DNA of 46,896 nt from Desulfomonilia bacterium (GCA_050014195.1 JBEKDT010000022.1:1-46896); one strand, 5' to 3'; shown: positions 1 to 46,896, numbered from the stretch's first letter. Notes: generated by a model from the sequence alone, not told the origin. Made by a program: numbers and translations.

Positions 1-127
1 CAGACATACCGCTTTCACCTTAAACTCGTCTGAATACCGATGTGCCTTCCTCGGACCCTTCATCTTTCCCACTTGGACACCTCCTCCTTAGTTAGGTCTT
101 AGTGTCCACTTTTTCTGGGGAAGTCCC
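1..127 (-). mobile_element. Left end of an IS3-family insertion sequence (terminal IR plus start of OrfA), running off the window edge
   Basis: Minus strand from 127 reads GGGACTTCCCCAGAAAAAGTGGACAC (IS3-like IR), then RBS GGAGGAGG and a frame from 63 giving MKGPRKAHRYSDEFKVKAVCL, a typical IS3 OrfA N-terminus. Confidence 0.75.
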
Positions 128-511
128 GATTCCAAAGGATTGTTTCCCATAGTAAGCCTGAAATTCTCCTTCCGGGGTGATCTTAATTCCATATGAGTAG
201 TTCTTAGATTCAAGAACATAAATATCGAAAGCCCGATTGATTATGATATGATCAATCTGAGCTACTTTATCTTCATGTTCAATTCTTAAATCGTGAATGA
301 CAGCCCAGTTCTTTGATCTACCGAAGTAGAAGTCTATGTAGTATGCTGAATCCTGCTCACCATAAGTCCCAGCCCTCATTGCTTTCAGCTCCCTTTCAAT
401 GAGAAATCGTTGTTTGGGAGTAAGGTCCTCATTGAGTAATGATGAAAGTTCTTCTACCTCTGCCTGCTTCTGCTTTGAGTCTATTCGTTTTATAATCATC
501 AACAACTCCAA
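92..511 (-). pseudogene. NERD (nuclease-related domain) protein, 3'-truncated by the IS3 element
   Basis: NERD motifs GE...IHDLRI...QIDHIII...VLESKN; the last residues GTSPEKVDTKT are translated IS terminal repeat. Confidence 0.75.
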
Positions 512-517
512 AGAACT

Positions 518-745
518 CTAATCCGGGTAGAGTAGAGGACCGGGGAAAAAGCGGATAGATTTATTGCGCATTGTCGAACGCAATATGAAAAATAAATGTC
601 CCCTTTTTCTCCTGCTCCATTGGGCCATGAGCCCTTTATAAAGCTCATAATCCTTTTTGCAGAAAAAAGTCTTCTGTCTGCGGTTTCCTCGCTGAGTGAT
701 ATGATGAGGATAGCCAGGTACGATCACTCTTGCTATTCTCGCCAT
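518..745 (-). pseudogene. REP-associated tyrosine transposase (RAYT, Y1/IS200-like) N-terminal fragment
   Basis: MARIARVIVPGYPHHITQRGNRRQKTFF is the typical RAYT N-terminus; HUH and catalytic Tyr absent; similarity ends near 613 at a REP-like repeat. Confidence 0.8.
542..612. repeat. REP/REPIN-like inverted repeat pair
   Basis: GGGGAAAAAGCGGATAGATTTATT ... AATAAATGTCCCCTTTTTCTCC. Confidence 0.6.
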
Positions 746-772
746 TCCAACCTCCCATAAATTTCAACTGCA

Positions 773-805
773 TATCATTTCTTAAAAAACTAGTATGGTG
801 TCCCC
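773..805. repeat. Direct repeat copy 1 (putative RAYT-end motif)
   Basis: TATCATTTCTTAAAAAACTAGTATGGTGTCCCC; near-identical to 5410-5441. Confidence 0.65.
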
Positions 806-851
806 GGATTTCCCTGAGAGGTCATCAACGCACATAGATAGACTCGCTGAA

Positions 852-3800
852 TTAATCATTTGTAATGAATTTCCGAATCGCCGTCATGACCTCATCATCA
901 GCCATCTCCGTAGCCAACCACTCTCGTTTCGTCAAACGTACCCACTCTTTCAGTTGTTCGTCTGTCTCTAGTGCAGGCGGTGGGAATCGTGTTGCGAGAA
1001 GTCGGGATGGACGCCTCAGCCTCACGCCAAAACGGAACCAAGCAAGCGTCTCCGGTGAATCGCAACCGTACTTGATGCACATAGGTAGGCTTGCAAGTGC
1101 AAGGGGCACTTCACCATCTAAGATTTGCTCGGCGATAGCCAAAAAACCACCTGCGATCAATGACAGTGATGACCATGCGCCTTGTGATACGGAAAGCGCC
1201 TTGGGGAGTGGCTTTCCGGCTGTTCTATCATAGGAAATGTCCTCAACTGGATCACCCGTTATTATGCTGCCGATTTCAAGAAAACTTTTCCCTGCCATCC
1301 AAGCATCCAGAGGATCATTAGCGGTTTTCCACGCTTCGGCCCATAAATCAGGTGGCTCCCAATCCAGTTTACGATTATTGAAAAGAGCCTCCATATCTTC
1401 CACGATCTTCTTAAACTGTTTAGAAATATACTTTAGTTCCACTGCAGGGAGTTGTGTCTTAAGCAACCCGGGTGGTATGTGAACAATTAGTCGCAGAAGT
1501 TCTTCCCGCCACTCGACAACACTCCAGCGGTTAGACTCCTCCGGTAACGCCGAACGCACTCGCGCCCATGCCTTACTGATTGCCAGTGTTAGGAAAAAAT
1601 CTAGTCCTGCGCGTTGTGCTGCAACTGTCAGCCAAACCGGCGCGCCCGTTTCTGCTATGAACTCTGTCCCCATTCGCACTAGATGGTTTGCGTTGTCCTC
1701 TGTTACCTCAGCGGCACCCGCCTTGCGCCGGAGATAAGCGGCATAGGTTCGACGTAGAACTTGCGCCGGCTCGATCTGATTGTCATCTCCACCGGCCAAC
1801 AGAGACACGACCTGAAGTTCGATGTCGTCTGCTTGGTCGGACCGCAAAGCATTCTGGCAAACCGAATCGAGAAACGCGGTCAGACCGCTTTGAACCCTTA
1901 CCGAATCATCGCTCTGCTGCAAGTAGTCAACCTGCTCTCGGGCTCGTTTGACAGATTCAAAATCGTCAAATGCAACTGGCTTATCCGGGATCGCAATGAC
2001 GAGACCTTGGTTGGCGAATCCAGCGCGCCCAGCGCGCCCTGCCGCGTTGAGCAGTTGCGAAAACTTCCTGCGCTGTACGATTGTCTGGTCTTCGCCTCTC
2101 GTATCACCAATCCTTGATCCGGCGATAATGACTGCAATCGCAGGCAGATTTAGCCCCTGTGCAAGAGTTCCTGTTGCAAACATAATCGGCACGCTGCGTG
2201 CTCGGAACATCAACTCGGTTGCGATTTTCTCAGGTTCAAGCATCAATGATGTGTGAACTGCGACTCCCGAATCGAGAAGCGAGAAAACCTGAGACTCACA
2301 ACCCAATTCATATTCTGACAATGTCCGGCACACAGAAACGAGATTAGGTCCAGCTGGGAGGGTGTCTAACAATTGGTCAGTGAGCCTTACTTTCTTGCCG
2401 TTTGAGAAAGGATAGTGCTTGCTTGCCGGTGTGAAGATCAGTGTTTGAATTCCAGATTCTGCGAGCGTTGTCCCTAGGCTAGTTGCACATTCGTTGACCC
2501 AACTGTCTCCTTCCCAGAAGTATTTCCACTTGCCCAACTGTTTTTTACGGAATAGCTTAAGAGGCGCTTCACAGTTGACTGGTGTTATGGCGTAGTCTTG
2601 CATTTCCTCTGACTGCCAAGCTCCTTGTAAGCTCACAGCGAGCGCGCATTCTGAATTAAAACCAAGCCTTTTGATTTTTTCTGAGCGTGTTTGCAGCTTC
2701 TCTATCGCGTCCTCTGCGCGCTTTTGAATAGAGTTATTGTCTAATCCGAGCACGGCTCTTAGAGTTCGCGTGGGTCGCCATCGAATCGTAACCGCTTTGC
2801 TGCTGTTTCCCGTCGCGTCCGCTAGCCATTCTGCTAACTCTTCGGGATTCTGAACGATGGCGGACATCAGTAAAAACCTACAATCTGGTGCACGGATCAT
2901 CAGTTGCGTCACTACAAGTTCAGCAACCGGCCCGCGTGAAGAGCCCGTGTCGCCTAGCAGATGGCACTCGTCAAACACAACAAGTCGGCAGTCCTTGAAT
3001 GTGTCTGGTGACAACCGAAGAGCGAGGGCACATTTTTCTGGAGTCATTACGGCGACCGAATTCGTGGGCATCTGATCAACTCGTTCCGCGGTGAAGATCG
3101 AGTATTCCTGATCCCCAATGAACGCAAATATCTGTGTCTGCAGATCCTTCAGAGCTTTTCTAAGATCCCCGCGTACTTGCTCAGTCAGGACGTTGGTCGG
3201 AGCTAGATAGAGTACCCATCCACTGTATACCGCCTGCGACACAGCCAACTCGGCTACAAACGATTTACCACTCCCTGTCGGCATAGCTACGACAGCGTGC
3301 CTTGTATCACCGAGTAGACATTCCCTGACGTATTCAAATGCGGATGGCCACAGAACCGGGCGCCCAAGTGAGTCGGAATCACCGGTTGCTCTTGCCCTCA
3401 AGTACCTGCGATACAAAAGCAAGTCGCCATTCGGCGGATGTGGCATAACATGGATGAGTGCTCGTTCCCCTATTGCCGGGAAGCATAGCTGCATCAGCGT
3501 AGCCAGATGAAAGATTCGGCTGAATTCGTAGCCAAGCAAGCTATTGTCGGCGTTTGCATCTTCGATGGAGAGCGCTTTGATTATCGCATCGAGTCTCCCC
3601 GTTGCTGACGAAAGTCCGTCTTGTTCACCACCGAGCCATGAAGCGAATATGATCGCCGCCTTACCAAGTTCGACGAATAGCCTACTAACCGTGTCCGCTT
3701 CGAGTTCTTGCGGAGTAAGTTCATTGGCAAATGAGAACGAGTAGTCAAAGTCGCTGCTCAGCGACGGAAACAACGCAAGACGACATAGCCTTTCAAGTCG

Positions 3801-4289
3801 ATCGAAACACCACGCTGCCGCCCGATCGACCAACAATGCATCAGCGTCCGCCACAGGTGGAGCCAAGCTCAGTACACCGGAAGCGCAGGCATCGTATCTC
3901 GAGAATAAGTAGAGGAGTGATGATTCCACTCTAGCGATTCGTTCAGCCGATCGAATTTCATCAACCTTATCAACGCCGCTGACATCGCGTACAGCCGCCA
4001 GATAATCTGCCATTAAGGCAATTGCTTCAGCGGCCACGAATCCTGCTGCCTGACGCTCAGAATATTTACGTCCTTCGTCAAGAACTACATGGTAGATCAG
4101 AGTGTTGGCTAAGCGTCGAAGAAACGACTGTACTTTGCCAAACTCGTCAATCCCGTCAATCGTTCCGTTGACGCGGTACTGGATAATGGCAAGATATGCA
4201 GACGACAGCGCGCGAAGGGCGTTATCACGAATCAATCCGTCAAACTCTGGGAAATCCTGGAAAAGTGATCGCGCGTAATCGTCAAACAT
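852..4289 (-). CDS. hamB: Ski2-like DEAD/DEAH-box helicase, Hachiman HamB-like
   Basis: Motifs MPTGSGKS, DECH, LMSA, ATGTLAQGLNLP, AGRAGRAG; starts 7 bp after a HamA-like nuclease gene. Confidence 0.7.
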   Translation of the reverse strand: MFDDYARSLFQDFPEFDGLIRDNALRALSSAYLAIIQYRVNGTIDGIDEFGKVQSFLRRLANTLIYHVVLDEGRKYSERQAAGFVAAEAIALMADYLAAVRDVSGVDKVDEIRSAERIARVESSLLYLFSRYDACASGVLSLAPPVADADALLVDRAAAWCFDRLERLCRLALFPSLSSDFDYSFSFANELTPQELEADTVSRLFVELGKAAIIFASWLGGEQDGLSSATGRLDAIIKALSIEDANADNSLLGYEFSRIFHLATLMQLCFPAIGERALIHVMPHPPNGDLLLYRRYLRARATGDSDSLGRPVLWPSAFEYVRECLLGDTRHAVVAMPTGSGKSFVAELAVSQAVYSGWVLYLAPTNVLTEQVRGDLRKALKDLQTQIFAFIGDQEYSIFTAERVDQMPTNSVAVMTPEKCALALRLSPDTFKDCRLVVFDECHLLGDTGSSRGPVAELVVTQLMIRAPDCRFLLMSAIVQNPEELAEWLADATGNSSKAVTIRWRPTRTLRAVLGLDNNSIQKRAEDAIEKLQTRSEKIKRLGFNSECALAVSLQGAWQSEEMQDYAITPVNCEAPLKLFRKKQLGKWKYFWEGDSWVNECATSLGTTLAESGIQTLIFTPASKHYPFSNGKKVRLTDQLLDTLPAGPNLVSVCRTLSEYELGCESQVFSLLDSGVAVHTSLMLEPEKIATELMFRARSVPIMFATGTLAQGLNLPAIAVIIAGSRIGDTRGEDQTIVQRRKFSQLLNAAGRAGRAGFANQGLVIAIPDKPVAFDDFESVKRAREQVDYLQQSDDSVRVQSGLTAFLDSVCQNALRSDQADDIELQVVSLLAGGDDNQIEPAQVLRRTYAAYLRRKAGAAEVTEDNANHLVRMGTEFIAETGAPVWLTVAAQRAGLDFFLTLAISKAWARVRSALPEESNRWSVVEWREELLRLIVHIPPGLLKTQLPAVELKYISKQFKKIVEDMEALFNNRKLDWEPPDLWAEAWKTANDPLDAWMAGKSFLEIGSIITGDPVEDISYDRTAGKPLPKALSVSQGAWSSLSLIAGGFLAIAEQILDGEVPLALASLPMCIKYGCDSPETLAWFRFGVRLRRPSRLLATRFPPPALETDEQLKEWVRLTKREWLATEMADDEVMTAIRKFITND

Positions 4290-4296
4290 TAATTGA

Positions 4297-5181
4297 TCAC
4301 TCCTTTATGGAAACGTATGACCTCATTATGTAGCTAATTGCATCGAACATTTTGCGTGCTTCCGGTAGCGACAATGGAAACAGGAACTTCCGCGATACAG
4401 GAATTGCAAGTCGATTAAGCGATTGTCGTTTTTGTGTCCAACTACATGCGTGCTCACTATCACAACAGACAAACGGCAGATAACTGCGTTCGTCCCGCCA
4501 GAAAGCACCTGACAACTTCTCCTTAGCGTCTTCATCCAACGCGCTACGGAGTTGATTTACTACCGACCGGATCTCAATATCCCTGACGCCTGCGTCGATT
4601 TCACCTAGTTTGTTCGACGCATCTGTGATGCCGCGTGACGGATCGTCGAAGTAGGCTTTGCATTCTCCAGCGGATATTCCGAGATTGCTAGCCTCATAGA
4701 TTGCGATGACATCAAGTCCGTGATCATGCACGTCATACTTGATGCTTGTTTTCACCAGCACGCGACCGCTTGGGTGGAAATCGGGATCAAATCGCGACAA
4801 GTGAATCAACATGTGGCTAATGCTCTCCCAAATCCACGGATCGCGAACCATCTTCTTGAACTCATCATCGACATTGTGTTCGCCAATGACATTAATTACA
4901 TCACGTTCAAGCTCGCGCGACATTTCTGCTTCTCCAAACAGCGCCTTGCGGATTTGTAGATTCGCCTCGATAATTTGTGCGATTGCAGAGACCAGATAGA
5001 TTGCGGTTGCTTCTAGCACCTCCTCACTGTCGAAGTTTTGCACAACTAGCAATGAATGCGATTCACACTCGGTCAGTTCGATGGAAAGACGGAGAGCCAG
5101 TGTCTCAAGAGACGTGGTAATGTCCTCATGCAAGTAATACGGGCCACGGTAACTTGAACTGATTACAAATGTATTGGGCAT
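4297..5181 (-). CDS. hamA: HamA-like (DUF1837-type) PD-(D/E)xK nuclease
   Basis: K...HGLDVIAI...GECKAY nuclease-type motif; directly upstream of a Ski2-like helicase. Confidence 0.62.
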   Translation of the reverse strand: MPNTFVISSSYRGPYYLHEDITTSLETLALRLSIELTECESHSLLVVQNFDSEEVLEATAIYLVSAIAQIIEANLQIRKALFGEAEMSRELERDVINVIGEHNVDDEFKKMVRDPWIWESISHMLIHLSRFDPDFHPSGRVLVKTSIKYDVHDHGLDVIAIYEASNLGISAGECKAYFDDPSRGITDASNKLGEIDAGVRDIEIRSVVNQLRSALDEDAKEKLSGAFWRDERSYLPFVCCDSEHACSWTQKRQSLNRLAIPVSRKFLFPLSLPEARKMFDAISYIMRSYVSIKE

Positions 5182-5334
5182 CTCAAAGGCTCTCCGCTAT
5201 TGAAAGCAATGATTCTTGTTGTTGCACTGGCACATTATGACCCTAGCTTTCCTCACCACAGGACGCTCAAAGTATTCATCTCATGGATAATAGAAGAAAC
5301 CTTGCGATAAATTTCATACCGAACGGCGCACTTC

Positions 5335-5410
5335 AGGGAGAAATCGGGGATGGTTCACATTAAACTAACCCCAAACTTATAAAATATGAACCCATCCCCA
5401 GTTTCTCCCT
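5335..5410. repeat. ~27-bp imperfect inverted repeat (REPIN-like)
   Basis: AGGGAGAAATCGGGGATGGTTCACATT ... AATATGAACCCATCCCCAGTTTCTCCCT. Confidence 0.7.
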
Positions 5411-5441
5411 ATCATCTCTTAAAAACTTGTATGGTGGCCCC
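5410..5441. repeat. Direct repeat copy 2 (putative RAYT-end motif)
   Basis: TATCATCTCTTAAAAACTTGTATGGTGGCCCC; matches 773-805. Confidence 0.65.
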
Positions 5442-5459
5442 CGTCCTAGGAAGACCAGT

Positions 5460-6560
5460 CTAGGTATGAATTAAATTCATTGATGACAACACGGGATAAT
5501 GGTCCGAGGCTCTGATTATATGGTCATGAATGACCCGATTACCATGCAATTCTTGTCCTATAGCAGGATCAAGGGAAAGAAATTTGGGCCCCGCAAATAT
5601 ATAGTCCAAAGTCAATGTCGGATCATTACTTATACCTTTAGCTTTAGTACCATGCCCATATCGACTATTTTTCGCTGGAACAGTATCAATAAAATTTATC
5701 CTCTTGATATACTCGTATTCTGCAGATTCTTCTGTGAAATTAAAATCGCCTGCTATAATCCAAACAGGTGAATGCCGTTTAAACGTTTCGTCCTCCTCTT
5801 CCTTTCTTTTTTCGCCTCGCTCACGATATCCGCTCTGTCGCCACGAGTTGTAACGTGAAACAATTCCGTTAAAGATAACATCCAATTGGTTCATTCTGAT
5901 TCTCACTGCTAATGCATCAGTTTCTGGCACACCTTCTCTCTCCATCATTAGAGTAGTCAGATGCACATTGATAACGAAAACATCAAGCGGCTGTTGACAA
6001 GGATTGCCTGTTCCTGCAGGCATACCGTCCGGCCCGTAAATGAAGTGAGCGACTAATGCTGCACGCGGCTCAGTGTTGCGGTCACCGAAATAAAGTCCTG
6101 AGTCCAAATGAACAAGTTCGATAAAATGATCTTCATTGGTTCCAGGTCGTTGCTGATCAGCTTTCGATAAATCCCAAACAGGAAAATGTGGAGCATCACT
6201 CTTAATCAAAAACGCGTTTCCTTGCGCGAAGTAAGTCTTAGGATGCCAATCACTATCCTTTTTTATCTTGTTCCACTTCGCCTTAGAGGAAAGTATGTCG
6301 CTATCAATGAGAGGAAAGGGAAAATAATTATAACCTGGAATTTCATCCAACAAATCTCTTATTTTATCGTCTGAAGGCTCCCTATAGCGAACAATCTCCT
6401 GCAGTACAACCACGTCAGGTTGAGGTCCCATTTTACGATCTGTCAATATTGTGACGAGCGCTTGGTTGATATCCTTGCGTATCTTTTCCCTCTGATCCTT
6501 TGTCTTTTGTTCAAGGACCTTAGCCCCCCCAATGTTCCAATTAAGTACTGTGAATAGCAT
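5460..6560 (-). CDS. Endonuclease/exonuclease/phosphatase (EEP) family protein
   Basis: Full motif set NWNI, DVVVLQE, NVHL, AGDFN, LDYIF, SDHYPV; ATG overlaps the upstream kinase stop (TAATG). Confidence 0.9.
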   Translation of the reverse strand: MLFTVLNWNIGGAKVLEQKTKDQREKIRKDINQALVTILTDRKMGPQPDVVVLQEIVRYREPSDDKIRDLLDEIPGYNYFPFPLIDSDILSSKAKWNKIKKDSDWHPKTYFAQGNAFLIKSDAPHFPVWDLSKADQQRPGTNEDHFIELVHLDSGLYFGDRNTEPRAALVAHFIYGPDGMPAGTGNPCQQPLDVFVINVHLTTLMMEREGVPETDALAVRIRMNQLDVIFNGIVSRYNSWRQSGYRERGEKRKEEEDETFKRHSPVWIIAGDFNFTEESAEYEYIKRINFIDTVPAKNSRYGHGTKAKGISNDPTLTLDYIFAGPKFLSLDPAIGQELHGNRVIHDHIIRASDHYPVLSSMNLIHT

Positions 6561-7705
6561 TACCTTTCCTCCTGTAATGGAAGATTTTTTATTTCGTGTC
6601 CATGTGGTTGAATCTTGAATGGAATCTCACGATACACCCCCCGCAACTCTTGTCGCAACACAGCCAACGACTCGGGATCATGACCGAATACGAGTATGCC
6701 TCCACCTCCTCCAGCACCTAAAGGAAATACAACACATTCTGCTTCGCGAGCAAATCCCTGCAGTTCTTTTGCCCCATCCATGTATGCAGGACATAAAAGG
6801 CTACGCACTTCTTGATAATCTTTAATAGTTTCACGAACATCATTCCAATGATTTAGCCTCAGTCCCTCGCGAAATCGATAGGCAATATCCAGTTTTAGTT
6901 TATGAAGTCTGTATCCCTCCTGTTGATACAGAGCATTCACCCAGATAGAATTTACATCTGTACTGGCTCGCGTAATTCCAGAATGAAAGATGGCAAAGCG
7001 TTTTTCTAATTCCTCATATCGCTCGTGGGGTACTAATTCGCTCCGAATCGATGTACCATACCCAGTGTTATCGATTTTGGGAATTCCCCAGGGAAACCAA
7101 ACATAGTCGCATACTCCGCCAAATATAACATTAGACTGCTCCTGGGTTCCGGTGATGCTTACGCCATAATCCTGTTCAAGTCGTGATGCCATTGAAACGA
7201 GCTGAAGAGAAGTGAAAGGCCTGCCCGCCAGCTCGTTAGCTAGTATACATACACCGGTTGTTGCCGACGCTGATCCACCGAGACCAGATGATTGAATTCC
7301 GGGACGAAGATTATGCAACACGAACTTAACTCCTCTTAGCCCGAATAACTCGAGGGTTTTCAGTAACCAATTCTGCTTGGTTGGCAAGACTTCACCGGGT
7401 TTTGCAAAAACTTCTGTTCCATATTCAATAGACTGGACTGCGATCAATTCAGGGTTAAACGGTTCTGCGTATATTTGGGTGCCAATATTTATAGTTATAC
7501 CCACAGTTCTTGGTAACATACGGGTCCATTCCATTGCTTGATCGGCGGTTAAATCATTTGGTATTGATGGCAACGACCAAAAAGACTGTTGAAATTCTCG
7601 TAAATCCAAACTGGAGCCGGGACCGTCGATTCGATTGTAAGCCAAAACCGTTGGTAAGCTCTTCCTTCTTGCAGCTGCGATCAACAAGCTATGAAGATCT
7701 GACAT
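6560..7705 (-). CDS. GHMP-family kinase, distantly HddA/sugar-phosphate-kinase-like
   Basis: NRIDGPGSSLD, ATP loop PGIQSSGLGGSAS, GTQEQ, LGAGGGG; RBS GGAGG upstream. Confidence 0.85.
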   Translation of the reverse strand: MSDLHSLLIAAARRKSLPTVLAYNRIDGPGSSLDLREFQQSFWSLPSIPNDLTADQAMEWTRMLPRTVGITINIGTQIYAEPFNPELIAVQSIEYGTEVFAKPGEVLPTKQNWLLKTLELFGLRGVKFVLHNLRPGIQSSGLGGSASATTGVCILANELAGRPFTSLQLVSMASRLEQDYGVSITGTQEQSNVIFGGVCDYVWFPWGIPKIDNTGYGTSIRSELVPHERYEELEKRFAIFHSGITRASTDVNSIWVNALYQQEGYRLHKLKLDIAYRFREGLRLNHWNDVRETIKDYQEVRSLLCPAYMDGAKELQGFAREAECVVFPLGAGGGGGILVFGHDPESLAVLRQELRGVYREIPFKIQPHGHEIKNLPLQEER

Positions 7706-7747
7706 GGTTTAGTAACCTCCGAATGCTATCACTGTGAATCTACCTGG

Positions 7748-7803
7748 TCCTAACATGCCGGTCATCAGCCGCCGTAGGCCGTCGGCTAGAGTGACTGATG
7801 AGG
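7748..7803 (-). other. Degenerate integron attC-like recombination site
   Basis: Minus strand CCTCATC-AGTCA-CTCTAGCCGAC...GCGGCTGA...GTTAGGA; 56 bp, L boxes pair with two extrahelical bases, 6 bp after TIR stop; R'' lacks perfect AAC. Confidence 0.55.
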
Positions 7804-7809
7804 TGGTAC

Positions 7810-8846
7810 TCAATCGGACAAGTCTCCTACGGTTGTGTTTGCAGTGTACAATCTTGAAATTTCTGCGATGGCCGTGGCTTTTGTCGATCCTTCTTCCTGT
7901 GACTTTCGATACATCACCTCAAAGTCACGAATCCCATTCTGAACTTTCTCTGAATCATACTTTACTATGGTCATCTCATAACCAGGCGTGTGGTGTAGCT
8001 TATAACCTTCAATAACAAGGCGTTCGCTTATGATGTACTTATTTGGACCAAGGTAACGACCGATGAGGTAGTCAATGTTCTTCTGTTCAATTGCCTCTTG
8101 CATCCAATTTAGAAGGAATCTGTAACGGGGCGCCAGATGCTTACTCAAATATGCGCGTACTGGCCACAACAAAAGACTTAGTCGTGCATTTGGTAGATCG
8201 GCCATTTTTAAGAGCAGCCGCTTCTCCTCAAGCAACAGTCCAACGTACTCGTCAGAGTGGTAGTCATCGACCCTGTATAGCGGATCGCCGGAAGTTGCGA
8301 TGGAAGAGAAGGCTGCTTGTACCCGGATGATCAAGTTTGACGGACGTTCCTCAAGGAGTTTCTCGAAGACTCTAACGATGAATTTTGTTCGCTCGATTTT
8401 TCCAGTTACGACCTGGTCGAAGTTCACATCGTTGATGATGCTCGACCCAAAGGCGTAACCGTGTAGAGCTGAAACAAGGCGGTCAATCGCCTCGAAAGGC
8501 CTTGACCAGTCGAACAACGAATAAGCTTGAAGACCAGCCAGCATTCCTATCGGTGATACATCGCTCTCTATGGCGAGAGGCCATATGTGTTTCTCGTGCG
8601 CAAGGGCGTAGCCGACTTCCTGATTAACCCACGCCGATTTAGCAGATGTGGAGGTCAGCAATACCAAGAATACGTCAGCATCCCTGATCATCTTCTTAAG
8701 TTTTTCATCGAATGCCAACCCAGCTCTAAGCTGACGATCAATGAGGCACGTGATCCCATTTGTCTTGAGAACATAAGAGAGGAAGTGTGCGACGGCTTCA
8801 TCGCGACGGCTTCATCGCGACGGCTATATGATATAAATACTTTCAT
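7810..8846 (-). pseudogene. TIR-domain protein with C-terminal PLD-like/DUF5919-like domain, frameshifted by a 14-bp duplication
   Basis: True start MKVFISYSRRD at 8846; removing one repeat unit joins it to the 7810-8718 ORF (340 aa) with catalytic SAWVNQEVGYA; C-terminal domain call is tentative. Confidence 0.85.
8789..8825. repeat. Tandem repeat, 14-bp unit x2.6
   Basis: GCGACGGCTTCATC GCGACGGCTTCATC GCGACGGCT. Confidence 0.95.
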
Positions 8847-9279
8847 GGCTCAACAGTTCCTTATAGAATACATTTACCACCCAATTAATATACTGCACTT
8901 TTGTTGTATATCACTATAATTATCCGATGCACTATTGCAGTATATCCGGATATTGGGTTTAAGGCATTATACTGTTATAGATATATAGACACATAAATAC
9001 CTGATAGTAAGTTATTTCAACTGAATAGCCCAAACTCCGTGCCTGAAGGGTGGATTCGTGGAGTTGTATGGGGCCCTCCTTCAAGAGCGGCAGGCTGTTG
9101 TCAATCCATTTCACGGCTGTGCTGCACGGGATAAGACTGTATTTTATCAGGAAGTCAGGAGCATTGTCAAAGAAAAGGGGTTGTGGCTGGACCGTTCCAG
9201 CATGTCGCTGTCTTCTGCGAGACTGTTGCATAGGTGTTTTGGTTGTCGTTCCCGGCCTACTCCCCCGAAGCATACATCC

Positions 9280-9309
9280 CACGGGCAAGGCCTGCGGCCT
9301 TTGCCCGTG
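9280..9309. repeat. GC-rich palindrome, REP-like
   Basis: CACGGGCAAGGCC-TGC-GGCCTTTGCCCGTG. Confidence 0.5.
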
Positions 9310-9373
9310 CCACCCATTCGAAAATTGTCCCTGACGTTATCGGGGAGTGGGGACCCAGGAACCATGATAAATA

Positions 9374-9401
9374 CTGGATTCCCGCTTGAAGCGGGAATGA
9401 C
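9374..9401. repeat. ATTCCC-N-GGGAAT type palindromic repeat
   Basis: CTGGATTCCCGCTTGAAGCGGGAATGAC. Confidence 0.6.
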
Positions 9402-9514
9402 GGAGAATGACTTATACGACAACCTTACTCAGAAGAGGGACTCGGGAGATTGCCCGAGGTATCTCCCCTCGAAAATCCCGCTTGATTTGTCCTGAAAAAT
9501 TCTGCATATATTAG

Positions 9515-9529
9515 TATTGTAATACAATA
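9515..9529. promoter_or_regulatory. Putative GntR/FadR-type operator
   Basis: Palindrome TATTGTA-A-TACAATA matching TNGT-N3-ACNA, just upstream of the acyl-CoA ligase gene. Confidence 0.55.
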
Positions 9530-9556
9530 ATACATATTGCATTGGAGGTTTCTGCC

Positions 9557-11185
9557 ATGATGGATTCTCCCCTTCTGCTCAGGACGTTTCTGATGAGGAC
9601 TGCCAGGTATTTTCCCAAAAAAGAGGTCGTCTCGGTATTTCCCGAGGGCGTGCACCGGTACACCTATGGGGACTACTACAAGAGGGTGTGCCAGCTCGCC
9701 CATGCCCTGAAGTCGCTGGGCATCAAGCGGGGGGACAAGGTCGCGAGCATGGCCTTGAACGACCACCGGCACCTTGAGCTCTACTTCGGCGTGCCGTGCA
9801 CCGGGGCTGTGTTGCACACCGTTAACTTCAGGCTCCCGCAGAACCACCTGGTCTACATCATCAACCATGCGGAAGACCAGGTCATCTTCGTGGACGAAGA
9901 CCTCCTCATGTTCGTGGAGATGGTGAAAGACCAGCTCAAGAACGTCAGGCACATCGTGGTGCTCTCGCACACGGGCAAGAAACCGGCTTCCAGCATAGAG
10001 AACCTCATCATGTACGATGAGCTCATCGCCCAGTTCCCGGAAGAGTATGACTTCCCGGCCGACCTCTCCGAGTGGGACCCGGCCATGATATGCTACACCT
10101 CTGCAACCACGGGCGACCCCAAGGGCGTGGTGTATTCCCACCGGGCAATCATCCTCCATACCTATGCCGTGGCGATCACCTTCGGTGCAAGTGAGGCGGA
10201 CTGCATCCTGCACATCGTGCCCATGTTCCATGCCAATGCCTGGTGCGCGCCCTTTGCCGCGGTGGGAGCCGGCTGCAAGCAGGTCCTTCCCGGCAGGGAG
10301 GTGATCAACATGGAGAAGCTCTGCAGGACCATAGCCCAGGAGAAGGTCACCTTCACCGCGGGCGTGCCCACCATCTGGATGCTCCTGTTCGACTACCTGG
10401 AAAAGGGCGGGTGGCACGACTTTTCATCGCTCAGGACCATTGCAAGTGGCGGCTCAGCCATCCCCAGGCAGCTCATGATAGACTTAAACGAGAAGTACAA
10501 CTTCCCCATCAAGCAGGCCTACGGCTCCACCGAGACCACGCCCCTGGCCACGGCTGCCATACCCAAGAGCTACATGAAGGACTGGCCTGCGGAGAAGCTC
10601 TACGACATCAAGACGAGCGCGGGGCTCATTGCGATCGGCCTGGAAATGAAAGTCGTGGGCGACTCCGGAGCGGAAGTGAAGATGGACGGCAAGGAGTGGG
10701 GCGAGATCTGCCTGAGGGGACCATGGATCGCGAACGAATACTACAAGGACCCGGAGCGCTCAAAGGAGACATTCTACGACGGGTGGTATCACACCGGCGA
10801 CATCGGCACCATCGACGAAGAGGGCTATGTAAGGCTCGTGGACCGCAAGAAGGACCTGGTCAAGAGCGCAGGTGAGTGGATCTCATCGGTGGACCTGGAG
10901 AACCTCATCATGGCTCATCCCAAGGTGTTGGAGGCCGCCATCATCGGCGTGCCGCACCCCAAATGGCAGGAGCGACCTCTGGCCTGTATAGCGGTGACAC
11001 CTGGGCAGAAGGTTACCGCCGATGAGCTGAAGGATTTCCTCAAGGACAAGGTCAAGGCCGCCTTTTGGATACCCGACGAGATCATCTTCTTAAAGGAGAT
11101 CCCCAAAACCAGCGTGGGCAAGTTCAACAAGCGCGAGCTCAGGCAGCTCTATGCAGACGGCAAGCTGAAGTCATTGCAGTTCTGA
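9557..11185 (+). CDS. Fatty-acid--CoA ligase (AlkK-like ANL enzyme)
   Basis: YTSATTGDPKG, YGSTET, GWYHTGD, DRKKD, PKTSVGKFNK; start placed at ATG after GGAGG. Confidence 0.92.
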   Translation: MMDSPLLLRTFLMRTARYFPKKEVVSVFPEGVHRYTYGDYYKRVCQLAHALKSLGIKRGDKVASMALNDHRHLELYFGVPCTGAVLHTVNFRLPQNHLVYIINHAEDQVIFVDEDLLMFVEMVKDQLKNVRHIVVLSHTGKKPASSIENLIMYDELIAQFPEEYDFPADLSEWDPAMICYTSATTGDPKGVVYSHRAIILHTYAVAITFGASEADCILHIVPMFHANAWCAPFAAVGAGCKQVLPGREVINMEKLCRTIAQEKVTFTAGVPTIWMLLFDYLEKGGWHDFSSLRTIASGGSAIPRQLMIDLNEKYNFPIKQAYGSTETTPLATAAIPKSYMKDWPAEKLYDIKTSAGLIAIGLEMKVVGDSGAEVKMDGKEWGEICLRGPWIANEYYKDPERSKETFYDGWYHTGDIGTIDEEGYVRLVDRKKDLVKSAGEWISSVDLENLIMAHPKVLEAAIIGVPHPKWQERPLACIAVTPGQKVTADELKDFLKDKVKAAFWIPDEIIFLKEIPKTSVGKFNKRELRQLYADGKLKSLQF

Positions 11186-11218
11186 AATGATGGGTAAGGG
11201 ATCTTAAAGGAGGATGCC

Positions 11219-12370
11219 ATGTCTTTGCTGGACAAGTACTATACCGAGGAACACCAGATCTTCCGTGAATCGGTGAGGCGTTATTTCGAAAAGGAGGTCA
11301 CCCCGAACGCGGATAAATGGGAGATAGACGGGATCGTCCCGAAGGAGGCCTGGAAGAAATTCGCAGCACAGGGATTCCTCTGTCCATGGCTGCCCGAGGA
11401 ATACGGCGGCTCCGGGGTCGACTTCCTCTATTCCTTTATCCTGACCGAGGAGCTTGCACGGACCCGCTGCGGGGGCTTTTTCTTCCCGCTCCATTCGGAC
11501 ATCGTCGTACCGTACCTCTTCACCTACGGGACTGATGAACAGAAGAAAAAATGGCTGCCGGGCTGCGTCACGGCCGATATCATCACGGCCATCGCCATGA
11601 CCGAACCGGGCACCGGCTCCGATCTGGCGGCCATCCGCACCACAGCGATAAAGGATGGTGATTCATACATCATCAACGGCCAGAAGACCTTCATAAGTAA
11701 CGGCATCAACTGCGACCTGGTCGTCGTGGCAGCCCGTACCAACGTGAATGCGGCCAGCCCCTACGAGGGCATGTCGCTCATCGTGGTGGAAGACGGCACG
11801 CCGGGTTTCGAAAAGGGCAGGAAGCTCGACAAGATCGGGCTGCATTCCCAGGACACCCTGGAAATGGCCTTTGTGGACTGCCGCGTCCCTGCCTCGAACC
11901 TGCTGGGACACGAGGGCCAGGGGTTCTACTGCCTCATGGACAAGCTCCAGCAGGAGCGCCTCGTGTGTGCCATGGGCTCCCAGGTGGGGGCGGAAGAGGC
12001 GCTGCGTCTCACCATCGAGTTCACCAAGACCCGGGAGGCCTTCGGCAGGCCCATCAGCCGCTTCCAGTACATCTCCTTCGAGCTCGCCAAGATGGCGACC
12101 GAAGTGGAGGTGGGCAGGGCATTTGTAGAGAGCCTCCTCATCGATCATCTGGAAGGCAGGAAGGATGTCAAGAAGGCATCCATGGCCAAATACTGGGTCT
12201 GCGAGATGCTCAACCGCGTGGTCGCACAGTGCGTCCAGTTCCACGGCGGCTACGGGTACATGGAAGAATACCCCATCGCCCGCATGTTCCGGGACGCACG
12301 GGTCCAGACCATCTATGCCGGAACATCCGAGATCATGCTGCTCATCATATCAAGGCAGCTCGGTCTCTAA
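11219..12370 (+). CDS. Acyl-CoA dehydrogenase (long-chain type)
   Basis: IAMTEPGTGSDL, NGQKTFISNG, QFHGGYGYM, IYAGTSEI. Confidence 0.95.
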   Translation: MSLLDKYYTEEHQIFRESVRRYFEKEVTPNADKWEIDGIVPKEAWKKFAAQGFLCPWLPEEYGGSGVDFLYSFILTEELARTRCGGFFFPLHSDIVVPYLFTYGTDEQKKKWLPGCVTADIITAIAMTEPGTGSDLAAIRTTAIKDGDSYIINGQKTFISNGINCDLVVVAARTNVNAASPYEGMSLIVVEDGTPGFEKGRKLDKIGLHSQDTLEMAFVDCRVPASNLLGHEGQGFYCLMDKLQQERLVCAMGSQVGAEEALRLTIEFTKTREAFGRPISRFQYISFELAKMATEVEVGRAFVESLLIDHLEGRKDVKKASMAKYWVCEMLNRVVAQCVQFHGGYGYMEEYPIARMFRDARVQTIYAGTSEIMLLIISRQLGL

Positions 12371-12423
12371 CAGGGGAAGAAATTCCACGAGGCGTGACAG
12401 GTTCTCCTGATAACCCTTCAAAC

Positions 12424-12464
12424 AAGGGCCGCCGTGGCGGACAAGACTGTCACGGCGGCCCCTT
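12424..12464. terminator. Hairpin between convergent genes
   Basis: GGGCCGCCGTGGCGG...CTGTCACGGCGGCCC. Confidence 0.55.
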
Positions 12465-12483
12465 AAACAGGAGGGTAAAAAAT

Positions 12484-13233
12484 TTAGGAGACCGATAAAG
12501 CCTTTTTTAACGATCGTTTCAGATAATCGATATGTTCCACGGTAGCTACTTGTGCAGCCTCGGCATCCCGCTTTTCAATGGCCTTGAAGAGACTGTGGAG
12601 CTGCCTGACAATGGTGCGCGAGCTTCCCTCTATGGTTGAGAGCTTTTTCCTGCTGTAGGGTAGCGCGCCTATGAGAAGGGAGTTCATGGACTTGCGGATA
12701 TGCATGAAAATGGAATTCTTCGTCGATTCCATCAGGGCATTGAAGAATTCGATGTAGAGTTTGCCCCCTTCTTTTACATCGTGGAGCACGGCGTCTTCCC
12801 CGACCTCAAGTACCCGCGCGAAAATCCTTTTGAGCCTTGCGAGGTCTTTTGCCGTGGCATTCAGGCATGCCAGGCGCGCCGCCTCGGAGTCGAGGATCCT
12901 GCGCACGCATAAGAGCTCCCAGATCTTCTCCTGGTCCACCAGCAAGAGGTCTTCGATGGAGGTCTTCGCCGTATCGGCGGGTGATCTGACGAACTTGCCT
13001 TTCCGGTGCCGGGACTCGACATACCCTTTTGCCTCCAGCAGCTTCATGGCCTCCCGCAGCGAGATCCTGCTGATGCGGAAGCGTTCGGTCATCTCGTGCT
13101 CGGAAGGGAGCCTGTCTCCGGGCTTGAGCTTGCCCCGGCTGATGAGGTCGATGAACTGGTCGGCCACCAGTGTAGGTATTGCCGGTGATTTCCGGATGGG
13201 TGAGATGAATTTTCCTCTTGCCTCCATAGCCAT
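12484..13233 (-). CDS. GntR/FadR family transcriptional regulator
   Basis: wHTH LKPGDRLPSE...ISRISLREA plus FCD domain. Confidence 0.92.
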   Translation of the reverse strand: MAMEARGKFISPIRKSPAIPTLVADQFIDLISRGKLKPGDRLPSEHEMTERFRISRISLREAMKLLEAKGYVESRHRKGKFVRSPADTAKTSIEDLLLVDQEKIWELLCVRRILDSEAARLACLNATAKDLARLKRIFARVLEVGEDAVLHDVKEGGKLYIEFFNALMESTKNSIFMHIRKSMNSLLIGALPYSRKKLSTIEGSSRTIVRQLHSLFKAIEKRDAEAAQVATVEHIDYLKRSLKKALSVS

Positions 13234-13449
13234 TCCAAATATTAATATATGATGAACATACTATTATACAAGAGGAGATAACAATCAAGATCATTCGGCA
13301 TTGAAAAAGTATTTTATTTTTATTGTCACCCCTGCGAAAACGGGGGCAAGAACTATAAATAATAAGAAGAAGGTCGGCAGGACGCTCGAAGGCCGTACAT
13401 GGAACCAGATGCCGAGAATGCTATCTGTATGGAGAAAGGAATGAGAGTA

Positions 13450-14028
13450 ATGCAGGATGACAAACCCCGTTGCGGATGGATGCGGGACGACCCGCTCATG
13501 CAGGCGTACCACGATGATGAATGGGGGGTACCCGTGCATGAGGACAGGAGATGGTTTGAGTTCCTTGTACTCGACGCGTTCCAGGCCGGTCTCTCATGGA
13601 AGACGGTGCTCCACAAGCGCCACGCGTTCGGAAAGGTCTTTCATGGCTTTGACCCGGCCAGAGTCGCTCATATGTCCGAAGCCGAGATAGAAGCGGCATG
13701 CCAGAATCAATCCATTATCAGGAACCGGCAGAAGATCCGAGCAACCATCAGTAATGCAAAAGCCTTTCTGGCATTACAAAAAAAGTACGGCACATTCGAT
13801 TCTTTCATCTGGTCTTTCACGAAAGGAGGCGTGATCCATAACAAGTGGAAGACGCTTGAAGAAATACCGGCCTCAACGCCCCTGTCGGATGCCGTCAGCA
13901 AGGCGCTGAAGGCTGAAGGGTTTACTTTTGTCGGGAGCAGGATCTGCTATGCATTCCTTCAAGCAGGGGGGGTCGTCAACGACCACTTGGTGCAGTGCTT
14001 CAGGTACAAAGATCTCAAAAGAACATGA
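13450..14028 (+). CDS. tag: DNA-3-methyladenine glycosylase I
   Basis: RCGW...YHDDEWGVP, FQAGLSW, IIRNRQKI, NDHLVQC; start codon uncertain. Confidence 0.93.
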   Translation: MQDDKPRCGWMRDDPLMQAYHDDEWGVPVHEDRRWFEFLVLDAFQAGLSWKTVLHKRHAFGKVFHGFDPARVAHMSEAEIEAACQNQSIIRNRQKIRATISNAKAFLALQKKYGTFDSFIWSFTKGGVIHNKWKTLEEIPASTPLSDAVSKALKAEGFTFVGSRICYAFLQAGGVVNDHLVQCFRYKDLKRT

Positions 14029-14140
14029 TGGGTGGGGCCAGACAACCCTTTTTCAGCAACTCGCAATGGAAGATGTTTTAGGGGGGCAGTCTCCGCAGGT
14101 ATGCCGCCTCATAAGCCGAAAGCCAACAGCTGAAAAGCTT

Positions 14141-15601
14141 TTACTTCCTCTTCTTATCCTTGGTGTCGAGGGCCTTCTGGAGTTTGTCGCCCAGAGAGCT
14201 GAAGGAGCCTTTGGTATCACCTGCCTGGGTGAACCTGGTCCAGTCACCTTCTTCTCCCTTGTTGCCCGGTGAGAGTGATATCTTTCTCTGTTCGGCATCC
14301 ACGCGTTCGATGGTCACGGTAATGGCATCTCCCTCCCGGAGTTTGTCCAGGGCGGACGCATCATAATGTTGGGCCATCACGGATTTCGGCAGCAGACCGG
14401 TAATGCCGGGCTCTATCCTCACGAAATAGCCGAAGCGCTCCTTCTTTTCGATGACGCCTTCCACCACCTTCTCGGGGGGATACCTGTCCTGGATGCCGAT
14501 CCACGGGTCGCCCTCGGCCTCTTTCATGGAAAGTGAGATCCTCTTGGACTCAGGCGAGATGTCCTTGATCATCACATCCACCTCATCGCCAACCGAGACC
14601 ATATCCTGGGGTTTTTTCACGCGCTTCTTGTAGCTCATCTCGGATATGTGCACGAGCCCCTCGATGCCTTGGGCGATCTCCACGAATACACCAAACTCCG
14701 CAATGCGCGTCACCTTTGCCCGCAGACGCTCCCCCGGTTTGAAGCGGTTCAGCACGCTGTTCCAGGGGTCATCGGCCACCTGCTTCATGGAGAGTGATAT
14801 CCGCTTGCGGCTTATCTTCGGGTCTTCCTCGATGCTTAATACCTTGACCGTAATCTTCTCACCTATATGCAGGATATCCTCGGGCGAGAGGATCCTGGAC
14901 CAGCTCATCTCGGATATGTGCACCATGCCTTCGATGCCCTCTGCAAGCATAACGAGTGCGCCATAGGGCATGAGCCTGCTCACAATACCCTCAAGCACGG
15001 CCCCTACTTCCATGCGATCGAAGAAGGCCTCTCTTACTTTTGTCTGTTCCTGCTCCAGCAGGGCCTTCCTGGAAAGAATGATATTGTCGCCGTCTTCCTC
15101 CAACTCGGTGATGAGGAAGAGGTATGTCTTGCCTATATGGATGGAAGTGTCTTCGATGCGGAACAGGTCCATCTGGCTGAAGGGGCAGAATGCCTTGCGC
15201 TTCACCACTTCCACGCGATATCCGCCCTTGACCTGCTCCAGGACCTTCCCCTCGATGGGAACCGCCTTCTCATGGGCCTCCTGCAGGATACTCAGGCCGC
15301 CGATGCTCGAAATGGCCTTGGACAGCTTGATCTCCCCTCCCCTGCGCGACATGACGAATGCATCGATAGTATCACCCACGCTATAGGGCAGGTTGCCCTC
15401 CTCATCGAGGAACTCGGAGCGCTCGATGACGCCGTCTACCTTGAATCCGGTGTCGACGAATATGTGTTCCTTGCCGATGGAGATGATCTTTCCCTTAAGC
15501 CTGTCCCCCACCTGGATGCTGTCCCGCTGTTCCTTGTCGTAGGATTTAAGGAGATCGGCGAATTCCTTGGATGTATCGTCCGAATTGTTTCCCTGTGTCA
15601 T
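14141..15601 (-). CDS. rpsA: 30S ribosomal protein S1 or S1 paralog
   Basis: Repeated S1 domains (EGMVHISEMSW, EGLVHISEMSY, RISLSMK); 486 aa is short, possibly a second copy. Confidence 0.8.
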   Translation of the reverse strand: MTQGNNSDDTSKEFADLLKSYDKEQRDSIQVGDRLKGKIISIGKEHIFVDTGFKVDGVIERSEFLDEEGNLPYSVGDTIDAFVMSRRGGEIKLSKAISSIGGLSILQEAHEKAVPIEGKVLEQVKGGYRVEVVKRKAFCPFSQMDLFRIEDTSIHIGKTYLFLITELEEDGDNIILSRKALLEQEQTKVREAFFDRMEVGAVLEGIVSRLMPYGALVMLAEGIEGMVHISEMSWSRILSPEDILHIGEKITVKVLSIEEDPKISRKRISLSMKQVADDPWNSVLNRFKPGERLRAKVTRIAEFGVFVEIAQGIEGLVHISEMSYKKRVKKPQDMVSVGDEVDVMIKDISPESKRISLSMKEAEGDPWIGIQDRYPPEKVVEGVIEKKERFGYFVRIEPGITGLLPKSVMAQHYDASALDKLREGDAITVTIERVDAEQRKISLSPGNKGEEGDWTRFTQAGDTKGSFSSLGDKLQKALDTKDKKRK

Positions 15602-15705
15602 GTGCGACCTCTATAAATAAGGTATGATCGGGTAGATGGATGCTATAAAGGAAATTAATGCAGGAGTAAATGCCAAAATACCGTTGATACCCGGTCTCAT
15701 TCACA

Positions 15706-16650
15706 TCAGGATATAATGAGCCAACGGTATTCACGCACATGGTCGAGGAACTCATAGATGATCTCCTGTTCTTCAGTAGCACAAGCACGGCTTAAAAAGA
15801 TGAATCTCCATACAGGGGCGTCTTTTATCCCCAGGAGGTCCAGGAGTGATCCGGTGGCAATGGTCCTGCCGAAGGAACGGGCCACCTTGATGAGATGTGA
15901 GAACCGGATGGTATACTCGATGTGTCTGTAGAGGCGTATATCCCTGGGATAGGAATCGAGCGCCAGGCCTTCAGCAAGATAGGGCATTGCGCCGGGTATG
16001 ATGGGGTCACTCGAATGTTCACTGATGAATGCCGGCACGCCGAGCCTGCAGATGGTCTCTATCAGGGAGATAGCGCCGATATTAAGGTTAAAGGACCCAT
16101 CAAGGGGGGTTTCGAGCCCATAAGCCGCAATGAGGCCTGACACATCTTCGGGGAGATTATTAGGATCGAGGTTGGTCGCTGTATCGAGATCTCCGATGAC
16201 CTCATTGATAATGATAAGGTCAAGGCGGCCTTTGGCCCCCTTGAGCTCGTGGATATCCGCCTGTATAAAGGAAACCTTGTCTTGAAAGTTTTTCAGTCTT
16301 TCGCGTTGCTTTTTCAGCAGCATCGGAGAGAGATCCATCATAAAGGCCTTTTGTATGAGCGGGCCATGGGAGGTAAGCAGACTGTTCATAAGGCTGCCGT
16401 AGCCCCCGCCCATCTCGAGGATGACGGAAGAAGGGGTGAGCAGGCCCCTTTCCTCAAGGAAGTCGCCGAGAATTTCTCCATAGGCCTTGCCAAGCTTGAA
16501 TGCCTTTACGTAGGGGCTTGTATCTGTTGCCAGGGACTCGCAGACGGTGAGCTCCTTCATAAGATCGATAGGAGTCTCTCTGTGGAAGCCACGGGTACTG
16601 TTCATGCCCATGGCATTTGGTCTATACATGATTTTTGATAGAATGTCCAC
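15706..16650 (-). CDS. Class I SAM-dependent methyltransferase
   Basis: ILEMGGGYG, MDLS, IQADI, IINEVIGDL. Confidence 0.75.
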   Translation of the reverse strand: MDILSKIMYRPNAMGMNSTRGFHRETPIDLMKELTVCESLATDTSPYVKAFKLGKAYGEILGDFLEERGLLTPSSVILEMGGGYGSLMNSLLTSHGPLIQKAFMMDLSPMLLKKQRERLKNFQDKVSFIQADIHELKGAKGRLDLIIINEVIGDLDTATNLDPNNLPEDVSGLIAAYGLETPLDGSFNLNIGAISLIETICRLGVPAFISEHSSDPIIPGAMPYLAEGLALDSYPRDIRLYRHIEYTIRFSHLIKVARSFGRTIATGSLLDLLGIKDAPVWRFIFLSRACATEEQEIIYEFLDHVREYRWLIIS

Positions 16651-16715
16651 GCGCTAATCCATTGAATAGCGCGGATTTCTGTGTTATGTCCCCCCCAAGA
16701 AAAGGAGGAACATCA

Positions 16716-18095
16716 ATGGCGAGGATAAAGACATGTCTTTTATGTATAGCCTTAGTAGTGTGCTTCTCGGGTATCTCCTTTGCCGAGGCGCCGAATCCCT
16801 TTGAGGGGGACTGGGTCGCCGATGTCTCCGCCAAGGTGCTGCCTTCGGTGGTGAACATAGCATCGGTGAAAACGGTTACCATGCAGTCACCCTTGTTCAA
16901 CGATCCTTTCTTCAGAGAATTCTTCGGCGGCGGGGTTCCCCATGAACAGGTCCAAAGGGCCCTGGGCTCGGGTGTAATCATTTCCCCGGACGGATATATC
17001 GTGACCAACAACCATGTGGTGGGAGGGGCAGACAAGGTGGAGGTAAGGCTTTCGGACGCCAGGGTGTTCCCGGCCACCATTGTAGGGACGGACCCCAAGA
17101 GTGACGTAGCCATTATCAAGATCAATAAGACCGGCCTGCCGGCCATGAAGATCGGCGATTCTTCCAAGCTGCGGATCGGGAGCTTCGTCCTGGCCATAGG
17201 AAACCCCTTCGGCCTCGAGCAGACCGTCACCTTGGGCATCGTCAGTGCCCTGGGCAGATCCGGCCTTGGCATCACCGATTATGAGAACTTCATCCAGACG
17301 GATGCCGCTATCAACCCGGGCAATTCAGGCGGGGCATTGGTAAACATGAAGGGTGAGCTCATCGGCATCAATACCGCAATCCTTTCCCAGTCGGGCGGGA
17401 GCGTGGGCATCGGATTCGCCATCCCCATAGACCTTGTTATGAGCATCAAGAAGAGCATTGATAAATACGGCAAAGTGGTCCGGGGTTGGCTCGGCGTCAG
17501 CGTACAGGAGGTCACTCCGGAGATCGCCAAGGGGCTTGGACTCTCATCGGCCAGGGGAGCCCTTATCACAGAGGTTATGAAGGGTGGTCCTGCCGAAAAG
17601 TCAGGTATAAAGCACGGTGATGTTATCGTAGCCATCGACGGGAAACCGGTGCCGACCACGGCCTCTATGCGATTCCTGATCTCTGAGGTCATGCCTGGTT
17701 CTGCAGTGAAGGTTAAAGTTCTGCGCGATGGGAAGGAAAAGAACTTTACGGTTGTCGCCGGGGACCTGGCCAAGGCACAGGTACCCGAGCACATGGTACT
17801 CATCAAGGATAATAAGTTCCTTGAGGGTGCCACGGTCGCAGACCTCACCCCTGCCGGCAGGGAGACACTGAATCTCAAACCGGAAATCCAGGGTGTGGCT
17901 GTTATCAATGTGGCCGATAATTCTGCAGCAGCAAAGACAGGCTTAAGGCCGGGTGATATAATCCTGACCATCAACAACAAGACCACCAGGAACATCGAAG
18001 AGCTCAAGAAGGTAGTCATTGATTACAAGGGCATGAAGATGAGCATGAGTCTCTACCGGCAGGGCATGGTCATGACTATGACCATTATCAAATAG
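16716..18095 (+). CDS. degP: DegP/HtrA periplasmic serine protease with two PDZ domains
   Basis: Signal peptide, TNNHVV, DVAII, TDAAINPGNSGG; RBS AGGAGG before ATG 16716. Confidence 0.92.
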   Translation: MARIKTCLLCIALVVCFSGISFAEAPNPFEGDWVADVSAKVLPSVVNIASVKTVTMQSPLFNDPFFREFFGGGVPHEQVQRALGSGVIISPDGYIVTNNHVVGGADKVEVRLSDARVFPATIVGTDPKSDVAIIKINKTGLPAMKIGDSSKLRIGSFVLAIGNPFGLEQTVTLGIVSALGRSGLGITDYENFIQTDAAINPGNSGGALVNMKGELIGINTAILSQSGGSVGIGFAIPIDLVMSIKKSIDKYGKVVRGWLGVSVQEVTPEIAKGLGLSSARGALITEVMKGGPAEKSGIKHGDVIVAIDGKPVPTTASMRFLISEVMPGSAVKVKVLRDGKEKNFTVVAGDLAKAQVPEHMVLIKDNKFLEGATVADLTPAGRETLNLKPEIQGVAVINVADNSAAAKTGLRPGDIILTINNKTTRNIEELKKVVIDYKGMKMSMSLYRQGMVMTMTIIK

Positions 18096-18105
18096 GTCAT
18101 GTATG

Positions 18106-18130
18106 GGCCCCCTTAAGAGGGGGCCTTTTT
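18106..18130 (+). terminator. Intrinsic terminator after degP
   Basis: GGCCCCCT-TAAG-AGGGGGCC-TTTTT. Confidence 0.75.
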
Positions 18131-18159
18131 CAACCAATCTACTTAAGGAGAAACGGGTG

Positions 18160-18612
18160 ATGCGTGCAGTGATTCAGAGGGTAAAGAGCGCATCCGTCAT
18201 GGTGGATGGGGTCGAACTCTCCCGGATAGGCATGGGCCTGTGCTGCCTCATTGGTATCGAGGCGGATGACGGACCCGATGACATCGATTACCTGGCCCGG
18301 AAGATATGCAGTTTAAGGGTATTTGATGATGATAACGCCGTGATGAACCTCGATGTAACCGAAATGGGCGGTGAGATCCTGCTCATATCCCAATTCACCC
18401 TGATGGGTGATGCCAGGAAAGGCAGGAGGCCGTCCTATTCACACGCCGAAGCACCCCAGATCGCCGGGAAGAAGTTCGAAGCGCTTGTTGCCAAGGTAAG
18501 GGAACTCTATGCCGGCAACATTGAGACCGGTAAGTTCCAGGCCATGATGGATGTGTCGATCATCAATCATGGCCCGGTCACCATCCTGCTTGACAGCAAG
18601 AAGCTCTTTTAG
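18160..18612 (+). CDS. dtd: D-aminoacyl-tRNA deacylase
   Basis: MRAVIQRV, SQFTL, KGRRPS, NHGPVT. Confidence 0.96.
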   Translation: MRAVIQRVKSASVMVDGVELSRIGMGLCCLIGIEADDGPDDIDYLARKICSLRVFDDDNAVMNLDVTEMGGEILLISQFTLMGDARKGRRPSYSHAEAPQIAGKKFEALVAKVRELYAGNIETGKFQAMMDVSIINHGPVTILLDSKKLF

Positions 18613-18623
18613 AAGATGCCGTT

Positions 18624-18974
18624 TTAGCCTTTAAGGGCATTGATGCGTTCAAGGAGCTTGGCCTCGGGCAGAGCTCCCACGATATCGCCCACCTTCTTGC
18701 CGTTCTTGAAGACCAGGAGGTTCGGGATGGACCTAATGCCGTAATTCTTGGCGGTATCGGGGTTTTTATCCACATCCAGTTTTCCGAAGACAATCTCCCC
18801 TTTATGCTTTTTCGCCATGCTCTCCAGGATGGGGCCGATCATCTTACACGGGCCGCACCACTCGGCCCAGCAGTCCACCACGATGAACGGATACTTGGCC
18901 ACTGCATCAGCCATGTTCTGATCGGTCAAGGTGATGGTACTGTCTGGATTATCTACGAAACTTTCTTCCGGCAT
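18624..18974 (-). CDS. trxA: Thioredoxin
   Basis: WAEWCGPCK active site. Confidence 0.95.
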   Translation of the reverse strand: MPEESFVDNPDSTITLTDQNMADAVAKYPFIVVDCWAEWCGPCKMIGPILESMAKKHKGEIVFGKLDVDKNPDTAKNYGIRSIPNLLVFKNGKKVGDIVGALPEAKLLERINALKG

Positions 18975-18994
18975 GATCTCCTCCTTTTTCCCGA

Positions 18995-19954
18995 TTATGG
19001 GGTCTTGAATCCTGTGTACAATGTACCCTTGAGCTCACTTACATATTCGTATGCAGCAAAGGAAGCGGTGGCACCATCACCGCATGCGGTCACCACCTGC
19101 CGCAGAAGTTTTTGAGTACAGTCTCCGCAGGCAAAGATGCCCTTGGCCGAAGTCTTCATGTGCGCATCCGCCTTGATGTACCCCAGTGAATCCATGTCCA
19201 CAATCCCTTTGAAGGCCTCAGTATTGGGGACATTGCCCGTGAAGATGAAGACCCCGTCAACAGGAAGGGTCTTTACCTTATTGGGGTCTGTCACATCCCG
19301 AATACTGACTGCCTTCACTACCGAATCGCCAATGATCTCCTCTACGTTGGCATTCCATTCAAACGCTATCTTGGCATTAGCAAACGCCTTGTGCTGTAAT
19401 GCGGCTGTTGCCCTCAGCCGGTCTCTCCGATGTATGACGGTAACCGTGCGGGCGAAATTCGTCAGATAGAGGGCCTCCTGGACTGCGGTGTCCCCTCCGC
19501 CCACCACAGCAAGTGCGCAATCGCGATAGAAAGGCCCGTCACATGTCGCGCAGTAGGACACTCCTTTGCCGGTAAACTCGGCCTCTCCCGGTACATTGAG
19601 GTGGGCGTATTCACTACCCGTGGCGATGATTAAAGACAGCGACCGGTAAATTGAGCCTGATGTGCTCACCTGCCAGGCCCCTCGGCCTTCTGAGATGGTC
19701 TCTGCAATGGAGGTGATATCGTCATCAATGATAGTAAGCCCGAACTTGAGTGCCTGCCGGGTAAAGCGATCAACCAGTTCGAACCCGCCTATTCCTTCAG
19801 GAAAGCCGGGATAGTTCTCGATGAGATCCGTGGTGGCGGCAAGGCTGGTTTTGAAGGCGCTCCTGATAAGCAGCGTCTTCATGTTCGCCCGTGCCGCATA
19901 GATCCCTGCAGTAAGGCCTGCGGGTCCGCCCCCGATGATGATCACATCATACAT
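18995..19954 (-). CDS. trxB: Thioredoxin-disulfide reductase
   Basis: GGGPAG, CATCDG, GGGDTA, HRRD. Confidence 0.95.
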   Translation of the reverse strand: MYDVIIIGGGPAGLTAGIYAARANMKTLLIRSAFKTSLAATTDLIENYPGFPEGIGGFELVDRFTRQALKFGLTIIDDDITSIAETISEGRGAWQVSTSGSIYRSLSLIIATGSEYAHLNVPGEAEFTGKGVSYCATCDGPFYRDCALAVVGGGDTAVQEALYLTNFARTVTVIHRRDRLRATAALQHKAFANAKIAFEWNANVEEIIGDSVVKAVSIRDVTDPNKVKTLPVDGVFIFTGNVPNTEAFKGIVDMDSLGYIKADAHMKTSAKGIFACGDCTQKLLRQVVTACGDGATASFAAYEYVSELKGTLYTGFKTP

Positions 19955-20100
19955 ATCTTGAAAACCCTTCCATAGTAGTTATATAGATGTAAACAAATTC
20001 CAGTGCCTAAACGTCATAATATGAAAGGCGGCTTGATTTCGTCTCATACCAGCGACTATTGTACTATTACAATAGAAACGATCTCACAGGAGGTCAAGAT

Positions 20101-20598
20101 ATGAAGAAGATTATTTTAACAACACTGGTCCTGATGGTTCTTCCTATGATTTCACATGGAGCAGGGTATGTCCTTGCAAATTACGGCGATGGAGGCAAGG
20201 TCAATGCGTCAAGCTATGGGCTCGAGCTGGGCGGGATATTCCTTTCACCCTATCATCCCAATGGCGGGGCTTTCAGCCTCGGGATCGGCGCAAGCATAGC
20301 AAATACCAACGAACATCCATCATCAACCTTTACGGGAAAATCAAATGACGGAAACGAGCAGGAGATCTATGCCGCCTTCGGCGCCGAGATCGTGCCTGCG
20401 TTCTTTGGTGTGGTCGGGGTCGGGTATGCCAGCCAGGACACAAAGACCTACAATGCATCCGACTCAACGACCAGATCGGGCACTGATAGTTTCGGCACCT
20501 GGATGCTCGGCATGCGCTATGTGGTACAATCGTTCAATATGGGCTTGGGTTACGATTATCGACGCGGGGTTACGGCAAGCCTTGGGGTGGCCTTCTGA
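20101..20598 (+). CDS. Putative small outer-membrane beta-barrel protein
   Basis: Signal peptide, Gly/aromatic beta-strand pattern, C-terminal Phe; RBS AGGAGG. Confidence 0.6.
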   Translation: MKKIILTTLVLMVLPMISHGAGYVLANYGDGGKVNASSYGLELGGIFLSPYHPNGGAFSLGIGASIANTNEHPSSTFTGKSNDGNEQEIYAAFGAEIVPAFFGVVGVGYASQDTKTYNASDSTTRSGTDSFGTWMLGMRYVVQSFNMGLGYDYRRGVTASLGVAF

Positions 20599-20663
20599 AA
20601 AAAGGCCTTTATTATTTATCCGCATGTAAACAATGGCCACGATCTCTGCGTCTCTATAGAGTA

Positions 20664-22076
20664 ATGAACGGGTATAGCTTGAGAACGCTTGCCTTTGTAC
20701 CCATTGTTTCTTTGAGCCTCCTGATTGCGGCATCCGGATGCTCGAGCCTCCAGAATTATACCAGGCACTCGGCTCCGGCACGGGCATCGATCATGGCAGG
20801 CAACTTTCAAGGCGCCCTTACCACGTTTCCCGAAGAGGCGGCAAAGGGGAAGGATGAGGTCCTGATAAGGCTCGAGCGGGCAATGATTCTCCAGGACCTC
20901 GGAGAGTTCAAGCAGAGCTCTTCCGAGTTCGAGCAGGCCATGGGAAGGATACGGGGATTTGAAGACAGGGCCGTGATTTCAGCAAGCAATACCGCTTCCG
21001 AGGTAGGGACCCTGATTCTCAACGAACAGGTCATGCCCTATGAGGGAGAAGACTTCGAGATAATTCTCCTCCATGCCCTCAATGCCGTGAACTACCTTAT
21101 GAGGGGAGATCTCGAAGGGGCGCGGGTGGAAGTCAGGAAATCTTATGAGAGGCAAGAGCAGCTCTCTGAAAAACATGGAAAAGAGCTGCAAAAGGCCCAA
21201 GCTGACACACATTTCTCGGACTGGGAGCGGTCCTTTGACAAGGCGGACAGCAAGGGGTATGCGCAGCTCAAGGAGAAGGCCTCACCGGTGGTCAGCCTTT
21301 ATCAGAACGCATTTGCATCCTATATCTCAGCCCTTGTCTATGAGCTCGGCGGCGAGAACGATGATGCCTATATCGACCTCAAGAAGGCATATCAGGCATA
21401 CCCGTCATGCCGGAGTATCCAAAGAGACCTTGTGCGCCTGAGCAGGAAGATCGGTTTCAGGGAGGATCAAGAGCTGTGGGAGAAGCAATTCGGAATGCCC
21501 AAGGCATATCCGAAAGACACGGTAGACGTGTTTGTGATTTTCAGCTATGGCCTGGCGCCTTATAAAGTACCGCTGACTCTTCCCATCCCCATCTCCCGCG
21601 GTTTTACCTTTGCGTCGCTGCCGCTCTATGAATTCAGCCCGTCAAACATCTTTGGCGGACTGGTCACGGCCGATGGCCTGAACGAGGAGACATCAACGGT
21701 GTTTGATGTTGATGCCGTGGCTGCAAGGAACCTCCTGGATGATTACCCCATAATCTTTGTGAAACAGATCGCGAGGTCATATATCAAGGCTAAGGCTACA
21801 AGCCAGTTGGCGCATAACTATGGCGATGCCGGTGCGATCCTGGGCATATTTGCCTCGGCAATAACGGAACAGGCCGACTTAAGGGCCTGGTCGAGCCTGC
21901 CCAAACAGATCCAGGTGGCAAGACTCTTTGTACCCAGGTCTTCGGCGGATATCTCCATCAGGAATTTGCCGGGAGGATACTCTTCCACCGTGCGGATACC
22001 AAAAGGGGTATCGCACATGATCGTGTACTGCAGGGCCACCCAAAATGGCCTGGCCATATATACGAAATCATTCTAG
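20664..22076 (+). CDS. COG3014-family lipoprotein (TPR-like)
   Basis: Lipobox ASGC; YEGEDFE, ARVEVRK, ADLRAWSSLP; upstream of ycfL-lpoB. Confidence 0.75.
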   Translation: MNGYSLRTLAFVPIVSLSLLIAASGCSSLQNYTRHSAPARASIMAGNFQGALTTFPEEAAKGKDEVLIRLERAMILQDLGEFKQSSSEFEQAMGRIRGFEDRAVISASNTASEVGTLILNEQVMPYEGEDFEIILLHALNAVNYLMRGDLEGARVEVRKSYERQEQLSEKHGKELQKAQADTHFSDWERSFDKADSKGYAQLKEKASPVVSLYQNAFASYISALVYELGGENDDAYIDLKKAYQAYPSCRSIQRDLVRLSRKIGFREDQELWEKQFGMPKAYPKDTVDVFVIFSYGLAPYKVPLTLPIPISRGFTFASLPLYEFSPSNIFGGLVTADGLNEETSTVFDVDAVAARNLLDDYPIIFVKQIARSYIKAKATSQLAHNYGDAGAILGIFASAITEQADLRAWSSLPKQIQVARLFVPRSSADISIRNLPGGYSSTVRIPKGVSHMIVYCRATQNGLAIYTKSF

Positions 22077-22091
22077 ACAAGGAGGAACTCT

Positions 22092-22523
22092 ATGAGAAAA
22101 ATAGGCAGATCTTTTATCATACTGACCTTATTCATGGTTGCCTGCGCAGGGACGGCCCCCAATATCCTTCACGTTCAGGCAAGCCCCATGGGCGTGAGTG
22201 CCAAACATGTGGAGATCAATGATAAATTTCTCGAAAGAAATATGAGCTTCGGCGATGTGAGCATCAAGCCGCTTGATGCAGCAAACTCCATTGAGGCCCA
22301 GGTTATGCTGAAAAATGAGAGCGACAGAGACTTGTCCTTCGAGTATCGCTTTATCTGGTACGATGCACGCGGGTATGAGATATCGGGTGTGACCTCATGG
22401 ATACCTGCCGCGCTCGGGGGCAGAGAGTCAAAAGGGTTTCGCTCGGCCTCACCCGGTCCCAATGCGGCAGGGTTTAGACTTATGGTACGTAACCCCCATC
22501 CTGTAACGGACACGGGGTCATGA
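22092..22523 (+). CDS. YcfL/DUF1425-family lipoprotein
   Basis: Lipobox MVAC; EYRFIWYDARG motif. Confidence 0.8.
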   Translation: MRKIGRSFIILTLFMVACAGTAPNILHVQASPMGVSAKHVEINDKFLERNMSFGDVSIKPLDAANSIEAQVMLKNESDRDLSFEYRFIWYDARGYEISGVTSWIPAALGGRESKGFRSASPGPNAAGFRLMVRNPHPVTDTGS

Positions 22524-22550
22524 GAGACGAACAGGAGGTGAAAAAGAGAT

Positions 22551-23147
22551 ATGAAGAGATTATACCTTTTGCTTAGTATTGCAGCGTTAGTGTCCATTTT
22601 CTGGGGTTGCGCCAGCACACCGGAGGTGACCTACGGCAATCCGGATCAGGTAGAGACGGTGACAGCGGATTTCGGCTCCACCGACCTGCAGATGATCGCG
22701 GAGAAAATGGTGAACTCATTGCTGGCAAGCCCGGTGCTTTCTTCGGGCAACCGGCCGGTGCTCTATGTCCAGCATGTCCGGAACAAGACGGATGAGCATA
22801 TCGACACCGAATCAGTCACGGATAAAATAAAGGTGACAATGCTCAAATCCGGCAAGGTAAGGTTCTCCGCCGTGGGAGATGTGAAGGACGAGCTTGTCAA
22901 CCAGCTTGAGTTCCAGGCAAGCTCCGGAATGGTCGACCCCAAGACGGCCAAGTCCATCGGTAAACTGGTCGGCGCAGACTATTTCCTCTATGGCGAGCTC
23001 GCCTCCATCAAGAAGTCTGCCGGCCGGGTCCAGGATGTCTATTTCAAGTTTACCCTCAACCTGGTGAATATCAAGACCGGCCTCATCGAATGGGCCGATG
23101 AAAAGGAGATCAGGAAACAGGCCAAGAAGCCGCTTCTGGGTGGATGA
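22551..23147 (+). CDS. lpoB: Penicillin-binding protein activator LpoB-like lipoprotein
   Basis: Lipobox FWGC; DLQMIAEKMVNSL, VRNKTDEHID, TGLIEW. Confidence 0.85.
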   Translation: MKRLYLLLSIAALVSIFWGCASTPEVTYGNPDQVETVTADFGSTDLQMIAEKMVNSLLASPVLSSGNRPVLYVQHVRNKTDEHIDTESVTDKIKVTMLKSGKVRFSAVGDVKDELVNQLEFQASSGMVDPKTAKSIGKLVGADYFLYGELASIKKSAGRVQDVYFKFTLNLVNIKTGLIEWADEKEIRKQAKKPLLGG

Positions 23148-23314
23148 GAGTTCTTACCGGCACTGAAAGCTCATTGCAGAAGGTGATGAAGTTATTACCT
23201 TTAAGTGGAATGTTTTCTAAGAGATGCCCATAGCGGCATCATCCGCTTTGTGCTCAGCAGGTTTGGCTTGACTCCACGAACATGAAACGGATAGAAAGCT
23301 TTGACGAGCCTTAA

Positions 23315-23875
23315 GTGGAGGTTATGGGTATGACCTTGGAGCATAGACTCAAGAAGATAACCAGCAGGACAGCAGTCCTTTACGGGACCGTAGCCCTGCT
23401 CGTAATATTTGCCGACCCCAGTTGGACTTCCTGTTTCATTGGATCAATCTTCGTCATTGCAGGTGAGGCGCTTAGGTTCTGGGCCACGGGTCATCTGAGA
23501 AAAAACGAAGAACTTACCACTTCAGGGCCCTATGCATATCTCCAGTCACCGCTCTACCTCGGCAGTTATATCATCAGCACCGGCATGTGTATTATGGCCA
23601 AGAATCCGGTCATATGGATCCTGGCCTCGCTCATCTTCTTCATTTCTTACGTCCCGAGGAAGCAGAAGATCGAATGGGGAAGGCTGGAGGAGAGATTCGG
23701 GGAGGAGTTCTTGAAGTATAAACGTGCGGTGAATTATTTCATGCCCCGGCTCGATCCCTATCCTGACGGCAGCAAGCACTTATGGTCTTTTGCATTAACC
23801 ATCGAAAACACCGAGCACCAGACGGCCCTGGCGGTTCTTCTCATTGCATTCCTCATCTTCATCAGGATTTTTTAA
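23315..23875 (+). CDS. ICMT/PEMT-family membrane methyltransferase
   Basis: TM helices, LTTSGPYAY...PLYLG, LEERFGEEFLKYK. Confidence 0.75.
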   Translation: MEVMGMTLEHRLKKITSRTAVLYGTVALLVIFADPSWTSCFIGSIFVIAGEALRFWATGHLRKNEELTTSGPYAYLQSPLYLGSYIISTGMCIMAKNPVIWILASLIFFISYVPRKQKIEWGRLEERFGEEFLKYKRAVNYFMPRLDPYPDGSKHLWSFALTIENTEHQTALAVLLIAFLIFIRIF

Positions 23876-23927
23876 ACGCTAAAGGAAGCGCTTTCAAACC
23901 AAGGGCACTAAAAATAGAAATAACAGG

Positions 23928-23960
23928 GAAAGGCCGGGGAGCTTACTTCCCCGGCCTTTT
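23928..23960. terminator. Bidirectional intrinsic terminator
   Basis: AAAGGCCGGGGA-GCTTACT-TCCCCGGCCTTTT. Confidence 0.8.
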
Positions 23961-23963
23961 GTA

Positions 23964-24065
23964 TTATAGATGATCGAGCCAGTCCAGGTGTTTGGGATTC
24001 CTGCCGCGGATGACATCAAAGTAAGCCTTCTGCAGGGCCTTGGTCACGGGGCCGGGCTTGCCTTC
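23964..24065 (-). pseudogene. Relic 3' end of an E. coli-type ilvE (BCAT group I)
   Basis: Minus-strand translation EGKPGPVTKALQKAYFDVIRGRNPKHLDWLDHL-stop; not in ORF track. Confidence 0.75.
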
Positions 24066-24158
24066 GGGCAGATGGCCTGAATAAGCAGGAGAATTCCAAT
24101 GCTGTGGGTGGCAAGGGCTAAGCCTGAAAGGCTTGCCTTTGGGATAACCCTCAAGGGT

Positions 24159-25235
24159 TTAGTCCGATATCTTCACGCGCCAGCCGAAGGGATCTGACTT
24201 TTCTCCATACTGGATCTGCAAGATCTCGTTATACAAGCGTTCCGTCAGGGTCCCTGTCTTGCCGTCGTTGATGACGTGCTCTTTCCCCTGATAATAGATT
24301 TGGCCGATAGGAGAGACAATGGCCGCCGTACCTGAAGCAAACGCCTCTTTCACTGACCCGTCAGCAATCCCGGAAATAATCTCACTCATGGCCGGTGCCC
24401 GTTCCGTCACCTTCACGCCCCAGCTCCGCGCCAACTGGATGACGGAATCCCGGGTGACACCGGGTAGAATAGAACCTGAGAGCGGCGGTGTAACAAGTTC
24501 ATCGCCGATCACGAAGAAGGCATTGCTCGTCCCCACCTCTTCTACATATTTCCGCTCAATGGCATCCAGCCAAAGGACCTGCGTATACCCCATCTCCTTG
24601 GCCTTCTGGCTGGCGTAGAGGCTGGCGGCATAATTCCCCGCATTTTTGCAGTTCCCGACACCGCCGCGAACGGCCCGGACGTAATCCTCGCTGACGTAGA
24701 TCTTCGTCGGACTGAATCCCTCAGGATAGTAAGCCCCGACAGGACCGACAATGATGAAGAAAAGATATTGATTTGACGGGTGGACACCCAGCGCCGGCTC
24801 GGTGGCGATCATGGTCGGGCGGATATACAGGGACGTTCCGGCGCCGCGAGGGATCCAGTCCTGTTCCAGAAGGACAAGTTTTTTCATGCCCTCCATAAAC
24901 AGCTCCGGATCGATTGTGGCCATGCACAGGCGCTCTGCCGAGGCGTTCATCCGCTTGATGTTTTCCATGGGCCGGAACAGGTAGATACTCCCGTCCTTTC
25001 CGTGATAGGCCTTCAGCCCTTCAAAGATTTCCTGGCCATAGTGGAGACTCATGGCCGTGGGGTCAAGGATGATCGGACCGTAAGGGCCGATAACGGGTTC
25101 ATGCCAACCCTTGCCGTCCTTATATTTTACCGTAAACATATGATCCGTGACGATCTGGCCGAAGCCCAGTTTGGATTCATCTGCCGGTTTTGTTTTCAGC
25201 TTGTCCGGTGCACATTTTATGATTTTGATGTCCAT
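24159..25235 (-). CDS. ilvE: Branched-chain amino acid aminotransferase (group II)
   Basis: LHYGQEIFEGLKAY, LYIRP, KNAGNY, EEVGTSN, ILPGVTR, SGTAA. Confidence 0.95.
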   Translation of the reverse strand: MDIKIIKCAPDKLKTKPADESKLGFGQIVTDHMFTVKYKDGKGWHEPVIGPYGPIILDPTAMSLHYGQEIFEGLKAYHGKDGSIYLFRPMENIKRMNASAERLCMATIDPELFMEGMKKLVLLEQDWIPRGAGTSLYIRPTMIATEPALGVHPSNQYLFFIIVGPVGAYYPEGFSPTKIYVSEDYVRAVRGGVGNCKNAGNYAASLYASQKAKEMGYTQVLWLDAIERKYVEEVGTSNAFFVIGDELVTPPLSGSILPGVTRDSVIQLARSWGVKVTERAPAMSEIISGIADGSVKEAFASGTAAIVSPIGQIYYQGKEHVINDGKTGTLTERLYNEILQIQYGEKSDPFGWRVKISD

Positions 25236-25430
25236 AAAGATCTTCCCCTATAATTTATAAGCCAGCTTTGTTACCATAGCATCTGCACCTCAAAAGGAGT
25301 ATAGGTATATTCCATGCATTATCTGTGATTTTGATCCTATGGTCAATATGAAGTTCTAAGGGGCCGCCTTCCTTAACATTAACTCGGTACGTGTAAATTT
25401 TAACCTTTGCCGATAAAGGAGGGCGCAACA

Positions 25431-28400
25431 ATGAACTGTTGCATGATATGCGGCAACCTCGTGGATGTATCCGACCGATACTGTTCCCAGTGCGGCTCAT
25501 GCCTATCGCCATCGACGCAGGTAGCTGAATACCGCTTCATAACTATCCTCTGTACCGACCTGAGCGGATACAGCCTTCTGTCTGAAAGACTCGACCACGA
25601 GGAACTTCAGGAGCTCATGGGCAGTGTCCTGAGTGAGATTACCCGGATCATCACTCGCTTCGGCGGTACCATCGAGAAGTATATCGGTGACGCCGTAGTG
25701 GCCATCTACGGCAACTCCAAGGCCAGAGAGGATGATCTTCTCAGGGCCATCCTGTCCGCCCGGGATATCCACAGGACAGTGGAAGGACTGAACGTGCTCA
25801 TGCCAAGGAGCTGCAACATCCACATGAGCATGCACACCGGTATAAACACGGGTGAGGTGCTTATGGATTCCGGCACGACCCGCCACTCATCGCACGGTAC
25901 CCTGGGAAAGCCCATCAATATTGCATCCAGACTGTGTGATATAGCATCAAGGGGGGAGATCTTCATCGGGGAGTCGCTCATATCAGAGGCAATGCGGTAT
26001 TTTCACCTGGAATGGATGGGCAGGAAGATGCTCAAGGGTTTCAGAACCCCGATCCATGTGTACAAGGTTATGGATGAGAGGAAGATTCCTTTGGCCGTGC
26101 ACCGCTCCGGTGGGGTGACCTCGCCGCTGGTTGGGCGTGAACACGAGTTGTCCGAGCTGTTATCCAGGGCACGCAAGCTTCAGTCAGGACAAGGCGGTGT
26201 GCTCAGCATCATAGGCGATGCCGGTGTCGGCAAAAGCAGGCTCATTGAAGAGTTCAAGGCATTGCTTAATGATGGAGTTGCATTCGTAACAGCCACCTGC
26301 CACGATCATGCAAGCTCCACCCCGTACTTTCCTTTTACGAAACTCATATCTTCAATCCTGGGAATCTCTGAGACGGATAATACCTATAAAAGTATTTCCC
26401 AGGCATTAATTCAATACGGTCTACCCACGGAGCATGCAACTCATCTTACTTTCTTCAGGGACCAGGCCTTTTCCTTAAGATCCGAATCCCCGGATACCCT
26501 CAAAGAACAGATCAGTGATGCCTTTGTTTGGCTGCTCAGCTCGAAGGCTTTGGCCCGGCCTACCATTATCTGTATTGAGGACATCCACTGGGCGGACCAG
26601 AGCACCCTTGATCTCCTGGCCTATCTCATTCACAATTGGAAGAAGTCCTGGCCCTGTCTGCTGGTACTATCTCATCGTCCCGGATCAATGCCTGCCTTAT
26701 CAAGTAGCTTCATAAGCCTGCGTGAACTTAGTGAGTCGGAAGTGGGCAGAATGCTCACACTCATGTTTGAAGCACTCGCAGTGCCTGAACCGGCCGTGCA
26801 CTCACTGACCGATGCCACCGGAGGCAATCCATTCTTCATAGAGGAGCTGGCAAATTACCTCCTGGAAAAGGGAGCCGATCTAGTAGGTCATTGTCTAACG
26901 GGCTTCCTGAATGATGTGCCTACGACCCTGTACGGACTCATCTCTTCACGGCTTGATCATATGGAACCGATTGCCAAGAAGATGCTTCAGGAAGCGGCCC
27001 TCATCGGCAGGGGCTTTTCAGAGGACCTCTTGGCCTTGGTATGCTCAAATCCTGATTCCTTAAAAGAGGGATTGATCGAATCAGTCAAGCACGGCTTCAT
27101 CCATCCCACGGGTGAAGGGGAATACATCTTCAAGCATGATATGACCCGTGATGTGGCGGGCAGAACCCTCTTGAAGAGAGAGAGGGTCAGGCTACACAAA
27201 AAAATCGCCCTGGCCTTGGAAGACAGAGCCGGCTCATGTCCCGGGGATCATGCCGGAGAGCTCGCCCATCACTACGCCGAGGCTCAGAATTACATCAAAG
27301 CAGTATACTACCATATGGAAGCCGGTAAACGCTGCCAGTCAACAGGTGCATGGGTTGAGGCCGGCTGGCACTTCTCATCGGCAGAGCGCTGTGTGCTTGC
27401 AGCCCCGGCTTTTCCTGAAGTTGAAGAAAAGGTTGTTGAGATACAAGAAGGGATATGGAGATGCTGCCGGGTGTTCAATCCGGCCCGGGCTATTACCGCG
27501 CTGGAGGCCCTAGCCGATAATTACCGGCTTAAAGGGCTTAAAGAAAAAGAAGCCTTTTGCTCCATCAGACTTATCAACCTCTATTCCCAAATCGGTTTGT
27601 TTGAAAAGGCCAAAGGGTACTACACCCATGCGTTAAGCATCATCGGGAATGATCCTGTTTTGATTGCAGCGGCACACACCGCCATTGCCTACACCTACAC
27701 CTTTCTCGGAAAGCAAAACGATGCACTACGTCTTCTGGATAGTTCCCGACCTTCACTCGAGGCATCGGACCGGTTCCTCTTTACCGTCAATACCCTTACC
27801 ACGTTGGCTGCATGCGTATGGAAGGGTGACATGAAGAGTGCACGCACCTGGTATGATCGGACCAAGGTGTTCAGTGGGGCATATATGGATATCGATCTTA
27901 TGGCGGACATATGGCTCGCCCATATCTGCTGTCTCGAAGGCGACTTTGATGAGGCACGCAGGGTTTTAGGCGAGGTCTCATCGCGGGAGAAAAAGCTGGG
28001 TAAGCTTGCCGGCGGACTTTCATATTTAAGGATTCAGGGTTCCATCTATTTCCGCTCCCGGTATTTCGGAGATATTAGGGGTGCCCGATATGACTTACAT
28101 GTATTTAACGCCTTAGGGGCGGACATCCATAACTCAGGTTCGTTAAAGGATTTGTATCGTGCATGGATTGCGCTGGAAGAAGGCAAGCCCCAAGAAACAA
28201 AAGACCTTATTCATGCAGCGCTACCCGGCCTGAGGGAGGGTATTGCCAACCGAGTGCCCTATGCACTGAATGCCCTTGCCGAGGCAAATCTCCTATTAAA
28301 CGATCTTAGTGCAGCACGCCAAATTGCAGAGGAAAGCATAACCTGGAATGAGCATTGCGGCAATGCCGACCAGCTCATCTGGGGCTTAAGGATTTTTGCC

Positions 28401-28658
28401 GAGATCTGTATCTCACAAGGGGAATACATTACCGCACGCAAAGCCCTCTCCCGAGCATACTCTCTTGCTCGAGCGTGCAAGATGAAGCCGCATCAAGCCT
28501 GGATCATTGCCTTATGGGGCAATCTCCTCAACAGGACCGGCAAGCACGCAGAATCGGCCATATGCCTAGGTAAATCGCTCAAGCTCTGGAAAGAGATGGG
28601 CAATCCTATCCAGGTGAAACGGGTTGCAAAAGAACTAAACCGTACCGGATATGCATGA
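25431..28658 (+). CDS. Zinc-ribbon + class III nucleotide cyclase + STAND/AAA ATPase + TPR protein
   Basis: Two CxxC, TDLSGY, EKYIGD, NIASRL, GDAGVGKS, IEDIHWAD, GGNPFFIEE, helical repeats. Confidence 0.88.
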   Translation: MNCCMICGNLVDVSDRYCSQCGSCLSPSTQVAEYRFITILCTDLSGYSLLSERLDHEELQELMGSVLSEITRIITRFGGTIEKYIGDAVVAIYGNSKAREDDLLRAILSARDIHRTVEGLNVLMPRSCNIHMSMHTGINTGEVLMDSGTTRHSSHGTLGKPINIASRLCDIASRGEIFIGESLISEAMRYFHLEWMGRKMLKGFRTPIHVYKVMDERKIPLAVHRSGGVTSPLVGREHELSELLSRARKLQSGQGGVLSIIGDAGVGKSRLIEEFKALLNDGVAFVTATCHDHASSTPYFPFTKLISSILGISETDNTYKSISQALIQYGLPTEHATHLTFFRDQAFSLRSESPDTLKEQISDAFVWLLSSKALARPTIICIEDIHWADQSTLDLLAYLIHNWKKSWPCLLVLSHRPGSMPALSSSFISLRELSESEVGRMLTLMFEALAVPEPAVHSLTDATGGNPFFIEELANYLLEKGADLVGHCLTGFLNDVPTTLYGLISSRLDHMEPIAKKMLQEAALIGRGFSEDLLALVCSNPDSLKEGLIESVKHGFIHPTGEGEYIFKHDMTRDVAGRTLLKRERVRLHKKIALALEDRAGSCPGDHAGELAHHYAEAQNYIKAVYYHMEAGKRCQSTGAWVEAGWHFSSAERCVLAAPAFPEVEEKVVEIQEGIWRCCRVFNPARAITALEALADNYRLKGLKEKEAFCSIRLINLYSQIGLFEKAKGYYTHALSIIGNDPVLIAAAHTAIAYTYTFLGKQNDALRLLDSSRPSLEASDRFLFTVNTLTTLAACVWKGDMKSARTWYDRTKVFSGAYMDIDLMADIWLAHICCLEGDFDEARRVLGEVSSREKKLGKLAGGLSYLRIQGSIYFRSRYFGDIRGARYDLHVFNALGADIHNSGSLKDLYRAWIALEEGKPQETKDLIHAALPGLREGIANRVPYALNALAEANLLLNDLSAARQIAEESITWNEHCGNADQLIWGLRIFAEICISQGEYITARKALSRAYSLARACKMKPHQAWIIALWGNLLNRTGKHAESAICLGKSLKLWKEMGNPIQVKRVAKELNRTGYA

Positions 28659-29025
28659 AATCTTAAGTCTATTGAATACAGAGATTCCCTTTTTGTAATC
28701 CCTCTTTTGCTTCATCATGATGTCGAATTTTCATAACCCTGTCTCAGCCTAGCTTTTAAGGCATGGTAGCCGTCATGTGTCATAGATTGTCACGAGAAAC
28801 AGCCTGGCTAATGTTTTCGGCGTTCTGATCGATAGGATAAATTATAGCAGGGCTTTCATAAGCCCGAACTGTTCTTTGACAATTTAAAAGATGAGCCATG
28901 TGTGCTCTTTGGCTCCAGAGATCACACATGGGTAAAAGAGTAACTCAAAGCAGCTCAAGCGCCTTCATAGCAAGGAAGAAGGGGAACTCGGGAAATGGTC
29001 CTCTATGTGTAAGACCTCTCGTTTT

Positions 29026-29110
29026 CTCCTTCACAAGCCAAACCACAGGTAACTGTGGGACGGAAAGCCGCGGGTCCGCGCCGAATGCCGGGCGGACAGC
29101 CGGGTCGCCT
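29026..29110 (+). ncRNA. c-di-GMP-I (GEMM) riboswitch aptamer 1
   Basis: AGCCAAACCACAG-GTAA-CTGTGGGACGGAAAGCCGCGGGTCC...GGACAGCCGGGTCGCC. Confidence 0.85.
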
Positions 29111-29196
29111 CCTTCACAGCCACACCATGGGTAACCATGGGCCGGAAAGCCACGGGTCCGAAAATAGTGCTCGGACAGCCGGGCCGCCTGAGAAGG
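29111..29196 (+). ncRNA. c-di-GMP-I (GEMM) riboswitch aptamer 2
   Basis: AGCCACACCATGG-GTAA-CCATGGGCCGGAAAGCCACGGGTCC...GGACAGCCGGGCCGCC. Confidence 0.8.
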
Positions 29197-29210
29197 ATTC
29201 ACCAGCACAA

Positions 29211-29292
29211 TCACTCTAGCCACACCATGGGTAACCATGGGCCGGAAAGCCACGGGTCCACAGGGAGTGTGGACGGCCGGGTTGCCTGGAGA
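29211..29292 (+). ncRNA. c-di-GMP-I (GEMM) riboswitch aptamer 3
   Basis: 42 nt identical to aptamer 2, then GGACGGCCGGGTTGCC; ends just before the RBS. Confidence 0.8.
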
Positions 29293-29314
29293 ACCTCATC
29301 AGAAAGGAGTTACA

Positions 29315-29815
29315 ATGAAAAGAACAAGCCTCCTCGCTGCTCTCTGCATGATCGGACTGCTCATGCTTCCACTCACAGGGATGGCCAAGATGGTCCCCCT
29401 GTCGGATGACCAGTTAAGCGAGGTCATTGGTCAGGCAGGATTCGCCGAAGATACCACTGCGACATTCAACTCTACTATAGCCAACATGCCGGCGATGGGT
29501 GGGATTTTAAATTATAGCGACGTAACGATCCAGGGCTCCGTAACCTCAAGGAATTCCACCACTACAGATACAAGCCTGGTTAATCAATTAACCAGCCCCG
29601 GAATTCCTGGTCTCGGGATGATGGGCCTCGGGATGATGGGCCTTGGGTCAATGGGCCTCGGTACGCACCTGATCGATATGACCATCAACATCGACCGGTT
29701 TTCTATCGGTGCCATTCGCGTCGGAAACGATACGACCGGTCCAAGCCTTGGCGATCTTGTCATAGCCGGATTTCATGCAGATATCAAAGGTACAGTATCA
29801 GTCACGGCGCATTGA
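29315..29815 (+). CDS. Secreted DUF6160/FilA-like protein
   Basis: RBS AAGGAG, signal peptide, MVPLSDDQLSEVIGQAG motif, beta-rich C-terminus. Confidence 0.65.
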   Translation: MKRTSLLAALCMIGLLMLPLTGMAKMVPLSDDQLSEVIGQAGFAEDTTATFNSTIANMPAMGGILNYSDVTIQGSVTSRNSTTTDTSLVNQLTSPGIPGLGMMGLGMMGLGSMGLGTHLIDMTINIDRFSIGAIRVGNDTTGPSLGDLVIAGFHADIKGTVSVTAH

Positions 29816-29902
29816 AGCGCATGATGTTACTCTTTTACCCCCCCATTTTCCCTAGCTGTCTTATCGAACCGCCTCCATGAGGTAATCTTAACGAGGATGG
29901 CT

Positions 29903-30703
29903 TTATTGACGGATGAGCCTTGCCCGGTCGATATCATCGGGCCCGATGGGCTGTGTACGCCGAAGCGGGTTTATGTCGATCCCGCCCCGCCTTGTGTAGA
30001 AACACCTCACTGAAAGCATATCCGGCGAGCATCTTTCCATGAGATCGATAAATATCTGCTCGCAAACCTCCTCTGCAAAACCCTCGTGATCCCGGTATGA
30101 ACAGAGATATTTCATAAGAGATTCATGATCAATGGTCTTTCCCCGGTAGCGTATAGCCACACTCGCCCAGTCCGGCTGCCCTGTAATGGGGCAATTGGTC
30201 TTCAACAAATCTGAGTAGAGGGCTTCATCTAATAAGCCTGGTTCGCATGATAGGAGGTTCGGGTCTTTTTGGTAGGTGTCGATATTACTATCCAGGGTGT
30301 CCAGGCATATACCTTCGGGATGCGGCAGGCAGATCATTTGAGGAAAATTCTCCTGCCCTATGATATGCACCGAGATCCACTCGGGTACAAGGAGATGCTC
30401 AAGATCTTCTCTGATGGTATTCTCAAGTGCTGCGGCCATGCTGAATCTCTCATATGAGAGGCCGCTGAGATAGAGTTTAAGTGATTTCGACTCCACGATG
30501 CACCTGCTCTGAACCGGGTAGACGACCTCGAGGATACCTGCCTGTGGCTTGCCTTTGTCGTTCAGCCATGAGAGTTCGTAAGAGCGCCAGAGGTCATACC
30601 CGTAGATCGTAACCGGGTAAGTCTTTCTGGGGATGGGATAAAGCACGGAAGTGTCGCGGCGCTTTGGCTGAGAGACCTTTTCCCCAAGTGGAAGCTCACT
30701 CAT
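29903..30703 (-). CDS. queF: NADPH-dependent preQ0 reductase (bimodular)
   Basis: YELSWLN, VESKSLKLYL, CPITGQPDWA, YTRRGGIDINP. Confidence 0.93.
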   Translation of the reverse strand: MSELPLGEKVSQPKRRDTSVLYPIPRKTYPVTIYGYDLWRSYELSWLNDKGKPQAGILEVVYPVQSRCIVESKSLKLYLSGLSYERFSMAAALENTIREDLEHLLVPEWISVHIIGQENFPQMICLPHPEGICLDTLDSNIDTYQKDPNLLSCEPGLLDEALYSDLLKTNCPITGQPDWASVAIRYRGKTIDHESLMKYLCSYRDHEGFAEEVCEQIFIDLMERCSPDMLSVRCFYTRRGGIDINPLRRTQPIGPDDIDRARLIRQ

Positions 30704-31362
30704 CCAAGGTACCTCGTGGGGTCAAGACCCGCATCAAACTCCAGGGCGTATTTCCTCTCAAGACAGGTGGCACATGTTCCGCAATGCAGATCCAAACCCT
30801 TGTAGCACGACCATGTCCTGGTGAAATCGAAATTCAGCTCCCTGCCGATATTAGCTATCTGTCTCTTGTCAAACCCTGCAAACGGCGCCTCTATCTTCAC
30901 CTTGGTGAAGGTGCCGAGTGCGGCAGCCTGCGACATGGCTTCGGTAAATGGTAATGTGCAGTCAGGATAGATGGGATGGTCACCCGAGTGGGATGCGATG
31001 AGCACAAGAGGGATCTGATGTGTCTCTGCATAGCCAGTGGCAACGGCAAGCATGATCCCGTTCCTGAAGGGGACCACGGTGGATGAAATGGAATCGGTCC
31101 TGTAGGGGCCATCGGGTATCTTTTCACCCGACTTCAGCAGACTGGAGGAGAAGAGAGTGTTGATAAAGCTCAGCTCGACCTTTGTAAAGGCAGCATTATA
31201 TGCATTTGCAAGTTTTTCTGCAAACATGAGCTCTTTTGCAGCATGCTTTGATCCATAATCAAAGCTCAAGGCATGCATGCGCCCGAAGCGGGTCCTTGCC
31301 CATGCCAGCATAACGCCCGAGTCCATACCGCCGGAGAGCAGGAGTACCGCATCATTCATCAT
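30700..31362 (-). CDS. queC: 7-cyano-7-deazaguanine synthase
   Basis: LLSGGMDS, VPFRN, YPDC, TWSCY...CGTCATC. Confidence 0.95.
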   Translation of the reverse strand: MMNDAVLLLSGGMDSGVMLAWARTRFGRMHALSFDYGSKHAAKELMFAEKLANAYNAAFTKVELSFINTLFSSSLLKSGEKIPDGPYRTDSISSTVVPFRNGIMLAVATGYAETHQIPLVLIASHSGDHPIYPDCTLPFTEAMSQAAALGTFTKVKIEAPFAGFDKRQIANIGRELNFDFTRTWSCYKGLDLHCGTCATCLERKYALEFDAGLDPTRYLG

Positions 31363-31994
31363 ACACCTCTTTTATCATCAAAGATAAGCACATGGAGCCG
31401 TGGGGTCATGCGGTAGCCATGCTCCCTGCAGAAGGTAAACACCATCTCCATCCTCTTAAGCTGATCCTCCCTGGTCTTGCCAAGGGGCATGATGAGCACC
31501 TGCTCTCTCGCGATGGTATGTTGCCTCACAAACTCTTCGATCTCGCTCAACGATTCCGCATCATCAGCCACAAATTTGAAGTAATGGGCCTTGCCTATGT
31601 TTCCCAAAGGGAGATGCCATTTTCCATCAATGTATTTAGGGCTCATTACAATAATTGCATCCTCAAGGTTTGGAATGTCAACCTTGCCGCTCGTTTCATA
31701 AAAGATGCGGTATCCGCTTTTGACAAGCACAGAGTGAAGATCCTTGAGCCCGGATCCCCATTGGAGGAATGGTTCCCCCCCGGTGATGACCACATCTTTG
31801 CAAACATAATTATTCATCAGAGAGAAAATCTCATCAGTACCCATTTCAGTGTATTCATGCCATGCATATTCAGTGTCGCACCATGGGCACAAGGGCTCGA
31901 TACATCCACCGAGACGGATGAATATGGCGGGCAGGCCGATGAAAGGCCCTTCACCCTGGAGGGAATAAAAGATCTCGGTTACCACCAGCCTCAT
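31359..31994 (-). CDS. queE: 7-carboxy-7-deazaguanine synthase (radical SAM)
   Basis: EIFYSLQGEG, C...CPWCDT, TGGEP, PRLH. Confidence 0.92.
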   Translation of the reverse strand: MRLVVTEIFYSLQGEGPFIGLPAIFIRLGGCIEPLCPWCDTEYAWHEYTEMGTDEIFSLMNNYVCKDVVITGGEPFLQWGSGLKDLHSVLVKSGYRIFYETSGKVDIPNLEDAIIVMSPKYIDGKWHLPLGNIGKAHYFKFVADDAESLSEIEEFVRQHTIAREQVLIMPLGKTREDQLKRMEMVFTFCREHGYRMTPRLHVLIFDDKRGV

Positions 31995-32231
31995 GCTACC
32001 TCAGATTAGACTCCCTTATGCTACGCATAAGAAGCTTGCATGACAAGCTAAGTATACTCTGCGGCATGCTTCGTCAAGGAGCTCACCCGGAAGGGAAGTG
32101 AGTTAAATAATGAGAATACCCTAGAACGGGGAGTGCTCCATTGTTACGGGACTTATCAGATAAGCATTCACATGATTTGCATTTTTGTGCTAGTAATACA
32201 TAAGTCATTACCGTCAGGATAGGGAGATACT

Positions 32232-32915
32232 ATGAAGATCATTGAAGATGCACTGAAAAGAGGCGACAAGGCCCTCAACGAGTATGAATCCAAGCGCCTC
32301 CTGGATGCCTATTCCATCCCGGTGACCAAGGAGTTCGTTGCAACCAGCATCAAGGATGCCATCTCTTACGCTAAGGAGATCGGCTACCCGGTAGTGCTCA
32401 AGGGATCTTCCCGCACGTTGACCCACAAGACCGAGCACAAGCTCATCGAGCTCGGCATTGATAGTGATCAGGCCCTTGAGAAGGCATATAATGCACTTCA
32501 AGAGCGCGGCAAGGGCCAGCTTGACGGAATTCTTGTCCAGCAGATGGTCAAGGGCGAGCGTGAGCTGGTGGCAGGCCTCATCCGCGACCCCCAGTTCGGC
32601 CCCTGTGTGATGTTCGGACTCGGAGGCATCTTCACCGAGGTGTTGAAGGATGTCACCTTCAGGGTTGCGCCCCTGGAGATGCGGGATGCGCTGGAGATGA
32701 TGGACGAGATTAGGGCCAGGAAGCTCCTGGACGCCTTCAGGGGCAAGCCGGCCGTGAATAGGGACGTCCTTGCAAAGGCGCTGATCAACCTCGGGAGGAT
32801 CGGGCTCGAGATCGATGAGGTGGCCGAGATCGATATCAACCCGCTCATCATCCACGAAGACATGCCCATTGCCGTGGATGCCCTGGTGATATTGAGGAAT
32901 CCCAAGGCATCGTAA
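32232..32915 (+). CDS. ADP-forming acyl/acetate--CoA ligase beta subunit (ATP-grasp)
   Basis: GYPVVLK, HKTE, RDPQFGP, GLGGIFTE, EIDINPL. Confidence 0.88.
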   Translation: MKIIEDALKRGDKALNEYESKRLLDAYSIPVTKEFVATSIKDAISYAKEIGYPVVLKGSSRTLTHKTEHKLIELGIDSDQALEKAYNALQERGKGQLDGILVQQMVKGERELVAGLIRDPQFGPCVMFGLGGIFTEVLKDVTFRVAPLEMRDALEMMDEIRARKLLDAFRGKPAVNRDVLAKALINLGRIGLEIDEVAEIDINPLIIHEDMPIAVDALVILRNPKAS

Positions 32916-32921
32916 AAGCGA

Positions 32922-33872
32922 ATGCCGCTTTTCCCTGAGCACGCGCTTTTCATGGCTCCCATGGTGGATTTAAGCCATGCGGCTTATCAGGAGCTCGTGC
33001 GTTCGTTTTCGGGCTGTGACCTTTTCTACTCCGAGATGCTCAATGCCCGCATCGTGCCGGGGGAGAAGCCCGGAACCTCTTCCTATCTGAAATGGACCAG
33101 GCTTGATGACCTCATCTTTCAGATTGCAGGCAATGACATTGAAAAGATGCAGGAGTCCGCAGCCAAACTCGACGGTTTTGGACCATTTGGTATAGATATC
33201 AACATGGGATGCTGGCTCAACAAGGTTACCTGCCACGGCTGGGGTGCCGGACTCTTGAAGGACCCATCCAGGGCTCAGGAAGTGGTTGCGGCGGTGAGGA
33301 AGACGGTCGATCGCCCCCTGTCCGTAAAGATGAGGATCGGTTACAGCCCTGATGTAAAGGCCATGCTGGAGTTTGCCTCCATGCTGGTGGAATCTGGGGT
33401 CGACTTCATCGTACTCCATGCCCGGACCGTGGAAGACGGCATGTCGCGAAAAGCAAAATGGGAGTACATCGCCGCCCTTAAGGATGCAGTGGATATACCG
33501 GTGGTGGGTAACGGCGATGTCAGGTCTGCCCGGGATGCCCAGGAGATGTTCAGGCTGACCGGGTGCGACGCTGTGATGGCGGGCAGGCAGGCCGTGATCC
33601 AGCCCTGGATCTTCCGTGACATCAAGGCGCTCCTTGCAGGTGGTGACCCGGATAATCCACCCTCACTCATGGATGTGATGCTCGATCTGCACCGGCTTCT
33701 TGGTGTCCATTTCCCGCCGGATGTGGCGCTCAAGCGGTTCAAGACCGCTATTGCCTGGTTGTCTCAGAACCTCACCTTCGGCCACCACCTGACCAAGAGC
33801 ATCGGCAGGGAGAAGACTTTTGTGGGGGCAAGGACCTGTATAGAAAACTCCTTCAAGCTTGGTATTACCTGA
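32922..33872 (+). CDS. tRNA-dihydrouridine synthase family protein
   Basis: MAPM, DINMGC, SVKMR, HART, GNGDV. Confidence 0.88.
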   Translation: MPLFPEHALFMAPMVDLSHAAYQELVRSFSGCDLFYSEMLNARIVPGEKPGTSSYLKWTRLDDLIFQIAGNDIEKMQESAAKLDGFGPFGIDINMGCWLNKVTCHGWGAGLLKDPSRAQEVVAAVRKTVDRPLSVKMRIGYSPDVKAMLEFASMLVESGVDFIVLHARTVEDGMSRKAKWEYIAALKDAVDIPVVGNGDVRSARDAQEMFRLTGCDAVMAGRQAVIQPWIFRDIKALLAGGDPDNPPSLMDVMLDLHRLLGVHFPPDVALKRFKTAIAWLSQNLTFGHHLTKSIGREKTFVGARTCIENSFKLGIT

Positions 33873-33967
33873 TCGGCGCTTGAATTTTTTTTTAAAGCCT
33901 GTATATGTTTTTCTTCGGTATCTTAACCTTTCCGGTACCTATTCTTCCCCATGTCAAGGAGTGATAC

Positions 33968-35173
33968 ATGAAACAGATCGATCTGATGAAAGAACTCCAT
34001 ATCCCATCCGACAAGAAGATACTCATGCTCGTGCTGGACGGTCTCGGAGGGCTGCCGAATGAGAAAGGCTTAACAGAGCTCGAGGCAGCCCATACCCCGA
34101 ACATGGACAAGCTCTGCAAGGAGTCGATCTGCGGGCTGTCCACCCCTGTTGCCGTGGGCGTTACTCCGGGAAGCGGACCAGGCCACCTTGGACTGTTCGG
34201 ATATGATCCCCTGGAGTATCAGATCGGCAGAGGGGTGCTCGAGGCCCTGGGCATAGGGCTTGTGTTGACACCCAACAGCCTGGCTGCCCGTGGTAACTTC
34301 TGCACCCTTGACCCGGCAACGGGTGTGATCACCGACCGGAGGGCGGGAAGGATACCCACTGAGAAGTGCTCAGAGCTCGTGAACAAGCTCAAGGCCATTA
34401 CTCTGGAAGGGGTAAAGATCACCCTTGAGCCTGTTAAGGATTACCGCTTCGCCCTCATCCTCGATGGAGACGGCCTCGAAGAAGGCCTCAGCGAGACTGA
34501 CCCTCAGAAGACAGGTCTCAAGCCATTGAAGGTCGAGCCGCTCCATGCAGGGGCAAAGAAGAGCGCCCGGCTCTTAAACGCATGGATCGAGAAGGCCTTT
34601 GCCGTGCTCAAGGATGAAAAGCCTGCCAACGGGTGCACATTGAGGGGCATAGCCAAAGATCCCGGCCTGCCATCCTACAAACAGGTCTTTGGTCTCAAGT
34701 CATGCGCCATCGCCACATACCCCATGTACAAGGGGCTTGCCCGCCTTGTCGGCATGGACGTGCTGGATGCCGGTGAGACGCTGGCCAGCGAGGTGAAGAC
34801 GTTGAAGGATTCCTGGTCAAAATATGATTTCTTCTTCTTCCATGTGAAGAAGACGGACTCGGCCGGCGAAGACGGCAACTTCGACGCAAAGGTCAAGGTA
34901 ATCGAGGAGGCGGATGCGCTTATCCCGGAGATCATGGCATTGAGACCGGATGTCGTGCTCATAACCGGAGATCACTCCACGCCCTCGGCCCTGAAATCGC
35001 ACTCATGGCACGAGCTTCCCGTGTTGCTGTACGCCAACAACATTCGCAAAGACGCCGTTAAAGAGTTCGGTGAGCGGGCATGCATGGCCGGAGGGCTCGG
35101 CCATATCCGACATGTGGACCTCATGCCTCTGGCTATGGCGCACGCCGAGAAACTCACCAAGTATGGTGCATAG
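33968..35173 (+). CDS. apgM: 2,3-bisphosphoglycerate-independent phosphoglycerate mutase (ApgM type)
   Basis: LDGLGG, PGSGPGHL, DRRAGRI, KKTDSAGEDG, TGDHSTP. Confidence 0.92.
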   Translation: MKQIDLMKELHIPSDKKILMLVLDGLGGLPNEKGLTELEAAHTPNMDKLCKESICGLSTPVAVGVTPGSGPGHLGLFGYDPLEYQIGRGVLEALGIGLVLTPNSLAARGNFCTLDPATGVITDRRAGRIPTEKCSELVNKLKAITLEGVKITLEPVKDYRFALILDGDGLEEGLSETDPQKTGLKPLKVEPLHAGAKKSARLLNAWIEKAFAVLKDEKPANGCTLRGIAKDPGLPSYKQVFGLKSCAIATYPMYKGLARLVGMDVLDAGETLASEVKTLKDSWSKYDFFFFHVKKTDSAGEDGNFDAKVKVIEEADALIPEIMALRPDVVLITGDHSTPSALKSHSWHELPVLLYANNIRKDAVKEFGERACMAGGLGHIRHVDLMPLAMAHAEKLTKYGA

Positions 35174-35191
35174 ACGAGGAGGTCGATATCA

Positions 35192-36298
35192 TTGAAGTCG
35201 AAAACACGAGTTGCTATCATCTTTGGCGGTGTCTCTACAGAGCACGATGTATCCATAGTCTCTGCCAACTCCATTGCCCGCAGCATTGACACGAATCTGT
35301 TCGATCCGGTTTATGTGGGCATCGATAAAGACGGCAGATGGCTGCTCGGCCAAGGCGCCTTTGACAGCCTCCGCAGCGGTAAGATAGCGAATGCCGAACC
35401 TGTCATCCTCTCCACGGACCCCGATAAGAAGGGCTTTTACCACCTGGATTCCAGGAAGGTCACTACTGCAGACGTCATGTTCCCTGTCCTCCATGGCCCC
35501 CGCGGTGAAGACGGAACCATCCAGGGGCTTTTTGAGCTTGCCGGACTCGCATACGTGGGATGCGACACCATGGCATCGGCCATCGCCATGGACAAGGATA
35601 TGACAAAAAGGGTTCTGGCGCAGCACGGTATCCCTGTGGTGAAAGGGACATGTGTGACCAGGTGGATGTGGGATACAGACCGTGATGAGGTGCTCAAGGA
35701 GATCAATGAAACGCTCCCATTTCCCCTGTTCGTCAAGCCCGCCACCATGGGATCGAGCATCGGAGTAAGCAAGGCCGGTTCAGAAGAGGATATCATCAAG
35801 GCCCTTGGTTACGCCTTGAGCTTCTCCGCCAAGGCCGTGGTGGAGCTGGCTGTGGACAAGCCTATGGAAGTGGAGATTGCAGTCCTTGGAAACAACGAGC
35901 CCAAGGCCTCAATCCCCGGCCAGGTCATCCCGAGCGGCGATTTTTATGATTTCAACGCCAAGTATGTGGACAATTCGAGCGAGCTCATCATCCCTGCAAG
36001 GATCGGCAAAGCCCTGAGCGAGGAGATGCAGTTCGCGGCAGTGGACGCCTTTGTGGCTATCGGCGGCACGGGCATGGCCCGCATCGATTTCCTCGTGTCG
36101 CATGACTCTTTCTATTTGAACGAGATCAACACCATCCCGGGCTTCACCAGCATCTCTATGTACCCGAAGCTCTGGGAGGCGACAGGCATACCCTATTCCA
36201 ACCTGATCACCAAACTCATCGAGCTGGCGCTTAAGAGACATGCGATCAGCCAGTCGCTCACCAAGACCATCAGGTTGGAGAAGGGGCTGGGGGTATGA
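35192..36298 (+). CDS. ddl: D-alanine--D-alanine ligase
   Basis: GGVSTEHDVS, LHGPRGEDG, GSSIG, YDFNAKY, NEINTIPGFT. Confidence 0.95.
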   Translation: MKSKTRVAIIFGGVSTEHDVSIVSANSIARSIDTNLFDPVYVGIDKDGRWLLGQGAFDSLRSGKIANAEPVILSTDPDKKGFYHLDSRKVTTADVMFPVLHGPRGEDGTIQGLFELAGLAYVGCDTMASAIAMDKDMTKRVLAQHGIPVVKGTCVTRWMWDTDRDEVLKEINETLPFPLFVKPATMGSSIGVSKAGSEEDIIKALGYALSFSAKAVVELAVDKPMEVEIAVLGNNEPKASIPGQVIPSGDFYDFNAKYVDNSSELIIPARIGKALSEEMQFAAVDAFVAIGGTGMARIDFLVSHDSFYLNEINTIPGFTSISMYPKLWEATGIPYSNLITKLIELALKRHAISQSLTKTIRLEKGLGV

Positions 36299-36400
36299 CT
36301 GTCAAGGAAGCTTAATAAGTGAGAAGTGGTCAGGCGTTTATTATTCAATAAGGACACTGTTAAATTCCTATAGTTCGATAATTATAACCAGGTTCATGCC

Positions 36401-36415
36401 TTTACAAAGATTTAC
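36401..36415 (-). promoter_or_regulatory. CpxR-type box
   Basis: TTTAC-AAAGA-TTTAC (GTAAA-N5-GTAAA on minus strand). Confidence 0.7.
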
Positions 36416-36487
36416 AATCTTCCTGTAAACAATGGAGCAACCCGAACGTCTAATTAAGAAACATGAACGAAGCACCAAGGAGGTGAT

Positions 36488-37003
36488 ATGAAGGGTACAC
36501 AAGTAACTTCCTTTGGTATTAATCCATCCCAAATCGAATCTGAGAAAAAGACAGCACAACTGATCGAGGAAGCGCCTCCATCAACGGGAAAGGAGAGGAT
36601 CCTTTTTGTAGATGATGAACCGCACATGGGAAGAATAATAAAAGAAATGCTCTGCTGCCTGGGTTATACGGTTGTTACAAAAACAAACAGCCTGGAAGCC
36701 CTGGAATTGTTTCGGGAAGACCCTAACTCATTCGACCTGGTGATAACCGACATACACATGCCGAACCTGACGGGTGAAAAGCTTGCCCTGAAACTTATGG
36801 AGACCCGTAACAATATCCCGATTATCTTTTGTACCGGAGACAGCGAATTCATCCTGGAAGATAAGGCAAAGATAGCGGGGGTTCGAGACTGTATTTTAAA
36901 ACCGTTTGGGATGCAGCTCCTGGGGGAAACCGTCAGAAAGGCGCTTGATGCGGGGATAAAAGAGTCTGTTGCCTGCTCGGATATTACATTTTTATTCCGG
37001 TGA
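36488..37003 (+). CDS. Single-domain response regulator receiver
   Basis: ILFVDDE, DLVITDIHMP, CTG, LKPF. Confidence 0.88.
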   Translation: MKGTQVTSFGINPSQIESEKKTAQLIEEAPPSTGKERILFVDDEPHMGRIIKEMLCCLGYTVVTKTNSLEALELFREDPNSFDLVITDIHMPNLTGEKLALKLMETRNNIPIIFCTGDSEFILEDKAKIAGVRDCILKPFGMQLLGETVRKALDAGIKESVACSDITFLFR

Positions 37004-37121
37004 TTATCGAGGCCTTAGCAGACATCGAAGGCAGGCATGAGTTGAATACTCGTTCTTGTGGTTCAGTATGAAAAAGTATATGCTCTGTTTTCTCCACACT
37101 TGTACTGAATCTATCCTGCCC

Positions 37122-37136
37122 TTTACAAATATTTAC
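37122..37136 (-). promoter_or_regulatory. CpxR-type box
   Basis: TTTAC-AAATA-TTTAC upstream of the Spy/CpxP-like gene. Confidence 0.75.
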
Positions 37137-37207
37137 CGTTCCCTTGTAAACGATGCATCTAGGCGGTCGTCTTCATATGCAGTTTGAAAAATTATGAAGG
37201 AGGAACT

Positions 37208-37690
37208 ATGAAAGGTAAACATTTAAAGAGGGTTATCATCGGCATACTCGCATGCTTGGCATTATTCTTTATGGCTGTGCAGGTCCAGGCAAAGGACATG
37301 CCCATGGGCAAGTGGTGGCAATGGCCGAAGCTGGCTACAGCGCTGAACCTCACGAGCGACGACAAGCAGGCCCTGGATAATCTCTTTGCCCAGAACCACA
37401 ACACCATGTCGGCTCTGGCGAGCTCTCTGAAAAAGGAACACCTTAAGCTGGAGGTCATCCTCGAGGGAAACCCAGTTGATCAAACGGCGTTGAATAACCA
37501 GTTCAGTCAGGTTGAGGCGGTGAAGCAGAATCTCGACAATGCACATCTCCAGTATATGCTCGGGGTGAGAAACATCCTCGGTCCTGATCGATTTAAACAG
37601 TTTTTTGTCAAGTTCCAGGAGATGAGGAAAAAGAGACACGGCAAGGCCGGTCATGGCGACTGGAGGAAAAAGAATAGTCAGAACCAGTAA
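37208..37690 (+). CDS. Spy/CpxP-family periplasmic protein
   Basis: Signal peptide, KWW...LNLTSDDK and ILGPDR (LTxxQ-like) motifs. Confidence 0.75.
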   Translation: MKGKHLKRVIIGILACLALFFMAVQVQAKDMPMGKWWQWPKLATALNLTSDDKQALDNLFAQNHNTMSALASSLKKEHLKLEVILEGNPVDQTALNNQFSQVEAVKQNLDNAHLQYMLGVRNILGPDRFKQFFVKFQEMRKKRHGKAGHGDWRKKNSQNQ

Positions 37691-37757
37691 GACAGGTATT
37701 CAAAGATATTCAGTCTCATCTTCATATAAATACCTAAACCTCCTCAATACCCCCTCT

Positions 37758-37787
37758 TGGGGAGCTGCAAAAGCTCCCCACTTTTTT
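37758..37787 (+). terminator. Intrinsic terminator
   Basis: TGGGGAGCT-GCAAA-AGCTCCCCA-CTTTTTT. Confidence 0.7.
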
Positions 37788-37803
37788 AAGTAAATATGAG
37801 ACT

Positions 37804-38337
37804 TCAACTGGTTGAGGTATCGCCTGAAACAGCCTTGTTCAACTCATCGATGACATTGGACATCACCTGCTTGATGTCATTTTGAGCCCCACTGGTACCA
37901 TGATGATGCCCATGATGATGCTTTGCTGAAACCGAACCTTGCTGTGTGTACTGATCGGAGCTGGATTGGGTTGGCGGCATCAGTTGCGATATGTCACCAC
38001 CATTTGCTACGTTCTGGAACTTTGTGGCCAGGTCAGAAAGGGTCTGTGCCTCAAAACCGCTCTTTCCCTGAGCCGCGCTCTGCAATTCACCGGCTATGTT
38101 GGTCATAACTTGTTTGAATTTGTCGGGGTCGGATTGCTGCAACTGCTGAAGTTGGCTGAACAACTGCGATGCTTGTGAGACATTAACCGAATCACTCTGA
38201 GATGAGCCGACCGCATCAGTCGCAGTCGCTTGAGAAGTAGCCGTATCGGATGGCGCTATCTGATTGACCGGCATCATGCCATACAACAGATAAAGGCTCA
38301 TCGATGAATCGTTGCCATTGATCCCATTTGTGTTCAT
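37804..38337 (-). CDS. Hypothetical Ser/Gln-rich protein with His-rich patch
   Basis: RBS AGGAGG; low complexity; KHHHGHHHG. Confidence 0.7.
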   Translation of the reverse strand: MNTNGINGNDSSMSLYLLYGMMPVNQIAPSDTATSQATATDAVGSSQSDSVNVSQASQLFSQLQQLQQSDPDKFKQVMTNIAGELQSAAQGKSGFEAQTLSDLATKFQNVANGGDISQLMPPTQSSSDQYTQQGSVSAKHHHGHHHGTSGAQNDIKQVMSNVIDELNKAVSGDTSTS

Positions 38338-38437
38338 GTTTCGCCTCCTGGGTGGTTCGATTTAGTTTTTATTCCACCAATATTCTCACTATCGGAGTTC
38401 ACAAAACGATATTCCTGTTAATATTTTTGTTAGTTGT

Positions 38438-38452
38438 GTAAAGATTTGTAAA
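38438..38452 (+). promoter_or_regulatory. CpxR-type box in divergent promoter
   Basis: GTAAA-GATTT-GTAAA. Confidence 0.75.
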
Positions 38453-38533
38453 GAAACATGGTTTATTGCACTTTTCCCTGATGCAATTGCAGAAATTTAT
38501 GTAAACTACTTACAAATATCTTTTAACGAGACA

Positions 38534-39265
38534 ATGGAGTTTTCCATGGAGCGCATCCTCGTAATAGATGATGACGTTGAGTTGTGTGAATTGATCAAGG
38601 AATATCTGACTCCGGAAGGTTTTCAGCTCGAGAGTGCCCATGACGGAGAACTGGGGCTTACTATGGTGTTTGAGGGTAATTACGACCTTATCGTGCTTGA
38701 TGTGATGCTGCCTGTTGGAAACGGCTTTGAGGTTCTGCGCCGTCTTCGGGCCAGAGTCAGTACGCCGGTTGTCATGCTGACGGCCCGTGGCGATGATGTA
38801 GACAGGATCATAGGATTAGAGATGGGTGCGGATGACTATTTGCCAAAACCCTTCAACCCACGCGAATTACTCGCGCGTATCCGTGCCGTACTGAGGCGTG
38901 TGAAACAGGAACCCGAAGAGAAAACATTGCCGCAGATACCCGAAGAACTGAAGGTAGGTGATGTGAAAATGGACATGAGGACGCGTGAAGTTATCCGCTC
39001 AGGTGAAAAGATTGATCTCACCACTGTCGAATTCGGTCTTCTTGGAATATTGTTACATAAGGCAGGGCGACTCGTGTCGCGCGAAGAGCTGATGCATGCA
39101 GTACTTGGCCGCTCACTTTCTCCGTATGACCGTAGCATAGATGTGCACATCAGCAAGCTGCGCAAAAAACTCGGTCATGAAGTATCGGGTAAGGAGCGAA
39201 TAAAAACAATACGCGGTGCGGGCTATCTTTATACCCCTACACCTCCATCCGACTATGACTCATAA
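38534..39265 (+). CDS. cpxR: OmpR-family response regulator, CpxR-like
   Basis: LDVMLP, GADDYLPKPFNPRELLARIRA, DRSIDVHISKLRKKL. Confidence 0.8.
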   Translation: MEFSMERILVIDDDVELCELIKEYLTPEGFQLESAHDGELGLTMVFEGNYDLIVLDVMLPVGNGFEVLRRLRARVSTPVVMLTARGDDVDRIIGLEMGADDYLPKPFNPRELLARIRAVLRRVKQEPEEKTLPQIPEELKVGDVKMDMRTREVIRSGEKIDLTTVEFGLLGILLHKAGRLVSREELMHAVLGRSLSPYDRSIDVHISKLRKKLGHEVSGKERIKTIRGAGYLYTPTPPSDYDS

Positions 39266-39288
39266 GGCGAATATCCCAAGAAAACATC

Positions 39289-40677
39289 ATGCCAAAGCTG
39301 AACATTTTTATAAAAATCTATCTCTGGTTCTGGATTGCAACAACGCTTATCGTCGGTACTTTGATAAGTTTTGACCGTCTGACCCAATCAGGGCCGATGA
39401 TCCACCATTTGCAGAACACCATCGGTGTTACTTTGTCCCTGTATGGTCAGATGGCTGCAGAGTATCATTTACACGGCGATCATGCAGCCCTGGCGAAACT
39501 CACCGACCAATTAAAAAGCTCGTCCAGGATCGATGCGTACGTGCTCGATGATAATAATCAAGAGATCTCTAAGCGCACATTACCCCCTGATGCCAGGGCC
39601 CTCCTGGGCCAAGCCAGACAAAGCGGAAAAACTGAATCTTTATTTTTACAAGATAGAGTGATTCTGGCAATGACCATAAAAACGACAAACGGCCGTCTCT
39701 TCGGTGTAGTCGGCATCATGCCGAGACATGCCTTCAATCCTTTTCATGGAAACACTACCTTGCTGGTGTTCCGTATATTTATCATTCTTTTCCTGTCGGG
39801 AGGGGTCTGTTATTGGCTTGCCCGCTATCTGACCTCACCTCTTATAAAACTGCGGGAGGCAACACGAAGATTTGCCGCAGGTGAGCTGTCGGTAAGAATC
39901 GGCAAAGATATTGCGAGAAGGAAGGATGAACTCACTGAGCTGGCAAAAGATTTTGACCGGATGGCAGAGCGCATCGAATCGCTCATGACCTCACAGCGGC
40001 AATTGCTCGGTGATATCTCGCATGAACTCCGCTCGCCGCTGGCCCGGCTCAATGTAGCGCTGGAACTCGCACGGAGGCAGACCGGACCTGAAGCTGAAAC
40101 CCATTTAAACCGTATTGAAAGGGAAGCGAGATTACTCAATGAGATGATCGGCCAGGTGCTCACACTCACTCGCATCGAAAACGATATCGAGGGAATACAA
40201 TCATCTCCTGTTGACTTGAAGCGCCTTGTTCAAAAAGTCACCGTCGATGCAAATTTTGAGGCCCAAGATTCTTGCCACATAATACTGCATGTCGACAGTC
40301 TAGAGTACATTATCTCGGGCAACGAAGAATTACTACGACGTGCTATTGAGAATGTTGTCCGCAATGCCATCTACTATACCCATGAGAATACGGATGTAGA
40401 TATAATGCTTCAACGGGTCATGTACGGTACGATACCATATGGCGAGATCACGGTTCATGATCATGGTGATGGGGTCTCTGAATCAGAACTCCCTTATTTG
40501 TTTCATCCGTTCTATCGGGTGTCGGATGCCCGCGATCGCAAGACCGGGGGGTCAGGACTTGGTTTAGCCATCACGGAACGTGCTGTGAGGCTTCACCACG
40601 GCAACGTGAGTGCCTCTAATGCTGCAGATGGCGGTTTAGTTATTGTTATAGCGTTGCCATTAAGTGGAGATCACTGA
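39289..40677 (+). CDS. cpxA: Sensor histidine kinase, CpxA-like
   Basis: 2 TM, HAMP, DISHELRSPLARL, ENVVRNA, ARDRKTGGSGLGLAI. Confidence 0.8.
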   Translation: MPKLNIFIKIYLWFWIATTLIVGTLISFDRLTQSGPMIHHLQNTIGVTLSLYGQMAAEYHLHGDHAALAKLTDQLKSSSRIDAYVLDDNNQEISKRTLPPDARALLGQARQSGKTESLFLQDRVILAMTIKTTNGRLFGVVGIMPRHAFNPFHGNTTLLVFRIFIILFLSGGVCYWLARYLTSPLIKLREATRRFAAGELSVRIGKDIARRKDELTELAKDFDRMAERIESLMTSQRQLLGDISHELRSPLARLNVALELARRQTGPEAETHLNRIEREARLLNEMIGQVLTLTRIENDIEGIQSSPVDLKRLVQKVTVDANFEAQDSCHIILHVDSLEYIISGNEELLRRAIENVVRNAIYYTHENTDVDIMLQRVMYGTIPYGEITVHDHGDGVSESELPYLFHPFYRVSDARDRKTGGSGLGLAITERAVRLHHGNVSASNAADGGLVIVIALPLSGDH

Positions 40678-40794
40678 TGAAATGTATGTTTTTCCATAAT
40701 CATCCGGCCTGTAATCATACGATGTGATAGAGAAAAAAAGATGCCGCTACCGGGTAATTGATATCAATGCCGTTTCACTGACTGATATCCGTGC

Positions 40795-40815
40795 GCCGGG
40801 GCAGGCTGCCCCGGC
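40795..40815. terminator. Hairpin between convergent genes
   Basis: GCCGGGGCAG-G-CTGCCCCGGC flanked by ACTGATAT/ATATCAGT. Confidence 0.4.
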
Positions 40816-40841
40816 ATATCAGTGCATGCCTACATTGGAGT

Positions 40842-41168
40842 TTACTTAAGAGGTATATTCATTGTGAGCCCATATACCTGTTCTTTCTGCCCTGAGGGCG
40901 TGGTGTAGGAGTAATACACCGGGTGTATCTCATAGACACCAAACGCAAGTCCGCAGAAAAGGCCGATTGAAGCACCCTGAAGGATGCGAATGTAATGATC
41001 GCTGGGGTGGTTCATGAAGGGAAGCGTTGCGGCACCTGCCAGCGCACCGATACCGGTCCCCCAGAGGCAATCCTGGAGGACCACTTCCAGAGTTTGGGCG
41101 GCCTGGGATTGCCCAGGAAGCATGAAGAACGAAAGGCATAACGAAACTATGATCAAACCCTTCTTCAT
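40842..41168 (-). CDS. Hypothetical exported/membrane protein with glycine-zipper-like segments
   Basis: Signal peptide, GTGIGALAGAA; RBS AGGAG directly after glpC. Confidence 0.65.
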   Translation of the reverse strand: MKKGLIIVSLCLSFFMLPGQSQAAQTLEVVLQDCLWGTGIGALAGAATLPFMNHPSDHYIRILQGASIGLFCGLAFGVYEIHPVYYSYTTPSGQKEQVYGLTMNIPLK

Positions 41169-41179
41169 ATCTTCTCCTT

Positions 41180-42409
41180 TTATGGTGTTTTCCTTAACCA
41201 GTGTTTAATTCCTAGTCCGGATTTCCTTTTATTCACCGTTTTGTCGGCAATGGCTTCCATGATGATCTCGACCGGGTCCAATGCAGGGAGGTTGGTGAAA
41301 TGTCCGAGCTGCATGCGGCACGCACCGCAATCAGCCACCATCGCATCCACATGTAAGTCTCGAATTTGTGCAGATGCAATCTCCCCAAGCTTGTGAGATA
41401 CGGTCTCATTGCGCTTTTTGAAGCCGTAGGTACCTGCCAGGCCGCAGCAGTTCTCATCGAGCACAAAGCATTCAAGCCCATCGATCTGCTCAAAGATCTT
41501 AGCAGCGGGGTAGCCGATCCCGAGGGCCCTCAGGTGGCATGGTATATGGTAGGCGATCTTTCTCTCCAAGCGTCCCAGCGGTACCTTCTCATTATCCTCC
41601 TGCATGAGAGAGAGCAGATATTCATTCACGTTATAGGTGTTCTCTGCAATCTTTTTCCCACCCGGTGCCTCCAGAACACCTGGGTAGTCCTGCATCAGGG
41701 TCAGTCCGCAGGAGGTACAGGCATACACGACGTCGAACCCCCTGTTAATGTACGATGTCAATGTAACTGCGTTTTTATGTGCGTATTTCTTCGCCATGTC
41801 AACGTCGCCGTTCCCCAGCGCCGGAAGCCCGCAGCAGGTTTGACGCGGCATGACGACCCTGCACCCCATGGATACCAACAGATCCCTGATCTTCCTGCCG
41901 ATGTCAGGCCTGTTGAAGCTCAAATGGCACCCGTAAAAGAAGGCCACTTTCCTGCCCTTGCCTTTTCTCCTTCTGCCCCTTTCTAAATTGATAAATCGGA
42001 ATTCAGGAAGATCAGGCTCTTTGGAGACCCCCAGCAGGTTCAACACGCTTTTTATCACATTCCAGGAAGCCGCCTTATTTGCAAGCGGGGCGAAGGTGGA
42101 TCCTAAGGCGTTTAGATGATAAGCGTTGGCAAACAGGTGGGCGGTAAAGGGGCTTATGTGCTCTGCTCCATACTTGAGCTGGGCTTTGAGGATAATCTCG
42201 GCCACCTCCACGCCATAGGGGCAGGCAACCTGGCACCTCCGGCACTGGCAGCAATACTTCACCCACTGGTCTACGGACTTCTCGCCGTCCAGACGGAAGC
42301 GCTGTGCATCCGGGCCGGATTGTTTGGGCCCGGGGAAACGGGGCTCCACCTTATAGACCGGGCAGTTCTCCACACAGATGGTGCAGCGTACACAGTGCTC
42401 AAAGCTCAT
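41180..42409 (-). CDS. glpC: Anaerobic glycerol-3-phosphate dehydrogenase subunit C
   Basis: Two CxxCxxCxxxCP motifs, FPGPKQSGPD, CCG domains. Confidence 0.92.
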   Translation of the reverse strand: MSFEHCVRCTICVENCPVYKVEPRFPGPKQSGPDAQRFRLDGEKSVDQWVKYCCQCRRCQVACPYGVEVAEIILKAQLKYGAEHISPFTAHLFANAYHLNALGSTFAPLANKAASWNVIKSVLNLLGVSKEPDLPEFRFINLERGRRRKGKGRKVAFFYGCHLSFNRPDIGRKIRDLLVSMGCRVVMPRQTCCGLPALGNGDVDMAKKYAHKNAVTLTSYINRGFDVVYACTSCGLTLMQDYPGVLEAPGGKKIAENTYNVNEYLLSLMQEDNEKVPLGRLERKIAYHIPCHLRALGIGYPAAKIFEQIDGLECFVLDENCCGLAGTYGFKKRNETVSHKLGEIASAQIRDLHVDAMVADCGACRMQLGHFTNLPALDPVEIIMEAIADKTVNKRKSGLGIKHWLRKTP

Positions 42410-43605
42410 GTGAGCATCCTCTCACACATCTTTGCGGCCTTCAGTCCTGTGGCCAGCGCAAGTCCATGGCCGCAGTGGTACTTCATGATCTCACTGTGGG
42501 CCAGGATGCTCCCGCATACAAAGAGGTTCGTGCTGTTGCCGTGTATTGGCCTGAACGAGGCATCCACCTCTATACCGGCCTCTTCGATGGGGTGGCCTGC
42601 GTTAAAAAAGTCGTTCCGGAACCAATCCTTTCTGGGTCCGGGTATATGTACCGGTATGCCGAACACCGTCTCATGGACCGAATCCCTTGTGGCGAAGAGT
42701 CCGCCGCTCACGAAGGATCCTGTTGCCAGGATGAATACTCGCCCCTGCACGCGCGTAGCCCTTCCCGACGTGGCGAGTGTCACCGCCTCCACGATGTTTC
42801 CGTGGCGCTCAACACTGCTGATAGGCATGCCCCAGAAGACATCGCCGCCTCTGTGCTGCAGGGCGGCCTTGAGTGAGCGGAAGAGCCTGAACCCCGGGAT
42901 GGACGGCGGGAGAGTCGGGATCTCGAACACCTCTCTGCCGATTCGCAAAGAGATCGCTTCCATGACAGCCACAGGATTATTTAATCCCAGCACGGCCGGC
43001 AAGGCCACCTTGCCTGGGGGGAGCTCAAGCCCTTCAAGCCATACGGCAAAGTCCTCGGCAAAGCCTTTTTCCTCGAACCGGGCTGCAATAGCCAGCGTCG
43101 AGGACGCCCCGGCATCATAGAGGGAAAAGCCGGTATTCTTTAGCTTCGATGTAATATAGGAGGGGTAAAAGTCTTTAATCCCCTTAAATGATATCACATG
43201 CACATATTCGTCCCTGCACCCAAGGGAAGCCGCCATGGTGGGGGGGACGAGACACGTGGTCTTGAAGGTGCCGATCGGGGTAAGGATCTCCCGGTTCTTT
43301 CTGATCGTTCCCACATAAGGGATAGAACCCTCTGCCATGACCTCCTTGAACAGTTTGTACGCCTCCTCAACGCCTTTCTTTCCAACTAAATGGTATGGGT
43401 GACCCTCGGGCAGGCCGCCGAATCCATCCAATGGGTTTGACCCGGTTGAGGAGAGCACGTCGATGCAGCCTGTTGAAAGGCAGCACACCGGGTCTCCGCG
43501 TGATATAAGGGCTGTTTTGAACCCTTTCCCAGCCAGGTAGACGGATGCCATGAGCCCGGACATCCCTCCGCCGATGACAACCACATCATGCAAATGTGAG
43601 CTCAC
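42406..43605 (-). CDS. glpB: Anaerobic glycerol-3-phosphate dehydrogenase subunit B
   Basis: GGGMSG, EIPTLPPSIPGFRL, LATGSFVSGGL. Confidence 0.92.
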   Translation of the reverse strand: MSSHLHDVVVIGGGMSGLMASVYLAGKGFKTALISRGDPVCCLSTGCIDVLSSTGSNPLDGFGGLPEGHPYHLVGKKGVEEAYKLFKEVMAEGSIPYVGTIRKNREILTPIGTFKTTCLVPPTMAASLGCRDEYVHVISFKGIKDFYPSYITSKLKNTGFSLYDAGASSTLAIAARFEEKGFAEDFAVWLEGLELPPGKVALPAVLGLNNPVAVMEAISLRIGREVFEIPTLPPSIPGFRLFRSLKAALQHRGGDVFWGMPISSVERHGNIVEAVTLATSGRATRVQGRVFILATGSFVSGGLFATRDSVHETVFGIPVHIPGPRKDWFRNDFFNAGHPIEEAGIEVDASFRPIHGNSTNLFVCGSILAHSEIMKYHCGHGLALATGLKAAKMCERMLT

Positions 43606-45108
43606 TTATCTGCTCTCCATGTTGAGGATGCCTAAGTAGATGCTCTCGATGAGCTGCTCCTCGCGGAGTTGGTCACCCCATAGTGCCGGCCTGATCCCTT
43701 TGAACCTCCTCTGGAGAAACTCTTTGAGGATCTTGAGTGAGACCTCAGGGCTTACCCTTCCGAGCTCCTGCGTGATGCCCAACGCCCGGAAGGTACAGAA
43801 TCCTCCCTGGCAGGGGCCCATGCCCAGCCGGGTCCTGTGCTGGATGTCGCCCACATAATGGGTGCCCATGGTATTGATGGCATGCTCCACGGTGTTGCGG
43901 GAGACGAGCTCGCACTCGCATATAATGTCATCCATGTTGGAGAGCCTTTTGGACAACGGGTAGCCGCTGAGCTCATCCTGGCCCTCCAGAGGCAGCTCCG
44001 CAGTCCTGCATTTCATTTTCAACCCGAAGCGCTCCATGATGACATCCACCATCTTCTCGGCCATGAGGCGATAGGTGGTGAGCTTGCCGCCCAGAATACT
44101 GAACATGCCGTTTCCGTGGTCGATGATTTTGAAGCCGCGAGAAATGGACCTCCCGTCCTGGCCGGAGGCCTTAAGCAGGGGCCTCACGCCGGTGTAGGCC
44201 CTTATAAGGCGGGTGCTTCCGAAACTGGGGATCATCTGCTCGGCCTCGCCGGCCACGATATCCACCTCGGCCGGGTCGATCTCCAGTACGTCAGGATCGT
44301 CTATGGGGATGGACGTGGTGCCTGCGAGGCACACCGCCTCGTTCGGTACGATGATGTCTCCATCGGAAGGAGGGCGAAGCCTGTTTATTACCATATTGGT
44401 GAGCCTGTGGTTCGAGACGATGAGGCTGCCCTTGGATAGGGTCATGGGGACCTCTGAGCCGCCCAGGCGGGCGACGCGATCGCCCCAGGCCCCGGTGGCA
44501 TTGATGATGATCCGCGCCCTGATCTCCTTGATCTGTGAAGTGAGGCGCTCCCTTGCCTTCACTCCTACGCACACACCCTTTTCCTTGATGATCTCGATCA
44601 CCTCATGGTGGGTGAGTATGGCGCCACCCCTGTGACGCGAGGTATAGGCATTCAGCATACAGAGCCTGAACGGGTCGATGGAGCAGTCAGGCACCACGAT
44701 GGCCTCTTCCATGGCCGGGTTCAGGTTCGGCACCAGGTCAAGGGCCTTGCTCGGGGAGAGAACGGTGGTGGAGATGCCCATTTCATCGCAGCCTTTTAAG
44801 AACCGGTCCCGGTATCGTTTGGAGTCTCCGGGCAGGCGCACGAACAGGCCCCCGGTAGTCTCAACGCATTTCTGGGCAATCTTCCTCAAGATGGTATTCT
44901 CGGTGATGCATTCATGGGCCGCTACACTGTCGTTCACCACATAGCGGCCCCCGCTGTGGAGAAGGCCGTGACAGGCACCCGTGGCACCGGAGGCGAAGTC
45001 ACCCTTTTCGACAAGGTAGTGGTGCACACCCCGCAGAGCCAAGTCCCTGGCTATCCCGCAGCCGGTAGCACCGCCTCCGATGATGATGACGTCGGTCTTG
45101 ATGGACAC
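43606..45108 (-). CDS. glpA: Anaerobic glycerol-3-phosphate dehydrogenase subunit A
   Basis: GGGATG, GACHGLLHSGGRY, GGKLTTYRLMAE, CECE, RLGMGPCQGGFC. Confidence 0.94.
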   Translation of the reverse strand: MSIKTDVIIIGGGATGCGIARDLALRGVHHYLVEKGDFASGATGACHGLLHSGGRYVVNDSVAAHECITENTILRKIAQKCVETTGGLFVRLPGDSKRYRDRFLKGCDEMGISTTVLSPSKALDLVPNLNPAMEEAIVVPDCSIDPFRLCMLNAYTSRHRGGAILTHHEVIEIIKEKGVCVGVKARERLTSQIKEIRARIIINATGAWGDRVARLGGSEVPMTLSKGSLIVSNHRLTNMVINRLRPPSDGDIIVPNEAVCLAGTTSIPIDDPDVLEIDPAEVDIVAGEAEQMIPSFGSTRLIRAYTGVRPLLKASGQDGRSISRGFKIIDHGNGMFSILGGKLTTYRLMAEKMVDVIMERFGLKMKCRTAELPLEGQDELSGYPLSKRLSNMDDIICECELVSRNTVEHAINTMGTHYVGDIQHRTRLGMGPCQGGFCTFRALGITQELGRVSPEVSLKILKEFLQRRFKGIRPALWGDQLREEQLIESIYLGILNMESR

Positions 45109-45238
45109 GCTGATCCTTTACATCACTTTTTTTTGAGTACCTTATACATAGTACCTGTTTGAATGCAACCCGGCATTAGTCCCTCCTGCCCATAAAAATA
45201 TTAAGGAGAGTGCCGGGAGTGAGGGGGCTCTGTGCGTA

Positions 45239-46468
45239 TTAGATAGATTTACTCTCTACTATGTCCACCAGCTCCGAGGTAATGCCCGGGAGCGCCGAGC
45301 TTGCCCGGGACCAGCTCGGAATGAAGTGGACCACCAAAGGGTCTTCCATGAATTCCATGGCGGCGATCTCCAGACCCTTGGTAAATGTCTCCACGGCGAC
45401 TTCCTCGGAGTGCCTGTCGAACAGCAGCCCGTTGATGGCTGCATCATCCTCGTAGAACCTGATCATATCCTGGGCGATAAGCTGGTAGGCCACCTTCAAT
45501 GACCTGAACATGGCTTCGCTGAAGGAGATTCCTTCTGCAGCCAAGGCATGGAAAAGTGTACAGGCGATGTCGATGCACATCTTATGGAGGCCCTTGCTGG
45601 GGTCTTTATCCGAGAGTTCCAGGTGGGCGTGCTCGTATTCTATGGAGAGGTCCACCTGGCAGATGCGCCTCTGGGCACAGTTGCGGTATACCTCTTCCAG
45701 CATGCCTATCTCCAGGCCCCATGAGGCGGGCATTCTGCTCACGCGCATGAGGTCTGAAGTTCCGGCGAACTCACCGGAGATGGGATAGCGAAAGGAGTCC
45801 AGATACTCCAGGTAGGGAATCTTCCCCACGGCAGACTTCAGAGCCCTGATGAGCGGAATCACGAACAGACGCATGACCCTGCCATGGAGCCGGTTGGTCA
45901 CACGGGCATAATAGCCTTTTGCGAACTCATACTCCATGCTCGGATGCACCAGCGGGTAGATGAGCCTGGCCAGGAGTGAGCGCTCATAGGTGAGGATATC
46001 GGAGTCGTGTACTACAATCACCTCTGTGTCTTTGCGTGCATGGATATACCCTACGGCCATCCACAGGCTTCTTCCCTTGCCGCTGGCTGTATCCACCAGC
46101 CCCTCGGTCCACAGCCGTGAGTAGAAAGACTCCATGGAAGGTGAGTTGTTCCAGATGATTGCCGTTTCCTGGGGCAGGGCTGAAAAGAATTCTTTTGTCT
46201 TGAGATAGCCGTCCTTGCCTGCACCGTCTAAGGTTACTACGATCCTCAGCAGGTAGTCTGCGCCTTTCAGGTGCTCAACAATCCGTGGCAAGGCAGCGCC
46301 TGTGATCTCGGTATACTGGCAGGGCAGGATCAGCGAGACGGGCTTGAACCGCACATACTGTCTCAGCTCGTCCTCTATCCTTTCAAGCTTCACCGAGCTG
46401 ATCTGGTGAAGAGTGGCAATACGACCGCATTGAAAAAAATCACTCATGACCCCTTCCTTATCAATCAA
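45239..46468 (-). CDS. Glycosyltransferase, glucosyl-3-phosphoglycerate synthase-like
   Basis: GKGRSLW, HDSDI (DxD), KGYYARV, FRYPISGEF, WGLEIG; start uncertain. Confidence 0.75.
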   Translation of the reverse strand: MIDKEGVMSDFFQCGRIATLHQISSVKLERIEDELRQYVRFKPVSLILPCQYTEITGAALPRIVEHLKGADYLLRIVVTLDGAGKDGYLKTKEFFSALPQETAIIWNNSPSMESFYSRLWTEGLVDTASGKGRSLWMAVGYIHARKDTEVIVVHDSDILTYERSLLARLIYPLVHPSMEYEFAKGYYARVTNRLHGRVMRLFVIPLIRALKSAVGKIPYLEYLDSFRYPISGEFAGTSDLMRVSRMPASWGLEIGMLEEVYRNCAQRRICQVDLSIEYEHAHLELSDKDPSKGLHKMCIDIACTLFHALAAEGISFSEAMFRSLKVAYQLIAQDMIRFYEDDAAINGLLFDRHSEEVAVETFTKGLEIAAMEFMEDPLVVHFIPSWSRASSALPGITSELVDIVESKSI

Positions 46469-46741
46469 TCTCGGGAAACCAAAGCTTCATGGTGCCCTCA
46501 TAATAATACGCAGGAATGATAATAATGTCTAGATGATAGGATAAATGCCGTTTCATACATATGTTTGATGGGTGAAGCGAGGCGAACCCACCAATAAAAA
46601 TTTCTTATTCATGGAGGCAGGTGTGCCGAAAGAAATTGCAGAGATGAATATGCAACACTATCTTAATTTTGCCTCAGCACGGGGAAAGACTTCCTGCGGT
46701 GAACGGATACTCTTTCCGCGCTCTCCTGTGGAGGCTGCCCC

Positions 46742-46896
46742 GTGACCTGTCCCATGTGCGGTCATGAACAGCCGGATGGGTTTGTCGAATGCTCTCAGTG
46801 CGGGGTTATCTTTGGCAAGATCCATACGAATGAAGAGAAAAATCATATCCGGATCGACGAAAACGTGGAATCAGGACCCTCATCCCCTGCCGAGAC
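46742..46896 (+). CDS. Zinc-ribbon domain protein, partial (runs off window)
   Basis: RBS GGAGG then GTG; MTCPMCGHEQPDGFVECSQCGVIFGK; absent from ORF track. Confidence 0.75.
   Translation, partial: MTCPMCGHEQPDGFVECSQCGVIFGKIHTNEEKNHIRIDENVESGPSSPAE

Follow-up and report, generated by a model that had tools for sequence, protein, structure and literature searches.

The question raised by this locus is whether a GHMP-superfamily kinase gene and an EEP family phosphoesterase gene, lying behind a TIR-domain gene and beside a Hachiman-like system, belong to a new layer of bacterial immunity. TIR domains hold a key position in the immune systems of bacteria, plants and animals alike, and the fate of their NAD+-derived products is an active question. 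The window, i.e. the whole stretch of 46,896 nucleotides from Desulfomonilia bacterium that was analysed, had been credited with a candidate anti-phage module in a first-pass annotation. We regard the locus as a candidate new TIR-associated small-molecule module, a reading that we hold tentatively and with somewhat less than even confidence. The original proposal is favored by the conserved kinase-EEP pair, by its link to TIR domains and by the lack of a PADLOC model for it, whereas the kinase relatives in sugar loci and the broken TIR gene of the window weigh against it.

The three genes are co-oriented on the minus strand at the coordinates annotated before: the TIR-domain gene at 7810..8846, the kinase gene (381 aa) at 6560..7705 and the EEP gene (366 aa) at 5460..6560. 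The overlap between the kinase stop and the EEP start was confirmed as one shared base (TAATG) with AGGAGG ahead of the junction. A spacer with an imperfect hairpin (7706..7809, minus strand) separates the TIR gene from the kinase gene. It had been described as an attC-like site, which did not hold, as this spacer occurs only once in the genome and its folding is no better than that of shuffled sequences (z −0.78). An integron cassette was rejected on the grounds that the spacer neither recurs nor is unusually structured and that the window contains no integrase domain. A promoter and terminator scan found fewer sites than in shuffled sequences and was uninformative.

The GC content is 0.42-0.46 over positions 5001-9000, compared to 0.47-0.60 in the remaining window. 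The border of the low-GC island is formed by a non-coding stretch with dispersed REP-like repeats (8850..9540; 34 matches in the own genome), and from 9542 onward the Pfam assignments indicate housekeeping genes, accompanied by higher GC. At the contig end, still inside the island, a short open reading frame on the minus strand (92..511) carries a NERD domain (PF08378, 1.5e-13, profile positions 2-72 of 111). This open reading frame and the repeats are all that is left of the “mobile-element debris” noted earlier, since transposase and integrase domains were not found in positions 1-9500. Relatives of the kinase occur in none of 36 genomes of the same family. Judged by these sequence features, the island with its cassette is horizontally acquired and accessory in this family.

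Downstream of the cassette, likewise on the minus strand, lie the genes for a 294-aa protein (4297..5181) and a DEAD/DEAH helicase of 1145 aa (852..4289; Pfam DEAD and ResIII). Their designation as Hachiman stands in part. The helicase is matched by the PADLOC HamB model (6e-45) and the 294-aa protein resembles DUF1837/HamA clusters of the ESM Atlas (feature score 0.97, structure TM 0.86), but PDC-M23B scores equally well for the helicase (2e-46) and the 294-aa protein has neither a Pfam nor a PADLOC match. The HamB-type helicase and the HamA/DUF1837-like protein adjoin the cassette, yet they form a separate two-gene unit 278 bp away from it, and a HamA-like gene beside the cassette was found nowhere else except in four identical copies of the locus.

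The kinase belongs to the GHMP superfamily according to PF00288 (GHMP_kinases_N; 34.3 bits, cut-off 22.3). Its SGLGGS and GAGGGG motifs are invariant in 23 homologues, as are the residues G136, S139, G141, G143, G144, S145 and A146. The structure model (pLDDT 88.9) confirmed the GHMP fold, with fucokinase 9iip (E 1.1e-15), the heptokinase WcbL (4usk/4usm), galactokinase and 4n3o as best PDB folds; a profile search against the PDB also retrieved 4n3o (2.5e-9). On the basis of the modeled fold the enzyme is classed as a putative anomeric (C1-OH) sugar kinase of the fucokinase/heptose-7-phosphate-kinase type, at sequence identities of 16% to the FKP fucokinase 9iip and 15-17% to structures of the HddA/WcbL type. 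Assignment to the HddA equivalog was rejected (NCBIfam NF049969, 16.1 bits against a cut-off of 600; GmhA, GmhB and HddC absent from the island).

Membership of the second protein in the EEP superfamily is indicated by PF03372 (52.3 bits, cut-off 24.5) and by the EEP fold of its model (pLDDT 83.8). The earlier statement that its catalytic motifs are intact agrees with our alignment: the residues invariant in 25 homologues include N9, E55, D272, N274, D353 and H354, which we take to be the EEP catalytic set. We found 373 homologues, and the subfamily is small and sharply bounded: a search of 1.84 billion proteins yielded just 198 representatives at E≤1e-3. A fold search with the model returned only EEP proteins (TM 0.41-0.52), among them TDP2, APE2, DNase1L3, CNOT6L, nocturnin, ANGEL2 and a mannose-6-phosphatase, with no specific nearest subfamily, so that a nuclease and a phosphatase are not separable by fold. 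Elsewhere, the position that the EEP protein has next to this kinase family is occupied by HAD, trehalose-phosphatase-like or ARMT1-like phosphatases; by analogy, the EEP protein is most likely a phosphoesterase of small molecules. As a side observation, the prediction of a complex between kinase and EEP gave a score of 0.00, which carries weight in neither direction.

The first-pass annotation had called the kinase-EEP link firm and had made its proposal depend on the pair co-occurring elsewhere. The pair does recur: of 81 non-redundant EEP loci, 56 have the kinase gene immediately upstream of the EEP gene, and the same arrangement is seen in 47 of the 63 metagenome loci where it could be checked and in 14 of the 80 kinase loci from GTDB. 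Kinase and EEP are a conserved, mobile, translationally coupled and rare cassette. Nothing similar was found in E. coli genomes. The kinase profile retrieved no relatives from IMG/VR, so the cassette is not typically phage-borne; its sole prophage-like context is a TIR-kinase-EEP triad between ParB and HNH/terminase genes (L007).

The connection to the TIR gene, rated as the weaker part by the annotation, turned out to be the best supported one, although most pairs stand without a nearby TIR gene. Among 100 observable flanking slots of the 81 EEP loci, a TIR_2 gene occurs in five independent lineages (the window, L007, L088 with its 93-95% identical relative L087, L115 and L127). The expected count is 0.075-0.2, i.e. 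about 0.1, if TIR densities of 0.75-2 per 1000 genes are assumed, leading to a rough Poisson p between 2e-8 and 2e-6. Loci with the kinase only, which served as control, had a TIR gene in none of 66 cases (local TIR HMM). A quick tree places the TIR-adjacent loci at four separate positions of the EEP family. In L115 the TIR domain is encoded upstream of the kinase but in the opposite orientation. One or both flanks are observable for 62 of the non-redundant EEP loci, and measured against these the five lineages are a minority.

A further hint comes from fusion proteins. TIR and EEP are joined in one protein in L130 and L132 (TIR_2, 5e-29 and 6e-30), and such fusions form seven clusters at 90% identity and a second cluster less than 50% identical (P0333). 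Fusions of EEP to PNP_UDP_1 (P0324) and to an HTH domain (P0378) were each noted, the former once. The TIR-EEP fusions lack the kinase, which is therefore dispensable for the TIR link. Directly before the fusion in L132 lie a CBASS cyclase (5e-136) and a 2TM effector. Other neighbors fit a defence setting as well, i.e. a type I restriction enzyme and methyltransferase flanking the pair (L096), AbiEi (L108), capP-like and HTH genes resembling CapP/CapH (L086) and a KAP NTPase (L153). A defence-type neighbor at most two genes away was counted for approximately 13 of the 62 flanked loci, a raw, uncorrected manual count on contigs of which many are short. Genes of nucleotide metabolism also appear: a NUDIX gene directly upstream (L044), a phosphoribosyltransferase gene directly downstream (L099) and an MTAN/PNP-like gene (L088).

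The TIR gene of the window is itself damaged. Within a 302-aa open reading frame TIR_2 was matched at 2.4e-10 over profile positions 40-122 only, whereas the whole-genome scan of the open frame gave 65 bits over positions 6-122. A 14-bp tandem duplication (8797-8824) puts the start ATG at 8846 out of frame with the 302-aa reading frame. This duplication is present in all four identical metagenome copies, making the TIR a pseudogene in all five, and none of 164 loci yielded an undisrupted allele. Therefore at most the two-enzyme part, kinase and EEP, is still functional here. The catalytic-type glutamate (E34 of the 302-aa frame) is kept, and W30 and E34 are invariant across four cassette-linked TIRs. 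The C-terminal domains of these TIRs (approximately 220 aa in the window) belong to no common family; only the TIRs of the window and L088 cluster, at 27% identity, which is an argument against one dedicated TIR of the system. The own genome contains three TIR_2 genes.

Like the ThsB protein of Thoeris, the window TIR has the conserved glutamate, and partner genes accompany its gene in a defence island. Its matches to ThsB are weak (PADLOC 2e-5, PF08937 2.6e-4), and an effector of the ThsA type (SIR2/SLOG, Macro, TM or caspase) is absent from the seven island proteins scanned. Membership in Thoeris was rejected on these two grounds; the partners, a kinase and a phosphoesterase, are moreover foreign to Thoeris, and the TIR is broken. 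The claim that no named system has this composition is in agreement with our searches, as none of the PADLOC-DB v2 families matched the kinase and the only match to the EEP was a chance-level one to Cas6b (0.0065). Literature joining a GHMP kinase with TIR or phages, or with anti-phage defence, was not found, and passages of PMC7159879 contain no mention of GHMP or EEP domains.

In the reading that we favor, the locus would be a decayed copy of a three-gene unit of TIR, GHMP kinase and EEP on an acquired island beside a Hachiman-like system. Kinase and EEP would act on a small phosphorylated sugar. In the TIR-linked copies this substrate may be a ribose-phosphate product freed by a nucleotide N-glycosidase, candidates being ADP-ribose from NAD+ via TIR or ribose-5-(poly)phosphate via the PNP-type domains. 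The kinase could phosphorylate the free anomeric hydroxyl and the EEP could trim a phosphoester. This might have the effect that a signal is made or matured, or that the product is drained and the depletion of NAD+ or nucleotides becomes irreversible. The cassette would then add a new, accessory layer to the TIR-based defence against phages.

The main rival, which we consider rather unlikely, is a metabolic accessory cassette. Here a hexose or heptose phosphate would be phosphorylated by the kinase at its anomeric carbon and would lose its distal phosphate to the EEP, leaving a sugar-1-phosphate for the synthesis of nucleotide sugars or compatible solutes by the logic of HddA and GmhB, while TIR and Hachiman would be nearby only since foreign genes pile up in islands. 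The kinase family at large is of the anomeric sugar-kinase type and tied to hexose metabolism, and its nearest folds and sequences (fucokinase, WcbL/HddA-type heptose kinases, galactokinase) fit such a role. In approximately 35 loci of Methanobacteriaceae the kinase follows an OtsA-like GT20 gene beside an operon for PGM, NTP-transferase and trehalose-phosphatase (T6PP), the nucleotidyltransferase being of the sugar-1-P type. The window kinase shares about 60% identity with these archaeal enzymes, which argues for a shared, probably hexose-type, substrate. An HAD phosphatase follows the kinase in eight archaeal loci and an ARMT1-like phosphatase in L067; glucokinase and GPI lie beside it in L065, and in L072 it is fused to a sugar-1-P nucleotidyltransferase (NTP_transferase) followed by a beta-PGM-family HAD and PGM. 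The pair or the EEP is flanked by PGM/PMM genes in L049, L102, L107 and L109 and by ROK kinases in L021 and L133, and epimerase and GMP genes lie near some bacterial pairs. The 618 kinase homologues, spanning phyla at 60-82% identity, are conserved to a degree unusually high for a defence gene, which counts against a defence role and in favor of metabolism.

A location of the homologues mainly in sugar loci had been named beforehand as evidence against the module, and it applies in part: the archaeal kinases do lie mainly with trehalose, PGM and NDP-sugar genes. The metabolic cassette leaves unexplained the two clusters of TIR-EEP fusions, the PNP-EEP fusion, and the presence of TIR in five slots instead of about 0.1 and in none of the kinase-only loci. 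In agreement with the earlier note, a domain scan detected no sugar or LPS genes in the window, and its island has no nucleotidyltransferase, glycosyltransferase or sugar gene. The pair, moreover, was not found in the 36 same-family genomes.

Two known sugar pathways offer the closest comparison. The route to GDP-D-glycero-alpha-D-manno-heptose (HddA/WcbL with GmhB and HddC) likewise pairs a GHMP anomeric kinase with a phosphatase, includes the best PDB sequence match of our kinase (4n3o) and one of its top folds (WcbL), and recalls its relatives encoded with, or fused to, sugar-1-P nucleotidyltransferases. It differs in that the phosphatase of the cassette has the EEP and not the HAD fold, that GmhA and HddC are missing from the island and that the pair is TIR-linked. 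The bifunctional fucokinase/GDP-fucose pyrophosphorylase FKP provides the top fold match and an analogue of the L072 fusion, whereas the window kinase is distant in sequence, stands alone and is coupled to a phosphoesterase.

A more specific form of the favored reading seems quite unlikely to us. The kinase would be an ADP-ribose/ribose-5-phosphate 1-kinase that, together with the EEP, turns the sugar from a TIR (acting on NAD+) or PNP-type (acting on ATP or NMP) N-glycosidase into a bisphosphate, either a new immune signal or a dead end that blocks the rebuilding of NAD+ by phages; in archaea the same chemistry would serve ordinary ribose- or hexose-phosphate metabolism. A comparable reaction is reportedly carried out by phage NARP1, in which a phage-encoded ADP-ribose pyrophosphokinase (PRPP-synthetase-like) and a nicotinamide ADPR-transferase rebuild NAD+. 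In both cases an ATP-dependent enzyme would modify ADP-ribose, freed by NADase defences, at its anomeric carbon. Unlike NARP1, the cassette consists of a GHMP kinase and an EEP without a transferase, is encoded by the host or its island and had no relatives in the IMG/VR scan.

Improbable in our view is a host-protective or regulatory partner of TIR, in which the pair would clear or recycle ADP-ribose-type products or switch off a TIR-made signal, limiting self-damage in a manner similar to the ring nucleases of type III CRISPR, and would without a nearby TIR serve general ADP-ribose/ribose-phosphate salvage. The same TIR, PNP, NUDIX and phosphoribosyltransferase links that favor our preferred explanation are in agreement with it; the majority of pairs without TIR and an intact pair beside a broken TIR fit a function that is harmless or useful alone. 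An off-switch fused to the enzyme that it reverses, as in TIR-EEP, would be odd, and a further objection lies in the hexose-type contexts in which the kinase family occurs.

Multi-effector fusions are common in conflict systems, and these, the HTH-EEP fusion and the nucleases among the EEP fold matches could suggest a nuclease effector (DNase I/ExoIII/TDP2-like) acting on nucleic acid, with TIR, PNP and HTH as co-effectors or targeting domains and the kinase as regulator, but we consider this highly improbable, as the fold matches point equally to nocturnin, ANGEL2 and mannose-6-phosphatase, small-molecule phosphatases hold the EEP's place beside the same kinase family, and we know of no GHMP kinase that acts on nucleic acids or regulates nucleases.

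Returning to the TIR-associated module, the occurrence of a kinase/EEP pair or its EEP beside, or fused to, TIR and PNP-type nucleosidase domains points to enzymes that may process the products of these domains, and such a processing step was not found in any named system in PADLOC or the literature. If the metabolic reading is true, the useful annotation would be a new route of the HddA/GmhB kind in which an EEP is the phosphatase. If the kinase is an ADP-ribose/ribose-5-phosphate 1-kinase, it would reveal an enzymatic layer of nucleotide-depletion immunity that was not known before. If the favored reading is true, TIR immunity would gain a new enzymatic step, and a sharply bounded EEP subfamily would be given an activity.

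The GHMP kinase and the EEP (endonuclease/exonuclease/phosphatase-family) phosphoesterase form a genuine cassette. Both genes are intact on the minus strand of the window (kinase 6560-7705, EEP 5460-6560), and they overlap by a single base, the stop codon of the first running into the start codon of the second (TAATG) after an AGGAGG. When metagenomes were scanned starting from the EEP, 47 of the 63 loci that could be tested had the kinase immediately upstream, as had 56 of 81 EEP loci once near-duplicates were removed, so that the link seen in the first-pass annotation is real; approximately 12 EEP loci whose upstream sequence was long enough are without the kinase. Regarded from the kinase side, the EEP accompanies it at just 14 of 80 loci in species-level genomes. 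Homologues numbered 618 for the kinase, the best 120 of them at 61-82% identity and from many bacterial and archaeal phyla, and 373 for the EEP. The EEP subfamily has few members and a sharp boundary: a search of 1.84 billion proteins gave 198 representatives at E≤1e-3. As a search of 36 same-family genomes found no relative of the kinase, we regard it as an acquired accessory gene here.

A TIR_2 gene occupies the slot beside the cassette in five lineages, namely the window and the homologous loci L007, L088, L115 and L127 (L087, 93-95% identical to L088, was counted with it). The TIR gene is located upstream of the kinase in the window, follows in the co-oriented order kinase-EEP-TIR with short gaps in L007, L088 and L127, and is divergent from the cassette in L115. 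At a density of 0.75-2 TIR genes per 1000 genes, chance would place a TIR in 0.075-0.2 of the 100 observable slots; the p estimated roughly from this, with kinship among loci ignored, is 2e-8 to 2e-6. The window's own genome has three TIR_2 genes. A quick EEP tree puts the loci with an adjacent TIR at four distinct positions, and a local TIR HMM found no TIR in the 66 kinase-only loci. C-terminally the partner TIRs diverge, but in the active-site region they retain Trp and Glu. An N-terminal TIR domain is also fused to the same EEP subfamily (L130, L132), in seven clusters at 90% identity plus a second cluster less than 50% identical (protein P0333), and these fusions lack a nearby kinase. Single fusions join the EEP to a PNP_UDP_1 nucleosidase-type domain (P0324, 636 aa) and to an XRE-type HTH (P0378, 495 aa).

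Defense or mobile-element genes are neighbors in other loci. In L132 (3316-6424) the TIR-EEP fusion comes 96 bp behind a CBASS cyclase (PADLOC 5e-136) and a Cap15-type 2TM effector; it may serve that CBASS as a second effector or else belong to a system of its own. The pair is flanked by a type I REase and MTase in L096; AbiEi occurs in L108, capP-like and HTH genes in L086 and a KAP NTPase in L153. Mobile-element genes of further loci include integrases, transposases and a group II intron RT. L007 is the sole prophage-like carrier: at 7588-16690 its triad has a ParB-like gene on one side and genes for HNH and the small and large terminase on the other. Further neighbors are NUDIX (L044), phosphoribosyltransferase (L099) and MTAN/PNP-like (L088) genes.

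A hint towards a mechanism arises from the fusions and the chemistry of the kinase class. TIR and PNP are two nucleotide N-glycosidase domains joined to this EEP. The ribose phosphate that either one releases has its anomeric hydroxyl free, and the kinase belongs to a class that acts at just this position, phosphorylating the anomeric hydroxyl of sugars that bear a distal phosphate. We therefore prefer a model in which the TIR product may pass to the kinase and then to the EEP. The kinase model (pLDDT 88.9) has fucokinase, heptose kinase WcbL, galactokinase and a Campylobacter HddA-like kinase as nearest folds, and its profile matches PDB entry 4n3o at 2.5e-9; the nearest structures are all anomeric sugar kinases. 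An HddA equivalog was rejected (16 bits versus a cut-off of 600). The EEP model (pLDDT 83.8) confirms the fold, with TDP2, nocturnin, CNOT6L, ANGEL2 and mannose-6-phosphatase scoring alike and no specific nearest relative.

This TIR-linked conflict, or immunity, function is held only tentatively, a little short of an even chance, because most pairs are without a TIR nearby and because archaeal kinases in hexose contexts are approximately 60% identical to this one, which speaks for a hexose substrate. A purely metabolic cassette we consider possible but rather less probable. In about 35 Methanobacteriaceae loci (L010 and L017 among them) the kinase follows an OtsA-like GT20 gene in a conserved operon, facing an operon of GT20, a PGM/GlmM-like mutase, a sugar-1-P nucleotidyltransferase and trehalose-phosphatase; a GHMP kinase role in this trehalose-type locus seems undescribed, as nothing was found in a literature search. 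In eight loci of Woesearchaeota and Methanosarcinales the gene after the kinase encodes a HAD phosphatase of the beta-PGM family. In L072 (Woesearchaeota, 5028-8772) a nucleotidyltransferase-GHMP kinase fusion precedes such a HAD and PGM/PMM; the fusion is an FKP-like bifunctional enzyme. The kinase lies between GPI and glucokinase in L065, an ARMT1-like phosphatase follows it in L067, and PGM/PMM, ROK, epimerase or GMP genes are near some bacterial pairs. Methanobacteriota locus L049 (8309-10252; likewise L159) encodes PGM, the kinase and a 647-aa protein with the EEP as C-terminal third, whose N-terminal part of about 400 aa has no Pfam domain. The kinase family so partners interchangeable phosphatases in sugar-phosphate chemistry, and the EEP would most simply be another phosphatase of this kind. 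The first-pass annotation, which proposed an anti-phage module, had named homologues mainly in sugar-nucleotide or capsule loci as counter-evidence; this applies in part, to the archaeal kinases in sugar-phosphate loci. A protective or salvage partner appears improbable, and a nuclease effector more improbable still.

Neither kinase nor EEP matched any PADLOC model. Thoeris, which pairs TIR with a ThsA-type effector, was rejected since the island is without one. In the literature searched, no paper linked GHMP kinases to TIR or anti-phage defense.

The window is a complete contig of a 4.2-Mb genome, and its first 9.4 kb form a low-GC island (GC 0.42-0.46 at 5001-9000 versus 0.47-0.60 in the remainder), with ordinary housekeeping genes from 9542 onward. 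Among these, a 1083-aa protein (25407-28658) combines adenylate/guanylate cyclase, AAA_16 and TPR domains. On the minus strand, 278 bp past the EEP, a 294-aa protein (4297-5181) is followed by a 1145-aa helicase (852-4289) and, at the contig end, a short NERD ORF (92-511). The helicase matches HamB (6e-45) and PDC-M23B (2e-46) in PADLOC, and the 294-aa protein, with no match in Pfam or PADLOC, is HamA/DUF1837-like in the ESM Atlas, which makes the proposed vicinity to Hachiman reasonable. The NERD-domain ORF (region 92-745) covers only profile positions 2-72 of 111, has a 75-aa ORF just upstream and is possibly a truncated or split gene; four metagenome assemblies end at or near the same point. 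A domain search of the island detected neither transposase nor integrase, and the spacer between TIR and kinase, previously called attC-like, lost this standing, being single-copy in the genome and folding no better than shuffles. REP-like dispersed repeats are located at 8850-9540. Two short dispersed repeats (8882-8977 and 9277-9317, the second a perfect GC-rich palindrome) bound the island, and the 691-base stretch with both has 34 matches in the own genome. Both repeats recur around another TIR_2 gene, on contig C3 of this genome (204505-204789; region 203218-205474), so TIR genes of this genome may sit in repeat-bounded cassettes.

In the window's TIR gene (7810-8846, minus strand) a 14-bp tandem duplication at 8797-8824 leaves the start codon ATG at 8846 in a different frame from the remainder of the gene. 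The same duplication is present in all four identical metagenome copies of the island, and the search of metagenome loci found no intact allele. With its TIR frameshifted and its kinase and EEP intact, the window locus is a decayed copy. The TIR-linked function, if real, would be a new form of TIR-based immunity, which this genome carries in that decayed state.
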